Source of the DNA: Bacteroidales bacterium
GTDB lineage: Bacteria > Bacteroidota > Bacteroidia > Bacteroidales > GCA-2748055
Reading direction: 5' to 3'
Assembly (NCBI GenBank): GCA_041393235.1
Contig: JAWKKO010000005.1
Coordinates: 117,186 to 181,185 of the forward strand
DNA length: 64,000 nucleotides
Under the pieces are notes generated by a model that saw only the letters and a program-made list of their open reading frames with translations, was not told the DNA's origin and did not search any database. A program made the position numbers and the translations under genes. Position 1 is the stretch's first letter; each line of letters starts with the position of its first letter. Positions 1 to 64,000 of this stretch are shown here, one piece after another.

Positions 1-1872
1 TTGGCCATCGCCATGAACCGCATCGGAGGTCGAAGCAATACAGGGGAAGGGGGCGAAGACCCCAAGCGGTTCGTTCCATTGGAGAACGGAGATTCCCGCC
101 GAAGCGCCATCAAACAGGTGGCCAGCGGCCGGTTCGGAGTCACCACGGAGTACCTGGTGAACGCCGATGAAATTCAGATCAAGGTGGCCCAGGGCGCCAA
201 GCCGGGCGAAGGCGGTCAGTTGCCGGGACACAAAGTGGACAAGATCATTGCCAAAACCCGGTTTTCCATTCCGGGGATCACACTGATTTCCCCGCCGCCC
301 CACCACGACATTTATTCCATCGAGGACCTGGCCCAGTTGATTTTCGACCTCAAGAACGTGAACCCTCAGGCCAAGATCTCCGTGAAGCTGGTGTCGGAAA
401 CCGGGGTGGGGACCATCGCGGCCGGGGTGGCAAAAGCTTCGGCCGACCTGATCACCATCAGCGGTATGGAAGGCGGCACAGGCGCCAGCCCCACCTCCTC
501 CATCAAACACGCCGGGCTCCCCCTGGAAATCGGTCTGGCCGAAACCCAGCAAACCCTGGTGATGAACAATCTCCGCCGAAAAGTGGTGCTTCAGGCAGAC
601 GGTCAAATGAAAACAGGACGGGATGTGATCCTGACCGGATTGCTCGGTGCCGAGGAATTCGGTTTCGCCACCTCCGCCCTGGTGGTGCTGGGATGCGTCA
701 TGATGCGCAAGTGCCACCTGAACACCTGTCCGGTCGGGGTGGCCACACAGAACGAGGAATTGCGTAAGAAATTCAGGGGAAAAGCGGACTTCGTGGAAAA
801 CTTTTTCCGCTTCATCGCCCGGGAAGTCCGGGAACATCTGGCGGAAATGGGATTCCGTAGCTTCGATGAAATCATCGGACGGGCCGATTTGCTCGAAAAA
901 CGGGAAACCGGAGGCAACTGGAAGACCAAAAAACTGGATCTCAGCGATCTCATGGCTTTTTTGCCGGCGGCTCAAACGAATGCCCTGTATAAAAAGGAAG
1001 AACAGGATCACAAGATCGAGCATGTCCTGGACCGGGACCTGATTGCCAAAGCGGAAGCTGCTCTGGAACGGAAGGAAGACGTGGTCATCCACAGTCCCAT
1101 CAAGAACACCGACCGAACCACGGGCGCCATGCTATCTGGAATCATTGCCCGGAAATACGGAAGCGACGGACTACCCGACGGCACCATCAAAGCCCGGTTT
1201 GCCGGGTCGGCAGGCCAGAGCTTCGGGGCTTTTCTGATGAAAGGGGTGGAATTCTACCTCGAAGGAGACAGCAACGACTACCTGGGCAAGGGAATGTCGG
1301 GTGGTCGCATCATCGTGGTACCGCCGGAGGGATCGACCTTCCAATCGGATCAAAACATCATCATCGGCAACACGGTCCTGTATGGAGCCACATCGGGCGA
1401 AGCCTACATCTCCGGCGTGGCCGGGGAGCGGTTTGCAGTGCGCAACAGTGGAGCCACAGCCGTGGTGGAAGGTACCGGAGACCACTGCTGCGAGTACATG
1501 ACCGGAGGACGGGTTGTGGTCCTGGGAAAAACAGGCCGGAACTTTGCTGCGGGCATGAGTGGCGGGATTGCCTATGTTCTGGACGAGGAAGGCGATTTTG
1601 ACTACTACTGCAACATGGGCATGGTAGAGCTGTCCCTGGTGGAGGATCTGAACGACAAAAAAGAATTGACAGACCTGATATCCAGGCACTTTGAATTGAC
1701 CGGCAGCCAGGTGGCCGAAAAGATTCTTTCCAATCTGGACCAATACATGAATCATTTCATCAAAGTCATCCCCTATGAATACAAAAAGGTGATGCAAGAG
1801 CTGAAGCTGGAGGAAATCCGGAATAAGATTGCTCAGGTGGAGCAGGATGTTGAAATGATCGGAGACATTTAA
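1..1872 (+). CDS. gltB: Glutamate synthase large subunit, C-terminal ~620 aa (5' end cut by window edge)
   Basis: ORF is open from base 1. Motifs [38 protein letters not shown] and [13 protein letters not shown] mark the FMN/Fe-S domain. [10 protein letters not shown] and [11 protein letters not shown] mark the C-terminal GXGXG domain. gltD follows 13 nt downstream. Confidence 0.95.
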
Positions 1873-1885
1873 TCAGACACACGTC

Positions 1886-3312
1886 ATGGGAGACCCAAAA
1901 GGATTCATCAGCATAAAGAAGAAACCGGCCGGAAACCGGCCCATCAATGAACGCATCGCCGATTACAGCGAGGTAGAGCAGGTCCTCAATTCGGAAGACC
2001 GCCAGTTGCAGGCATCTCGATGCATGGATTGCGGCATTCCCTTCTGCCACTGGGGATGTCCCGTCGACAACCTCATCCCAGAATGGAACGACCTCCTGTA
2101 CCGGGGCGATTGGAAGGGAGCCTACGAACGTCTTGCGTCCACCAACAATTTTCCGGAGTTCACCGGACGGATCTGTCCGGCACCCTGTGAGCATTCCTGC
2201 GTCCTGAACATCGAGGAAGGGAATTCGGTGACCATCCGGGAGAACGAGGTGGCCATCATCGAAAGAGCCTTCACCGAAGGGTACGTTCAACCCCGCCCCC
2301 CGGCAACGCGAAGCGGCAAACGCGTGGCTGTCATCGGAAGCGGTCCGGCCGGCATGGCAGCCGCCGATCAGTTGAACAAGGCCGGCCATGCTGTGGTGAT
2401 GTTCGAGCAGGATGAAAAAGCGGGGGCATCCTCCGTTTCGGGATTCCGGATTTCAAACTCAGCAAAAGCGTGGTGGAACGCCGCATCCGGCTTATGGAAT
2501 CCGAGGGAGTGGAGATCCGGACGGGCGTTGGCGTAGGCCGGGACATCTCCGGAAAGGACATCCTGAAGGAGTTCGATGCGATCTGTCTTGCCATCGGCGC
2601 CATGCAACCACGGGATCTCCCCATTGAAGGCAGGGATCTGGACGGGATCCATTACGCCATGGAGTTCCTGACCCAGCAAAACCGGGTCAATTCGGGAACC
2701 TATGTGGCCTACGACAACCGCATCACAGCGGAAGGACGACATGTTCTGGTCATTGGAGGTGGCGACACCGGATCGGATTGCGTGGGCACGTCCATCCGAC
2801 AGGGAGCCAAAAGTGTGACCCAGATCGAGATCATGCCCAAACCGCCGGAAAGCAGATCCGGGGACAATCCCTGGCCATACTATGCAAAAACCTTGAAAAC
2901 CTCCACCTCCCACGAAGAAGGATGCCAGAGACGCTGGAACCTCTCCACCCTGGCTTTCCGGGGCATGCAACAGCGGGTGACCCATGCCGAGGTCGAAGAA
3001 GTCCGCTGGGAAAAAGTGGATGGGAAATTTGCCCCCGTTCCTGTGGAGGGCAGTCGCGAAACATTGGAAGCGGACCTGATCCTCCTGGCCATGGGGTTCG
3101 TTCATCCCATCCATGAAGGATTGCTGGAAGAATTGGGGGTGGATTTGGATTCCAGGAAAAACGTGGCCGTTAACAACGGCCAGGCCACAAGCATCCCCAA
3201 AGTTTTTGCAGCCGGGGATGCCGCCAACGGAGCCACCCTGGTGGTGACCGCCATCGCATCCGGACGGAGAACGGCACGCATGATTGATAATTACCTAAAT
3301 TCAGAACAATAA
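1886..3312 (+). pseudogene. gltD: Glutamate synthase small subunit (NADPH-dependent), reading frame broken once at a G5 run (2422-2426)
   Basis: ORF 1886..2536 carries the N-terminal Fe-S cysteines (CMDCGIPFC, CPAPCEHSC) and the FAD/NAD fold VAVIGSGPAGMAAADQL. The canonical continuation GGILRFGIPDFKLSKSVVERRIRLMESEGVEIR... is in the -1 frame (ORF 2470..3312, ending ...VFAAGDAANGATLVVTAIASGRRTA). One extra G would fuse the two ORFs into about 475 aa. Confidence 0.85.
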
Positions 3313-3432
3313 CCCCCATCTTGATTGAGGTGTTTCTGATGGATTACTAATTCATTTCAAAACATACCCCAGTTTTCATAGGGGGCTGCCATATTTTTTG
3401 TATCTTTCGGAAATCTCAACCGCAACAAATCC

Positions 3433-4821
3433 ATGAAGAAGAAACAATGGCTATATGCCCTCCTGGCATTCGGCGTCGTTGCCCTGTTGGGCATCCTCTT
3501 TCCCTTCGATTTCAACACGGGTGACGTTTCCGGCATCGACCCGGGCGACACGGCCTGGATGCTGGCATCCACCGCCCTGGTCTTTCTGATGACCCCCGGA
3601 CTCGGTTTCTTCTACGGGGGCATGGTGAAACCCAAGAACGTCATTTCGACGATCCTTCAAAGTTTCATCGCCATGGGCCTCATCAGCATCCTGTGGGTGG
3701 TGTTCGGTTTCAGTCTTGCATTTGGCGAGAGTGTGGGCGCCGAAGGATTCGGGTTGTTTGGTAATCCGGCCACATATTTCATGTTCCGGGGGGTCGGAGG
3801 AGCACCCGATCCGCAATTTGCCGCCACCATCCCCCTGGCTCTTTTCGCGCTCTTTCAGTTGAAATTCGCCATCATCACCCCGGCCCTTTTCACCGGATCT
3901 TTCGCCGGACGAGTTCGCTTCACCGCCCTGATGATCTTCATGACCCTCTTCATGATCTTCATTTACTGTCCCCTCGCCCACTGGACCTGGCACCCCAATG
4001 GCTTCCTGCGCAACTGGGGCGTGCTTGATTTCGCAGGAGGAACCGTGGTACACATGTCGGCCGGGATGGCCGCACTGGCCGGGGCTTTTTTCTTCGGTCC
4101 CCGGCGCGACTACGCCCGACCGTCTTATCCCGCCAACATTCCTTTCGTGCTGCTGGGTACCGGATTGTTGTGGTTCGGTTGGTTCGGCTTCAATGCCGGT
4201 TCGGCACTGGAATCCTCCGATGTAGCCGTCAAAGCCTTCCTGAACACCAACACGGCTTCGGCCTCCGCCATGCTGGTGTACATCTTTTTTGACGGAATCC
4301 GGGGACGGAAACCCTCCGCCCTGGGCGCCTGCGTGGGTGCCGTTGTGGGTCTTGTCGCCATCACCCCGGCCGCCGGGTTCGTGCATGTGGGATCCAGCCT
4401 GTTCATCGGCGGTTTTGCTGCCATCGCCAGCAACCTGATGATCCATTTCTTTTCCCGTCGGGGCGTGGACGACACCCTGGATGTATTTCCCGCACACGGC
4501 ATCGGGGGCATCGCCGGGATGTTGCTTACCGGCGTGTTTGCCGAAGAGGTCGGACTCATTGCCGGGCAAACGACCACCTTCCTGTATCACCTGCTTGCCC
4601 TGGTCCTGGTGTCGGCTTTCGCCTTCGGGGGATCTCTGATCCTCTACTGGATCACCAACAAGATCGTCCCCATGCGCGTACCCAGCCTGTATGAGGATGT
4701 GGGACTTGACATGAGCCAGCACGACGAATCACTTTTCTATGAAAACGATGCGAAGGTGAAGGAACGGAAAGAAAAACTGAGAAACTATTCCCCGGATTTC
4801 TATCCCAAGAAACCGAAGTAG
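3433..4821 (+). CDS. amt: Ammonium transporter (Amt family)
   Basis: 462-aa polytopic membrane protein. Amt signatures are present: DTAWMLASTALVFLMTPGLGFFYGG, AGGTVVHMSAGMAALAGA and FGWFGFNAGS. It lies directly downstream of gltBD. Confidence 0.95.
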   Translation: MKKKQWLYALLAFGVVALLGILFPFDFNTGDVSGIDPGDTAWMLASTALVFLMTPGLGFFYGGMVKPKNVISTILQSFIAMGLISILWVVFGFSLAFGESVGAEGFGLFGNPATYFMFRGVGGAPDPQFAATIPLALFALFQLKFAIITPALFTGSFAGRVRFTALMIFMTLFMIFIYCPLAHWTWHPNGFLRNWGVLDFAGGTVVHMSAGMAALAGAFFFGPRRDYARPSYPANIPFVLLGTGLLWFGWFGFNAGSALESSDVAVKAFLNTNTASASAMLVYIFFDGIRGRKPSALGACVGAVVGLVAITPAAGFVHVGSSLFIGGFAAIASNLMIHFFSRRGVDDTLDVFPAHGIGGIAGMLLTGVFAEEVGLIAGQTTTFLYHLLALVLVSAFAFGGSLILYWITNKIVPMRVPSLYEDVGLDMSQHDESLFYENDAKVKERKEKLRNYSPDFYPKKPK

Positions 4822-4922
4822 TCCGTTGGTCCGCCGGTCATTCGGCTTTGTTCATAAACATCGGAAAGAAGGTGTGGATTTTCTCCGTACATTGGGGCAT
4901 TGAACCTCAACCAAACATTCAC

Positions 4923-5549
4923 ATGAAACGTACTGTATCTCTTTTCTCCTTGTGCGGCCTGGTGTTGCTGGCCGGCTGCAGCAAAGATTCCATCAAATCG
5001 CTCGGGGACGACATTTCCCCCATGTCCAACGTGGGAGTCACCGTATCTTCCACCTCCACGAACATCTCCGGCGTCAGCAACATCAGTGGATCGGTCACCG
5101 GTCTGGACGATGGCGTTTCGATCTACACCGGGACGGCCACCATCACCAACGACAATTTCAAAAACATCCTGACCAACTTTCCGGGTACCGAAGTGGACGG
5201 AAACACCGTCACCATCGAAGGATTGGAATTCAAACAAACCACCGAAGGCATCGCCTCCATCAACGGACTGGCCGAAGGCATCATCGTGAAATATGACGCG
5301 GAAGTCGGCGACACCTACAAGACCGAGGATGGAGAACGGACCGTGGTCAGCCGTTCCTCCGAAGATGACTATTATTACGGATTCTACATGATCAAAGTCA
5401 TCCAGGTAGAAGAAACGCCGGAGAAATTCGGGGTGAAGAAAATCACCTATTGGGCGAACCACCGATTCGGATTGGTGGGCATTGAATTTACCTTCGACGA
5501 TGGCAGCACGGCCAAATTTCCCGTTTACACCAGCACAGAAAACAGCTAG
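4923..5549 (+). CDS. Hypothetical lipoprotein
   Basis: An internal ATG at 4923 gives MKRTVSLFSLCGLVLLAGCSKDS, a signal peptide with a lipobox Cys. The mature part is Ser/Thr/Gly-rich. I recognise no family. Confidence 0.6.
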   Translation: MKRTVSLFSLCGLVLLAGCSKDSIKSLGDDISPMSNVGVTVSSTSTNISGVSNISGSVTGLDDGVSIYTGTATITNDNFKNILTNFPGTEVDGNTVTIEGLEFKQTTEGIASINGLAEGIIVKYDAEVGDTYKTEDGERTVVSRSSEDDYYYGFYMIKVIQVEETPEKFGVKKITYWANHRFGLVGIEFTFDDGSTAKFPVYTSTENS

Positions 5550-5579
5550 CCTTTTCCAGTCCCATTTCGTACGGAACAC

Positions 5580-6872
5580 ATGAAATATCTCCTTCTCGGG
5601 GACAGGAAGATTCGTCTGCCGGCCTATCCCCACCACAAGAATTACCTGGCCCGCTACTATCGCTTTTTTGATGCCCGTACCCTCCTTGGCTTTCTGACCA
5701 TCGACGGTTGGGACCAGGTCTTCAAGAAGATCCGCATGAACCGGCGGACCCGAAGTGCGGTGCCCCGTCTTCTGCTCATCGATCCGACCACGGCCTGCAA
5801 CCTGAAATGCACCGGATGCTGGGCTTGTGATTATGAGAAGAATGTGTCGCTCAGCTACGAAAAACTGGACGAGCTCGTGGGGGAAGCGGAAAAGCTGGGG
5901 ATTCTCCAGATCATTTTCACAGGCGGCGAACCGCTGATGAGGAAAGAGGACATCCTCCGCCTTGCCGCTTCCCACCGGCGGATCACCTTCGGGATGTTCA
6001 CAAACGGGACCCTCATCGATGAGAACTATGCACGGGAAATGGCCCGGGTGGGCAACTTGAACGCCTTCCTGAGCGTGGAAGGATTCCGCGACGAGACGGA
6101 CATGCGCCGGGGCGAGGGTGTGTATGACAAAGTCCTGCAGGCCATGGACCTCCTGAAGAAGCACGACATTGCCTTCGGCTTCTCGGCTTGTTACCACGCA
6201 AAGAATTTTGATACGGTGACCAGCGATGCCTTTCTGGACTTCATGCGGCAAAAGGGCGCCTGGCTTGGGTGGCTGTTCAACTACATGCCCATCGGCAGCG
6301 ATGCGGACCTGTCCCTTTGCTGTTCCCCGCAACAAAGGGCCTTTGTGAAGGAAAAAATCGAAGCCTACCACAAACGGACCGGATTCCTAACCATTGATTT
6401 TGCAAACACAGGACACAAATCCTTTGGGTGCGTCGCCGCCGGCACCGACTACGCCCACATAAACGCCAACGGTGACCTGGAACCCTGTGCTTTCTTCCAC
6501 TATTCGGATGCAAACATCCACGACATGTCCCTGGAGGAAGCGCTCCGGTCTCCGTTTTTCAGGGAATTCCGGAATCAGAAGCCCTTTTCCGAGAACTTCC
6601 TCAAGCCCTGTCCTTTGATGGATGTGCCGGAGGCAGTGGCCAGACTCAGTCAGTTTCCCGGGGTGCATTCCACCCACCTGGCCCACCCGGAATCGGGAGC
6701 GGAACTGGCAGCCAAAACCCAGCCCCTGGCCGATGCGTGGAATCCGGTGGCGCAGGAGTTGTGGGAAAATGCCCCGGCAGCGGAGAAAAGACGTTTCGGG
6801 CAATTGACCCGGATCCTGGCCTGGGGACACAAAGTGATGAACCAATCCGCAGACCATGAAAACAGGCAATGA
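5580..6872 (+). CDS. Radical SAM enzyme with a C-terminal twitch/partial-SPASM-like auxiliary-cluster region
   Basis: The CxxxCxxC motif is present (TACNLKCTGCWA), followed by the GGEPLM SAM-binding motif. The C-terminal region has C-x13-G-x4-C (GCVAAGTDYAHINANGDLEPC). The full CxxCx5Cx3C SPASM block is not present. Confidence 0.85.
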   Translation: MKYLLLGDRKIRLPAYPHHKNYLARYYRFFDARTLLGFLTIDGWDQVFKKIRMNRRTRSAVPRLLLIDPTTACNLKCTGCWACDYEKNVSLSYEKLDELVGEAEKLGILQIIFTGGEPLMRKEDILRLAASHRRITFGMFTNGTLIDENYAREMARVGNLNAFLSVEGFRDETDMRRGEGVYDKVLQAMDLLKKHDIAFGFSACYHAKNFDTVTSDAFLDFMRQKGAWLGWLFNYMPIGSDADLSLCCSPQQRAFVKEKIEAYHKRTGFLTIDFANTGHKSFGCVAAGTDYAHINANGDLEPCAFFHYSDANIHDMSLEEALRSPFFREFRNQKPFSENFLKPCPLMDVPEAVARLSQFPGVHSTHLAHPESGAELAAKTQPLADAWNPVAQELWENAPAAEKRRFGQLTRILAWGHKVMNQSADHENRQ

Positions 6873-7314
6873 ACCGGACTTGATTTTATTCTCGAACCGA
6901 TACAAGGTCCCGGGTCAAATCCTCGTGGGTCTGGGAATCGTCGGCACCGTGCTCTATTTCGGCTTTCATTTCCGTTTCGAAATCCCGGTCCTAGCCGTGA
7001 TTTCGTCGTATCTGGAAACCAGGTACTTCGCCGTTTTTACAACGAATTTCACCGACGAAGCCATCATGCTTTGTTATCTGGCCGGATTCACCCTCTGGGT
7101 CTTTTCTGCCGAAAAGACTGAAAACGAGATCACCCGGACCCGGAGACTCCAGGCATGGAAACGAGGTTTGCTGACCCAGGTGGTCCTTCTGGGAGCCGGC
7201 ATCCTGTTTGTGTATGGAAGCACCTTCATGGCCCTTGTCCTGCTGAATGTCTTTGCGCCCTTTGTGTTTTTCCTCCTCCATTACCACCTGCCACCTCTTT
7301 TACGGAAAAGATAG
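6856..7314 (+). CDS. Hypothetical small membrane protein (about 4 TM)
   Basis: 152-aa ORF that overlaps the radical SAM stop by 17 nt. It has four hydrophobic segments, for example ILVGLGIVGTVLYFGF and VVLLGAGILFVYGSTFMALVLL. Confidence 0.5.
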   Translation: MKTGNEPDLILFSNRYKVPGQILVGLGIVGTVLYFGFHFRFEIPVLAVISSYLETRYFAVFTTNFTDEAIMLCYLAGFTLWVFSAEKTENEITRTRRLQAWKRGLLTQVVLLGAGILFVYGSTFMALVLLNVFAPFVFFLLHYHLPPLLRKR

Positions 7315-7372
7315 AATTCCCCCCGGGATGCGCCATGGCGGTGTCTGTGAAATGCACTACCTTTCCTCCCCC

Positions 7373-10300
7373 ATGAAACAGCCTGCCTTTCCCGGTATCC
7401 TCTGCTTTTGCCTGGGCATCTTTCTGTATCCCTCCTTTCTGGCGGGCCAGAAGCCGGTAACCCGCCCCGAATGGATGCGACTTGGGAGTGATCAGGACCT
7501 CATCAACGGGGTCCAGTTCAGCAATCATTTCAGTGCATACGACGGCCACCCTTATTGGGGCGACGAATCGTTCCGGGAGGGCATCGTTTTCGTGAATGGA
7601 AGGAGGTACGAAGGGATGAGGATGCGATACAATCTCTTCACCCAGCGGCTGGAAATCGAGTACACCGATCTGGAAGGGAACCGGAACCAGATCATGACCG
7701 TTCCGGAAAAAATTCCCCGCTTCGTTCTGGACGGTTCGATCTTTGAGCTTTGGACGCCCCCAATGGGGGAAAAAGCCTATTATCAATCCATTCGGGGCGG
7801 GACCTCCATCGCCTATGTGGAATGGAATAAGACGGCCGCCCTTTCCCAGAACAACGGTGCCAAGGAATGGGAGTTCCGGGAAACGGAACGCACCTACTGG
7901 ATCCGGGTCGGGGGCACATGGCACTCCTTCCGAAACAAAAAAGGGTACAGGCGATTGTTTGACCCTCCCGGGCGACGTGTTTTCCTTTCTTTGCTCCGAG
8001 CACAGAGTTTTTCCTTTGTGCATGCAGGCCCGGAATCGATTCAACGATTCCTCCCGGCTTTGCTGAAGACCCTTGACCGGGAATATCCGCCTTCGGAAGC
8101 CTTCCAGACCGAAGTCGATTCGGATTCCCCTGCCCATCGGCCGGGCTCCCTGGATTTGGAATCCGGGGCACGCCTCTACGGCCGGGACGACGAGCTGTCG
8201 GGACTGGATCCCGAAACCCTCTCCCAGACCAACATTCCGAGCCTGATCGAGCCCCTTGGCCTGGAGCTTTGGGAACGGCATACCAAGGAGTATTTCATCT
8301 TGCCTCGGGGGATGGTCCAACGGAATCTGCCACCCTTTGAAAATCGGAAACAATCCAAAGACACGATCGGCGCAACGACTCCCGACAATGAGACCCCAAC
8401 TGCAGAACAGCGGTATATGGAAGGCCGGACCGTGCGGGATCCGCTTCGAATCCAGCTCGGCAATCCCCTGGATGCGCGGACCGGGGAACGAATCCTGCTC
8501 CGGGGAACCATCCGTGAAATGGAAACCGGGGAACCCCTGGTGGGAGCCACGCTCTACATTCCGGAATTGCAGACCGGAAGCGCCTCCGATCTCAACGGCA
8601 GGTTCAGCCTGTCCATGCGACCGGGGAGCTACCAGGCCGAGTGCCATTGCATGGGCATGGAAACCCTCCCCTTGCTCCTGGAGATTTACCAAAGCGGAGA
8701 AGTGAAGCTTTCCATGGCGAAAACACTCATCCCGCTGGAAGAGGTCGTGGTCCGGGCCGATCGTCATCAGAATGTCACCGGCACCCAAATGGGGTTTGAG
8801 CGTTTGAATTACGGGGTTTTCAAGGAGATCCCATTGGTCATGGGGGAACGGGACGTACTGAACATGGCCAAGTTGCTTCCGGGTGTCCAGAGTGTGGGGG
8901 AAGGTTCGTCCGGATTCAACGTGCGGGGCAGCCCGGCCGACCAGAACATGATCACCATCAACCAGGTGCCCGTCTACAACAGCTCCCATCTTTTTGGATT
9001 TTTCACCGCCTTTTCGCCCGAAGCCTCCTCCGATTTCACCCTTTATAAAAGCCATCTCCCTGCCCGTTACGGAGGAAGGCTCTCCTCCTTCTTTGACATC
9101 CGAAGCAAACAGGGAAACATGAAGAAATTGTCGGGACGGGCAGGGATCAGCTCGGTGTCCTCCTACCTGGCCCTGGAAGGTCCGTTGAAAAAGGACAGGA
9201 GTTCCCTTCTGGTCAGCGGACGCAGTACCTATTCGGACTGGATCCTGCGACGCATGGAGGATCCCCTGCTGCGAAACAGCGAGGCGGGGTTTCAGGACCT
9301 GAGCCTGGTGTATACCCTGAATGCAGGTGATAACAGCCGCCTGCAATTTTTCGCCTATGGCAGTCTGGATCGCTTCAAACTGGCCGACATCACCTCCTTC
9401 GACTATGGGAACACCGGCAGTTCCCTGGATCTCTATCACCGTTTCAACCAGAATCTGTCATCGAATTTCACCCTGATTTACAGCGCGTACCGATTTGCGA
9501 CCACGAACACCCAGGAAGCTTCGACCGGGTATCGTCAGCGGTACGGCATCCAACATGCCGAAATCAAATCGGATCTGGAATGGTATCAGGGAGGAGAGCA
9601 CCGGGTTGGATTTGGCGGAAGCCTCATATTCTATCATCTCAACCGGGGGATTCTGGAGCCCTTTGGGGACCTTTCCCTGCGTGAACCCACGGATTTGGGC
9701 AAGGAGCAGGGAACTGAAATGGCTTTGTACGTCAGTGACGAGTGGACCTTGAGTCCCAGATGGACCCTGGATGCCGGTCTTCGCCTATCTGCATTTTCGC
9801 CCCTCGGACCTGCCTCGGTGCGCCTCTACACCCAGGGTCTGCCCCGGGAAGAATACAATGTGGAAGGAACAAAGGAGTATGGAAGAGGTGACATCATTCG
9901 CTTATACAAAGGAGTGGAACCCAGACTGAATCTCCGGTTTTTATTGAACAATGCCAGCAGCGTCAAGGCGTCCTATACCCGGGGCACCCAGTATGTGTTC
10001 ATGTTGACCAACACCCTGGCCCTATCCCCCACCGATCCCTGGAAACTCTGCGATTACCATCTGGGCCCCCAGCGGCTCGATCAGATTTCAGCCGGCTATT
10101 ATCTGGATATCCCCGGCACCGGTCTGAGCACTTCCATCGAAATGTACCAAAAATGGGGTACCCATATGGTGGAATACAAGGACGGGGCCAATTTCATCGA
10201 GAACCCCTATGTGGAAAGTGAAACAGTGGAAGGATCGATGCGTGCTGCGGGCGTGGAAACCATGATCAAACAAAAAGGCGGGATCCTCAGTGGATGGATC

Positions 10301-10798
10301 ACCTACAGCTATGCGCGATCCCTGATGCAGGTTTCAGACCCCCACACCGGGGAAACCATCAACCGGGGACTGGCCTATCCTTCCAATTTCGACCGGCCGC
10401 ACAACCTAACGCTGGTACTCCACGCCAAGCAAGGAAGACGCCTGAGTTTCTCAGGCAACATGGTGTACATGACCGGTCGTCCCACGACCTATCCGGTTGC
10501 CGTATATGAAGCCTATGGCATCCCTTACATTCAATACTCGGACCGAAACAAGTACCGGATTCCGGACTACTTTCGCATCGACCTGTCCATGAACATGGAG
10601 GGAAATCTGAAGCGGAACAAACGGGTTCACAGCTACTGGATGCTTGGTGTTTACAATCTGACGGGACGGAAAAATGCCCATTCCGTGTATTTCAAAAACG
10701 TGAACGGCTACCTGCGCGGATACAAGCTCGCCATTTTTGGTCAGCCCATCGTCACCCTGTCCTACAACCTCAAACTGGGAAACTATGCGAGTGAATAG
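7373..10798 (+). CDS. TonB-dependent receptor-like outer-membrane protein with CarboxypepD_reg and plug domains and a ~370-aa N-terminal extension
   Basis: ATG at 7373 gives the signal peptide MKQPAFPGILCFCLGIFLYPSFLAGQ. A CarboxypepD_reg-like segment (GTIREMETGEPLVGATLYI...NGRFSL) precedes a plug (ERDVLNMAKLLPGVQS...GFNVRGSPADQNMITINQVPVYN). A long beta-barrel region ends with an aromatic-rich C-terminus. Confidence 0.85.
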   Translation: MKQPAFPGILCFCLGIFLYPSFLAGQKPVTRPEWMRLGSDQDLINGVQFSNHFSAYDGHPYWGDESFREGIVFVNGRRYEGMRMRYNLFTQRLEIEYTDLEGNRNQIMTVPEKIPRFVLDGSIFELWTPPMGEKAYYQSIRGGTSIAYVEWNKTAALSQNNGAKEWEFRETERTYWIRVGGTWHSFRNKKGYRRLFDPPGRRVFLSLLRAQSFSFVHAGPESIQRFLPALLKTLDREYPPSEAFQTEVDSDSPAHRPGSLDLESGARLYGRDDELSGLDPETLSQTNIPSLIEPLGLELWERHTKEYFILPRGMVQRNLPPFENRKQSKDTIGATTPDNETPTAEQRYMEGRTVRDPLRIQLGNPLDARTGERILLRGTIREMETGEPLVGATLYIPELQTGSASDLNGRFSLSMRPGSYQAECHCMGMETLPLLLEIYQSGEVKLSMAKTLIPLEEVVVRADRHQNVTGTQMGFERLNYGVFKEIPLVMGERDVLNMAKLLPGVQSVGEGSSGFNVRGSPADQNMITINQVPVYNSSHLFGFFTAFSPEASSDFTLYKSHLPARYGGRLSSFFDIRSKQGNMKKLSGRAGISSVSSYLALEGPLKKDRSSLLVSGRSTYSDWILRRMEDPLLRNSEAGFQDLSLVYTLNAGDNSRLQFFAYGSLDRFKLADITSFDYGNTGSSLDLYHRFNQNLSSNFTLIYSAYRFATTNTQEASTGYRQRYGIQHAEIKSDLEWYQGGEHRVGFGGSLIFYHLNRGILEPFGDLSLREPTDLGKEQGTEMALYVSDEWTLSPRWTLDAGLRLSAFSPLGPASVRLYTQGLPREEYNVEGTKEYGRGDIIRLYKGVEPRLNLRFLLNNASSVKASYTRGTQYVFMLTNTLALSPTDPWKLCDYHLGPQRLDQISAGYYLDIPGTGLSTSIEMYQKWGTHMVEYKDGANFIENPYVESETVEGSMRAAGVETMIKQKGGILSGWITYSYARSLMQVSDPHTGETINRGLAYPSNFDRPHNLTLVLHAKQGRRLSFSGNMVYMTGRPTTYPVAVYEAYGIPYIQYSDRNKYRIPDYFRIDLSMNMEGNLKRNKRVHSYWMLGVYNLTGRKNAHSVYFKNVNGYLRGYKLAIFGQPIVTLSYNLKLGNYASE

Positions 10799-11951
10799 AA
10801 TCCCGGGAGCCGTCCTGATCGGACTGATGGTATGCGGGGGATGCATCGAACCTTTTGAACCGGAGCTGAACGAATCCCAGAGTTCGGTGGTGATCGTGGG
10901 GACCCTGACCGACAAGCCAGGCAGGCAGGAGGTACGGATCTCCCGCACATCCTCCTACCGCCTGCCGGAACACCTGCCGTTGGAAAATTGCATCGTAACC
11001 GCCAGCAACCAACGAGGCGAAATGATTCACTATCTGGAAGAAGAAGCCGGCCTGTATGTGGCGGATGCTCCCGATGATTTCCTCGAAACCGGAGATGCAG
11101 CCAGTTTGTTTGTGATCGACCCGGACGGACAGGAAATCCGCTCGGAATATGACACCGTTCTGGCATGTCCATCCATCGACCGGACCTATTATGAAATCCA
11201 GTCGCGGGAAACGGAAGACCCTGAACGAACCCTCATCGGGCTTCAATTTTATCTGGACATGTCGGGGGCGGCCACGGATGCCCGCGATGTGATCTGGCGG
11301 GTCGAAGAAAGCTGGGAGTACTGGGCAGCTCTCATCGGCACGCACCGATGGCATGAAAATGGTGAATGGGAAGAATTCCGAAGCAATCCGCTGTTCAAAT
11401 GCTGGCACCAGGAAAAGGTGCAGGAGGTGTATACGGGAAGTTCGAGGACCCTTTCTGAAAACCGGATGGAGCGGGTGGAATTGAATTACGTGTCCAGCCA
11501 AACAGACCGTCTGAGCGTGACCTACAGCCTTTTGGTCCGGCAACAGTCCCTGACCCGGAGCAGTTTCGATTATTGGAGCCGCATGCAGGATCAGGCCATG
11601 GCTTCGGGCGGTCTGTTTGAAACCCAGGCAGCCACCATCCCGGGGAATCTTTCGATGGACGGGGATTCCGGGGGTCCGGTGCTGGGACATTTCACCGTCT
11701 GCCAGGAAAAGGAGTCGCGCATTTTCGTCCACAACAACAATCTTTTTGATTTTTCTGTGCAACACATCGAGTGCGAATACCAGCCAATGAGCGTCATCTA
11801 TACCTGGGATCCCATCGTGTGGCCCATCTATCTGTACAACCCGGGGAACTTTGAACCTTTGCTGACCGCCGAGTCCTATTGTTTCGATTGCCGTTTGCAG
11901 GGCGGCAGCCCCATCCAACCTGAGTTTTGGGAATCATGGCATTCCAAATGA
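10785..11951 (+). CDS. DUF4249-like lipoprotein, the usual partner of this receptor class
   Basis: ATG at 10785 overlaps the receptor stop by 14 nt. The N-terminus MRVNRIPGAVLIGLMVCGGCIEPFEPEL...VVIVGTLTD matches the lipobox-plus-FxP pattern I associate with DUF4249. The family call is from memory only. Confidence 0.7.
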   Translation: MRVNRIPGAVLIGLMVCGGCIEPFEPELNESQSSVVIVGTLTDKPGRQEVRISRTSSYRLPEHLPLENCIVTASNQRGEMIHYLEEEAGLYVADAPDDFLETGDAASLFVIDPDGQEIRSEYDTVLACPSIDRTYYEIQSRETEDPERTLIGLQFYLDMSGAATDARDVIWRVEESWEYWAALIGTHRWHENGEWEEFRSNPLFKCWHQEKVQEVYTGSSRTLSENRMERVELNYVSSQTDRLSVTYSLLVRQQSLTRSSFDYWSRMQDQAMASGGLFETQAATIPGNLSMDGDSGGPVLGHFTVCQEKESRIFVHNNNLFDFSVQHIECEYQPMSVIYTWDPIVWPIYLYNPGNFEPLLTAESYCFDCRLQGGSPIQPEFWESWHSK

Positions 11952-13591
11952 AACCATCGCATGTCCGGTCCAGGTGGCTGACCACCCTGATCGTTCTTAC
12001 CTCGTTGCTTCACCCGGCATCCGGCCAGGGGTTTGCGACATCCTCGCCCATGCTGTTCCCGGACCGATCTCTTTACATCGCAGGGGAAGACATCCGGTTT
12101 CAGTCCCTGGACCCGAGTCCCGGCAGCCTTCTTTACGTGGAACTCCTTTCCCCCGACGGGCACGTCAGAGCCTCCGGAAAATACAACCATGACAAAACCG
12201 CTTCCCGGGGCCGCCTGACACTTCCCCGGGGAATCAACAGCGGCGTGTATGTCCTCCGTGCCTACACGCGGGACGAACGGAGTCTGGGTCAGGAGGGTTT
12301 TGCCCATGCCCTGATCAAGGTCCTGAATCCTTCCAGTACCCTGGTGTCCCGGGGAAGCAACTCCGCGACGGACAGTCTCCTTCCTCTTCCCATCGGACCC
12401 GATCCTGTGATGATTCGGGTCGATGGACCCGGTCCGGAATTTGCACCGCGCGACAGCCTCCGGGTTCAGTTGTCGGGTCGGGACATGGAAGGTTGTCTGA
12501 CCCTGGTTCCTGCAGGCATTCTTCCGCTTCCACCGCATCGGCTGCAAGAATACGAGCCAGGGAGTATGGATATTCAGTACCTTCCGGACGGACACGGCAT
12601 GCTGCTTTCCGGATCGGTACGTTCCACCGAACCGGGGAAGGTTGCTCTGGAAGAGGTTGATGTCCATGTATCCCTGCTGGGATCCCAGGGGGGGTACCGG
12701 GTCGCCCGGTCCGATTCCCTGGGGGAATTCCACCTCTCCCTGCCCTTGAAACAAGGGGTAGTGGAATTGTTCGTGCAAGCCAGGGGCCCCGGGGAGGAAG
12801 TGCTGGAACTCCGCATCGATCAGGACTTTCATCCCGATTATCCTGCCCCGGTGCTCCCGGAATTCGAACTCGACAGCCTGGAAAGAGAAGTGGGACTGCG
12901 GATGGCACAAAACCTGGCACTTGTTGCCTATTTCCAGGCTCCGATCGATTCGCTTCGTGCAAGCCCTGGCCCGGTGTCCCTCCCTCCCTTTTACGGTGTT
13001 CCGGATTTCAGGCTCGACATGGATGAATTTGTCCTCCTGCCCACCCTGGACGAAGTGTTCCGAAACCTGGTCCCCCCGGTCCGCATCACAAAACGCAGAG
13101 GGGAACCGGGCCTGCTTATCGAAAGCCAGAATCCCGGTATTCATCTCTTTCCTCCCCTGGTGATGATCGACGGGATTCCCCTGTTTGATCTCTCCCTGTT
13201 TCTGTCTGCTCCCACGGCGCGGATTCGATACATCGACGTGCTCACGGATGTGTTTGTCAAAGGAGAAAAACGTTTCGGAGGCATCGTGAATCTGATCACG
13301 CGGCAGGAAGACATGGCGGGAATGGAATTGCCTGAAGGGGGCTATTTTCTGGATATTCAGGGTCTCTCCCCACCCGATGGACCCCTTCCCGGAAATCCGG
13401 ATCAAGCCACCGGGATGCCTGATTTGCGCAATACGGTCGCCTGGATCCCAGACATCCGGCTCACGGAGAACGCACCCGTCGACATCCCCCTTCTTGCACC
13501 GGATGTTCCGGGAACCTACAGCCTTCTTTTCCGGGGAAGAAACGCCCAGGGGAGCTATGTGGAAACCCGAATGGATGTGGTAATCCACTGA
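11948..13591 (+). CDS. Secreted protein with an MG2-like N-terminus and a plug-like C-terminal region but no beta-barrel
   Basis: The ATG at 11948 overlaps the previous stop (ATGA). Signal peptide is MKPSHVRSRWLTTLIVLTSLLHPASGQ. A plug-like stretch reads PPLVMIDGIPLFD...RIRYIDVLTDVF...RFGGIVNLITRQ. Confidence 0.6.
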   Translation: MKPSHVRSRWLTTLIVLTSLLHPASGQGFATSSPMLFPDRSLYIAGEDIRFQSLDPSPGSLLYVELLSPDGHVRASGKYNHDKTASRGRLTLPRGINSGVYVLRAYTRDERSLGQEGFAHALIKVLNPSSTLVSRGSNSATDSLLPLPIGPDPVMIRVDGPGPEFAPRDSLRVQLSGRDMEGCLTLVPAGILPLPPHRLQEYEPGSMDIQYLPDGHGMLLSGSVRSTEPGKVALEEVDVHVSLLGSQGGYRVARSDSLGEFHLSLPLKQGVVELFVQARGPGEEVLELRIDQDFHPDYPAPVLPEFELDSLEREVGLRMAQNLALVAYFQAPIDSLRASPGPVSLPPFYGVPDFRLDMDEFVLLPTLDEVFRNLVPPVRITKRRGEPGLLIESQNPGIHLFPPLVMIDGIPLFDLSLFLSAPTARIRYIDVLTDVFVKGEKRFGGIVNLITRQEDMAGMELPEGGYFLDIQGLSPPDGPLPGNPDQATGMPDLRNTVAWIPDIRLTENAPVDIPLLAPDVPGTYSLLFRGRNAQGSYVETRMDVVIH

Positions 13592-13600
13592 GGTTCCGGT

Positions 13601-14332
13601 TCAGAGGACAAATCGAAGGCCCAGGGAAAAATCCAAACGACTCAATCCCTGGTATGCATCCGGACTCAACTCCAGGTCGATGGTCCGATTTCCTTCGGTG
13701 AGTTTGAATTCCTGCAACACCGCCGTCAGAAAGCCCCCCTGCAATCCCAAGGCCCAGCGATCGTTGATCCGCCAATCCCAGCTCAGGTCCAGAGACATCC
13801 CGATGGTGCTTCCCTCCAGCAGGAATTCCTCGATGAGAATTTTTTCGTTCCAATAGGCGACATAACCCACCGAAAGGCCCAGGGACAGGCAATTCGACTG
13901 ATTCAGGCTGCCGACTCTGCCCCACAAGGCCGGGCCCGCATACCGGATTCGGAGGTCGTCCTCCATTTCCCCGGCGTATCCGGCGTAGCTCGTGCTGTCC
14001 ATGTGGTTGGAAGTCTGAAACTGTGCAAAACGAAGCCCAAGTCCCAGGTGCTTCCCCGGAAAATACTGAAAATCAGCGGATTCCTGCCACCCCCGCTTCA
14101 TCGCTCGGTAATAGGGAACCCAATCCGCGGGCAGGCTTTCTTCGAGTTTGAACAGGTGGACCCCATAACCTCCCTGCAGTGCAAACCGCCAGCGTTCTTC
14201 CTGCGCATCGACGGGTTGCCTGGTCACCAGGCACACCAAAAGGACAGCAAGGAGCCTACCCCTTCTCCGTGGGAAAAGACAGGAGAACCAGGGTGCCCTT
14301 GCCCTCCTCCGACTCAATGTCGAGCTGACCAT
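13601..14332 (-). CDS. Outer-membrane beta-barrel protein (porin-family-like)
   Basis: Alternating hydrophobic beta-strand pattern; the C-terminus is ...FSLGLRFVL. The start is uncertain. The only ATG (14332) would overlap the upstream kinase by 77 nt. Confidence 0.55.
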   Translation of the reverse strand: MVSSTLSRRRARAPWFSCLFPRRRGRLLAVLLVCLVTRQPVDAQEERWRFALQGGYGVHLFKLEESLPADWVPYYRAMKRGWQESADFQYFPGKHLGLGLRFAQFQTSNHMDSTSYAGYAGEMEDDLRIRYAGPALWGRVGSLNQSNCLSLGLSVGYVAYWNEKILIEEFLLEGSTIGMSLDLSWDWRINDRWALGLQGGFLTAVLQEFKLTEGNRTIDLELSPDAYQGLSRLDFSLGLRFVL

Positions 14333-15707
14333 TGTGCTGCGTAATGATTTGATAGGAAATGGACAACCCCAGGCCTGTTCCTTCCCGGGGTGCCTTGGTT
14401 GTGAAAAACGGATCCGTCACCCGGGACAGATGCTCCCTTTTGATGCCCCCGCCGCTGTCCCGGATCGAAACCACCACTTCCCCGGCACCGGTCCGCGTGG
14501 TGATCCGAATGGTGCCCTTTTCTTCGATGGCCTGGATGGCATTGGTGAACAAATTGGTGAACACCTGGTGCAATTTGCCCACATTGCCGGGCACCAGGGC
14601 GCCTTCGGGTCCATATTCCTTGTGAACCTCAATCCTGTTCTTGTATCGGTTGTGCAGCATCAACAGGCAGTTGTCCATGATGGAATGCAAATCGCATTCC
14701 TCCTCGAAGGTTTCGCTGTCACGACTGAATTGATTCAGGCTGGACACGATGCCGGAAGCCCGGTCGATCCCAGCCTTCAGACTGTGCAGAAAAAGAGTGA
14801 CTTCCTCCGGGTAGTTGCCCGGTCCGGAGGAGAAATAGTCCTCCAACCCCTTGTAGGCTCCCATGATGAAGTTCAACGGATTGTTGATCTCATGCGCAAC
14901 GCCGGCCGTCAGGATTCCCAGCGACGCCATTTTTTCGGACTGAAACAACTTCAGATGCATGGTTTTGAGGTGCTCCAGGGCCTCCTCCAGCTCCTTCTTC
15001 TGATCCTGCACAAGCACGTTTTTGGCAGAAAGGTCCTCGTTGATGGCATGCAGTTCCTCGTTCATACCCACCAGCTCCTCGTTGGCGGTTTCCAGTTCCC
15101 GGGTCCGTTCTTCCACAAGCAACTCCAGGTTCTCCTTGTGCCGCATCAGATCGTTGTGTAGGGAGACATTTTCCAGGGCCAGGGCCAGATGATTGGCCAC
15201 GGTGCTTCCAAGTTCCACTTCGTGATCCGTGAATTCCTTTGCCTTGTTGCATGTACCCAGAATGAGCACGCCGAGGGATTGCTGCTTGCCCTGAAACGGA
15301 TAATACAGCAGGCTTCTCAACAGACGCATTTCCACCACATTTCTCTCGGCGGGGGACAGGTCTTCCCGGGTGGTGTCTGAAACCAGCACCGGGCTTCCCC
15401 TGCGAAGGCATTCCCCGATGTGGGGATGATCCTTCAAATCGGCCCTCCGGAGGGAATCCGGCATCCCCGGATCCAATGGAGGGGTGGTGGCGCTGAGCAG
15501 GAGACTGTCATCCTCTTCCAGGGTATACATGGCCGCCGTTTCGATGTCCATGAGTTCCGACATTCCATCGCTGATGATTTGCAACACCTCCTGGTAATCG
15601 AGGGTACTGATGATGCTCTGACTCAGGTTCATGATCACCCCCAGCTCCCTCGTGTACCGGAGGGATTCCGTTTCCAGCAATTCCCATACTTTCTCCATAC
15701 AAAACAA
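14256..15707 (-). CDS. Sensor histidine kinase with N-terminal GAF domain and coiled coil
   Basis: H-box GVAHEINNPLN. The ATPase N and G boxes are LHQVFTNLFTNAIQA, IRDSGGGI and GTGLGLSISYQI. The upstream ~170 aa look GAF-like. Confidence 0.85.
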   Translation of the reverse strand: MFCMEKVWELLETESLRYTRELGVIMNLSQSIISTLDYQEVLQIISDGMSELMDIETAAMYTLEEDDSLLLSATTPPLDPGMPDSLRRADLKDHPHIGECLRRGSPVLVSDTTREDLSPAERNVVEMRLLRSLLYYPFQGKQQSLGVLILGTCNKAKEFTDHEVELGSTVANHLALALENVSLHNDLMRHKENLELLVEERTRELETANEELVGMNEELHAINEDLSAKNVLVQDQKKELEEALEHLKTMHLKLFQSEKMASLGILTAGVAHEINNPLNFIMGAYKGLEDYFSSGPGNYPEEVTLFLHSLKAGIDRASGIVSSLNQFSRDSETFEEECDLHSIMDNCLLMLHNRYKNRIEVHKEYGPEGALVPGNVGKLHQVFTNLFTNAIQAIEEKGTIRITTRTGAGEVVVSIRDSGGGIKREHLSRVTDPFFTTKAPREGTGLGLSISYQIITQHNGQLDIESEEGKGTLVLLSFPTEKG

Positions 15708-15742
15708 CCTCTATGTTCAAAACAACTATTTCCGTCACCGGT

Positions 15743-16363
15743 TCATCTCAGGTACTCCCGTTTCAGCAATGTGGTTTTCAATTTTGAGACTTCGTTCTCC
15801 AATTGAAGCCGGAGCGAAACCTCCATGCTCAGGATATCCGATTCAAGGATCAGGAGAATCATGATGGCATCCGCGACCCGTGATTCGGAGTCCAGGGTAA
15901 AAAAGAGGTCTTCGGTTTTTTCACAAAATACCTGGTATCGTTCCAGGATTCTGTAGATCCTGGAAAGATGCTGGATGGTGCCCAGGTTGAATTCCTGGAT
16001 AACGCCGCTGATGCGGGCGCTTTCGAACATGATGGTGTTGGGTTGAACCGTTCCCATTCCCCTCCAACCCGGGAGACGGAAATGCCGGAATACGTCGTTG
16101 GTGTAATAGACCGCGGCCATTTGTTCCTCGGTCAGCGCCCTTTCGATGCTGTCCAGCGGGGGCTTCAATTTCTCGTGGTATTCAATGGCCGTCTCGAACT
16201 GCCGGATGTTGGTCTCCAGTTCCTGAATGATCCCGGCAAGTGCCACCTTCGCATCCTTCCTCGCCTTGCTCTGGCCTGTCCATTGCGCCAGCAACAACCC
16301 GAGAACCACCCCAAACACCACAATGAAGGCCTCCAGGATGTATTTCCAGACGTCGCGTTTCAT
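15743..16363 (-). CDS. Hypothetical single-pass membrane protein
   Basis: ATG at 16363 gives MKRDVWKYILEAFIVVFGVVLGLLLAQW, an N-terminal TM anchor. The longer ORF (to 16480) would overlap the upstream kinase. Confidence 0.5.
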   Translation of the reverse strand: MKRDVWKYILEAFIVVFGVVLGLLLAQWTGQSKARKDAKVALAGIIQELETNIRQFETAIEYHEKLKPPLDSIERALTEEQMAAVYYTNDVFRHFRLPGWRGMGTVQPNTIMFESARISGVIQEFNLGTIQHLSRIYRILERYQVFCEKTEDLFFTLDSESRVADAIMILLILESDILSMEVSLRLQLENEVSKLKTTLLKREYLR

Positions 16364-16442
16364 CCGTTGTCGATTTTCGTTTGGTCGGGGTACCTGTGAA
16401 GGTACGAAGAAAGCCGGAAGAATGCCAGAGTCGGATTCGAAT

Positions 16443-17864
16443 TCAGCGTCCCTGTCTGTCCGTTCCGCCCGGAGATTCATTCCTGGAACATAGCTGAAGA
16501 AGGATTTCCTGGATCAGGGAATCGGGGTTGATGGGTTTGGGCAGGTACCCGTCGCATCCGGCGGCACAGATTCGTTTTCTCTCTTCCGGCGAAGCATACG
16601 CTGACTGAACGATCACGGGGAAGCTGTAATGTCTGGACCGGATGATCTTCAGGGCATCGAAGCCGTTCAGAACCGGCATGTTGATGTCCAGAAACACAAG
16701 ATCGGGCACCTTCGCCTCGATCAGATCCAACAATTCCTTCCCGTTGGCAGCCTGAATGGGCTTTCCTCCGAACGATTCCAGGATGGATTCCATCAATCGG
16801 AAGGATTCAAAAGAGTCCTCCGCCACATAGATCTGATAGGGGCTCAGGTCCACCTCCTTTTCCAATGACTGAAAGGGCACCGAGGAGGGATTGGGGGCAT
16901 TGCCGATGGTGCATGGAAAGGAAACATAAAAACTGGAACCCACCCCTGGCTCGGAATCCAGGCTGAGGGTTCCCCCGAGCAATTCCACCAAACTTTTTGT
17001 GATGCTGAGTCCGATTCCGGTTCCTTCCTGGCTTTTCACCTCTTCGACCCGGGTGAAGCGATCGAAGATCCTTTCCTGGTATTCCCTGGGAATCCCGATT
17101 CCGGTGTCTTTCACATACACCTGAAGGATGGGATGTTCGCCCGTGTTCTCGAAGCGGTACCCAAAGACCACCCAACCATCCATCGTGTATTTCAGGGCAT
17201 TGTTCACCAGGTTGATGCACACTTGCTGAAGGCGCTGGACATCGGTATGAAGGATGTACTCCGCATCGGTCCGTTCCGGCTCAAAATGATAGGCAACCCT
17301 CGGTCGGTCCAGAAGAAACTTGCTCTGGCGGGTCATTTCAAAAACCTGGGAAAAAACCTCCTCGGGTCGGACAAACTGCTTGAAGACACGCAATTGGTTG
17401 GATTCGATCTTTGCCAGATCCAGGATGTCGTTGATCAATCGCATGAGGTGATTCCCCGAGTTTCGGATGATCGAAACATATTCTGCGAGTCGTTCCGGAG
17501 GAAGGTCCGGTTTCTCCAACAGAATGGAAAAGCCCAGGATGGCATTCATGGGGGTTCGGATTTCATGGCTCATGTTGGCGAGAAACGCCGATTTGAGCCG
17601 GTCGCTCTCCATGGCCCGGTTCTTGGCACTCTCCACTTCCTGATTGATGGCTTTCAGACGCTCGAACTGGCCCTGGAGGTTGCTGTTTTCGGCCAGATCC
17701 TCGATCATCATATTCAACCCCATGGCCAGTGCATCGATGTCGTCGTTCTGGTTCGATAATGCCACCTGGACGTTGAAGTCCCCGTGGGCCACCTTCATGA
17801 CCGCCTCGATCATCTCCTGGATTCTGTCGTTGTCTGTGATTTTTGCCATGAAACTCTTCTTCAA
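16443..17864 (-). CDS. Hybrid sensor histidine kinase / response regulator
   Basis: H-box FLANMSHEIRTPMNAILGF. ATPase boxes are NLVNNALKYT, VKDTGIGI and GTGIGLSITKSLVELLGG. A C-terminal REC domain is present (IYVAEDSFE...VFLDINMP...LPKP). Confidence 0.9.
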   Translation of the reverse strand: MKKSFMAKITDNDRIQEMIEAVMKVAHGDFNVQVALSNQNDDIDALAMGLNMMIEDLAENSNLQGQFERLKAINQEVESAKNRAMESDRLKSAFLANMSHEIRTPMNAILGFSILLEKPDLPPERLAEYVSIIRNSGNHLMRLINDILDLAKIESNQLRVFKQFVRPEEVFSQVFEMTRQSKFLLDRPRVAYHFEPERTDAEYILHTDVQRLQQVCINLVNNALKYTMDGWVVFGYRFENTGEHPILQVYVKDTGIGIPREYQERIFDRFTRVEEVKSQEGTGIGLSITKSLVELLGGTLSLDSEPGVGSSFYVSFPCTIGNAPNPSSVPFQSLEKEVDLSPYQIYVAEDSFESFRLMESILESFGGKPIQAANGKELLDLIEAKVPDLVFLDINMPVLNGFDALKIIRSRHYSFPVIVQSAYASPEERKRICAAGCDGYLPKPINPDSLIQEILLQLCSRNESPGGTDRQGR

Positions 17865-17874
17865 TTCGGCATTT

Positions 17875-18303
17875 TCAAATGTGGGTCAGCCAGTCCAGGG
17901 CATCCTCCTCCCGTTCAAAGAACCGGTACTTCTCCAGGCCCAGGCTCCCGATGACAAATGTGGCGAGAACACGTGCCACCGGATGGATTCCTACCATGGC
18001 AATGGCCTCAACGGATTTATGGGCGGATAGGGATCGCCAGAATCTTCTTGCTTCGGGCGGATTGTGTCCGGTCTGATTCAAATCCACCAGGAGCCTGACC
18101 GCATCTCCGGCCAGGGAAAACACGTCCCGGTACACGGCACGAATCCGATCCAGCTTATCATCGTCCATGTCTCCGATGGCTTCGATCCGCAACACCCCGT
18201 CTCCGAGCAATGCAATCCGTTGCCCGGCGATTTCAAAGGTCGAATCACCCGTCCGGTAGGACTCCAGAAGGGGAACCTCGGCTTCCTTCCTCCCCCGCTT
18301 CAT
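17875..18303 (-). CDS. STAS/SpoIIAA-like small protein (paralog 1)
   Basis: Only the last 142 aa of ORF 17875..19179 look real. The ATG at 18303 overlaps the stop of the upstream paralog (ATGA). The pattern LLVDLNQTGHNPPEARRFW...VEAIAMVGIHPVARVLATF...RFFEREEDALDWL is typical of the SpoIIAA-like/STAS_2 type. Confidence 0.7.
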   Translation of the reverse strand: MKRGRKEAEVPLLESYRTGDSTFEIAGQRIALLGDGVLRIEAIGDMDDDKLDRIRAVYRDVFSLAGDAVRLLVDLNQTGHNPPEARRFWRSLSAHKSVEAIAMVGIHPVARVLATFVIGSLGLEKYRFFEREEDALDWLTHI

Positions 18304-18719
18304 ATCGTGGAATTCTGTTTGAGCCAATCCATGGCTTCCGATTCCGCCTGAAAGAACCGGACCTTGTCCATTTTCAGTGGTCCCATGACGAAGGAGGCCA
18401 CCACTTGCGAAACGGGATGCAACCCACAAACAGCGACGCGTTCCACCAGGGGGTCCCGCGCCATGCTTTGCCAGAGCCTTCGCGCCGGCGGCGGGTTTTT
18501 TCCCACGAAATTGATATCGACCAGGAGCTTGATCCGATCCCCGAATTGAAGCAGGAAATCCCTGAAACTTGCTTCGATCAAAAGCACCATGTCGGAGGTC
18601 TGATCCCCGATGGCATCGACCCGGACGATGGAATTTCCCAGGTAACTGGCTTTGTCTGTTCCGAAAAGAAACTGGGTTTGGTTCAATTTGACAATCTGCA
18701 ATTCTCCGGCCATGGCCAA
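18300..18719 (-). CDS. STAS/SpoIIAA-like small protein (paralog 2)
   Basis: 139 aa, alignable by eye with its neighbour along its length (LLVDINFVGKNPPPARRLW...VERVAVCGLHPVSQVVASF...RFFQAESEAMDWL). Confidence 0.7.
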   Translation of the reverse strand: MAMAGELQIVKLNQTQFLFGTDKASYLGNSIVRVDAIGDQTSDMVLLIEASFRDFLLQFGDRIKLLVDINFVGKNPPPARRLWQSMARDPLVERVAVCGLHPVSQVVASFVMGPLKMDKVRFFQAESEAMDWLKQNSTI

Positions 18720-18773
18720 AGGTACGAAAAAGCAGGGAAGGCGGAGGCCATGATGTTAAACCGCCTGGAAAGC

Positions 18774-19556
18774 CTATTCCGGGAGACGGAAACTGACTCC
18801 GAATCCCATGAAATGATCGGCCGCATCCTCTGTAAGGCCCACCCCAAGGGAGAGGTCCAGTTGCAGGTTGGGCAAGGCCAGGAATGTGATGCCGGCATCC
18901 GCCTTGTGTTCGGGAACATCCTGCCACACCCCGTAGGATTCCATGAAAACTCCCAACCTCGGCGCGACTGCAATGCCGAGAGCGATCGAATACGGCCAGG
19001 TTGGCATGGGGGTATTCCCGTCCCATTCCGCTCCCAGGTTGTATCCCAACGAGAGGGAGGGCGCAAGGGTGTGGGAGAAGGCAAACCGCATGCGGGCCGA
19101 AGCATAACCGGGCCGGAAGTCGTCGGAGGCGGGAAAGGGCCACACCACGCCGCCAAGGAAAGCCATCTCGGGAATCCATCCCTGTTCCTCCAGCATCCGG
19201 GTCTTGAAGCCTGTGTACAGTGGACCGAGTCCGGAAAGATTGTAAGAAAAGCCGGAGTTGGAAAATTCCGCCTTTTCCCCAAGATAGTCAAAACCCAGGC
19301 GGACTTCGAAATTTTTCGTCAGCCCATAGCGGAGAAGGGTGGCATTGTAGGCGATGTTTTTCAAGGTTACTACCTCCCCACGGTCCTTCTGGAGCACAAA
19401 CCCGGTTTCCACCTGCAGGGCTCTGCGAGGGACCACCGAGGAGGATTCGGTTTGATCGGGCCGGTCGGTGGTCAATTCGGGAACTTCCTCCTGGCAAAGC
19501 ACCGGGAAGGTTCCAAGAAGGAACAAGATGGAAAAAAGACAGGTCAACGGTTTCAT
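18774..19556 (-). CDS. Outer-membrane transporter of the MetA-pathway (phenol degradation-like) beta-barrel family
   Basis: Signal peptide MKPLTCLFSILFLLGTFPVLCQ, followed by TDRPDQTESSSVVPRRALQVETGF, a motif I recall as characteristic of this family. The C-terminus is ...GFGVSFRLPE. Confidence 0.7.
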   Translation of the reverse strand: MKPLTCLFSILFLLGTFPVLCQEEVPELTTDRPDQTESSSVVPRRALQVETGFVLQKDRGEVVTLKNIAYNATLLRYGLTKNFEVRLGFDYLGEKAEFSNSGFSYNLSGLGPLYTGFKTRMLEEQGWIPEMAFLGGVVWPFPASDDFRPGYASARMRFAFSHTLAPSLSLGYNLGAEWDGNTPMPTWPYSIALGIAVAPRLGVFMESYGVWQDVPEHKADAGITFLALPNLQLDLSLGVGLTEDAADHFMGFGVSFRLPE

Positions 19557-19599
19557 TAGAATCGCGTTTCAAGGAAAAAGACGATACATTGCACAAATC

Positions 19600-21267
19600 T
19601 TACCGGATGGCCGGATCCGGGGTGTGGGTCAGGGCCGGCGGCAACCGGTCGAGCCAATCGTACCTTTCTGCATGCGGGTCCAATTCCGAATGTGATTCTG
19701 CATCCAGATGCATCTGCCAACGAATGTCTTCATTGGCTGCCGGCCAGGAGGGCAGCCCCGGTCCGTTGGGATCGTGGCTCCGGATGAAATTCTCAAAAAA
19801 GCCCTGCATCACGTCCGATACCCTGAAGTCCTCCGGTTGCCAGTCGTACACGCGGTTGGTGGACAGGTTCCCAAGGGCATACTCGATCTCTGCCGAATGG
19901 ACCGCCCCCACAACAGCAGGGGGTTCCTCGGAGGTCTCACCCCGCACGATGCCACCGGCAAATCCGGGGCTGGCAGGACCGATTTCCGAGCGCATCGCAG
20001 GGCGGGGACGGGCATAAAAATAGCGAAATACCGGACTTTCTCCCGTTTCCCTGTGCAGTTCCATCCATTTCCAGGTGTTGAACCCGGCAAACCGGTCCCC
20101 GGCAAGATCGGTTGCCGCACGGACCACCTCCCCGTCGGTTTGGGCCGGATACATTTGAAGAGCCTCCATCGCATGCGATCCGTACAACTCCTCCAAAACC
20201 CTTCGATACCGGTCCAGCGTCGGTTCGAGCTGTCCGAAAAGAAACATGTGATTCATTTCCATGGAGTTCCACCCCACCAGGAGAGGGACCTTGGCTTGCT
20301 TGCCTTCCGCAAAAATCCGGGAAGGATAATCCGGAAAAAAATAATTGTCCACGTTGGGAGGGAAATAGGGAGCTCCTTCCAAGCCGCTGGTTTCAAGGAT
20401 TTCCTCGGCCGGCATGCCCCGCAACTCCTTCAACGTTTTGCCGCCGGCCAAACGGGCAAACGCCAGACCGAGAGCCTCGGCATCGCTCAGAGAAAGCGGA
20501 ACGATGGTGGAATTCATCAGCGCTCCGCTCTCCCCGATGGCAGCAGAAAACAAGTCTTTCGAAAGCGGGGAGGCCATCTGGGCGCACACCGAACGGGCAC
20601 CGCAGGATTCTCCGGCGATGGTGACCCGCTGCGGGTCCCCGCCGAAGTAGTGAATGTTGTTCCTTACCCAGGCAAGGGCTGCCGCCTGATCCATGAGGGC
20701 ATAGTTGCCCGAACCTGCATGGTTGGATTCCGCTGTGAGCTCGGGATGCGCCATGAATCCAAAAACCCCGAGACGGTAATTCACCGTTACCGAAACGATT
20801 CCCCTTCGAGCCATGCTCTCCCCATCGTACCGGGGTTCGGAACCGTCGCCCGCCCGGTATCCGCCACCATAAAAATAGACCAGGACCGGGTACCCTTCCT
20901 CTCCGGAGCTGGCCGGAGTCCACACGTTCAGATACAGGCAATCCTCGCTCATGCCCGACGCCCTGAAAAACATATCGCCGTAGATGGACAGTTGCATTGC
21001 ACGGGGGCCGAATGCATCCGCTTTCCGGATTCCGGTCCAGACCGGTGCATCCCCGGGCGGTTTCCAACGAAGATCGCCCACCGGAGCCGCTGCGAAGGGA
21101 ATCCCCTTGAATGTTTTGATTCCGGAACCGGAGACTCCCTCGAGCAGCCCCTGTTCCGTTCGTACGATGGGCGGATCGGCCTCCAATTGGGCTTTCACAC
21201 CCAATCCCGGCCACAAACCCAGCCCCACGCATCCCATCCAGATCTTTACAAACCTTTCAACTTTCAT
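19600..21267 (-). CDS. Carboxylesterase/lipase, type B
   Basis: Oxyanion-hole motif YFYGGGYRAGDG, nucleophile elbow GESCGA, and a signal-peptide-like N-terminus. The start (21267 or 21237) is uncertain because repeat sequence runs into the first 10 codons. Confidence 0.9.
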   Translation of the reverse strand: MKVERFVKIWMGCVGLGLWPGLGVKAQLEADPPIVRTEQGLLEGVSGSGIKTFKGIPFAAAPVGDLRWKPPGDAPVWTGIRKADAFGPRAMQLSIYGDMFFRASGMSEDCLYLNVWTPASSGEEGYPVLVYFYGGGYRAGDGSEPRYDGESMARRGIVSVTVNYRLGVFGFMAHPELTAESNHAGSGNYALMDQAAALAWVRNNIHYFGGDPQRVTIAGESCGARSVCAQMASPLSKDLFSAAIGESGALMNSTIVPLSLSDAEALGLAFARLAGGKTLKELRGMPAEEILETSGLEGAPYFPPNVDNYFFPDYPSRIFAEGKQAKVPLLVGWNSMEMNHMFLFGQLEPTLDRYRRVLEELYGSHAMEALQMYPAQTDGEVVRAATDLAGDRFAGFNTWKWMELHRETGESPVFRYFYARPRPAMRSEIGPASPGFAGGIVRGETSEEPPAVVGAVHSAEIEYALGNLSTNRVYDWQPEDFRVSDVMQGFFENFIRSHDPNGPGLPSWPAANEDIRWQMHLDAESHSELDPHAERYDWLDRLPPALTHTPDPAIR

Positions 21268-21308
21268 CCCCTTTACAAACTTTATAACTTTATAACTTTA
21301 TGAACTCC
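21243..21308. repeat. AT-rich ACTTT-phased repeat element, copy 1
   Basis: The sequence tctttacaaacctttcaactttcatcccctttacaaactttataactttataactttatgaactcc lies here. Positions 21270-21295 are identical to 62861-62886 (a 26-mer). The 14-mer at 21243-21256 is identical to the reverse complement of 62709-62722. Confidence 0.8.
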
Positions 21309-21372
21309 TATCCTTCCAATGTAGAAATAATTTCCGATTTTCGACGATCAAACCCAACCCAAAACTCCTGAC

Positions 21373-22905
21373 ATGAAAACCAAACTTGCCTCCTTCGGAT
21401 TCCCAGTCTTTTTGGCATCCTTGCTGTTATCACTTGCATCCTGCACAACCAAGTCCCACTTGATCGACCCGGTGGTGACGACCGCCGCCGGACAGGTGGA
21501 AGGACTTCCCAATGCAGAAGGAACCGTGACCTCCTTCAAAGGCATTCCCTATGCCGCTCCTCCTGTTGGTGAATTCCGATGGAAGGAACCCCAGCCTCCC
21601 CTGCCCTGGGAAGGCGTTCGCGACGCCAGCGAATTTTGCGCCAGTTGCATCCAGGTGAAGCAGGGCTCCCGCCTTCCCTGGTCTGAAGAATTCATGGTAC
21701 AGAACGACATCAGCGAAGATTGCCTCTTTCTGAACATCTGGACCCCGGCGGAAACCGCCGACGACAAACTGGCCGTGCTCGTTTATATCCATGGAGGGGG
21801 ATTTGTTGAAGGATCCGGCGCCATCGTGACCTACGACGGAGAAGAATTGGCGAAAAAAGGCATTGTGGTGGTGACCATCAATTACCGGCTCGGCGTTCTC
21901 GGCTTTCTGGTTCATCCCGAACTCACCGCAGAGTCGCCCAATCAGGCAGCCGGGAACTATGGATTGCTGGACCAGATCGCAGCGCTGCATTGGATCCGGG
22001 AAAACATCGCTGCCTTCGGTGGAGATCCCGGTCGCGTCACCATCGCCGGACAATCGGCCGGTGCCATGTCGGTGCAGGCCCTGACCGCTTCCCCGTTGGC
22101 GAAGGGACTGTTTCATGGAGCCATTACCCAGAGCGGCACATCCTACCGGGGTTTCAGCCTCATGACCACCATGGAGGAAGCAGAACGACGCGGCCTGGAA
22201 TATGCCGGTGCCAAAGGAGTTGACGGACTGGCCGGATTGCGAGGCCTGTCGGCTGAAGAAATCCTGAAACCGGTGGAAGGCCAGGCTGGCATGGGCCGTT
22301 TCTCCACCGTCATCGACGGTTACGTCCTGACCGATGATTACCGCAGCGTCTTTGCCCAGGGCAAACAAAACGATACGCCCTTTCTCACCGGGATGAACCG
22401 GGACGAATTGCGGTATGGAGGCGAACGGTCCGATGAATTCTACCAGCTGTACCTGCCGGAGGCCGATGGCGATACGGCCCTGGCTCTGAAGGCGGCCGGT
22501 CAGGAATATTCCCGGCTCAATGCCTGCCTGTGGCTCGAGCACAGAGCCGTTACTGCGCACACCAAGGGCTATGTATACTACTTCGATCAGGCCATCCCCT
22601 GGCCGGAACACCCCGAATTCGGGGCATTTCATACCGGGGAAGTGCCCTATGTCTTCCAAACCCTGAAGGCCCTGGACCGGCCCTGGACGGAAACGGACAC
22701 ACTCGTCGCCGACCGGATGTCCTCCTACTGGGCCAATTTTGCCAAAACAGGCGACCCCAATGCGGAGGGATTGCCGGTGTGGAATGCCTTCGACGGAAAC
22801 ACGTGGGAGGTCATGGAACTGGGTGCAGACATGGGCATGATCCCTGTCGCATCTTCCGAAACGAGGTTGAATTTCCTGAGAGAGCAGTTGCTGGCAACGG
22901 AGTGA
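21373..22905 (+). CDS. Carboxylesterase/lipase, type B (paralog, lipoprotein-like signal)
   Basis: N-terminus MKTKLASFGFPVFLASLLLSLASC. Oxyanion-hole motif YIHGGGFVEGSG and nucleophile elbow GQSAGA. It is transcribed divergently from the other esterase. Confidence 0.9.
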   Translation: MKTKLASFGFPVFLASLLLSLASCTTKSHLIDPVVTTAAGQVEGLPNAEGTVTSFKGIPYAAPPVGEFRWKEPQPPLPWEGVRDASEFCASCIQVKQGSRLPWSEEFMVQNDISEDCLFLNIWTPAETADDKLAVLVYIHGGGFVEGSGAIVTYDGEELAKKGIVVVTINYRLGVLGFLVHPELTAESPNQAAGNYGLLDQIAALHWIRENIAAFGGDPGRVTIAGQSAGAMSVQALTASPLAKGLFHGAITQSGTSYRGFSLMTTMEEAERRGLEYAGAKGVDGLAGLRGLSAEEILKPVEGQAGMGRFSTVIDGYVLTDDYRSVFAQGKQNDTPFLTGMNRDELRYGGERSDEFYQLYLPEADGDTALALKAAGQEYSRLNACLWLEHRAVTAHTKGYVYYFDQAIPWPEHPEFGAFHTGEVPYVFQTLKALDRPWTETDTLVADRMSSYWANFAKTGDPNAEGLPVWNAFDGNTWEVMELGADMGMIPVASSETRLNFLREQLLATE

Positions 22906-22915
22906 TCCAGGGCCC

Positions 22916-23794
22916 TTAGCAACAGGAGCCGGACTCACGCAAAACCACAATGCCGGGCGCGGCAGATTTTCCTGCAGTGCCCGGCTTTTCTGCATACACC
23001 GTGATGCTGAAAATTCCGGTGGACTTCCCGTGGAAATCCTGTACTTCCTCCCTAGTCAGATACTTCAGCAGCAAATCCTCCGGGAGGGCCACGACCTTCT
23101 CCTTCTGAATGGCCAGGCTCTGAAAACCTGCCTCCCGGATCAGCCCCAGGTAGTCCTCTTTCTGGATTGCGCCGGCCACACAGCCAGCATACATCACCGC
23201 ATCCTCACGCAACGCCTCCGGCAGATCGCCCACAAGCACGATGTCGGAAATGCTGAAATGTCCCCCGGGTTTCAACACCCGGTAAATTTCGCCGATCACT
23301 TTCTTTTTATCGGGAACCAGGTTCAGCACGCAATTGCTCACCACCACATCGGCCACCTGATCGTTCACAGGCATGTCGTCGATGTCCCCTTCCCGGAACT
23401 CCACGTTGTTCAGTCCGAGTTTTTCCGCATTGGACCGTGCTTTGCGGATCATGGCCGGGGTGAAATCAATGCCGATCACCTTCCCCTCCGAACCCGTTTC
23501 GTGACGGGCCACGAAACAATCATTCCCGGCTCCCGATCCCAGGTCAATGACCGTATCCCCTTTCCGGATGTTGGCAAACTCTGTGGGCAGACCACAGCCC
23601 AAACCCAGATCGGCTTCGGCCACATAGCCCTTTGTCCCCGTGTAATCGTCCATCATGATGCTGTAAACCTTGTTGGCCGGGGTGGTTCCTCCGCAGCAAG
23701 AACCGGCTTTCTCGACCCCTCCCTTTTCTGCGAGTCGTCCGTACCGATCCTTTACCATGTCTTTGAGTTCCTTTTCGTTCTTCATGTTTTTCAT
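22916..23794 (-). CDS. arsM: Arsenite S-adenosylmethionine methyltransferase
   Basis: SAM motif I is VIDLGSGAGND. The cysteine set expected for ArsM is present: SCCGG, GCGLP, NCVLNL and AGCVAG. It lies immediately downstream of arsR. Confidence 0.85.
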   Translation of the reverse strand: MKNMKNEKELKDMVKDRYGRLAEKGGVEKAGSCCGGTTPANKVYSIMMDDYTGTKGYVAEADLGLGCGLPTEFANIRKGDTVIDLGSGAGNDCFVARHETGSEGKVIGIDFTPAMIRKARSNAEKLGLNNVEFREGDIDDMPVNDQVADVVVSNCVLNLVPDKKKVIGEIYRVLKPGGHFSISDIVLVGDLPEALREDAVMYAGCVAGAIQKEDYLGLIREAGFQSLAIQKEKVVALPEDLLLKYLTREEVQDFHGKSTGIFSITVYAEKPGTAGKSAAPGIVVLRESGSCC

Positions 23795-23803
23795 TGGTTT
23801 ATT

Positions 23804-23818
23804 GCAATATTACGATGA
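23804..23818. promoter_or_regulatory. Candidate ArsR operator half-conserved copy (gcaatattacgatga) in the arsR-arsM spacer
   Basis: This 15-mer is identical to 24203-24217. It lies in the 40-nt gap between the arsR stop and the arsM start. Confidence 0.4.
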
Positions 23819-23834
23819 TTAACCACAAAAAAAA

Positions 23835-24170
23835 TCAACAACAACGATCTCCCTCCTTGTTTCCCAATTGATTGAAAAGGGCGTCAAACTGGGCTTTGAT
23901 CTCCTCCCATCGCTCCGGATGAATGCAATAGTGGATGCGGGGACCTTCGATGGTCCCCTGGATGACCCCGATCTCCTTCAGCTCGCGCAAATGCTGGCTG
24001 ATGGTCGCCTGGGCCAGGCCCAACTCCTGGACAAGATCCCCGTTGATGCATGCATTCACCTTCAACAGGTACTGAATGATGGCGATCCGGGCCGGGTGGG
24101 CGAAGGCTTTGGCCGATTGGGCCAGCTGGTTCTGCAAATCCGTAAACAGGTCGGTCTTGGTGACACCCAT
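23835..24170 (-). CDS. arsR: ArsR/SmtB-family transcriptional repressor
   Basis: 111 aa with a winged-HTH pattern (AKAFAHPARIAIIQYLL...GDLVQELGLAQATISQHLRELKEIGVI). The C-terminus ends in DRCC. Confidence 0.85.
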   Translation of the reverse strand: MGVTKTDLFTDLQNQLAQSAKAFAHPARIAIIQYLLKVNACINGDLVQELGLAQATISQHLRELKEIGVIQGTIEGPRIHYCIHPERWEEIKAQFDALFNQLGNKEGDRCC

Positions 24171-24197
24171 GGGATTTTTGAATCTGAATTGTCAATT

Positions 24198-24217
24198 TCA
24201 TCGCAATATTACGATGA
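24198..24217. promoter_or_regulatory. Candidate ArsR operator: perfect 6-8-6 palindrome TCATCG-caatatta-CGATGA upstream of arsR
   Basis: Read directly from the sequence. It lies 28-47 nt upstream of the arsR ATG, and its core is repeated at 23804-23818. Confidence 0.45.
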
Positions 24218-24319
24218 ATTGCACAAATCTCCAAACTTCAAGTGGCATAAAATTCGCTCCCAATGCACGAACATAGGGTTCCCAATCACCAATTCGTTGA
24301 CCAGAGGCCAGAATCAGAA

Positions 24320-26902
24320 TCACAGGTATTTTTGCAGCACGCCCATCAGATCGTTGTATCGCACAGGCTTGGAAATGTAATCGGAACAACCGGCCTCCAT
24401 GAGCCGTTTCCGGTCCCCTGCCATGGCATAGGCGGTCTGTGCAATCACGGGAATCGTGGCATTGAATTTCCGAATCTCCCGGGTGGCCTCCTCCCCGCTC
24501 ATTTCCGGCATCCGGATGTCCATGACCACCAGATCGATGCCGGGCTGGTCCTGCAACATGCCCAAAGCCTCAAGGCCGTTTCGGGCACGCAGCACCTGAA
24601 TGGACTTCTGCCGGAGCAAGGTCTGAATGTATTCGAAAGAGATGTCATCGTCCTCGGCCACCAGGATCAGGGATGGCTTCCTGGGAGAAAAATCCAGGAG
24701 CCAATCGCCCCCCTTTCCTTTGTCCTCTTGAACAGGCGTCACCTCCACCGGAAAGAAGAAATGGAAGGTGCTTCCCTGCTGCACCTCCGACTCCACCCTG
24801 AGGTCCCCACCCAACACACGACAATAAGAACGGGCAATGGACAAACCCAGACCGGCTCCTTCGTGGGCACGGGCGTTTCCCAGGTCCGCCTGCACAAAGC
24901 GATCAAAGATGGCATCCTGCCTCCCCTGGGGAATGCCGATCCCGGTATCTTCGACGGAAACCAGCAGGGTGCCGTCCAAACAGGAGCCCTTGATCCGAAT
25001 TTCCCCCCGTTCTGTATATTTTACGGCATTGCTCAGCAGGTTGCCCAGAATGCTGTCGGCCAACCGCCTGTCGGTCCGGATGACCAGGGGCGACTGAATC
25101 AAATCCCTGTCGACATTGATTTTCAACCCCTTGCCAGTGGCAAGGTTCTGATAAAACAAAAAATGATACTGGATCCATTCGGAAATTTTGAATGCCGTAA
25201 ACGTGGGCGAGATCTGCTTGGTTTCGATTTTGGATATCTCGATGAGATCATTGACGGTGTACATCAGGCGAAGGCTGCTGCTTTTGACCAAATCCAGGTA
25301 GTAGTCTTTGGTGGAATCATCCTGGTCCGAATCGCGCAGCAAATCCAGGAAGCCGAGGATTCCGTTCATGGGAGTCCGGATCTCATGGCTGACATTCTGC
25401 AGAAACACGGATTTCAGTCGGTTGCTCTCCTCCGCTTTGTCTTTCGCCCTGCGAAGCTCCAGGTTGACATTCTGCAACTCGGCAACGGAGATGGAAAGCT
25501 TCTGGTTCACCCGGATCAGCTCTTCGCTCTTTTCCTGGATCAGGTTCTGGGCTTCCACAATCTCCGACACATTGTGAAAGACGGTGATCAGAAACGCTTC
25601 CTCCCCGATCTGGATCTCTTTCGCGGATACCAGGATGGTCAGCACCACACCTTGCTTGGTTTTGAGATGCACCTCTCGGTTCAGTACATAGCCCGAGCCA
25701 CGGATCATTTCCCGAAAGCTTCGTGCCTCGTCTGCGGTATGCCAAAGATCGTCAAGGAAGAGTGACGAACCGGTCAGCTCAGCCTCGGAATAGCCCGTCA
25801 GGTCGGCGGTACTCGAGTTCATCTCCTGAATCCGCCAGTCCGACATCCGAACCAGGGTGATGGCATCCGGACTGGACTGAAACAAGTGGTTGAATTTTTC
25901 TTCGGAACTTCGCAATTCAGCGATCATCCGTTCTTTTTCCGTGACGTTCTCCCCGATGCTTGCCGTCCCGACCACCCGGTTGTTTGCATCCTTCAACAGG
26001 GTATTGAACCAGGCCACCATCAGCGGCTTTCCTTCCTTGGTCCGGATCAGGTTTCTCGCATTGACAAAGTTTTCCTTTCCCTGCATGACCCGGCCAAAGG
26101 TTTTCAGCACCGTCTCTTTGTCATCGGCGAGCACCAGTTTTTCAAACCAGTTTTCCCCGATCAATTCGCCGGGCGTGAAACCGGTGACCTTGAAAAAGTA
26201 ATCGTTGCAAAACACGATCCGTTGCTGGTTGTCGATGATGACGGAGAACAGGTTGATGTTCCGAAGCAAATCCGAGAACCGCTTTTCGGATTCGATCAGC
26301 TGGTCTTTGGCCCGCTGGTTATCCCAATGGACCCGGTTCCGGTTCATCAGAAGACCCAGCAACACCGTGGCCAGGGGATAGACGACCAGAACAGGCAGGG
26401 CAATGGTGGATGCGGTCCGAAGGGCAACCTCCCGCGGCAGAAACAGAGTACAGGCAAGCATTCCGATGTGCACCACGGTCCCCAGAACCAGCAGACGGAG
26501 CACCGGCTGATGCAGCTTCAGGCGACCAACCACCTTTCGGTAGAAGAGTCCCAGAGTCCCGGACAAAAGAATGACGGACATGCCCATCAGAACGCCCTCG
26601 CCACCCAGGGAAAATCGATACACAAGGGCAATGACCATGCCCACCACGGTTGGAACTGCACCCAGGTAGAACCCGGCGATGGCCAGAAGGATGGACCGCG
26701 TGTCGAACACGATTCCCGGCACATACACCCAGGGTGTCAGCATGAGCAGGACCGTGAACAGCCCCAGAACCATACCTCCGAGCAACTTGGGCAGAAATCC
26801 ACTGTCTTCCAACGCATCGATGGTTCTTCCCGCATAGAGAAAACTGAACACCAGCAGAAATGCGATGTTTTGGATCAGACCGTTCAGGAGGAAATCAACC
26901 AC
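24320..26902 (-). CDS. Hybrid sensor histidine kinase with N-terminal 5TM-Lyt-type membrane domain, PAS domains and C-terminal REC
   Basis: GTG start. The N-terminal ~190 aa contain about 6 hydrophobic helices. H-box is FLQNVSHEIRTPMNGILGF. ATPase boxes are NLLSNAVKYT, VEDTGIGI and GAGLGLSIARS. REC is ILVAEDDDISF...VVMDIRMP...ISKP. Confidence 0.9.
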   Translation of the reverse strand: MVDFLLNGLIQNIAFLLVFSFLYAGRTIDALEDSGFLPKLLGGMVLGLFTVLLMLTPWVYVPGIVFDTRSILLAIAGFYLGAVPTVVGMVIALVYRFSLGGEGVLMGMSVILLSGTLGLFYRKVVGRLKLHQPVLRLLVLGTVVHIGMLACTLFLPREVALRTASTIALPVLVVYPLATVLLGLLMNRNRVHWDNQRAKDQLIESEKRFSDLLRNINLFSVIIDNQQRIVFCNDYFFKVTGFTPGELIGENWFEKLVLADDKETVLKTFGRVMQGKENFVNARNLIRTKEGKPLMVAWFNTLLKDANNRVVGTASIGENVTEKERMIAELRSSEEKFNHLFQSSPDAITLVRMSDWRIQEMNSSTADLTGYSEAELTGSSLFLDDLWHTADEARSFREMIRGSGYVLNREVHLKTKQGVVLTILVSAKEIQIGEEAFLITVFHNVSEIVEAQNLIQEKSEELIRVNQKLSISVAELQNVNLELRRAKDKAEESNRLKSVFLQNVSHEIRTPMNGILGFLDLLRDSDQDDSTKDYYLDLVKSSSLRLMYTVNDLIEISKIETKQISPTFTAFKISEWIQYHFLFYQNLATGKGLKINVDRDLIQSPLVIRTDRRLADSILGNLLSNAVKYTERGEIRIKGSCLDGTLLVSVEDTGIGIPQGRQDAIFDRFVQADLGNARAHEGAGLGLSIARSYCRVLGGDLRVESEVQQGSTFHFFFPVEVTPVQEDKGKGGDWLLDFSPRKPSLILVAEDDDISFEYIQTLLRQKSIQVLRARNGLEALGMLQDQPGIDLVVMDIRMPEMSGEEATREIRKFNATIPVIAQTAYAMAGDRKRLMEAGCSDYISKPVRYNDLMGVLQKYL

Positions 26903-26973
26903 CGGAGACCACTTTATCGTAAAATAGCAAAAACTTCACGGTTCACCCAAAAAAAACGCCGTTTCGCCCCGGA

Positions 26974-27651
26974 TCACGAGGAGAGAGCCACGGAATCCGC
27001 CGGTCCCGGCTTTCGGTACACCGCTTCCAAAAAAGGCAAACCGATCCGGAACCTCTCCTCCCGGACCAGCATAAATCCCGATTTCTCCAGCAGAAGGTCG
27101 GTGGGACGGTTCAGTTGACAGCCATCGCCGATCTTTTCCCAGAGGGGATTGGCCAAATCCTGTAACCTACCCTTTCCACGATGATGGGACCGGATGTGTT
27201 CCAGAATGACCAGGGTTCCACCGGGCTTCAACCAGGTCATGTAGTTTTCAAGGGCCCGTTGGGGGTCCGGTATCGTGCATAGCACCAGCGTGCATACAAT
27301 GTGATCGAAACGCGCTTCGGACACCAGGTTCAGCATGGCATCCTGACCGCAACCGACGGGAAACAGGCTAAAACGGTCCGAATCCTTTCTCCTCTCCAAT
27401 TTCCTCCTTGCCTGTGCCAGCATGGTGGGAGACGGTTCGATCCCCGTCAGGTGTACCTCCTGACCGTAATAGGATAAATTGACACCGGTGCCCACACCCA
27501 CTTCCAGGATGGCGCCCCTCAGTCCGGACAACAACCGTTTTCTTCGGGCACCCAGATACCGCTTCTCCAGAAGATGCATGAACCGGTCGTATCGGGAACC
27601 GAAAAAGGATCGGTAGCACATGGGATGGGTTTTGACGATGCAAGGTAGCAC
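26974..27651 (-). CDS. Class I SAM-dependent methyltransferase
   Basis: Motif I is ILEVGVGTGVN; the post-I acidic residue and LKPGG motif are present. The start could instead be the internal Met 10 codons downstream. Confidence 0.8.
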   Translation of the reverse strand: MLPCIVKTHPMCYRSFFGSRYDRFMHLLEKRYLGARRKRLLSGLRGAILEVGVGTGVNLSYYGQEVHLTGIEPSPTMLAQARRKLERRKDSDRFSLFPVGCGQDAMLNLVSEARFDHIVCTLVLCTIPDPQRALENYMTWLKPGGTLVILEHIRSHHRGKGRLQDLANPLWEKIGDGCQLNRPTDLLLEKSGFMLVREERFRIGLPFLEAVYRKPGPADSVALSS

Positions 27652-27696
27652 AAACCCGCTCAGAGATTCAAACAGACAAAAGAAATATTCAATTCA

Positions 27697-28857
27697 TTAG
27701 TTTTCCAGTGCGACATTGAACCGGATGAGGCTGACCAGGGCATGACCCAAATCGGACCGCGCACTCGGATTCCGGATGTATTGCAGGTTGGGCTGAATGG
27801 AATACCGGTCAAACACCAGGATCTTGTATGTCAGTTCCAGAACCAGCTCCCCTGCCGTTAACCCTGGAAACAAGGCCCGGTAGGGATTTCCCATGTGGGC
27901 ATAGGCAAATCCGATCCCCAGGGCATCGTGGTACCGCTCCGGCAGGACACCGTTCAGATGGAATCCGCCTCCCAGGTAAAAATCCACCTGGTTGATGGAT
28001 GCGGGCGCCACGCCGGCCTGCACGAACGTGCCCAGGTAGGTGTGGGGATGGTTGAATCCGCTCCAGAGCACCAGGTCCGTGACCCCGAACATTCCGTAAT
28101 TTCCCGGAGCTTGCTGCAGGGTGTCCCGGTAATCCGTGAACCGGTTGGTATGGTAATACCCTCCGATCCGGAAACTCTCGGGCAGATCGTTGACCCGGTG
28201 GGTGTGTTCGAGCTCCCCGATGATCAGGGCGCCCTCCTCGCGGCGGATGTTTGGTTGCAGGTTGTACCTGTTCGATTCCGGATCGCCCGGATCCCCGTCG
28301 TAGACTCCGAGTTTGAGGACCGTATTGTTCCGGGCCTCATAGGTGGCAATGAATGCAAGTGCCGCCATCGGGTAGATCGAGACCGGCACGTTCAGGGCGA
28401 TGCTGGGCGAGATTCCGAAGGAGCTGTTGATGAAGGTTCCGCCGTATTCCGTTCCCACAAATTCGGAATTCAAATCGTGCTGACCCAACAAAAGGGAAAA
28501 CCGGCCAAGGTGCTGTCGAAGGTAGTACTGGTAAAACCCGGTGTAATCGCCCGATTCGATGTTGGAAGCCACCTGCATGTCGCCGATGAAATCCTGGGAA
28601 GGCAACCCGCCGTGGGAATTCAGGCCATGCAGAAAGACCTCTCCCCCCTTCCACCATCCGGCGGCCTCCAGATCGAGCGTCAGCCCCAGCTCCTCCATGC
28701 CGATGTAGGCGAATCCCCGTTCCAGACCCCCGGAAAGGTTTTTGATAAAATCACCGGTGACGGAGGTCTCCAGTCCCAGCCATTTCTCACCGCCGGATTG
28801 CCCGCTCAAGGGGCTCAAAACCAAGCCGAGCCCGAAGCCGATCCACCATCTCCTCAT
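27697..28857 (-). CDS. Carbohydrate-selective porin, OprB-like
   Basis: Signal peptide [20 protein letters not shown]. The overall pattern ([17 protein letters not shown]...[12 protein letters not shown]...FINSSFG) resembles the OprB family. The ATG overlaps the MCP stop (ATGA). Confidence 0.7.
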
Positions 28858-30524
28858 CCGTAGGCGTTTCGCTGCGTCAGACGGGTCTGTTGCTTTGCCC
28901 GCAGAGCGTTCGCGCTGTCCCTTTTTCCCGTTCCCGCTGTTTTTTCAACCGAAACAAAGCCACGCTTTCCATTGAATTCCACTTTGAAAAAGGAAACCAA
29001 TTCCTGCAGGTCGTCTGCCTGGGCGGCCAGCTCCTCCGCACTTGTGGCCATTTCTTCCGAAGAAGCGGCATTTTGCTGGGTGACGCTGTTGAGCTGTTGG
29101 ATGGCCTGGTTGACCTGTTCCGTGCCCAGGGTCTGTTCCTTGCTGGATGCGAATATTTCCTGCACCAGACCGGCTGTTTTTCCCACATCCGGGATGAGTC
29201 TCCGGGTCAGTTTCCCGGCGGACTCCGACATTTGCCGGCTGGTTTCAGACAACCGCACAATTTCATCGGCGGCATGTTTGCTGTGCTCGGCCAGTTTCCG
29301 GACTTCGGAGGCCACCACGGCAAATCCTCTTCCGTGTTCACCGGCCCGGGCCGCCTCCACGGCCGCGTTCAGGGCAAGGATGATGGTTTGCTGGGCGATG
29401 TCGTTCACCACCCCAATCTTTTCGGCGATGGCACTCGCCGCATGGAGACTTTTTTCCGCCGTGCTCGCCACTTCCAGGATGGCCGAATTGACATTGGCCG
29501 TCAGTTTCTCGGTGATTTCCGCATTGTCGGTGTTCTGGTGAATGTTGGCGGCCATTTCCTCCATGGTGGACGACACTTCTTCGGTGGTGGAAGCCTGCTC
29601 GGAGGTGGTCTGGGACAATTGCTGGGAAACGGAACTCAATTGCTGGCTTGCCGAAGCGATGTTCCTCGAATTCCGGATGACATTCTCCGTCGTGTTCCGC
29701 AAGCGTTGCACCATCTGATTGAGAGCCGTGATCAGCATGCCCACTTCATCGGTCCGGTCGGCCTGCATATCCACGGTCAGGTTCCCCTCGGAAACGGTCC
29801 GGGCAAAATCCACACATTTCCGCAGGTTGGCGGCGATGCCGCGGGTGATGAGGGTCGCCAGGACAACGGAAACCACCAGGGCAAGCACAATGGCCAGAAC
29901 GATCTGACGCATCGAGGTCTTTCGGATTCTTACAGCCTCCGCCTGAATGGGCGCCACCACCTCGTCTCCGAGCATCTCCTCCAGGACCGACAGGCGATCC
30001 ACGGCTTTCTGACAACTCTCGTCGGCAACGGCGTCGAGTCGAAACAAGACGGAGGAACCTTCCCTTTCCATGCTTGGATCGAGAACCAACGACAATGCCT
30101 CCTCAATCGCAGGGAGGGCGGTGGATTCAAATTCCGATTGGATGCCTTTGAACTCTGCCTCCATGGTTGCCAACTGAGCGCGGTATTCCTTCCCCCAGGA
30201 GGCGTCCTGGAGGGTTTCCTCAGCCGACGTGCTGTTATTCTTGATGCTCTTCTTGGAGGATTCATACTCCCGGGCAATGTCGGTCAGAATTTGATTGTCT
30301 TCTTCCGTCAGGGCCTCCATCAACATCAGCTGAACCGAACGGATGCCGAATTTTGCTTCCATGAAATTGTCAGCCAGATTTGCCGAGTACATCACATCGC
30401 GGCTGCTTGTTTCCTGAGCCTGGAGCACGAAAATGAAGCGTACGCCGGTCAGAATGAGCAAAAACACCATGACACCGAATCCGATCGCCAGTTTGGTGCC
30501 CACAAGAAGATTCTTCCATTTCAT
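28854..30524 (-). CDS. Methyl-accepting chemotaxis protein (2 TM, periplasmic helical sensor, HAMP, MA domain)
   Basis: ATG at 30524 gives [21 protein letters not shown]. The highly conserved signalling hairpin [36 protein letters not shown] is present. Confidence 0.9.
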
Positions 30525-30771
30525 ATGTTTCAGGTTTTGGGTTTCCTCATGCCAGAGGAACATGTACCGTGCAATATTACACTGCAACAACCCGTTTCCT
30601 GCCAGAATTTCCACGGGTTTCAGCTCCAGGAAAACCCTTGTTTTTATGGCGTGATTCCGCTCCCCGGCATGTGGTTTTTACCTGGTCGCACATTGTTTCT
30701 CCGGTTTTCCTTCCCGGTCTTTGCCAGCCCGGAGATTATGGGTAATTTTCTGGAGAAAAGAACACCGCTTC

Positions 30772-31851
30772 ATGATCCACAAAGAGTCCAAATGTTTGCA
30801 GGTCGGGGTGCTGGGATGCGGCCCCATCGCCCAATTCGCTCACTTCGAATCGTGCCGAAAAGCCCGGAATGCCGAGTTGTACGCCATCTGTGACCGGGCC
30901 GACGATCTGAGGGAGCGCATGGAAGCCGTGTGGCAGCCCCAGAAAGCCTATTCCGGCTACGACGAGATGCTGGCCGACCCCCGGCTCGAGGCTGTAATCA
31001 TTGCCACGGCCGATGCCTTCCATGTACCTTTGGCGCTGAAAGCCGTGCAGGCGGGGAAACATGTGCTCATCGAGAAACCGTTGAGCCATTCCCTTGATGA
31101 GTGCCGGGAATTAACCGGGGCTGCCAGGTCGACCGGCCTGGTGGTTCGGGTGGCCCACAACAAACGCTTCGATCCCGGCATCCAGTTTGCCCGGGATTTT
31201 GTGAACCGCCGCATGGGCGACATGTTGGCCCTGAAGGCCTGGTATGCCGACAGCACCCACCGGTACACCGTGACGGACAATGTCCAGCCCCTGCCCTACA
31301 AAAGCACCGGTGCAATCAAACCGGGATTCGATGAAAAGGCCGACAAGGAAAGGTACTACATGATGGCCCACGGCAGTCACCTGCTGGACACGGCCATGTT
31401 CCTGGGGGGACGGATCGGCAGCCTGAAGGCCCGGTTGAAGGAAGGATTCGGCGCTTGCTGCTGGATGATCGAAGTCGATTTCGAAAGCGGGGCCCTGGGT
31501 CAGCTCGACCTCACCGTGGCCGTTCGCATGGATTGGCACGAAGGCTTTCAGATCTACGGAGAAAAGGGAAGCGTGCTGGCAAAAACCTACAACCCGTGGT
31601 ATCACAAAAGCAGCGATGTGGAGTGTTTCTCCGAGGAGGACGGCCAGTATCACAGGCCCCTTGGAGCTGATGGCTTCACCTACCGGCGGCAGGTGGAGGG
31701 ATTCGCGGACGAGATCCTGCACGGGGCGCCGGGCACTGGAACCGGTCTGGACGAAGGCACCCACATCGTCCGGGGCATGCTGGCCATCCGGGAATCGGTC
31801 CGGAGCGGGAAAACCGTTCATCTTGATCAACTCAAACTGGAGGAATTCTAA
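30772..31851 (+). CDS. Gfo/Idh/MocA-family oxidoreductase
   Basis: N-terminal Rossmann fold LQVGVLGCGPIAQFAH and the EKP motif (HVLIEKPL). Confidence 0.85.
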   Translation: MIHKESKCLQVGVLGCGPIAQFAHFESCRKARNAELYAICDRADDLRERMEAVWQPQKAYSGYDEMLADPRLEAVIIATADAFHVPLALKAVQAGKHVLIEKPLSHSLDECRELTGAARSTGLVVRVAHNKRFDPGIQFARDFVNRRMGDMLALKAWYADSTHRYTVTDNVQPLPYKSTGAIKPGFDEKADKERYYMMAHGSHLLDTAMFLGGRIGSLKARLKEGFGACCWMIEVDFESGALGQLDLTVAVRMDWHEGFQIYGEKGSVLAKTYNPWYHKSSDVECFSEEDGQYHRPLGADGFTYRRQVEGFADEILHGAPGTGTGLDEGTHIVRGMLAIRESVRSGKTVHLDQLKLEEF

Positions 31852-32681
31852 TGGAACTGGGAATTTTCGCAAAAACCTTTCCCCGGCCCCGCCTGGAAGC
31901 AGTGCTGGATGCCGTGGCGCAGAACGGGTACCCCCGTCTGCAATTCAACATGGTCTGCACCGGGCTCACCTCCCTGCCCGATGCCCTACCCCCCGATCTG
32001 CCCGATGAAATCGCCCGGCAGCTCCATCTGCGAAACCTGCACATGGCGGCCCTTTCGGGCACCTACAACATGATCCATCCCAACAAACCGTTGCGGGAAC
32101 AGGGGCTACGAAACCTGAAGCTCCTGATCCGGAGCGCCCGGCGCATGGGTACCCAGAAAATCACGCTGTGTACGGGGACCTTTGATGAGCAGGACATGTG
32201 GAAGGCCCACCCGCGAAACAACAGCCAGGAGGCCTGGGGGCTGCTGTGCGAAAACCTGGCGGACGCCCTCGCCGTGGCGGAGGATGCTGGAGTTCAACTG
32301 CTGATTGAGCCTGAATTGGGCAACGTGGTGTACTCCTGCGCCCGGGCAAGGCAGCTGCTGGATGAGATGCAGAGCGAAGCCCTGGGAGCCGTGTTCGACC
32401 CGGCCAACTTCTTTGAAACGGCCCGGCCCGAAGAAATCCGGAAATTGATTTCGGAGGGATTGGATTTGCTGGCCGGACGCATCGAACTGGCCCATGCCAA
32501 GGACCGGAATCCCGACGGCTCATTTACCTTCCCGGGCAACGGCATCCTTCCGTTTGGTTTCATCCTGCGAGGATTGAAAGAGGCGGGGTTCGACGGCGAT
32601 CTGGTCACCCACGGTTTGTTGGAATCGGAGGCGGAGGCGACCCGCATTTTCCTGCAACGGGAGTTGGAGGCCATGGCATGA
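31851..32681 (+). CDS. Sugar phosphate isomerase/epimerase (xylose isomerase-like TIM barrel)
   Basis: 276 aa. The start overlaps the upstream stop (TAATG). The overall pattern is typical of the AP_endonuc_2/TIM-barrel family (LLIEPE..., IELAHAKD). Confidence 0.7.
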   Translation: MELGIFAKTFPRPRLEAVLDAVAQNGYPRLQFNMVCTGLTSLPDALPPDLPDEIARQLHLRNLHMAALSGTYNMIHPNKPLREQGLRNLKLLIRSARRMGTQKITLCTGTFDEQDMWKAHPRNNSQEAWGLLCENLADALAVAEDAGVQLLIEPELGNVVYSCARARQLLDEMQSEALGAVFDPANFFETARPEEIRKLISEGLDLLAGRIELAHAKDRNPDGSFTFPGNGILPFGFILRGLKEAGFDGDLVTHGLLESEAEATRIFLQRELEAMA

Positions 32682-33442
32682 ATCCGCACTTTCACCGGAG
32701 CGGAACGGGACAACCCCTTGTTTTCCAACACGGATTGGGGGGAAATCTCGAACAAACCCGTTTGCTTCTGGAGGGATTGCCCCGAACCGACTTCCTCACC
32801 ATGGATTGTCCGGGGCATGGCAAAACGCCGGCAACCGATCCGGAACGGATTTCCTTTGCCGGGTTTGCTGATGAACTGCTGGGGCTCTGCGACCGGTTGG
32901 GATTGGACCAGGCGGTTTTCGGGGGAATTTCCATGGGGGCCGGACTGGCGCTGCATCTGGCGGCTCATCGTCCCGAGCGGGTCCGGGCCCTGATCCTCGT
33001 CCGGCCGGCTTGGCTGGACCAGCCGCTCCCGGCGAACCTGGCGGTCCTCCACCGTCTGGGTGAATTGCTGGAGCGTGGCCTGGGCGAATCCATCCGGAAT
33101 GAGGCTTCTTTCCGGGAAATGAACGATGAAAATCCTGCCGCCGCAGCCTCCGTGCTGGGCCAGCTGACCCGTGAACAGGGAGAGCACACCGCCCGGCTCC
33201 TGCTCCGGATGTGCAGCGACCGGCCCATCGACAGCCTCCGGGAATTGAGGCGGATCCGCATTCCTGCCCTGATCCTTGCCTCCCAGGACGATCCTCTCCA
33301 TCCCTTTTCTTTCGGGGAATCCCTGCGGGATCACCTCCCGAAGGCCCGACTGGCCGAGGTACCCTCCCGCTACCGGTTTCCGGAAGAGCATCAGACCACG
33401 GTGTTCCGTGAAGTCGGCCGATTCCTGGATCAACTGGGGTAA
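32678..33442 (+). CDS. Alpha/beta-fold hydrolase
   Basis: ATGA overlap with the upstream gene. HGLGG oxyanion region and nucleophile elbow GISMGAG. Confidence 0.75.
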   Translation: MNPHFHRSGTGQPLVFQHGLGGNLEQTRLLLEGLPRTDFLTMDCPGHGKTPATDPERISFAGFADELLGLCDRLGLDQAVFGGISMGAGLALHLAAHRPERVRALILVRPAWLDQPLPANLAVLHRLGELLERGLGESIRNEASFREMNDENPAAAASVLGQLTREQGEHTARLLLRMCSDRPIDSLRELRRIRIPALILASQDDPLHPFSFGESLRDHLPKARLAEVPSRYRFPEEHQTTVFREVGRFLDQLG

Positions 33443-33447
33443 ACCGG

Positions 33448-34913
<1,466 letters not shown>

Positions 34914-35101
34914 GATGCAATATTTTCGTGTGCGACTCCATGCACCTGGAAGAGGGTAAGATACGATGAAATCTTCCCTGATTGAGCAGAATAATGTTAA
35001 AATCCTTTACATGAGTTTCTTTTCTCCGTACTTTGCAACTATTATGATTTTTTCTCTCTTAGGATTTATTCTTATTTAGAAATTTCTCCAATTGATATTG
35101 A

Positions 35102-37351
<2,250 letters not shown>

Positions 37352-37388
37352 ACCGACACAAATCACAGATTCCCCGGCGAGGACAAAG

Positions 37389-37419
37389 AAAAGGCAGTCA
37401 CAGCGCCTGTCTTTTTTTT
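37389..37419 (+). terminator. Putative rho-independent terminator after katG
   Basis: aaaaggcag (37389-37397) pairs with ctgtctttt (37407-37415). This gives 9 bp including one G-U pair, with a 9-nt loop. The hairpin runs into a T8 tract (37412-37419). Confidence 0.5.
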
Positions 37420-37447
37420 ATCTTGCTCCGGCAACGACCTTCGGAAC

Positions 37448-38311
37448 ATGAAAAAACACCTCCTCCTGCTCGGACTCGCCTTTCTGGTCCTGACCCAATG
37501 TGATTCCCAACCCCTTGAAAAAGGTCTGCTCTGGAAAATCACCGGAGAGGGCCTTTCCGCCCCCTCCTACCTGTATGGAACCTACCACATGCTTTGTCCC
37601 GACGATCTGGTCATCTCCGACGAAACAAAGCATGCTCTTTCGGATTGTGAGCAGGTGGTCCTGGAAATGGATCTGGATGATTCCGGGCTCATGCTGACAC
37701 TCCAGCAGGGGATGTTCTTCCAGGATGGCACCACGGCCGGGGATTATCTTTCGGAAGCGGATCATGCCCTGGTGGAGGCTTTCTTCGCGGAAAAAATGAA
37801 CATGCCTTTTCAGCCCATGACTTCCATCAAGCCCATGTTCCTGGCGTCCATGACCCTGCTCTACTACCTGGAATGCCAGCCTTCGTCCCCGGAGCAGGTC
37901 TTTGCCGGCATGGCTTCCGAACAGGAAAAGGAAGTCCTGGGATTGGAAACCGTGGCCGAGCAGATCGGCTTCATGGATGCCATTTCCCTGGAGGATGCGG
38001 CGAAAATCCTGGTCGGAGGCATCGAAGACCTGGACGAGGGACGGGCGATGACCGGAGAAATCGTCCGGACCTACCTGTCGGGTGACCTGGAGGGAATCCA
38101 GCAGGTGATCGACAGGCATCTGGGAAACGAATACGCCGGGATCAATGAAGACCTCATCCTGTCCCGCAACCGGGACTGGATTCCCAAGATCCGGACCCTG
38201 ATTCAAGAAAAAGCCTCCTTCATTGCCGTTGGAGCCGGACACCTGCCGGGCGAGCAGGGGGTCATCCGGATGCTCCGGGAAGCCGGATACACGGTGGAAG
38301 CGGTCCGCTGA
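37448..38311 (+). CDS. TraB/GumN-family protein (lipoprotein-like signal)
   Basis: N-terminus MKKHLLLLGLAFLVLTQC followed by GLLWKITGEGLSAPSYLYGTYHM, typical of this family. A late AVGAGHLPGEQGV motif is also present. Confidence 0.8.
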   Translation: MKKHLLLLGLAFLVLTQCDSQPLEKGLLWKITGEGLSAPSYLYGTYHMLCPDDLVISDETKHALSDCEQVVLEMDLDDSGLMLTLQQGMFFQDGTTAGDYLSEADHALVEAFFAEKMNMPFQPMTSIKPMFLASMTLLYYLECQPSSPEQVFAGMASEQEKEVLGLETVAEQIGFMDAISLEDAAKILVGGIEDLDEGRAMTGEIVRTYLSGDLEGIQQVIDRHLGNEYAGINEDLILSRNRDWIPKIRTLIQEKASFIAVGAGHLPGEQGVIRMLREAGYTVEAVR

Positions 38312-38329
38312 GAGAAAAGGAACGGGTAC

Positions 38330-40828
38330 CTAAAAACGACCGAAGTCGTAGCCCATGCCCTTCAGGGTATTCACCATTTCCTCCAGATGCAGGTACAGTT
38401 TGTCGCTTCGGCCCAGGCTTGTCCCGGGGTGCAGAAGCACATGGGCTCCGTTGAGCCTCCCTTGCCTTCCCTGGACATACAGGTCGGTCATCATCGCCTC
38501 ACTTGAACGATAATTGGGCATGTCCGGTGTCGTGTAATCCGCGTTGGTCCGGATGCCCGGGCTGAAGTTGACCGTGGTTTGCCCAAGTCCCGCTGCGATG
38601 GACACGACCCGACCGTTTCCCCATTCAAAGGGGGGCATGAAATGCGTGGGGGCAATGCCAAGAGATTGAAGTTCTGTCAGGTTGTCCATGATGTCGCGCC
38701 GGATCTCCTCCGGGGTACAGAGCAGGCGGTTGCGGTCTTCCCAGGAACAATACAACAGATGCTTGTCTGAGTGACCCCCGACAAAATGTCCCTCAGCATG
38801 CAAATCCCGCACGAGCTCCCGGTGGCTCCGGATGAAATCGCCGGTCAGGAAAAAGGAAGCAGGGATGCCCGTCTCCTGAAGGACCCTCCGGACATGGGGG
38901 AAGCCTTCATCCAGATCGTGTCCCGTAAAACAGAGATAGACCACAGGGGCGGTTGTGTCGGACCGGATTTGCAATCCATGGGAATCACAGACAATCTGCC
39001 GGTTCTTCGCACTGAGATAAGTGAGCACAGGAAGAAGCTCCGCCGAGCCGTCCAGGGTGGGTTCGTTTGTGCTGTAATCCATCCAATCGTCCACATAGAC
39101 GATGCGGGAGGGCTGCAAATGGGCGTATTCGTCCGGCCCGGACAGCTGAATCCCAAGCATCCCTTCGTGGATGGACGTCCAAATGGGACCGTCCACCAGA
39201 CTGCCGGGAATGGACTCCCCCTTCAGCCGCCAGAAGGGCATGTGCACATCCACCGGATGATCCGCTCCTTCGGGCAAACCGGTGATCATGCTGGTTCCCC
39301 AGGGATTCAGACCCAACAGCCAGTTCACATGGTCCTGGAGCAATGTGGCGTAGGTATCCGATCCCGTCATCTTTTCATACAACATGGCCTGTGTGGCGAC
39401 TGCCGCCGCCAGGTTGTTGGAACACCAGATGAACAAATGGCCGACTCCGTAAGGATTGGTGGCGGCCCGTTTCGCCACCCGGTCCAGGTTGTGTGCATAG
39501 TACCCGGCCATTTGCCTCCTGTCTTTTTTTGTGCCAACCTGCCACAATGCGTAGTGCCCCATGTTGACGAAGGGATACATCTCATAGTGCCGGGCCGTGT
39601 CCCGTTCCATCCACGACCAATCCCCGATGATCCGGGCATAATGCCGGGCTTCGCGCAGGAAGTGCTTTTCCCCCGTAATCCGAAACAGCAGGGCGGCCGC
39701 CCATTCCATGTCGTCGGCCCAGGTGTTCTCCTCGTACCGGTAAGGCGCCCCGTAGCTGTTCCCTTGCTGGTAGCCCTCCGTTCTTCTCCCCATTTCATAG
39801 AGATCCAGGGCTGCGATCAGGCAGCTGTCGGCAAAGGACGCATCGTCGTTGCGCGCCGAAAAGGCCAGGTAGCCCAAGGCCAGGGAGGCTGCCGAACGGC
39901 CGGCCAGGTTGGCGATGCCCGTGGCCTGACTCTGGTACCGGGTCAGACCCTGGGGCCTTCCCGTGGCAAAATAGACGGGTCGATAGCTGTTGGCACCCCA
40001 GCCATAGTCCGCGTTGTCGTCGTTAGGCAATTTGAAACCCCGGTGGTCCCGGTCGTCGGCCACCTGATGGTAGAGCTCGCCGGGACCGGGATGCAGTTTC
40101 AGAATCCATTCGAGCCCCCATCTGGCCTCGTCCAACACATCGGGCAATCCGTTGCTGCCCGGCCGGCCGAGGGCGTCCACGGCATCGGGAAACCCCACCG
40201 GATCCATCTCATGAGCCATCAGCAAACGGGCTGCGGTGTTGCTGCCGGTGATCAGGTACTTGAGCTGATCTCCGGCATCGTGCCATCCGCCGGTGGCATC
40301 GATCCGGCTGGAATCGGGCCGGATGCCGAAGAAACTCAAACCGTCGAGGGAATGGCAATGCACACCCAGGTAAGGATTGAAACCGCACCGCTGCGAACGG
40401 ATGAAAGCCACCACGTCTTCCTGCCATCGAGGGTATGTGGCGATCCGAAACGGCTCGCTGCGGGTTTCCCCCACGTCCGGCTCCCTGCATAGCAACGTGA
40501 AATGATAATGCCCCTCGGTTTCGAATGCGGAAAAATCAACCGAGTAGGTGTGAGGAAATGGGTCCCAGGACTCCTCGCGTACCAGGGCCGGAAAAATGGC
40601 CAGCGTTTCCCCGTCGGAATTCCGAAGGACAAGGTCGGGTCGGTTGAGTTCGACCCGACTCAAAATCAAGGCTTTCTTGGGGGCTTCCGGCCGGTATCCG
40701 ACCAAATTCACACGGATCTCCACGGGGGGTTGAGCGATCCCCTGCATCGAAGCCGGAACCAGGCAGAGACTCAGAAACAGGTGAAGGCCCCGTGGAAACC
40801 AGATCAATGGCCGGATGAGGTTGCCCAT
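38330..40828 (-). CDS. Fusion protein: glycoside hydrolase family 9 (with N-terminal Ig-like domain) plus C-terminal polysaccharide deacetylase-like domain
   Basis: GH9 motifs GGWHDAGDQLKY and YSTNEPTLDGSA. The C-terminal ~220 aa carry a deacetylase-like pattern (VYLCFTGHDLDEG...FFLTGDF...GHFVGGHSDKH). The ATG at 40828 gives a signal peptide. Confidence 0.85.
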   Translation of the reverse strand: MGNLIRPLIWFPRGLHLFLSLCLVPASMQGIAQPPVEIRVNLVGYRPEAPKKALILSRVELNRPDLVLRNSDGETLAIFPALVREESWDPFPHTYSVDFSAFETEGHYHFTLLCREPDVGETRSEPFRIATYPRWQEDVVAFIRSQRCGFNPYLGVHCHSLDGLSFFGIRPDSSRIDATGGWHDAGDQLKYLITGSNTAARLLMAHEMDPVGFPDAVDALGRPGSNGLPDVLDEARWGLEWILKLHPGPGELYHQVADDRDHRGFKLPNDDNADYGWGANSYRPVYFATGRPQGLTRYQSQATGIANLAGRSAASLALGYLAFSARNDDASFADSCLIAALDLYEMGRRTEGYQQGNSYGAPYRYEENTWADDMEWAAALLFRITGEKHFLREARHYARIIGDWSWMERDTARHYEMYPFVNMGHYALWQVGTKKDRRQMAGYYAHNLDRVAKRAATNPYGVGHLFIWCSNNLAAAVATQAMLYEKMTGSDTYATLLQDHVNWLLGLNPWGTSMITGLPEGADHPVDVHMPFWRLKGESIPGSLVDGPIWTSIHEGMLGIQLSGPDEYAHLQPSRIVYVDDWMDYSTNEPTLDGSAELLPVLTYLSAKNRQIVCDSHGLQIRSDTTAPVVYLCFTGHDLDEGFPHVRRVLQETGIPASFFLTGDFIRSHRELVRDLHAEGHFVGGHSDKHLLYCSWEDRNRLLCTPEEIRRDIMDNLTELQSLGIAPTHFMPPFEWGNGRVVSIAAGLGQTTVNFSPGIRTNADYTTPDMPNYRSSEAMMTDLYVQGRQGRLNGAHVLLHPGTSLGRSDKLYLHLEEMVNTLKGMGYDFGRF

Positions 40829-40969
40829 ATTCTTCAAAACTGGAATGAAAGAATGAATGGGTATGAAGATACGAAGAAAGTCATACCAACCGGATGGACA
40901 TGCTGTCATGGAAACCACCCGCTTTTCGGGAATACTCCTTACATTTGCCAAACTGCAAATGCCTGCGCC

Positions 40970-43392
40970 TTGCTTTTGAACCGGTCCATTCTCCTTTTTA
41001 CCTTCCTCCTGCCGGGTCTCTCCTGCTTTTCACAGGAGGAATCCTTGCTGGTGGTCGAAACCCAGGACAATGAAACCCGCTTTGTTTCCCTGGGACCATC
41101 CGGGGAAGGCTGGGAGCAAACCCTTTCCTTTGTCGCTCTCCGGGATCAGCTGCCGGAGTTTCTTCCGGAACCGGGTGTGACCGGCGATTTCACGGGAAAC
41201 GGCGGGAAGGAAGTGGCATTGCTCGGGAAGATGACGTTTTCCCCGAACATGAATCCTGCCTTCACATGTTCCAGCGTTGTGGTTTTCCGGAACGAACCCA
41301 CGGGCCTCCTGCCCCTGGGAACCTGGTACCAGGACCTGGAAAGCAGCCTGAATTTTGAACATGTGGACTTTGCCGTGGCGGGTGATTTCAACCGGGATGG
41401 CGGACGACATCGCCCTGCTGTACAACGACCCGGCATCCGATGTCCAGAGAATCGATGTCCTGGAATCCAACGGCACCGGTTTCGGCTTGATCCGGTTCCC
41501 TATTTCGAAACGGTCCGGACCGAATTCAATTTCACCGCCGTGAAATATGCCCTCGGCGGTGATTTCAATGGCAACGGCAAAGCCGACATTGCGGTCTTCT
41601 ACGATTACTTTGGGACGGATCCGGAAACCCCCCAACGGATTTTTCTGTTCGAATCGGGGGACCGCACCTTTGCCCTCCTGCCGCCTCACCACGACACAGA
41701 AAAGGAGGACCTGGATTTTGATTTTGTCCGGGCTGCCTGTGCGGAAGACCTTGACGGGGATGGAACCTCCGATCTGGTGTTCTTTACGGCGATCCTGTCG
41801 AGCCAACCCATTCCCTCCTCTTTCTGAAGGGGGGCAGCGGTGGATTTCCTCCGGCCGAGGTCTGGTATGCGGAGAGCAATGAACGCCTCGACCCAACGCT
41901 GCTGAAGTCCCTGAATGCAGGGCGGTACGACGGGGATGAGATCCCGGACCTGATTGCCTGTTTCCTGCAGGAGGATCAGGAAGGAAGTGAAATCCATCTC
42001 TTTTCCGGAAGCGGGCACTCTTTCTCCGGGTCCGAACTTGTTTTCTCCGGCCCGGGCCTGTGGCTTCAGGATCCGGTTGTCGTGCTTGGGGGACTTGCCC
42101 GGCCTTCCCCCCGCATTCGCGCCACAACCTGGAAAGACAACCGCAAAGGTGCCCTCAGTTTCACCTTCGATGACGGAGCGGCCGGTGCCTTCCGGCACGG
42201 TGCCGACTGCCTGGACCAGGCCGGTCTGAAAGGGACCTTTTACATTTTTTCCGATACGACAAAGATCTACGACTTCCCCATCGCCGATTCTGCTCTGGTA
42301 TCCGCCTACCGGATCAGGGGTTTTGAAATCGCTTCCCACACCCTGAACCATGCCAACCTGGGGACGCTGACCGGCGAAGGAAAAATCGATTCGGTCCGAT
42401 CCCTCCTCCGTCAGTCCAAAGCGGAGCTGGACGCCCGCTACCGGCAGAACACCCTGAGTCTTTCCATTCCCTACGGAAGTTTCCGGTACGAAACCCTGGA
42501 TCTCATCGCCGAAACCTTTGCCACGGCCCGAAGCAGCCGGTATGGCTACAACCTGGCCACGCCGTTGCAAATGCATGCCCTGAAGAGCCTGCCCGTTCTC
42601 AGCACCACCAGCGTCGAAGCAGTCCTCGCCTGGGTCCGGAATGCGGAACACTACGGCTCCTACCTGCCCTTGATGTATCATGAGATTGCCGCGGAAGCCT
42701 TCGACCCCGCAACGGCGATCTATACCTATGCACTGCCCGACCTGCAACGAACGATCGATTCGGTGTTGCAACATGACCTGTGGGTGGACACCCACGAAAA
42801 TGTCTACAAATACATCCGGGAACGCAATGCCCTCACCGTGGAAACAGTGGCAACGGAGGATGGAACTCTTCAATTCATGGCGGAGGATGGCTTGCCCGAT
42901 TCGGTCTTCGACGTGGAACTCACCCTGTGGATTCCGCTCCCGGCCGACTGGGGAGAAGACAGTGCCACCCTGGTTCGAAACGATGAGCTCGTCCATGTTG
43001 CCGTATCTGAAAAGGCCGGAAACCGATGGATTTTCTGCAACCTTCCACCGGACGGTTCCCTGATCAGCATCCACGATGGTTTGTACGATCCAACCCTTTC
43101 CGCACCACCAAGGATTCCTTCAACGGCATCTCCCCTGCTGCTCTACCCGAATCCCGTGGCATCCGGGGAGCTGCACTTCCGTGCATTCCTTCCATCGTCC
43201 GGACCCTGCAGCATCCAGGTTTTTGATGCCCGGGGAAGGTTGGCGTATTCGTCGGAACGGGGATCCCAGGCTGCAGGAACATTCGAAAGTCAGATTCCAA
43301 CGACCGGATTGGCCTCCGGGCTGTATACGCTGTTGGTGAGGCAAGGCGTTGATGTCCTTGGAACGGGATCCTTTTTAAAAATACATCCCTGA
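40970..43392 (+). pseudogene. FG-GAP/VCBS-repeat protein with canonical NodB-type polysaccharide deacetylase domain and T9SS C-terminal sorting domain; reading frame changes three times
   Basis: A TTG start gives LLLNRSILLFTFLLPGLSCFSQ. FG-GAP repeats are GDFTGNGGKEVALL, GDFNRDG.., GDFNGNGKADIAVFY and DLDGDGTSDLVFF. The CE4 motifs are FTFDDG and SHTLNH. The C-terminus LLLYPNPVASGELHF is T9SS-CTD-like. The sense continues in other frames at about 41399, 41497 and 41788. Confidence 0.7.
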
Positions 43393-43430
43393 GACCCGTT
43401 TCCTGCCCGTCCCGGCTCCGGAAGCCGCGA

Positions 43431-44645
43431 TCAGAAGGTCTTGAATGTCAGATAAAAACGACTACCATGACCCTCTTCGCTTTCTGCCCAGATGCGGGAC
43501 CTGTGCAAGTCCATGAATTCCTTGCACAGAACCAGTCCAAGGCCGGATCCCTTTTCCCGGCCCGTGCCATCGGTGGACGCATTGATTTTGGAATGAAACA
43601 ATTCCTGTAGCCTCTTTTCGTGGATTCCGATTCCCGTATCCTCCACACATACGGTGATTTCGTCGCCCGATCGACTGCCTGAATTCACCTCATACACCTC
43701 GACCGAACCATCTTGGTGGCAGTACTTGATTGCATTGGAAAGGAGGTTCCTGAAAATGGTGGAGATCATGAATTCGTCGCTCAGAACCTTCCGGGACGGA
43801 TCCACCCGGTTGCCAAAAGCAATCCCCTTGCTTTTCCACATCGATTCGTACACATCCGCACTCTCCTGGATGATTTTCCGAAGCGGGATGGGTTCAAAAT
43901 CCGGATCAAACATGTCCTGCTGCAGCTTGGCCCAGATCAGCAGGTTGTCTGCGAGGTTGAAGATCCGGTGGGAACTCTCACTGATGTGCCGGATGTATTT
44001 TTTGTGCTGGGCTGCATCGAATTCGTCGTACTGATTTTGCAGGATGTCCACAAATCCCAGGAGAGAATTGAAGGGTGCCTTGATGTCATGAGCCACCAGA
44101 GAAAACAGGGTCTCTTTGGTCCGGTTGCTTTCGGAAAGGCGTTGATTTGCTTCCACAAGGCGTCTGGTTCTCTCCTCCACTGCCTCATTGAGGGTTTCGT
44201 TTTGCTTGATCAGCTTTTGAAGCGGGTACATCTCTCCTTCCTCCTGCATGTCGTTCGGTGTGGAAATGTGATGGTGGACAATCAGGAAACGGTCCCCTTC
44301 GGTGGATATCAACATCGAATAACGCAACGGGTCGATCGCAAAGGCAATTCCATCCGCCTCCCCGTTGATGGCAAGTTCACCGGAAACAACACAATAATGC
44401 GGGGTCTCGACCTGCACATTGATTTCAAGTTTTGAATAACGAACCGGCTCGCTGACCTCCTCCATATCGAGCCGGTACAATCGCAACGATTCCCGGGCCG
44501 TTCTGCCGACTTCATCAAAGCCTGTGCCGATCACCGTTATGTCGGGAGATAAAAACGAAACGACCTTTGCATAGTCCCGTTCCGTAAAATAGGCCCGGAA
44601 ATAGTCCCCGACAAAGGCAGCGATCTCCTTTTTTCTGGACTCCAT
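43431..44645 (-). CDS. Cytoplasmic sensor histidine kinase with NTF2/SnoaL-like N-terminal domain
   Basis: ATG at 44645 (MESRKKEIAAFVGDYFRAYF...). H-box is SLVAHDIKAPFNSLLGF. ATPase boxes are NLLSNAIKYC, VEDTGIGI and GSGLGLVLCKE. Confidence 0.85.
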   Translation of the reverse strand: MESRKKEIAAFVGDYFRAYFTERDYAKVVSFLSPDITVIGTGFDEVGRTARESLRLYRLDMEEVSEPVRYSKLEINVQVETPHYCVVSGELAINGEADGIAFAIDPLRYSMLISTEGDRFLIVHHHISTPNDMQEEGEMYPLQKLIKQNETLNEAVEERTRRLVEANQRLSESNRTKETLFSLVAHDIKAPFNSLLGFVDILQNQYDEFDAAQHKKYIRHISESSHRIFNLADNLLIWAKLQQDMFDPDFEPIPLRKIIQESADVYESMWKSKGIAFGNRVDPSRKVLSDEFMISTIFRNLLSNAIKYCHQDGSVEVYEVNSGSRSGDEITVCVEDTGIGIHEKRLQELFHSKINASTDGTGREKGSGLGLVLCKEFMDLHRSRIWAESEEGHGSRFYLTFKTF

Positions 44646-44973
44646 GGTTTCTTCCTTTGTAATATTCCAAATTGTCCCCCCCTTGACAAACGAAGGCTCG
44701 AGCCCTCCCTTGCTTTGATGAAGCTCCCAGTATAGCACCGGGACAAAGATTGCCAGATTCTATGGGTGGGGTTCGACAGGTTCCATGGATGCCAAGATAG
44801 TCACCTCATGCGGTTTTCCGGTCATTGGATTGTTATTTTATCGATTTTTCCTGAGAGAACAGGGGGATGAACAACAGGATCAATTAGCTCTGGTGTTCCA
44901 GCATCCAATTCAATGCTTCCATGCCGGAGGAAGCATCTCCATCGGTCATGCCGTTCATCGGATTCTGGTTGGA

Positions 44974-45705
44974 TCAATGGACATGACAGCTTCTCAACGC
45001 TTTTTTCAGCATCTCTGTTTTCATCCCTTCCAAAGGCACCGACAGGGACAGAAGGATGCCTCCCGTCACCATCAGGGCATGTTCATCCGGTTCCATGAAT
45101 GCCTCATCCAGCGGATCACTGTTCTCCAGAATCACCTTGGAGACAAGGGTCAGTCCGGTCGCGAGAGAAACAAACTGGAGGACCCGGATCTGACCCGCCT
45201 TTCTTACAAACCGTCTTGCCTGCGGATCGAGCACGGTTTCATTCCTGACATTCCGATACGACAGTTTTGCATACGAACCCTCGTCCATTTGGTAGTAATT
45301 CGAAATGGAACGGGGCGTCTGGTTCCATCCATTGAATTTCTGAACTTCGGTGTACAAAACGACACAATCCCCCGTCTCCTTTTTCATGATCCTTTCTGCA
45401 TAGCCAAACCGCTTTCCGGCACCCGTGGGAAATTTATCCAGTTGGAAGTACGTCCCCTTCGAATCATATCCATCGTAATGCTTGATTTCTTTCAACCGGA
45501 TCACGGTATGGTCGGAACCCTTCACCTGAACCAACGGACACCCCAGGAGTCGACCGTCTTTTAGCCGGAGCCACTCCGCATGGATCACACTGTCATTCTC
45601 CAAAAGGATTTCAAACCCTGGTTTCCGGCAATCAGTTTGAATCTGAGCGGACAGGAATCCCGACACCAACATGCAAAGGGTCGCAGCAAGAATCTTATGA
45701 ATCAT
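44974..45705 (-). CDS. Hypothetical secreted protein
   Basis: ATG at 45705 gives MIHKILAATLCMLVSGFLSAQ. No family recognised. GC is lower than the window average. Confidence 0.5.
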   Translation of the reverse strand: MIHKILAATLCMLVSGFLSAQIQTDCRKPGFEILLENDSVIHAEWLRLKDGRLLGCPLVQVKGSDHTVIRLKEIKHYDGYDSKGTYFQLDKFPTGAGKRFGYAERIMKKETGDCVVLYTEVQKFNGWNQTPRSISNYYQMDEGSYAKLSYRNVRNETVLDPQARRFVRKAGQIRVLQFVSLATGLTLVSKVILENSDPLDEAFMEPDEHALMVTGGILLSLSVPLEGMKTEMLKKALRSCHVH

Positions 45706-45734
45706 CGGGGAAAGAGGCCGCATTCCGAATGAAC

Positions 45735-46220
45735 CTAAAATCGGAGAGACAAGCCGATTCCCTGTCCCGACATCGTCAATTGCAATTCACTCCGCTCCCG
45801 GAAGGTACTCGTTCGCAGCCCGCCATTGAATGTATCCACCGCAAGTTTCGTTTTTTTCATGGCGCTTTGATTGATGGGAATGGAAACGACGAACAGGCCG
45901 GCTCCGATTCCTGCCAGCGTCCAGTTGGGATCCCCGCCGCCAAGGGCGGTTCCGATCGGCCATCCCACCATGAAACCACCCGCAAAACTGCAGATCATTG
46001 CCATGGTATAGGTCGATTGGGCAGCTTTGATCTCTTGATAGGCCTGCTCATTCGGTTTCATCGCTTCCACAAGTTGTCCCATGGTGAGCCTCTGTTCTCC
46101 CTGGAAAAATTGATAGCCTCCGAATGCTTTTTTCATGGAAAGGGAATCGACCGGTGACTGGCCGAATGTGCTGCAGAATCCCAGTACAAGAAGGGCGATG
46201 AGTGTGAAGGATTTTTTCAT
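45735..46220 (-). CDS. Hypothetical secreted/membrane protein
   Basis: N-terminus MKKSFTLIALLVLGFCSTFGQ. A Gly-rich hydrophobic central segment is present (FAGGFMVGWPIGTALGGG). No family recognised. Confidence 0.5.
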   Translation of the reverse strand: MKKSFTLIALLVLGFCSTFGQSPVDSLSMKKAFGGYQFFQGEQRLTMGQLVEAMKPNEQAYQEIKAAQSTYTMAMICSFAGGFMVGWPIGTALGGGDPNWTLAGIGAGLFVVSIPINQSAMKKTKLAVDTFNGGLRTSTFRERSELQLTMSGQGIGLSLRF

Positions 46221-46353
46221 GTTGGGTTGGGGTTGGCTTTGGTTTATACTGAATTCGCTCTGTACAGGTTACAATTCATTTTGGCCACAGCCTGAGAAAT
46301 GTTGTGGCAGGTGATCTCAACAAAACCTCTTTCCTGGATTTTGGGCCGACCGA

Positions 46354-46704
46354 TCAATGGATGATTTCCACCTCCTGGGGTACACGAAACATCACAACGC
46401 ACCCTGTTTCGGTTTTTACGGAATGTTTGAAGGTCGGAGGGGTGTGGAGATAATCTCCTTTGCTCAACTTGGTGTCATTGAAAAAAACCTCGCCTTCCAG
46501 GACAAAAGCCTCTTCACCAGCCGGATGATTGTGGTATGGATAGGAGGCTCCTGCTTCGAACTTCAACAGAAAAGCGGGAGCTCGTTTGGTTGCTTCGTCA
46601 AAGTGCAGCACTTTGATGAAAATCCCTTCGGTATGTACGCCTTCTTCCAACAATGGCTTCCATACCAGGGTCTCACTTTTTGTAATGTATTTGTCCATGC
46701 CCAT
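46354..46704 (-). CDS. Cupin-domain protein (ChrR-like cupin)
   Basis: 116 aa with the cupin metal-site-like pattern PYHNHPAGEEAFVLEGE...H. Confidence 0.65.
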   Translation of the reverse strand: MGMDKYITKSETLVWKPLLEEGVHTEGIFIKVLHFDEATKRAPAFLLKFEAGASYPYHNHPAGEEAFVLEGEVFFNDTKLSKGDYLHTPPTFKHSVKTETGCVVMFRVPQEVEIIH

Positions 46705-46948
46705 GTGATACGTATGTAAGATTTAAAAGAATAACTCCCCATCCATAAACTGAAAGCCCTCCCGGAAAATCGTTGCAATCACGGACGGTTCCTCGGGTGA
46801 GAAACCGGAACAACAAGCGCTGCGGGGGTTTGCTTTCTTTGCTCCAAAAACGTTGGTAGAATTCCGAACACAAGGTAGTATATTATTGGTTCGGTTCCAA
46901 TGTGTGTGCATGGTTCCCTCCGGCTGCTGACCTGCTTTGATCCTTTGG

Positions 46949-48133
46949 TCAGGAAACTTTTTCCATTTTGTTTGCGGTAGGCATGGAGCTAACTTCACGG
47001 GCCTCGGGAACGGCAACATAAAATATGGATCCTTTGCCCTCCTCGGATTCAAACCAAATCCGGCCCCCAAGCAAATCCACCATCGCCTTGCTGATGGACA
47101 ATCCCACGCCGCAACCCTGAATGCCGGAATCCAAACGGTTGTCTGCCTTGCTGAAACAATTGAACACAAGCTGATGCTTCTCCTTTGGAATGCCGATTCC
47201 TGTATCCCTTACCGTTACTTCGATGGAGGCGTCCTCTTTTCTCAACATCAGGCCCGTGCTCCCTCCCCGCGGAGTGAATTGGAGCGCATTTTCCAGCAAA
47301 TGGTGCACAATGGACGAAAGAATCTCCGGGTCGGAGAGGAACAAGCGTTTGCGGTCGCTGTCGTCCCGCACCTCCCAGGCAAAGGAAATTCCTTTCCTGC
47401 GGAAACTACGTTCGTATTTCCGGGCCAGCATCCGGACAAGGTCTGAGGTGAAAACTGGCTCCAGGTGAACAGGGTAGGTACCAGATTTCAACTGAGCCAT
47501 TTTCAGCAAATCGTTTATGGTATCGATCAAGCGGCGTCCGCTGCGTTCGATCAGGGAGGAAAACTGCTTCAGCTCTTTGTAAGTATAGGTTTGCTTTTTG
47601 AGCAAATCCATGAAACCCAGGATCCCGTTCATGGGGGTGCGAATCTCGTGGCTAAGATTCGCAAGAAAGGCAGATTTCAGGCGATCGCTAGCCTCCGCGC
47701 GCCGTTTTTCCATACCCAATTCCTCGTTCAGCTGTTCCATCTCCTGAATCTGTCGATGCAACACCTCGTTGAGAAAACGGAGTCTCTCCTGCTGCCGGAT
47801 GACGCGCAGGAAAAAAACGGCGACAACCAGAGCAACCCCTCCCCCATAAAAAACAGGAATGTAAAAACCACGCAGGGCCAATGGAAAGCCGCTTAGGGTC
47901 TTTTGAAACACGGAAAGGAAGAATAGCAGGGATGCACCCAGGAAAAATGCAGAAAGGAAAAAACCAAGGACATGGCGGAAGGAACGCAATCGGTGCTGTT
48001 CCGGAGTATCCTGACTCGAATGGACTTCCTGCCTTCGGCTTCGTTTGTACTTCCGGACACAATGCCACACGGCTGCAAACCAGAAAAGGGCAAGAAAACC
48101 GGGTGCGGCGAACCACAACACTCTTTCATCCAT
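46949..48133 (-). CDS. Membrane-bound sensor histidine kinase
   Basis: ATG at 48133 (MDERVLWFAAPGFLALFWFAAVW). Three to four TM segments. H-box is FLANLSHEIRTPMNGILGF. ATPase boxes are HLLENALQFT, VRDTGIGI and GVGLSISKAMVDLLGG. Confidence 0.85.
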   Translation of the reverse strand: MDERVLWFAAPGFLALFWFAAVWHCVRKYKRSRRQEVHSSQDTPEQHRLRSFRHVLGFFLSAFFLGASLLFFLSVFQKTLSGFPLALRGFYIPVFYGGGVALVVAVFFLRVIRQQERLRFLNEVLHRQIQEMEQLNEELGMEKRRAEASDRLKSAFLANLSHEIRTPMNGILGFMDLLKKQTYTYKELKQFSSLIERSGRRLIDTINDLLKMAQLKSGTYPVHLEPVFTSDLVRMLARKYERSFRRKGISFAWEVRDDSDRKRLFLSDPEILSSIVHHLLENALQFTPRGGSTGLMLRKEDASIEVTVRDTGIGIPKEKHQLVFNCFSKADNRLDSGIQGCGVGLSISKAMVDLLGGRIWFESEEGKGSIFYVAVPEAREVSSMPTANKMEKVS

Positions 48134-48280
48134 CGCGTTGCTCTCCAGTCTTCCGGGAAAACGGGGATCCACCCCTAAAGATAAGACTTTCCCCCATGCC
48201 AGTCCAGCGATGCCACAACAATTTGATCGGATTCCCTCTTCCGATGGTATCGACCCGAATTCTTGTGCCAAACTGTGGTA

Positions 48281-50428
48281 TTACTTCCTTCGCAGGAGTT
48301 TTGCCAGACTTTTGCCAATTTCATCCAGTTTGCTGATGGGTTCCGCCAGGGACGGGTTGGTCAAATCGATGGTTTCCGTGTCTTTGACGCCAATCTGTAC
48401 CGGATAGATGAGTATGAAACCATGGGACTGGAAATGCCGGTCGAGGTAGCCGGGGATGTTTGCCATGCTATCATTGTAGGAGGGTTTGTTTACCCGGCTC
48501 AGTACGATGATCAGATTGTCGTCTTTTTTGATTTCCCCGGACAGACGCAGGAAGTTATCCCAGTCTTCAAAGACGGTGATGTCTGCCTCGATGGAGTGCT
48601 TCGTCAGCAGGCTTTGAATGATCCGTACCGAGGATTCCCCGGCATAAAAGACGAGCTTCGTACCCGAGTTCTTTGCCAGGTTGATCACCTTCGACAGCCA
48701 GAAGGCAAATCCGATGACCCGTTCGGCATGCACGGGAAGGATGACCACATGACGTTTGATGGTGGAAATCGGCTGAACGGGTTTGTAAATGAACGTGGTG
48801 GTGTTGCATTTTGCCAGGATGCCTTCCGCCAGCCTTCCGATGTAAGACTCGGGGATTTCACTTTTCACATGGAGTCCGATGACGAGGTCCGTGATGCTGT
48901 GTTCCTTGATGACGCCCGTGATCCCATTGGCCACGTTCATGTCGTAGCGCAACAATTTGTTCAATTGGATATCGATCGCGGAGGCGAATATGGCAGCTTT
49001 ATCGAGAACCCTTTTTGCCTTCGTCTCTGCATCCGGTTCCTCTGTGTCGTTGTCGATGATGTGAAGCGCATACAAGTGCTTCTTGTTGCTCCTGGATTTG
49101 AGCAGGGCACTGAGACCAATCAATTCTTCCAGGGTGTCCGGATTGCTTACCGGAATGAGGATTTTCTCCGTGGATGCACTGTCGCTCTTTTCCATGATGG
49201 AGGATTCCTTCAGAGAAATGTTCTTCCCTCCCTTCTGGGCTGCAAAGGTGGCAATCGTGCAGGTAAGAAGGATCATGATGATGGTTCCGTTCAGAATGCC
49301 TTCGCTCAGCAACCGAATGGGTTCCCCGGCATCCGTCTCACCCAGAATCACATTGTATCCAACGAGAACGGCAGCGAGGGTGGCCGCTGCCTGGGCATTG
49401 CTCAACCCGAAAATCATTCTTCGTTCGTTGGTCGAAAACCGAAAGGTTTTCTGGGTGAGCCAGGCCGCAGTGAATTTTGCCGAGGTGGCAACCACCGTCA
49501 TCACTCCCGCGATTTTCAGCGTTTCGAAATCCTGGAAGAAGGCCCGGTAATCCACGAGCATTCCGACCCCGATCAGGAAAAATGGGATGAAAATGGCATT
49601 CCCCACGAACTCGATCCGGTTCATCAGGGACGAGGTGGAGGGAATCAACCGGTTCATGGCCAAACCGGACAAGAATGCCCCGATGATGGCTTCAATTCCG
49701 GCAGCCTCTGCAAGCACTGCCCCCAGAAAAACCATGACGAGTACGAAGATGTACTGGGACACCTTGTCCTCGAATCGTTTCAGGAACCAGCTGCCGATGA
49801 TCGGGAAAAGCCACAGGATGACAAGGCCAAATCCCAGAATGGAAAGGGTGAGTCGTGTCCAGAACATGGAATCCACCTCGCCGGAGGTCATTCCGACGAT
49901 GACGGCCAGAACCAGCAATGCAAGGGTGTCCGTGATCATGGTTCCGCCCACAGCGACCTGCACGGCCCGGTTTTTTGTCACGCCCAGTTCGCTCAGGATC
50001 GGATAGACGATCAGCGTGTGGGATGCGTACATGCTGGCCACCAGGATGGAGGAGAGCAGGGACAAATGCAGCAGATACAAACTGGACAAGGTCCCAAGGA
50101 TCATGGGGATGAGAAAGGTATACAGACCAAACAGCAGACTCTTTGAGCTGTTCCGTCGGAACTCCGTCAGATTGATTTCCAATCCGGCAAGAAACATGAT
50201 GTACAGGAGTCCAGCCGTACCCGACAGGATGATGCCGCTGTCCCTCAACAACAGGTTGACTCCGTTGGGCCCGATGATGGCACCGGCAAGGATCAGACCC
50301 AGAATCGGGGGAATTCTCAGCTTGTTTAGAAGAATGGGCGCGGCAAGGATGATGACCAGGATGACCAGGAACTTCAACACGGGGTTTGTCAAAGGCAGGG
50401 TCAACTCAAATGCGGCGAGCATTGCCAT
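48281..50428 (-). CDS. Cation:proton antiporter (Na+/H+ exchanger family) with C-terminal USP-like cytoplasmic domains
   Basis: 715 aa. The N-terminal ~400 aa are polytopic ([14 protein letters not shown]..., [10 protein letters not shown]). The C-terminal soluble region shows two USP-like repeats. Confidence 0.85.
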
Positions 50429-50584
50429 GGGGCTCCGTTTCTAGCTCCCGCAAAGATAGAAAATGGAGGGATTTGTATGTCAGAGGCGCCTGGTCCAGTC
50501 GCGTTTTTTGTGCAATTGAACCAGAGGATTTTATCTTTGCGTACAAAGACGTTCATTTTCTCTAAGATTTGCTTCGGAAAACCC

Positions 50585-50830
50585 ATGAAATGCCGTGATC
50601 ATTGCGGGGCATGCTGCGTTGCCCCCTCCATCTCCTCCCCCATTCCGGGCATGCCCGACGGGAAGCCGGCCGGCGTGGCCTGCATCCATCTGTCCGAGGA
50701 TTTCCGGTGCCTGATCTACGATCATCCCAACCGTCCCAAAGTCTGCGATGCCTTTCAGGCCGATCCCCTGGTGTGCGGCACCTCCCGGGAAGAAGCCATC
50801 ATTCTCCTCACCGCCCTGGAGTACGATTGA
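50585..50830 (+). CDS. YkgJ-type cysteine-cluster (CxxCxxCC) protein
   Basis: ATG at 50585 gives [12 protein letters not shown]...GVACIHL...FRCLIY...KVCDAF. The family call is from the Cys pattern only. Confidence 0.6.
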
Positions 50831-50838
50831 CCCGGTGG

Positions 50839-51540
50839 CTACAGTCTCTGCAGCAAGATTTCCTTCAATTCCCTTTTTACCACCTCAAAATCCAGGGGAC
50901 GGCCCAGCTCCTTCGCCATGGAGGTGACGCCCTTGGTCTGGAAGCCGCAGGGATTGATGTAGGTAAAATAATCCAGGTTGGTGTTCACGTTCAGGGCGAA
51001 TCCGTGCATGGTGACATACCGGCTGCTTCGAACCCCGATGGCGCAGATCTTCCGGGTCAGGGCCGGCCTGTCGGTGTCCAGCCACACGCCGGTGGCGCCT
51101 TCCAGGCGGGTGGCCGTGATGCCGTAGAAGGCCAGGATGGCGATGATGCCGTCCTCCAGAAGGGCGATGTATTGCTTCAGGCCCAGGCCGCGTTCCTCCA
51201 GATCCAAGATGGGATAGCCCACGATCTGACCCGGACCGTGGTAGGTGATGTCGCCGCCCCGGTTGGTCTTGAAATAGGTGGCCCCGATGTTCTTCAGAAA
51301 TTCGTCACGGATCAGCAAATTGCCTTCGTCTCCGCTCTTTCCCAGTGTGTACACGTGGGGATGCTCGCAGAACAACAGGTATTGGGCGGGCTTCCTCTCC
51401 TGTGGTTTCCGTTTGTGTTCCACCAGCTTGTGGAAGCGATCTTCCTGGGTTTCCCAGGCCCGGGCGTACTCCATGAGGCCCAGGTCTTCGAATTCGATAG
51501 GAGTTCTGTGGTCCATACCTTGTCGCTGCTTGAACGACAA
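50839..51540 (-). CDS. lipB: Lipoyl(octanoyl) transferase
   Basis: Motifs FCEHPHVYTLGKSG, RGGDITYHGPGQIVGYPIL and KICAIGV. The start may be the internal Met 8 codons downstream. Confidence 0.9.
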   Translation of the reverse strand: MSFKQRQGMDHRTPIEFEDLGLMEYARAWETQEDRFHKLVEHKRKPQERKPAQYLLFCEHPHVYTLGKSGDEGNLLIRDEFLKNIGATYFKTNRGGDITYHGPGQIVGYPILDLEERGLGLKQYIALLEDGIIAILAFYGITATRLEGATGVWLDTDRPALTRKICAIGVRSSRYVTMHGFALNVNTNLDYFTYINPCGFQTKGVTSMAKELGRPLDFEVVKRELKEILLQRL

Positions 51541-51550
51541 AAGTAGGGAA

Positions 51551-52780
51551 CTATTGGCAAAATTCCGTGATGATGCGCAACAGCAGGTCGTTCAGCTTCT
51601 CATCTTCGTATTCCCCGGTGGTGGGTTCAAGGTGATCGTTCCCCACACCGCTGACGTCGGTGACAAAGGTGTAGGTGCCGTTGGTGAGGGTGGCAAAGAA
51701 GCGAAGCAGAAACTCCGTATCCCGGTTCACCCCGCTGGCGGCGATGGGAACAATGCGAATTCCCTTCGCTGCCGCGGCGGGGATCACCTCATGCAATTTG
51801 GCTGCAATGGAAGACTCGAGATGGGGAGGGGCATCCAGCAACAAAAACAGGATGCGGGCCCGGGCCGACGAGGACCAGCTGTGCTGGGTGACGGCTTCCT
51901 CCAGGGCCATTTCCACGGCTTCTTCATAGTCCCCGCCGCCATCGGCGGACTGGGCACCCACGAAGGACATCAGACTTTGTACATCGGAATTGAAAGCATG
52001 GGAACGGGTCACATATTCGTCCCCCAGGTCCCGGTAAAACACGGAACCATAGCGCAAATTAAGGTTGGGAACCGAATCGGCTGCTTTGTTCAGGACATCA
52101 GTCAGTTCCACCTTCAGGTATTCAAGCTCATCGCCCATGGAACCGGTGGCATCCACAACGAACATGATGTCGGCTTCATCCCGCACCGGGGCATCCGCGG
52201 TTGCCTCCACCGAATTCACCCCGTCCGAATACTCCATAGCATTGCCTGAGGCGATCTGCACGGAGTTCATCAGAATCCGGTATTGAAGGGTGCCGGCTCC
52301 CGGAGCCGGTGCCAGGGCATTGGCCCAGCACTCGGCCCTCCCGAGATTGTCGGTCCGCCCGGTCCAGATTCGGTCCCCGTCGTGGAGCAGTTCCACCGTG
52401 GCGTCCATCACCGGATCACCCTGGGCATCTGCCACCTGAAAGCTGTATCGTTCAAAGGGATAGAAACTCCAATTTTCCTGTGCCGTCCCGAATTCTTCCA
52501 TTTGCTGCAAATCGAGCCAGAAATCCCAGTTCTCCAGATCGTTCCACTCACCAGCCGTCAACACACCGGCCTGGTATTGTCCGCCGTCTCCCCCCGTGCC
52601 CTCTCCTCCGGACCCGGATCCGCTCTCGCCACCGGTCAAACCATAGGCCGAATCTGTCAGGTATCCCGTGGAACTGCCGTCTTTTTCACCGGTCGAAGGG
52701 TCATCCAATTCAGAACAAGCCTGGAAGAGACCCAACATCAGGGCCAGGGAGGATAACAGAAGGAGATTTCCGTGTTTCAT
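51551..52780 (-). CDS. von Willebrand factor type A domain lipoprotein
   Basis: Lipobox MKHGNLLLLSSLALMLGLFQAC, then a Gly/Ser-rich linker. MIDAS-type motif is IMFVVDATGSMGDE. Confidence 0.8.
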   Translation of the reverse strand: MKHGNLLLLSSLALMLGLFQACSELDDPSTGEKDGSSTGYLTDSAYGLTGGESGSGSGGEGTGGDGGQYQAGVLTAGEWNDLENWDFWLDLQQMEEFGTAQENWSFYPFERYSFQVADAQGDPVMDATVELLHDGDRIWTGRTDNLGRAECWANALAPAPGAGTLQYRILMNSVQIASGNAMEYSDGVNSVEATADAPVRDEADIMFVVDATGSMGDELEYLKVELTDVLNKAADSVPNLNLRYGSVFYRDLGDEYVTRSHAFNSDVQSLMSFVGAQSADGGGDYEEAVEMALEEAVTQHSWSSSARARILFLLLDAPPHLESSIAAKLHEVIPAAAAKGIRIVPIAASGVNRDTEFLLRFFATLTNGTYTFVTDVSGVGNDHLEPTTGEYEDEKLNDLLLRIITEFCQ

Positions 52781-52852
52781 TTCTTTGGGTTTCCCTCAGG
52801 ATGCCAGCCGGAGGAAAAGGGATGCGTCGGATGCAAAAAAAAATCCGGCAGT

Positions 52853-53734
52853 CTACACGTGCCGTTCGGCGTGGTAAGAGGAGCGCACGAGGGGACTCGA
52901 TTCCACTTCCTGGAAGCCCCGGATCAAGGCCTGTTCCTTGAAATCCGCAAACACATCGGGATGAACATAGGCCGCCACCGGCATGTGGGCCAGGGTGGGC
53001 TGCAAATACTGGCCCAGGGTGAGTACCTCGCATCCGGCCTCCCTCAGGTCATCCATGGCGCGGAGGACCTCCTCCTCCCGCTCGCCAAGTCCAAGCATGA
53101 GGCCCGATTTGGAGCGCAGCGGGGACTGGGCCACCTGGCGGATGACGGCCAGACTGGTGGCGTACCTTGCCCGCGAACGGATGGCCGGGGTGAGGCGTTC
53201 CACCGTTTCCAGGTTGTGGGAAACAACCTCCGGTGCGGCATCGAGGACCCTCTGAACGAGATCGGGACGGGCATCGAAATCCGGAATCAGGGTTTCCAGT
53301 GTCACCCCGGGAAGATCGCGCTTCAGCGTCCTTATGGTCTCCACCCAGAAACCGGACCCCTTGTCGGGCAGATCGTCGCGGTCCACCGACGTGAGCACGG
53401 CATGCTTTACCCCCATGGTCCGGATGGATTCCACCAGCCGCCGGGGTTCGTCATCGTCGGGAGGCAGGGGCCTTCCCGTTGTCACGGCGCAAAACTTGCA
53501 GGCCCGGGTGCAGATGTCGCCCAGGATCATGAAGGTGGCCGTTCCGTTGGCCCAGCATTCCCCGATGTTGGGACAGTTGCCGCTGGTGCAGATGGTGTGC
53601 AGGCGGTGTTCGGCCACCTGCGCTTTTACCTGCATGTAGCGGTCGCCTCCCGGCATGCGCATGCGCATCCATTCGGGCAGGCGCTTTCTGTCCTTGGGTC
53701 CGATCCTGGAATTTTCCATGGCACGAAGATACAA
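52853..53734 (-). CDS. lipA: Lipoyl synthase
   Basis: Both cluster motifs are present: CTSGNCPNIGEC (auxiliary) and CTRACKFC (radical SAM). Confidence 0.95.
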   Translation of the reverse strand: MYLRAMENSRIGPKDRKRLPEWMRMRMPGGDRYMQVKAQVAEHRLHTICTSGNCPNIGECWANGTATFMILGDICTRACKFCAVTTGRPLPPDDDEPRRLVESIRTMGVKHAVLTSVDRDDLPDKGSGFWVETIRTLKRDLPGVTLETLIPDFDARPDLVQRVLDAAPEVVSHNLETVERLTPAIRSRARYATSLAVIRQVAQSPLRSKSGLMLGLGEREEEVLRAMDDLREAGCEVLTLGQYLQPTLAHMPVAAYVHPDVFADFKEQALIRGFQEVESSPLVRSSYHAERHV

Positions 53735-53766
53735 AGGATTGATCCGGAAATCCTACTTTTGCCTCC

Positions 53767-54393
53767 ATGAACGATTCCACCGAACTTCTTCAATTGGCCA
53801 AACGGGTTCAGGCCCTGGCGGAAAACGGGTTGCACTACACCGAAAACGACTACGACATCGACCGATACCAGGACCTGGAAGCCATTGCCCTGAAAATGCT
53901 TTCCCTGCTGGGCGGCAAACCCCTGGAGGAAATCCGGGAACTGACCACCGAACGCAACGGCTACCGGACGCCGAAGGTGGATGTTCGCTGTGTTGTCTTC
54001 AACGAGTCGAACGAGATCCTGATGGTCCGGGAACGGATCGACGGGTGCTGGTCCCTTCCCGGGGGCTGGTGCGATGTGGGTTTCACCCCCTCGGAAATCG
54101 CCGTCAAGGAAACACGGGAAGAAGCGGGGATCGAGGTGAAAGCCGGTCGGCTGCTGGCCATCTTCGACAAGAAATGCCACCCCCATCCCCCCGAACTGAT
54201 CTACACGTACAAACTCTTCATGGAGTGCATTCCACTGACCCTGGACATCCAGACCGGCATGGAAACCCTGGATGTGGGATTCTTTTCCAGGGACAATCTG
54301 CCCGAGCTTTCCACCCCTCGAAACACAAGGAACCAAATCGAAGCCATGTTCGAGTTCCGGGAAGGCCGGCATGCCTGGCCCATGGTGGACTGA
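53767..54393 (+). CDS. NUDIX hydrolase with N-terminal Nudix_N_2-type helical domain
   Basis: Nudix box GGWCDVGFTPSEIAVKETREEAGIEV (GX5EX7REUXEEXGU). Confidence 0.85.
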   Translation: MNDSTELLQLAKRVQALAENGLHYTENDYDIDRYQDLEAIALKMLSLLGGKPLEEIRELTTERNGYRTPKVDVRCVVFNESNEILMVRERIDGCWSLPGGWCDVGFTPSEIAVKETREEAGIEVKAGRLLAIFDKKCHPHPPELIYTYKLFMECIPLTLDIQTGMETLDVGFFSRDNLPELSTPRNTRNQIEAMFEFREGRHAWPMVD

Positions 54394-54492
54394 GCAATAT
54401 GCTGGTCAAACCCATGGCAGAATAGGAGATTTCCCCTATTTTTGCGTCGAATCTGAAACCCCGGTCCAAACCGGGTTTCCACCGTCCCGAGC

Positions 54493-55941
54493 ATGCGCAC
54501 AGAGAAAGATTTTCTTGGAGAAGTCTCCCTGCCCACCGACGCCCTGTATGGCATCCATTCCTACCGGGCCAAAAAGAACTTTCCGGGTCAGACCGCCTTT
54601 CCGGAAGCCTGGTACCGGGCCATGGGCGTTGTCAAGCATGCCTGTTACCGGACCGTTCGAAAATTCCAGGAAGCCGTCCGGCGGGAATACCCCGATGTGC
54701 TGGACCACCTGCGACTTCCCGATGAGAAAATCCTTGGGGCCATGGAAACTGCCGCCACGGAAGTGGCATCCGGCTCCCATTTCGACCAGTTCATTGTCCC
54801 GGGCGGACAGGGGGGTGCGGGAACCAGCATCAACCTCAATGTGAATGAAATCATTTCGAATGTGGCGTTGAAGGCCCTGGGCCGGAATCCGGGCGATTAC
54901 GAGGCCATCGACCCCATTGAAACGGCAAACATTTTCCAATCCACCAACGATGTGGTGCCCACCGCCCTGACCGTGGCCACCATGCGACTCCTGACCGGGT
55001 TGGAGGAGCAGATCAACCGCACCCGGTCCCAGGTCGAGGCACTCGAAAACCAATACCGGAACAGCCTCCGGATCGCCTTCACCCAGATGCAGGAAGCGGT
55101 CCCGTCCACGTACGGACAATTGTTCAGTTCCTACAGCGACGCCCTGTCCCGGGATTGGTGGCGGGTGTCGAAGGGATTCGAACGCATCAAGGTGGTGAAC
55201 CTGGGTGGCGGAGCCGTGGGAACCGGTTTGTCCATCCCCCGCTTCTTCCTCATGGAGGTGGTCCCGGCCCTGAAGAAACTCACGGATTTGCCCGTGACCC
55301 AGGGAGAAAACCTGGTGGATGCCACGGCTAACCTGGACCGATGGGTGGAAGTCCATGCGATCCTGAAGGCCCATGCGGTGAACCTGGAGAAGATGGTCTC
55401 CGACCTGCGGCTTCTGGCATCGGGGGTGGGCGGCAACCGGGAAGTGGAATTGCCCTCCCGACAGGTGGGCAGCTCCATCATGCCGGGCAAGGTGAATCCT
55501 GTGATCCCCGAATACATCATTTCCTCCGCCCACCGGATCTATGCCAACGATGCCCTCATCGCCACCCTGTCGGCGCAGGGATGCCTGGAATTGAATGCTT
55601 ATTTGCCTGAAATCGGAGTGGCCATGCTTCAAAGCCTGGAAAGCCTCATCGCCATGAACCAGGCGCTGACAGACGGCATGCTGGAGGGTCTCCGGATCAA
55701 CGAAGATACTGCCAGGGACAAATTGTTCCGGAGTCCGGCCGTCACCACGGCCCTCTCCCCCCTGATCGGTTACCACCGGGCGGCGGAACTGGCGCAGGAG
55801 ATGAAAACGAGCCGATCGTCCATATTTGAGGCAAACGACCGGGTTCACGTGCTGCCTCCCGAAAAATTGGAGCAAGCGATGGAAGCCTCCAACCTGTTGA
55901 AAAAAGGGTTTACCATGAACGACATCCGGGAACTGCAATGA
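54493..55941 (+). CDS. Aspartate ammonia-lyase/fumarase-superfamily protein (hyd-linked aspartase-like)
   Basis: Superfamily signature GSSIMPGKVNP and N-terminal EKDFLGEVSLPTDALYG. The stop overlaps the hydF start (ATGA at 55938). Confidence 0.85.
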   Translation: MRTEKDFLGEVSLPTDALYGIHSYRAKKNFPGQTAFPEAWYRAMGVVKHACYRTVRKFQEAVRREYPDVLDHLRLPDEKILGAMETAATEVASGSHFDQFIVPGGQGGAGTSINLNVNEIISNVALKALGRNPGDYEAIDPIETANIFQSTNDVVPTALTVATMRLLTGLEEQINRTRSQVEALENQYRNSLRIAFTQMQEAVPSTYGQLFSSYSDALSRDWWRVSKGFERIKVVNLGGGAVGTGLSIPRFFLMEVVPALKKLTDLPVTQGENLVDATANLDRWVEVHAILKAHAVNLEKMVSDLRLLASGVGGNREVELPSRQVGSSIMPGKVNPVIPEYIISSAHRIYANDALIATLSAQGCLELNAYLPEIGVAMLQSLESLIAMNQALTDGMLEGLRINEDTARDKLFRSPAVTTALSPLIGYHRAAELAQEMKTSRSSIFEANDRVHVLPPEKLEQAMEASNLLKKGFTMNDIRELQ

Positions 55942-57176
55942 AAGGACGCGACGCCAAACCCCACCTGGGAATCTTCGGAAGACGGAACAACGGAAAGTCC
56001 TCCCTGATCAATGCATTGGCCGGACAGGAGGTGGCCATCGTCTCGGAGGAAGCCGGAACCACCACCGATCCCGTGAAAAAAACCATGGAGATTCCGGGCA
56101 TCGGTCCCGTCGTGGTCATCGATACCGCAGGAACCGACGACAGCGGCGAACTGGGTCAGAAACGGGTCAAAAAGACCCGGGAAGTGTTCCGGCACATCGA
56201 TCTGGGCATCGTCGTTCTTGCGGACAACCGGTTCGAGGACGAGGAGCGGGAAATCGTCCGCCAGCTGGATCAGTGGGAAGTTCCCTACGTGGTTGTACAC
56301 AACAAAGCCGACCGGGATGCTCTCCGGGACGATACGGCCCGACAGGTGAAAGAAGCAACGGGGCGGACCTGTTTCGATTTTTCCGCCCTGGAACCCGGGA
56401 AAAAGCCCCGGGACAAAAACGCCCTGGTGGCCGTCATCCGGGACGCCATCCCTGAGACGGCCTACCTGACCAAGAGCCTGGTGGGGGATTTGATCCGCCA
56501 GGGCGACCTGGTGCTGTTGATCACCCCCATCGACGACGAAGCCCCGGAGGGGAGGCTCATCCTGCCCCAGGTACAGGCCATCCGCGACATCCTCGACAAC
56601 GATGCCGTGGCCGTGGTGGTCAAGGAACGGGAGGTGGATGCCCTGTTGAAGACACTCCGGCCCCGACCCGCCCTGGCCATCACCGACAGCCAGGTCTTTA
56701 AAAAGGCCGATGCCTCGGTGCCCGGCGACATCCCACTGACCAGTTTCAGCACCGTGCTGGCCCGGTACAAGGGAGATTTCGACAACTACCTGAAAGGTAC
56801 GCCCCAGCTTGGAAAGCTGAAGGACGGGGACCGCATCCTGATCCTGGAATCCTGCACCCACCATGTCTCCTGCGACGACATCGGACGGGTGAAGATTCCC
56901 CGGTGGTTGTCCGCTTTTTCCGGAAAACAACTGGCGTTCGAAGTGGTCTCGGGACTCAATGAGATTCCCGGTCGAATCGAAGAGTACCGGATGGTCATCC
57001 AGTGCGGCGGGTGCATGATCACCCGCAAGCAATTGATCAACCGGCTGAAACCGGCCGTGGACGCAGGCATTCCCGTCACCAACTATGGCATGGCGATTGC
57101 TTACATGCACGGCATTTACGAACGGGCCATCGCTCCTTTCACCAAGGTGGAACCGGGGCAGGTATCCTACCTGTAG
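55938..57176 (+). CDS. hydF: [FeFe]-hydrogenase H-cluster maturation GTPase
   Basis: P-loop GRRNNGKSSLINAL, then TTTDP, DTAG and NKAD. The C-terminal cluster motif is CTH...x46...QCGGC. Confidence 0.9.
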   Translation: MKGRDAKPHLGIFGRRNNGKSSLINALAGQEVAIVSEEAGTTTDPVKKTMEIPGIGPVVVIDTAGTDDSGELGQKRVKKTREVFRHIDLGIVVLADNRFEDEEREIVRQLDQWEVPYVVVHNKADRDALRDDTARQVKEATGRTCFDFSALEPGKKPRDKNALVAVIRDAIPETAYLTKSLVGDLIRQGDLVLLITPIDDEAPEGRLILPQVQAIRDILDNDAVAVVVKEREVDALLKTLRPRPALAITDSQVFKKADASVPGDIPLTSFSTVLARYKGDFDNYLKGTPQLGKLKDGDRILILESCTHHVSCDDIGRVKIPRWLSAFSGKQLAFEVVSGLNEIPGRIEEYRMVIQCGGCMITRKQLINRLKPAVDAGIPVTNYGMAIAYMHGIYERAIAPFTKVEPGQVSYL

Positions 57177-57207
57177 GATGCGGGTGGACCATGTCAATTT
57201 GAAGACA

Positions 57208-58323
57208 ATGAGTTTTGAAAAGATACTGAATCAGGAAACATTCGAGCGGAACGATCTGATCCGGATGCTGGATGCCGAGGGTGAAGACCGGCAGGCGCTT
57301 TTTCAGAAAGCGGCCTGGGTCAAGCGGCAGGAAGTGGGCCGGAAGGTGCATTTCCGGGGACTTGTGGAATTTTCCAACCACTGTGCCAAGGACTGCTACT
57401 ACTGCGGCATCCGCAAGTCGAACCGGGAAACCCAACGCTACAATCTCACCGACGACCAGATCCTGCAGGCGGCCCGCTTCGCCCATGAAAACAACTACGG
57501 GTCCTTTGTGATGCAGGCCGGTGAACTGGAATCACCCGCCTTCACCCAGCGGGTGGAAAATCTGCTCCGGGAAATCAAATCCCTTTCGGGAGGAAAACTG
57601 GGCATCACCCTTTCCCTGGGCGAGCAGGAACGCGAGGTCTACGACCGCTGGTTCGATGCCGGCGCCCACCGCTACCTTCTGCGCATCGAATCGTCCAATC
57701 TGGAACTTTACCGCAAATACCATCCCGACGATGCCATGCACAGCTTCGAACGGCGGCTGCAGTGTTTGCACTCGTTGCAGGACCTGGGATACCAGACGGG
57801 AACGGGCGTCATGATCGGTCTGCCCTTTCAGGACACGGGCCACCTGGCCGACGATCTGTTGTTCATGCGCGATCTGGATGTGGACATGGTGGGCATGGGA
57901 CCCTACATCGAACACCACGAAACCCCCATGTATGAATACCGGGAGCACCTTCGGCCCATCGGGGAACGATTCGACCTGGCTCTGAAGATGGTGGCCACCC
58001 TCCGCATCCTCATGCGGGACATCAACATCGCTGCCGCCACGGCACTGCAGGCCATCGACCCCATGGGACGGGAAAAAGCCATCCGCGTGGGCGCCAACAT
58101 CATCATGCCCAACATCACCCCGGGGACCTTCCGCAACGACTACGATCTTTATGAAAACAAACCCTGCGTGGACGAAGAACCCGAGGAATGCCGGAATTGC
58201 CTGGATGTGCGCATCCAACTGGCCGATGGGGAAATCGGGTACGGAGAATGGGGCGACTCGGTCCATTTTTCCAAGCGCATGATGAAACAGAACACCCACA
58301 TTCCGGACGATTCCAAGGCATGA
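57208..58323 (+). CDS. hydE: [FeFe]-hydrogenase H-cluster radical SAM maturase
   Basis: ATG at 57208 (MSFEKILNQETFERNDLIRML). Radical SAM motif is CAKDCYYCGIR. The layout is biotin-synthase-like. Confidence 0.9.
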   Translation: MSFEKILNQETFERNDLIRMLDAEGEDRQALFQKAAWVKRQEVGRKVHFRGLVEFSNHCAKDCYYCGIRKSNRETQRYNLTDDQILQAARFAHENNYGSFVMQAGELESPAFTQRVENLLREIKSLSGGKLGITLSLGEQEREVYDRWFDAGAHRYLLRIESSNLELYRKYHPDDAMHSFERRLQCLHSLQDLGYQTGTGVMIGLPFQDTGHLADDLLFMRDLDVDMVGMGPYIEHHETPMYEYREHLRPIGERFDLALKMVATLRILMRDINIAAATALQAIDPMGREKAIRVGANIIMPNITPGTFRNDYDLYENKPCVDEEPEECRNCLDVRIQLADGEIGYGEWGDSVHFSKRMMKQNTHIPDDSKA

Positions 58324-59236
58324 AGGCCGATCTTCACATCCATTCCCGGATCAGCGGCGACGGGGAGCATTCTCCGGAAACCCTGATGCAGATGGCATGG
58401 AATGAAGGCCTGGAATTGATCACCCTGACCGACCACAACAGCACCCGGGGATGTGGGGCTGCCGCAGAAGCTGCTGCATCCCGAGACCTGCTGTTTCTCC
58501 CCGGTGTGGAGATCGATTGCGCATTCGAAGGCACCGACATGCACCTGTTGGGTCTGGGGATCCGGGCCGGGGATCCCTGGTTCGAATCCCTGGAAAATGA
58601 GATCCGGGAAAATCGGATGGCCCTGGTTCCGGCCATGTGGGAAAACCTGAAAAAGCTTGGAATCCGGGTGAACCTGGAGGATGTCATGGCCCAAGCTCGG
58701 GGGAAGCCCCTGATGGTGAACACTTTGCGGAAGTCCTGCTCGGCAGGCCGGAAGCAGCCTCGAACCCTATGCTTCGGCCCTATCTCCCCGGTGGAAGCCG
58801 CAGCGACATGCCGCTGATCAATTTTTACCTGGACTATTTCGCTCAGGGAAAACCCGCCCACGTGCCCATGGAACGGATGCATGTGGGCGAGGCGGTGGAC
58901 CAGGTGCTGGCTTCGGGCGGAATTCCGGTGGTTGCCCATCCGGGTTTGAATTTCAAGGGCAAGGAAGCCCGGGTATCCGGTCTTCTGGACGCAGGCATTC
59001 GGGGTCTGGAGGTGTTCAACAACTACCACACCGAAGAGCAAAGCGAATTCTTTGCCGGTCTTGCGAAGAAACACAAATGCCGGATAACCTGCGGAAGCGA
59101 TTATCACGGAAAAACCAAACCCCGCATCCGGCTGGGGATGTACGGGGATCCGGGTTCCCACCGGAGCGATCTGGAAGAATCGATGGAATACTGGGCGGAT
59201 CTGGCCCGGCACACCACCGGAAAGCTAACCTTGTAA
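58320..59236 (+). pseudogene. PHP-domain (polymerase/histidinol phosphatase-like) phosphoesterase, reading frame broken once at a G5 run (58699-58703)
   Basis: The ATG overlaps the hydE stop (ATGA). The N-terminus MKADLHIHSRISGDG...ITLTDHNS...GVEI is a classic PHP pattern. After ...AQAR the sense continues in the -1 frame (GEAPDGEHFAEVLL...VVAHPG...GLEVFNNYH...CGSDYHG). Confidence 0.75.
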
Positions 59237-59239
59237 CCC

Positions 59240-60412
59240 ATGAAACACAGAAACTTCCGATTTCGGCTCGACCTGCGTCGAATGACGCTTTTGCTTGCTT
59301 CGGCTCTGCTGATGGTTCAATGCGACCGTTCGTCCGAATCCGGCCAGACCGGGACACGCGCCGACCTCCCCTCCAGCGCTCCGGCCGCTTTCTCCGTTGA
59401 TCGGCCCGTTCTGAACCGACGACAGGCATCGAACCTGGCTGCCCTCCCCCTGGCCTGCATCGAAACGGAGTACCCCAACAAACTCGGGCAAACCCTGTCC
59501 CATGCAGAGGAAATCGGGGAACCCCATCAGCTTCATCCGGCTTTCTACGGTTGCTTCGACTGGCATTCCGCGGTTCACGGACACTGGTCCCTGGTGGCCC
59601 TGCTGCGGCAGTTTCCGGACCTGGAGGAGGCCGGGCGCATCCGGACCCTGTTGTCGGACCGGCTGACCCCGGAAAACATTCGTGCCGAAACGGCCTATTT
59701 TGAACGGGAGGGGGAATACGCCTTCGAGCGGACCTACGGATGGGCCTGGTTGTTGAAACTTGCCCAGGAGCTGCACCTCTGGGACGATCCGCTGGCCAGG
59801 GAACTGGAAGAAAACCTCCGTCCCCTCACCGATCTGATCCTCCTCCGGTACGCCGACTTCCTTCCCAGGTTGTTGTACCCGGTCCGTGTGGGCGAACACC
59901 CCAACACCGCCTTCGGCATGTGCTTTGCCTGGGACTATGCGAAGACCCTGCAAAAAGACACCTTACTAACCCTCTTCGCAGAGCGGGCGACCACCTATTT
60001 TATGTCCGATCAGGGCTGCCCCATCGACTGGGAACCGGGTGGATTCGATTTTCTATCCCCCTGTCTGGAAGAAGTGGACCTCATGCGAAGGGTGCTGGGA
60101 AAGGAAGAATTCCTGGAATGGCTGTCCCTCTTTATGCCGGAAATTCTGGAACCCGGTTTCCAGTTGGAGGTGGCCCGGATTTCGGACCGCAGCGACGGGA
60201 AACTGGTCCACCTGGACGGACTCAATTTCAGCCGGGCCTGGGTGCTGTACGGACTGGCCAATCTGGATCCCCGGTTCGCTCAGCTGGAGCCCCTTGCCAA
60301 CGCCCACATCGAGGCTGCGCTTCCAAACCTGGTGGGAGATGGCTACGAAGGGGGTCACTGGCTGGGATCCTTTGCCATCTACGCCCTGCAGGAAGCAGGC
60401 CTGCACCATTGA
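59240..60412 (+). CDS. DUF2891-like protein
   Basis: It starts 4 nt after the PHP stop. The pattern CIETEYPNK...LHPAFYGCFDWHSAVHGHWSLVALL matches my recollection of DUF2891. Confidence 0.7.
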   Translation: MKHRNFRFRLDLRRMTLLLASALLMVQCDRSSESGQTGTRADLPSSAPAAFSVDRPVLNRRQASNLAALPLACIETEYPNKLGQTLSHAEEIGEPHQLHPAFYGCFDWHSAVHGHWSLVALLRQFPDLEEAGRIRTLLSDRLTPENIRAETAYFEREGEYAFERTYGWAWLLKLAQELHLWDDPLARELEENLRPLTDLILLRYADFLPRLLYPVRVGEHPNTAFGMCFAWDYAKTLQKDTLLTLFAERATTYFMSDQGCPIDWEPGGFDFLSPCLEEVDLMRRVLGKEEFLEWLSLFMPEILEPGFQLEVARISDRSDGKLVHLDGLNFSRAWVLYGLANLDPRFAQLEPLANAHIEAALPNLVGDGYEGGHWLGSFAIYALQEAGLHH

Positions 60413-60436
60413 TCCTCCGTCCGGATCCGGGCCGGA

Positions 60437-62668
60437 TCAGCCGATGTCCTTTTGGTCGTGGGCGTTCACGAACAGGATGTTGCCCATTCCTTCGTATCCC
60501 AGGAAGACCTTTTGCCCTTCGTGCCGGAGCAATTCCGCATGGTACCCGATGATGCTCAGTCCGGCGTGGGCGGAATGTTCGATCATCAGCTCCCGGGTGC
60601 TCTTTCCGGGCGATTCAGGCAACACCTGGATGTTTTTCGACGTGATGGGCAGGCGTCCCGTCAGAACCAGCTGCTCCAGGTTCTGCCTTGTTTCGTCTTC
60701 CTTTCCCTTTTTGCACACATCGTACACTGTGATTTCGCTTTTGCGCCAGGAGGGATGACCCTGGATGATGAAGCTCATGAGGATCATAAGGTGGGAGTTC
60801 TCATAATCCGTGCTCTGGATCCACACGTGGATGCCGTTGCTGTAATTGATGGTCCGGTCGCTGGAGCCAAAGATGCAGACGTCGAACCGACCCGCGTTCA
60901 CCAGGGAAAAATTCTCCACGATCTCTTTCAGGTTCTGGGGATTTTCCCGGTCGTACTCAAATATGACCATGTTGTTCTCCATGCCGGAGATTCCCGGAAC
61001 CTGGATGGCCTGTGCCACCGCGGAGGTGTACGAGGGCGAGATCATGGTGTCCACGTACACATGGCTGCCTTTTCCTTTGAAATTCTTGATGAGCTTGTCC
61101 AGCTCCTCCACCGAGCGTTGCAATGTGGCCCTCGAATAATAGCCCTCGATGAGGTGGATGTAGGTTCCGAAGCCGTATTTGTGGCTGATCCAGTTCAGGA
61201 GCAAAAAGGCTTTGTCGCGGTGAAAGGAATCCCGGGTGATGCAAATGGCACTGGGCCGCCATTCCTTGTCTCCTCCCCGGTTCTTGCTCGATTGCTGCAA
61301 ATAGACCTGGAGGTTCCGGTTCAGCTGGAACAGGGAGTTGGTAAAGATGGCCACCAGCCCTTTCCGGTCCTTGTGCACATAATTGATGAACATGTACAGC
61401 AGGAGCATGGCCGCGATGGCCACGATGGCAAAGAGGGTGTCGATTTTGAACATGACCCAGAAGGATGCCACAAAACCCACCAACGAAACGTACCATCTGG
61501 AACGGAACGAGGGCCGGTAGGAAGGGGACGAACCGAAATGGTGAAGGAAAGAGATCAGGCACAGAGCCCCGTAGGTTACCATGAAAAACATGGAGATGAT
61601 GGAGGCCACGGTGTTGACATCGCCCAGAAGAATAAAGAACATGGCGATGGCTGCGGTGACCAGGGTGGCGTTGTGTGGCTCCCGGGCCGGTCCCTTGCCC
61701 TTGTAAAGAAAAATGTTCAGCTTTCTTGAAGGAAAGGAGCGGTCGCCGGCCAGTGCCTGCAGGGTCCGCGGAGCCACCAGGATGGATCCGATGGCCGATG
61801 AAAAGGTGGATGCGGCCAATCCCAGGGGAATGACAAAGGAACCGCCGAGGGCGATGTCGGCCATAACGAGCTGATTCTGCGGGTCGGCCAGAGTTGCCAG
61901 GTCGGCCGATGCCGCCAATTTCCAAACAACGAAAAAGTAGACGATCATTCCCGAAATGGTGGCCGTCACCGTACCGATGGGAATGGACCGCCCCGGTTTC
62001 TTCAGATCGCCGGACAACCCCACCCCGGCCGTCATGCCGGTAAAAGCCGGAAAGATGATGGCAAACACAGTGAAAAACTGACCCCGGTCGCCCCGGGCCG
62101 CCTCCATGAGCGAGAAACTGTGAACCTGCCCGTATTCGGTCTGCCCGAGAAAAAACATCAGGAGGGAGATGAACAGGATAGCGACCACAATGTACAGGGT
62201 TTGCATGCCCACCGACGATCCTTTTTTCAGGATCAGAAGGGCCAGCAGAAACATGGCGGGCACACTGATGACCTGACGGGGCAAGGTGAAGGCAAACCGG
62301 TTCTGAATCCACCGAAACAGGATTTCAAAGGATTCGGTGAAAGCGATGATGTAAAAAGCGACACTGATGGCCTGACTCAAAAACAGGGCAAATCCGATGG
62401 TGGCGCCGATGTTCATCCCGAAGGAACGGGAGATGATGAAATACTCGCCCCCTCCTTCCACCCGCTTGTTGGTCGCTATTTCAGAGATGGCGAGGGCCGT
62501 GGGAATGGTAACCAGATGCCCCAGCAGCACGATCCCCACCACCCCCCAGAAGCCCAGGGTGCCCACGGCGAATCCGAAACGAAGGAACAGGATGGCTCCC
62601 AGAATGGTGGCGATGGCCGTGAAAAAGACGGGGGCGGTACCGAAGGATTTGGCGGATGGTGCGGCCAT
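60437..62668 (-). CDS. APC-superfamily permease of the cation-chloride cotransporter (SLC12)-like type with large C-terminal cytoplasmic domain
   Basis: 743 aa. The N-terminal ~460 aa form a 12-TM amino-acid-permease fold (GTAPVFFTAIATILGAILFLRFG). The C-terminal ~280 aa are soluble. Confidence 0.8.
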   Translation of the reverse strand: MAAPSAKSFGTAPVFFTAIATILGAILFLRFGFAVGTLGFWGVVGIVLLGHLVTIPTALAISEIATNKRVEGGGEYFIISRSFGMNIGATIGFALFLSQAISVAFYIIAFTESFEILFRWIQNRFAFTLPRQVISVPAMFLLALLILKKGSSVGMQTLYIVVAILFISLLMFFLGQTEYGQVHSFSLMEAARGDRGQFFTVFAIIFPAFTGMTAGVGLSGDLKKPGRSIPIGTVTATISGMIVYFFVVWKLAASADLATLADPQNQLVMADIALGGSFVIPLGLAASTFSSAIGSILVAPRTLQALAGDRSFPSRKLNIFLYKGKGPAREPHNATLVTAAIAMFFILLGDVNTVASIISMFFMVTYGALCLISFLHHFGSSPSYRPSFRSRWYVSLVGFVASFWVMFKIDTLFAIVAIAAMLLLYMFINYVHKDRKGLVAIFTNSLFQLNRNLQVYLQQSSKNRGGDKEWRPSAICITRDSFHRDKAFLLLNWISHKYGFGTYIHLIEGYYSRATLQRSVEELDKLIKNFKGKGSHVYVDTMISPSYTSAVAQAIQVPGISGMENNMVIFEYDRENPQNLKEIVENFSLVNAGRFDVCIFGSSDRTINYSNGIHVWIQSTDYENSHLMILMSFIIQGHPSWRKSEITVYDVCKKGKEDETRQNLEQLVLTGRLPITSKNIQVLPESPGKSTRELMIEHSAHAGLSIIGYHAELLRHEGQKVFLGYEGMGNILFVNAHDQKDIG

Positions 62669-62689
62669 GGGGGCAAGTGTTGTTTACAT

Positions 62690-62697
62690 CAAAGTTA
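62690..62697 (-). promoter_or_regulatory. Bacteroidota-type -7 box candidate (TAACTTTG on - strand) upstream of the permease
   Basis: Matches the TAnnTTTG consensus. It ends 21 nt upstream of the ATG at 62668. No clear -33 TTTG partner was found. Confidence 0.25.
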
Positions 62698-62760
62698 GTA
62701 AAGTTTGTAAGGTTTGTAAAGAAATTGAGTTTTTAAAGGAGTGGCAAAGTATGTCAAGTT

Positions 62761-62792
62761 GGGAAAGTGAGTGGGAAAGTGAGTGGGAAAGT
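62761..62792. repeat. Tandem 12-mer gggaaagtgagt x2.7
   Basis: Read directly: gggaaagtgagt gggaaagtgagt gggaaagt. Confidence 0.9.
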
Positions 62793-62840
62793 TGCCGCCC
62801 CCTGCTCCCCAACTTTACAAACTTTCCCAACTTTCAAACT

Positions 62841-62880
62841 CCTTTACAAACTTTATAACTCCTTTACAAACTTTATAACT
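62841..62880. repeat. Exact tandem 20-mer cctttacaaactttataact x2
   Basis: Read directly: 62841-62860 is identical to 62861-62880. Confidence 0.9.
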
Positions 62881-62898
62881 TTATAAACTTTACCAACT

Positions 62899-64000
62899 CT
62901 AGAAATACAAATCCCGCTCCCCCTTGCGGATCCGCTCCAGCCGCTCCTCGACCCGTGTCTTGAATTTTCCATCCTCCATCTCCTGGAGGTTTTTCTCGAT
63001 GAGCCGGTAGCCCTTTTCCCTGGTGCCGTTGACGGCATAATCCTCCAGGTACTCGGCCATGGTGAGCATGGCATTGGGCGTGCAATAGCGCTTGATGAAT
63101 CCGGGAACGGAGAATTCCATGAAATGCTCGCCGGTGCGGCCGGTTCGGTAGCAGGCCGTGCAAAAGGACGGGAGGTAGTCGTTTTCGATCAATTCGTCCA
63201 TCACCTCGGCCAGGGAGCGGTTGTCGTTGATCTGAAATTGTTCCGCATCCAGGTCCTGGTCGTTTTTCTTCTCGGCGTAAGCTTTGAGCTCGATCTTGGT
63301 TCCGCCGTCGATCTGGGAGACCCCGAAACCGAGGATCTCGTCCCGGATGGCTGCGGGTTCCCGGGCCGTCAGGATCAGACCGGTGTAGGGAACAGCCAGG
63401 CGCAGGATGGCCACCATGCGGGTGAAATCCTCGTCGCTTACCTCCCACCGGGGATCCACCCTGACCCCGGAGGCCGCCTTCAGCCTCGGGAAGGATATGG
63501 TGTGGGGCCCCACGTTGTACACGGCCTCGAAATGATTCACATGGCGGAGAAGACCCAGCACCTCAAACCTCCAGTCGTACAGTCCGAACAGCGCTCCGAT
63601 CCCCACGTCGTCGATGCCGGCTTCCTGGGCCCGGTCCAGGGCGGTGATCCGCCAATCGTAGTCCTTTTTCACTCCGCCGGTGTGGTATTTGGCGTAGGCT
63701 CCCCGGTGGTAGGTTTCCTGAAAGACCTGGTAGGTACCGATGCCGGCCTCCTTCACCGTCCGGAAGCCCTGAATATCCAATGGAGCCGCGTTGATGTTCA
63801 CCCGGCGGATCTCCCCGTTGCCCTTTTTGACCTGGTACACGGTACGCACGGTTTCCGCAATGAATTCCGGGTTGTATTTGGGGTGCTCCCCGTAGACGAG
63901 GATCAGGCGCTTTTGCCCCATGTCCTCCAGCATCTCCACTTCCCGGATCAGTTCCTCGTTGTTCAGGGTGCTTCTGCGCTGGCTCTTGTTGGAGGTGCGG
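62899..64000 (-). CDS. hydG: [FeFe]-hydrogenase H-cluster radical SAM maturase HydG, C-terminal ~365 aa (N-terminus beyond window edge)
   Basis: The frame stays open to base 64000. The C-terminal CX2CX22C cluster motif is present (CTACYRTGRTGEHFMEFSVPGFIKRYC). The protein ends in the ...GERDLYF tail I associate with HydG. Confidence 0.9.
   Translation of the reverse strand, partial: RTSNKSQRRSTLNNEELIREVEMLEDMGQKRLILVYGEHPKYNPEFIAETVRTVYQVKKGNGEIRRVNINAAPLDIQGFRTVKEAGIGTYQVFQETYHRGAYAKYHTGGVKKDYDWRITALDRAQEAGIDDVGIGALFGLYDWRFEVLGLLRHVNHFEAVYNVGPHTISFPRLKAASGVRVDPRWEVSDEDFTRMVAILRLAVPYTGLILTAREPAAIRDEILGFGVSQIDGGTKIELKAYAEKKNDQDLDAEQFQINDNRSLAEVMDELIENDYLPSFCTACYRTGRTGEHFMEFSVPGFIKRYCTPNAMLTMAEYLEDYAVNGTREKGYRLIEKNLQEMEDGKFKTRVEERLERIRKGERDLYF

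Follow-up and report, generated by a model that had tools for sequence, protein, structure and literature searches.

Introduction

Which of the genes packed around a set of [FeFe]-hydrogenase maturation genes take part in assembling the H-cluster, and which merely share its neighborhood? The question is raised by a locus from an uncultured Bacteroidales bacterium MAG, whose proteins are held at NCBI as MEZ5070478-85. The window analyzed here, a 64,000-nt stretch of one contig, carries on its + strand, in this order, genes for a NUDIX hydrolase, an aspartase-like lyase, HydF, HydE, a PHP-family phosphoesterase and a DUF2891 protein; on the - strand are lipB, a VWA-domain gene and lipA upstream, and an SLC12-like permease gene and hydG downstream. 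We consider it very probable that the locus is a standard H-cluster maturase set joined by an already published aspartase partner, and that the other neighbors are passengers inherited within one clade.

Results

Gene identities were drawn from Pfam and NCBIfam profile matches (Table 1), and together with the coordinates they bear out the gene map of an earlier, sequence-only reading of this DNA. That reading had placed lipB, VWA, lipA and NUDIX upstream; all four are present there, but NUDIX is read from the + strand in the same direction as the lyase, apart from the strand of lipB and lipA. The three gene junctions that had been claimed could all be read directly from the sequence: ATGA overlaps join the lyase to hydF (55938-55941) and hydE to PHP (58320-58323), and the PHP stop codon at 59234-59236 is followed by the DUF2891 ATG at 59240. 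The hydF gene, which encodes the P-loop GRRNNGKS and a CTH...QCGGC motif, stops at 57176, and the hydE ATG is at 57208. Only the 3' 366 codons of hydG are inside the window, the 5' end falling beyond its edge.

Table 1. Features of the hyd locus and its flanks (window positions).
Feature	Position	Strand	Basis or remark
CxxCxxCC (PF03692) small putative metal-binding protein	50477..50830	+	Pfam; convergent with lipB; neighbor, outside the hyd set
lipB, octanoyl/lipoyl transferase	50839..51540	-	PF21948; TIGR00214 146.7 bits, cut-off 83.6
VWA-domain protein	51551..52780	-	Pfam; inserted between lipB and lipA
lipA, lipoyl synthase	52853..53734	-	TIGR00510 353.8 bits, cut-off 310
TAnnTTTG, Bacteroidetes -7 promoter-type motif	53754..53761	+	5 nt upstream of NUDIX ATG
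NUDIX hydrolase, CDP-Chase/ADP-ribose pyrophosphatase-like	53767..54393	+	Pfam Nudix_N + NUDIX
TAnnTTTG motif	54437..54444	+	48 nt upstream of lyase ATG
hyd-associated aspartate ammonia-lyase homologue	54493..55941	+	Pfam Lyase_1 193 bits, FumaraseC_C
hydF, H-cluster maturation GTPase/scaffold	55938..57176	+	TIGR03918 489.5 bits, cut-off 325.6
hydE, radical SAM maturase	57208..58323	+	TIGR03956 344.4 bits, cut-off 254.6; CAKDCYYC motif
PHP-family phosphoesterase (TrpH/YciV / pAp-phosphatase-like)	58320..59236	+	Pfam/NCBIfam; frame broken at 58699-58703
DUF2891 lipoprotein (predicted), (α/α)6-toroid fold	59240..60412	+	PF11199 430.7 bits; lipobox; AF2 model, Foldseek
SLC12-like (cation-chloride-cotransporter-type) APC permease	60437..62668	-	AA_permease; downstream of hydG
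AT-rich spacer	62669..62898	.	9-nt CTTTACAAA-type units, two inverted halves, long hairpin
hydG, radical SAM tyrosine lyase	62899..64000	-	TIGR03955 419.8 bits, cut-off 312; C-terminal CX2CX22C motif

Conservation of the neighborhood was judged in a sample of 80 species-level Bacteroidota hydF loci, split into close and more distant relatives; the comparison loci all come from one order, so that the counts given below are phylogenetically non-independent, in both directions. The linkage of the lyase to hydF holds in this survey: the two genes lie side by side in 33/37 of the close loci and 26/35 of the more distant ones, with the 4-nt overlap in 28/60. The best NCBIfam matches of the lyase are aspartases, at scores below the aspA cut-offs (353 vs. 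681; 427 vs. 510), and PGAP names it merely "lyase family protein." The SS loop GSSIMPGKVN is conserved, and sequence comparison indicates that every aspartate-binding residue is kept (equivalents of AspB T101, S140-T141-N142, T187, S318, K324, and N326). The sequence-only reading had proposed this protein as a hyd partner and plausible local source of NH4+, a proposal matched by published neighborhood statistics and biochemistry: in genome-context networks, 79% of authentic hydF genes have an ammonia-lyase gene nearby, with aspA almost always beside hydF, and in vitro 15N labeling with E. coli AspA shows aspartase acting as an NH4+ source in maturation (Pagnier et al., 2024, JBC, PMC11736057). 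With that link already in print, the lyase is no new candidate. The TAnnTTTG motif upstream of the lyase is likely the promoter of lyase-hydF-hydE, although the number of such motifs across the window is that expected by chance and only their position is suggestive.

The window lacks hydA, as had been noted earlier: HydA L1, L2, and L3 signatures were absent from its six frames, and no ORF scanned in it matched Fe_hyd_lg_C. Since hydA is missing from 97/98 related loci, its absence here is normal for the lineage.

The PHP gene had been taken as a single open frame, but it consists of an N-terminal piece (58320-58817) and a C-terminal piece (58637-59236) in different frames. Six intact orthologues show that the GGGGG run at 58699-58703 is one G short. 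This interruption would suit a true pseudogene and a PHP-DUF2891 operon tail that is decaying cargo in this genome, as would the NCBI annotation, which lists an N-terminal stretch of 165 aa as a protein of its own. We find that reading unlikely, as the identical type of lesion, G6 read as G5, occurs in the core gene gltD (1886-3303; GGGGG run at 2422-2426), and PHP, once repaired, matches the intact orthologues at every invariant position and has no further stops in its downstream half. The lesion shared with gltD makes a homopolymer sequencing error the likelier cause, and the PHP frameshift is probably such an error.

Counting genomes and metagenomes together, PHP and/or DUF2891 occupy the slot just downstream of hydE in no fewer than 12 different related loci. 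This recurrence and the tight packing with hydE, seen here as the ATGA overlap, suggest that both genes are likely co-transcribed and to some extent co-regulated with the hyd genes. The further proposal that they encode uncharacterized maturation factors, with conserved linkage to hydEF, was not supported. Within 5 kb, PHP was present in 4/26 close relatives and DUF2891 in 6/26, while 2/26 had the two together, and the more distant relatives had PHP in 0/33 and DUF2891 in 1/31; unrelated control neighbors were far steadier (DUF6263-hydG in 9/9 related loci, CxxC-lipB in 13/14). Apart from this linkage, which is also patchy on the HydF tree, the proposal is opposed by the predicted export of DUF2891, by the presence of its family in aerobes and C. 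jejuni, by a PHP-DUF2891 pair that stands free of hyd genes, and by another that follows unrelated sugar-metabolism genes.

The DUF2891 protein is, by its N-terminus, a predicted exported lipoprotein. On sequence inspection, all hyd-linked DUF2891 proteins show a hydrophobic leader followed by Cys, and across 31 homologues the lipobox Cys is conserved to 90% or more. Foldseek matched the AF2 model first to Cj0554 and then only to (α/α)6 carbohydrate-active enzymes, a modeled fold that resembles carbohydrate enzymes. Aquimarina, Salegentibacter, and Salinimicrobium have homologues of 55-65% identity, the family being represented in aerobic Flavobacteriia and in Campylobacter (C. jejuni); in Aquimarina, the gene adjoins pxpABC.

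It could be argued that PHP, as a cytoplasmic TrpH/YciV-type phosphoesterase, serves the maturase operon as a true accessory enzyme, possibly together with NUDIX, removing nucleotide by-products or compounds that inhibit the HydF GTPase and the two radical-SAM enzymes, and is for this reason co-transcribed with hydE. Its start codon overlaps the hydE stop, and PHP lies downstream of hydE in eight relatives (L009, L019, L021, L023, L025, L089, L091, and L096); many of the best 120 PHP homologues seem, when compared by eye, to share a source with HydF matches. Among solved structures, its nearest relatives are enzymes that act on nucleotides (2YB1, a pAp phosphatase; 7UG9, RNase AM), and in 12/28 close loci NUDIX immediately precedes the lyase. 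However, the PHP-hyd positives all belong to one clade, so that synteny by descent is sufficient, and of the hydF loci, 22/28 close ones and 33/33 distant ones lack PHP. In relatives, a CE4 deacetylase with a signal-like N-terminus, predicted to be exported, and acetyltransferases stand between hydE and PHP. One locus (L088) carries CE4-PHP-DUF2891 without hyd genes within +/-10 kb, enclosed by the outer flanks that hyd-bearing loci also have, and another (L094) has the order Aminotran_3-FGGY-Aldolase_II-MFS-PHP-DUF2891-ATP-grasp. PHP is not named among the hyd neighbors in PMC11736057, where defined in vitro maturation succeeds without a PHP-type enzyme. An accessory role is, on balance, highly improbable. 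We favor the view that PHP and DUF2891 occupy a variable slot and would be part of a separate envelope- or glycan-related module, made up of an exported CE4 deacetylase, with or without an acetyltransferase, PHP and then the DUF2891 lipoprotein. Such a module comes and goes and can exist without hyd genes; loss of the deacetylase from this genome would have left PHP butted against the hydE stop.

On the other side of the lyase, the caution that adjacency of lipA and lipB may be coincidental was justified. Among the close loci, 10/21 have lipB next to lipA, against 1/23 of the distant ones; the genes are always on the strand opposite to the lyase and sometimes 5-7 kb away from it. Their adjacency is a clade-specific ancestral synteny that does not recur elsewhere. 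In relatives, tblastn showed lipB directly adjoining lipA, with no VWA between. The lipB-lipA-NUDIX arrangement appears ancestral to the whole >=68% HydF clade, surviving considerable divergence, and the published role of lipoyl-H-protein makes its retention at least suggestive. The NUDIX protein, so named at NCBI, has PDB 3Q1P and 3O8S as its closest structures.

A selected supercluster for bridge-ligand supply might be read into the wider block, with amt and gltBD (ammonium uptake and assimilation), lipB-lipA (lipoylation of the glycine-cleavage H-protein), and the aspartase placed beside hydF-hydE so that both inputs of dithiomethylamine synthesis, NH4+ and lipoyl-H-protein, are encoded in one place. 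The order gltD-amt-CxxC-lipB-lipA-NUDIX-lyase-hydF-hydE is contiguous in seven loci (L012, L019, L022, L025, L026, L030, and L096), adjacent lipAB genes turn up throughout the clade in the HydF tree, which indicates a retained ancestral state, and the biochemical need for lipoyl-H-protein and NH4+ is published (PMC11736057; PMC12752695). Nevertheless, lipB and lipA are housekeeping genes on the opposite strand, roughly half of the close relatives have lost them, and unrelated genes separate them from the lyase in L004, L017, and L033. In this window, ~45 kb is inserted between amt and lipB, and neither gcvH nor gcvT was found. An arrangement with a single evolutionary origin also gives no statistical support. 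We regard the supercluster as very unlikely.

The SLC12-like permease is paired with hydG in ~10 related loci. The spacer between the two genes contains a TAnnTTTG motif at 62690-62697(-), ahead of the permease, and the same position in relatives spans 40-70 nt only.

Discussion

The functional core of the locus would be the lyase-hydF-hydE operon, with hydG nearby on the other strand. From the literature, HydG makes the Fe(CO)2(CN)(Cys) synthon and HydE turns it into a dinuclear precursor, while HydF serves as the scaffold for installing the dithiomethylamine bridge. NH4+ for this bridge would be released from aspartate by the aspartase homologue and enter via aminomethyl-lipoyl-H-protein, a route already demonstrated in vitro with E. 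coli AspA. All genes beyond this core would be a neighborhood inherited inside one Bacteroidales clade, with the putative ancestral order gltB-gltD-amt-CxxC> <lipB<lipA NUDIX> lyase>hydF>hydE> (variable slot) <SLC12<hydG DUF6263>.

The three maturases resemble the canonical proteins in exceeding all three equivalog cut-offs and in the HydE radical-SAM CX3CX2C, the HydF P-loop and dimer/tetramer domains, and the HydG C-terminal CX2CX22C. HydF differs in its cluster motif, CxH...QCxxC, which has Q at a position normally given as H; 93/93 related loci and 119/120 top matches share this variant.

PHP shares its fold family with the TrpH/YciV proteins, including Cv1693 pAp phosphatase (PDB 2YB1) and E. 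coli RNase AM (PDB 7UG9). These structures are its best PDB matches and TrpH/YciV its best NCBIfam match, and the N-terminal HxH and other metal-ligand positions are conserved. In contrast, an intact orthologue scores far under the equivalog cut-off (141 vs. 400), which sets it apart as a distinct subfamily, one usually partnered with a CE4 deacetylase and DUF2891. The DUF2891 protein belongs to the same Pfam family (PF11199) and fold as Cj0554 of Campylobacter jejuni (PDB 8IEU/8IEV), its model aligning to 8IEV with a target-normalized TM of 0.87 at 34-36% identity. The cluster to which Cj0554 belongs responds to glutamine and includes DUF969/DUF979 (PMC12795558), whereas the protein described here is a predicted Bacteroidales lipoprotein encoded downstream of hydE and PHP.

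The closest parallel to the core itself lies in the aspA-type hyd operons of PMC11736057, an article with no mention of Bacteroidales, lipA/lipB, PHP, or NUDIX. There, as here, the lyase gene is immediately upstream of hydF and translationally coupled to it, with hydE next and hydG nearby. That study assayed E. coli AspA rather than a hyd-linked paralogue, whereas the lyase of this locus is a hyd-linked homologue that falls below the aspA cut-offs and keeps the substrate-binding residues.

Results

Genes were assigned from an ORF listing together with Pfam and NCBIfam profile scans, which confirmed the gene map of the sequence-only reading (feature table). HydE, HydF, HydG, LipA, and LipB all surpassed the equivalog cut-offs of their NCBIfam families, the HydG score covering the 366 residues in view, as the 5′ end of hydG lies beyond position 64000 of the window. 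HydF was matched over its full length (MMR_HSR1, HydF_dimer, and HydF_tetramer domains), carries the P-loop GRRNNGKS, and is 100% identical to MEZ5070480.1, with its neighbors entered at NCBI as MEZ5070478-85. HydE has its radical-SAM CX3CX2C motif as CAKDCYYC at residue 59, and the C-terminal CX2CX22C auxiliary-cluster motif of HydG is present as CTAC-x22-C. The cluster motif of HydF is usually quoted as CxH...HCxxC, with a His before CxxC. Here, the C-terminal [4Fe-4S] motif reads CTH...QCGGC, keeping three Cys and the first His with Q for the second His, and the form CxH...QCxxC (HydF residues ~305-360) was found in 93/93 Bacteroidota loci and 119/120 top database matches. The ATGA overlaps described for lyase/hydF (at 55938) and hydE/PHP (at 58320) were read from the sequence, as was the DUF2891 ATG (59240) just after the PHP stop (59236). 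NUDIX had been listed with lipB, VWA, and lipA as lying upstream; the position holds, but the gene is on the plus strand, with the lyase. A 248-aa minus-strand ORF (53626-54372) had no family match and was rejected as a shadow of the plus-strand NUDIX gene.

Features of the hyd region and of comparison loci (positions are in the window unless a locus number is given)
Feature	Position	Strand	Score or remark
gltD	1886-3303		GGGGG run at 2422-2426
Stretch between amt and CxxCxxCC-lipB	~4820-48280		TonB-dependent receptor, OprB porin, KatG, GH9-CE4 enzyme, carboxylesterase, several sensor kinases, Na+/H+ exchanger
Two copies of the spacer 13-mer	21244-21283		near 21.25 kb
CxxCxxCC (PF03692) gene	50477-50830		tail-to-tail with lipB
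lipB	50839-51540	-	LipB TIGR00214, 146.7 bits vs. cut-off 83.6
VWA-domain protein	51551-52780	-	lipoprotein-like N-terminus (…LGLFQAC)
lipA	52853-53734	-	LipA TIGR00510, 353.8 bits vs. cut-off 310.3
TAnnTTTG upstream of NUDIX	53754	+
NUDIX	53767-54393	+	directly upstream of lyase
TAnnTTTG upstream of lyase	54437	+
Aspartase-like Lyase_1 (lyase)	54493-55941	+
hydF	55938-57176	+	TIGR03918, 489.5 bits vs. cut-off 325.6
hydE	57208-58323	+	TIGR03956, 344.4 bits vs. cut-off 254.6
PHP	58320-59236	+	GGGGG run at 58699-58703
DUF2891	59240-60412	+	PF11199, 430.7 bits vs. cut-off 25
SLC12-like permease	60437-62668	-	paired with hydG here and in L012, L017, L019, L026, L030, L032, L092, L094, L096
hydG-permease spacer	62669-62898
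TAnnTTTG upstream of permease	62690	-
hydG, last 366 codons	62899-64000	-	TIGR03955, 419.8 bits vs. cut-off 312
CE4-PHP-DUF2891-type module	L088:9090-12026, L089:8283-12000, L091:4209-5961, L096:9273-10894		genes often overlap
Lyase in two tblastn pieces	L008:8555-10001, L067:7507-8938		two other MAGs
Partial GcvH-like match	L063:29-175		extreme edge of locus
DUF2891 of Aquimarina	L098:8001-12762		beside Nramp transporter and LamB_YcsF/CT_C_D/CT_A_B genes

A scan for HydF in one genome per GTDB species yielded 80 Bacteroidota loci with 60-78% HydF identity, and 18 further loci, also from Bacteroidota, were added from context look-ups. Homologs of every window gene were placed in these loci by tblastn, and presence was scored solely where the contig reached far enough (survey table). 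The gene order that recurs in the close clade is gltB, gltD, amt, and the small CxxCxxCC gene (forward), lipB and lipA (reverse), NUDIX (forward), (DUF4421, reverse), lyase, hydF, and hydE (forward), a variable slot, the SLC12-like permease and hydG (reverse), and DUF6263 (forward). The slot holds varying combinations of an exported polysaccharide deacetylase (CE4), a hexapeptide or GNAT acetyltransferase, PHP and DUF2891, and ABC-F, ATP-grasp, and zf-DksA proteins, and it is empty in L026. On a neighbor-joining tree of HydF, lipAB/NUDIX, PHP, and DUF2891 are patchily distributed, which suggests an ancestral state followed by repeated loss.

Occurrence of window genes in loci of clade A (HydF identity at least 68%, n = 39) and clade B (60-67%, n = 41)
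Gene	Clade A	Clade B
Lyase, adjacent to hydF	33/37	26/35
hydE	33/35	5/38
NUDIX	12/28	3/29
lipA + lipB	10/21	1/23
PHP within 5 kb	4/26	0/33
DUF2891 within 5 kb	6/26	1/31
PHP + DUF2891 both	2/26
SLC12-like permease	6/19	0/28
hydG	7/19	1/28

PHP and DUF2891 had been proposed as accessory factors of maturation, and the survey of 80 plus 18 loci does not bear this out, as their linkage to hydEF is not conserved. In clade A it is weaker (4/26 and 6/26) than that of control neighbors such as DUF6263 beside hydG (9/9 loci) or the CxxCxxCC gene beside lipB (13/14). L088, a 767-kb contig, carries CE4, PHP, and DUF2891 within the outer flanks seen in hyd-bearing relatives, and neither the lyase nor hydF or hydE occurs in the surrounding ±10 kb. 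In L094, PHP-DUF2891 stands between Aminotran_3-FGGY-Aldolase_II-MFS upstream and an ATP-grasp gene downstream. A module recurs in the clade with or without hyd genes: an exported CE4, with or without a GNAT/hexapeptide acetyltransferase, then PHP and the DUF2891 lipoprotein, the last two genes often overlapping each other. The N-terminus of CE4 in relatives is a signal-like segment. The CE4 gene is absent from the window, which is probably why PHP abuts the hydE stop. A 90-aa ORF after hydE in relatives was considered as a TM1266-like hyd regulator and rejected, its weak NCBIfam match to a deacetylase C-terminus marking it as a CE4 remnant.

The leader of DUF2891 is short, basic/hydrophobic, and ends in Cys (...ALLMVQC in the window; ...LLIIGAC or ...VFLTAC elsewhere). 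By inspection, leader and Cys were found in 10/10 distinct hyd-linked orthologs, and the Cys is at least 90% conserved among 31 homologs, Flavobacteriia included. We therefore infer from sequence that DUF2891 is an exported lipoprotein. Since the three Hyd maturases are cytoplasmic, such a protein would be an unlikely maturase partner. Homologs with 55-65% identity, the level of the hyd-linked ones, occur in Aquimarina, Salegentibacter, Salinimicrobium, and Cyclobacteriaceae, and C. jejuni also has a family member; Aquimarina, Salegentibacter, Salinimicrobium, and C. jejuni are not known to carry hydEFG. An AlphaFold model of DUF2891 (pLDDT 82.9) matched C. jejuni Cj0554 (8IEU/8IEV) in Foldseek with a target-normalized TM of 0.85-0.87 (phmmer vs. 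8IEU, 1.3e-64). Other fold matches were weak and were all (α/α)6 carbohydrate-active enzymes, namely PL8 lyases, GH127, GH76, GH9, and alginate lyases. The LamB_YcsF/CT_C_D/CT_A_B genes beside DUF2891 in Aquimarina were read as the 5-oxoprolinase genes pxpABC. This context echoes the C. jejuni cj0552-4 cluster, where DUF2891 lies beside DUF969/DUF979, a putative 5-oxoproline transporter (PMC12795558). From these two independent contexts, 5-oxoproline/glutamine-related chemistry emerges as a functional lead for DUF2891.

PHP is a member of the TrpH/YciV group, and the structures nearest to it are the pAp phosphatase 2YB1 and RNase AM 7UG9. It has no leader peptide and is hence compatible with a cytoplasmic location. 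Although PHP had been taken as one open gene, its N- and C-terminal halves are in different frames, and PGAP annotates the N-terminal fragment as a separate protein. Alignment with six intact orthologs placed the break at a run of five G, where one more G restores ...ARGEAPDGEHFAEVLL... and a protein of 305 aa that retains every invariant ortholog column. Because gltD is broken in the same way, relatives implying GGGGGG in both genes, a homopolymer sequencing error is a more likely cause than a pseudogene. Taken together, the two breaks suggest that homopolymers were systematically under-called in this MAG, and in view of the gltD lesion the PHP frameshift was rejected as a sign of dispensability. 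The lyase likewise fell into two tblastn pieces in two other MAGs (L008 and L067), abutting in different frames in L008, which shows that frameshifts from assembly are frequent among the comparison loci.

The statement that no hydA lies in the window is true. The HydA signatures TSCCPxW, MPCxxKxxE, and ExMxCxxGCxxG were found in no frame of the window, and no scanned window ORF matched hydrogenase, GcvH, or GcvT families. Such absence is the rule in these loci, since at most one (L074, with an L1 motif at its contig end) has hydA within 10 kb of hydF. A tblastn search with E. coli GcvH gave no match in the window. The same query gave a partial match (46% identity) in the distant locus L063, ~8 kb upstream of lyase-hydF; as a single case, this is probably chance.

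A scan for sigma-70 promoters and intrinsic terminators gave none above chance. The Bacteroidetes -7 motif TAnnTTTG was found 12 times in the window vs. 12.3 expected, so that it is the positions alone that are suggestive. Copies just upstream of NUDIX and of the lyase suggest separate starts for NUDIX and for a putative lyase-hydF-hydE-PHP-DUF2891 unit.

In ~10 related loci, hydG is directly followed on its own strand by the SLC12-like (K-Cl-cotransporter-type) APC permease, which is absent from L001, L028, and L091. The permease may import tyrosine, the substrate of HydG, or an ion. Among the Bacteroidota loci compared, the permease-hydG link was confined to this Bacteroidales clade. The spacer between the two genes is 230 nt in the window vs. 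40-70 nt in relatives and consists of two inverted halves made up of 9-nt CTTTACAAA-type units. Folding of its RNA gives a long hairpin (-75.9 kcal/mol, z = -5.8), and a 13-mer from it has 12 copies in the window vs. 0.76 expected. The spacer may be a small repeat/mobile element or a regulatory structure.

Discussion

The reading that preceded this analysis allowed that the lipoylation genes might belong to maturation and cautioned that their adjacency could be coincidental. That caution was borne out: lipA-lipB points away from the hyd genes, roughly half of the close relatives have lost it (10/21 retain it), and it does not recur in the distant set (1/23). In L004, L017, and L033 it is separated from the lyase by 5-7 kb and intervening genes. 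It travels with gltBD-amt-CxxC, which is equally syntenic. The adjacency dates back to the ancestor of the close clade and is inherited synteny; with one origin in one clade, functional coupling has no statistical support. In the window, an inserted VWA gene parts lipB from lipA, and ~45 kb separate amt from CxxC-lipB, which directly follows amt in relatives. This stretch, whose G+C falls to 0.49-0.51 at 44-48 kb, has the look of an insertion or a rearrangement specific to the lineage. Two further observations are that L001 has a VWA homolog beside NUDIX without lipA/lipB, and that the CxxCxxCC gene, tail-to-tail with lipB, is tied to it more tightly than any hyd gene is to lipAB.

One could still suppose that the order gltBD-amt-(CxxC)-lipB-lipA-NUDIX-aspartase-hydF-hydE...hydG is selected because it co-locates the ammonium and lipoyl-H-protein supply for synthesis of the dithiomethylamine bridge with the maturases; in view of the lipoyl-H-protein chemistry, the idea has its appeal. 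If true, this would be the first in vivo genomic support for the lipoyl-H-protein route, so far in vitro alone; it would tie that bridge-ligand pathway to cell physiology, with lipoylation and ammonium genes kept beside hydF by selection. However, the block is found in one clade, has lipA-lipB on the opposite strand, and is frequently lost; the idea is not supported at present, and we regard it as very unlikely. In a weaker variant of it, PHP, downstream of hydE, would clear by-products. Inherited synteny remains the preferred reading, and PHP and DUF2891 can be struck from the plausible missing maturation factors.

The lyase fares differently. It scores below the aspartase cut-offs (TIGR00839, 352.8 vs. 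681.2 bits; NF008909, 427.2 vs. 510 bits), and NCBI/PGAP names it only "lyase family protein." Against the Bacillus aspartase AspB (1J3U; 290 bits), however, T101, S140-T141-N142, T187, K324, and N326 are kept, and GGAGTSIN, QSTNDV, and FTQMQEAVP align. The SS loop GSSIMPGKVN (326-335) fits GSSxMPxKxN. The position of AspB H188 is Q in the window lyase, as it also is in E. coli AspA. The gene is best read, from these residues, as a divergent but genuine aspartase; despite scores below the aspA family cut-offs, the hyd-linked lyase keeps the aspartase active site. The lyase adjoins hydF in most loci of both clades, with a 4-nt overlap in 28/60 loci.

In its relation to known systems, PHP stands far from the 3′,5′-nucleoside bisphosphate phosphatase/RNase AM families (NF041577 and NF047791; cut-off 400 bits): its two pieces scored 89.9 and 59.6 bits, compared with 140.9 bits for an intact ortholog. 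The proposal of a hyd-linked aspartase was right, though already published: an ammonia-lyase gene lies within ±20 ORFs of 79% of authentic hydF genes, with aspA almost always directly beside hydF (Pagnier et al., 2024, J Biol Chem, PMC11736057). In that study, which does not mention lipA, lipB, PHP, or NUDIX, a defined maturation system was used to show that E. coli AspA with 15N-aspartate supplies, by way of aminomethyl-lipoyl-H-protein, the bridgehead nitrogen of the dithiomethylamine ligand. Aspartase activity was tested there with E. coli AspA rather than with a hyd-linked lyase such as the present one. The locus is thus an instance of the hydEFG-aspartase pattern already known, here in an uncultured Bacteroidales.
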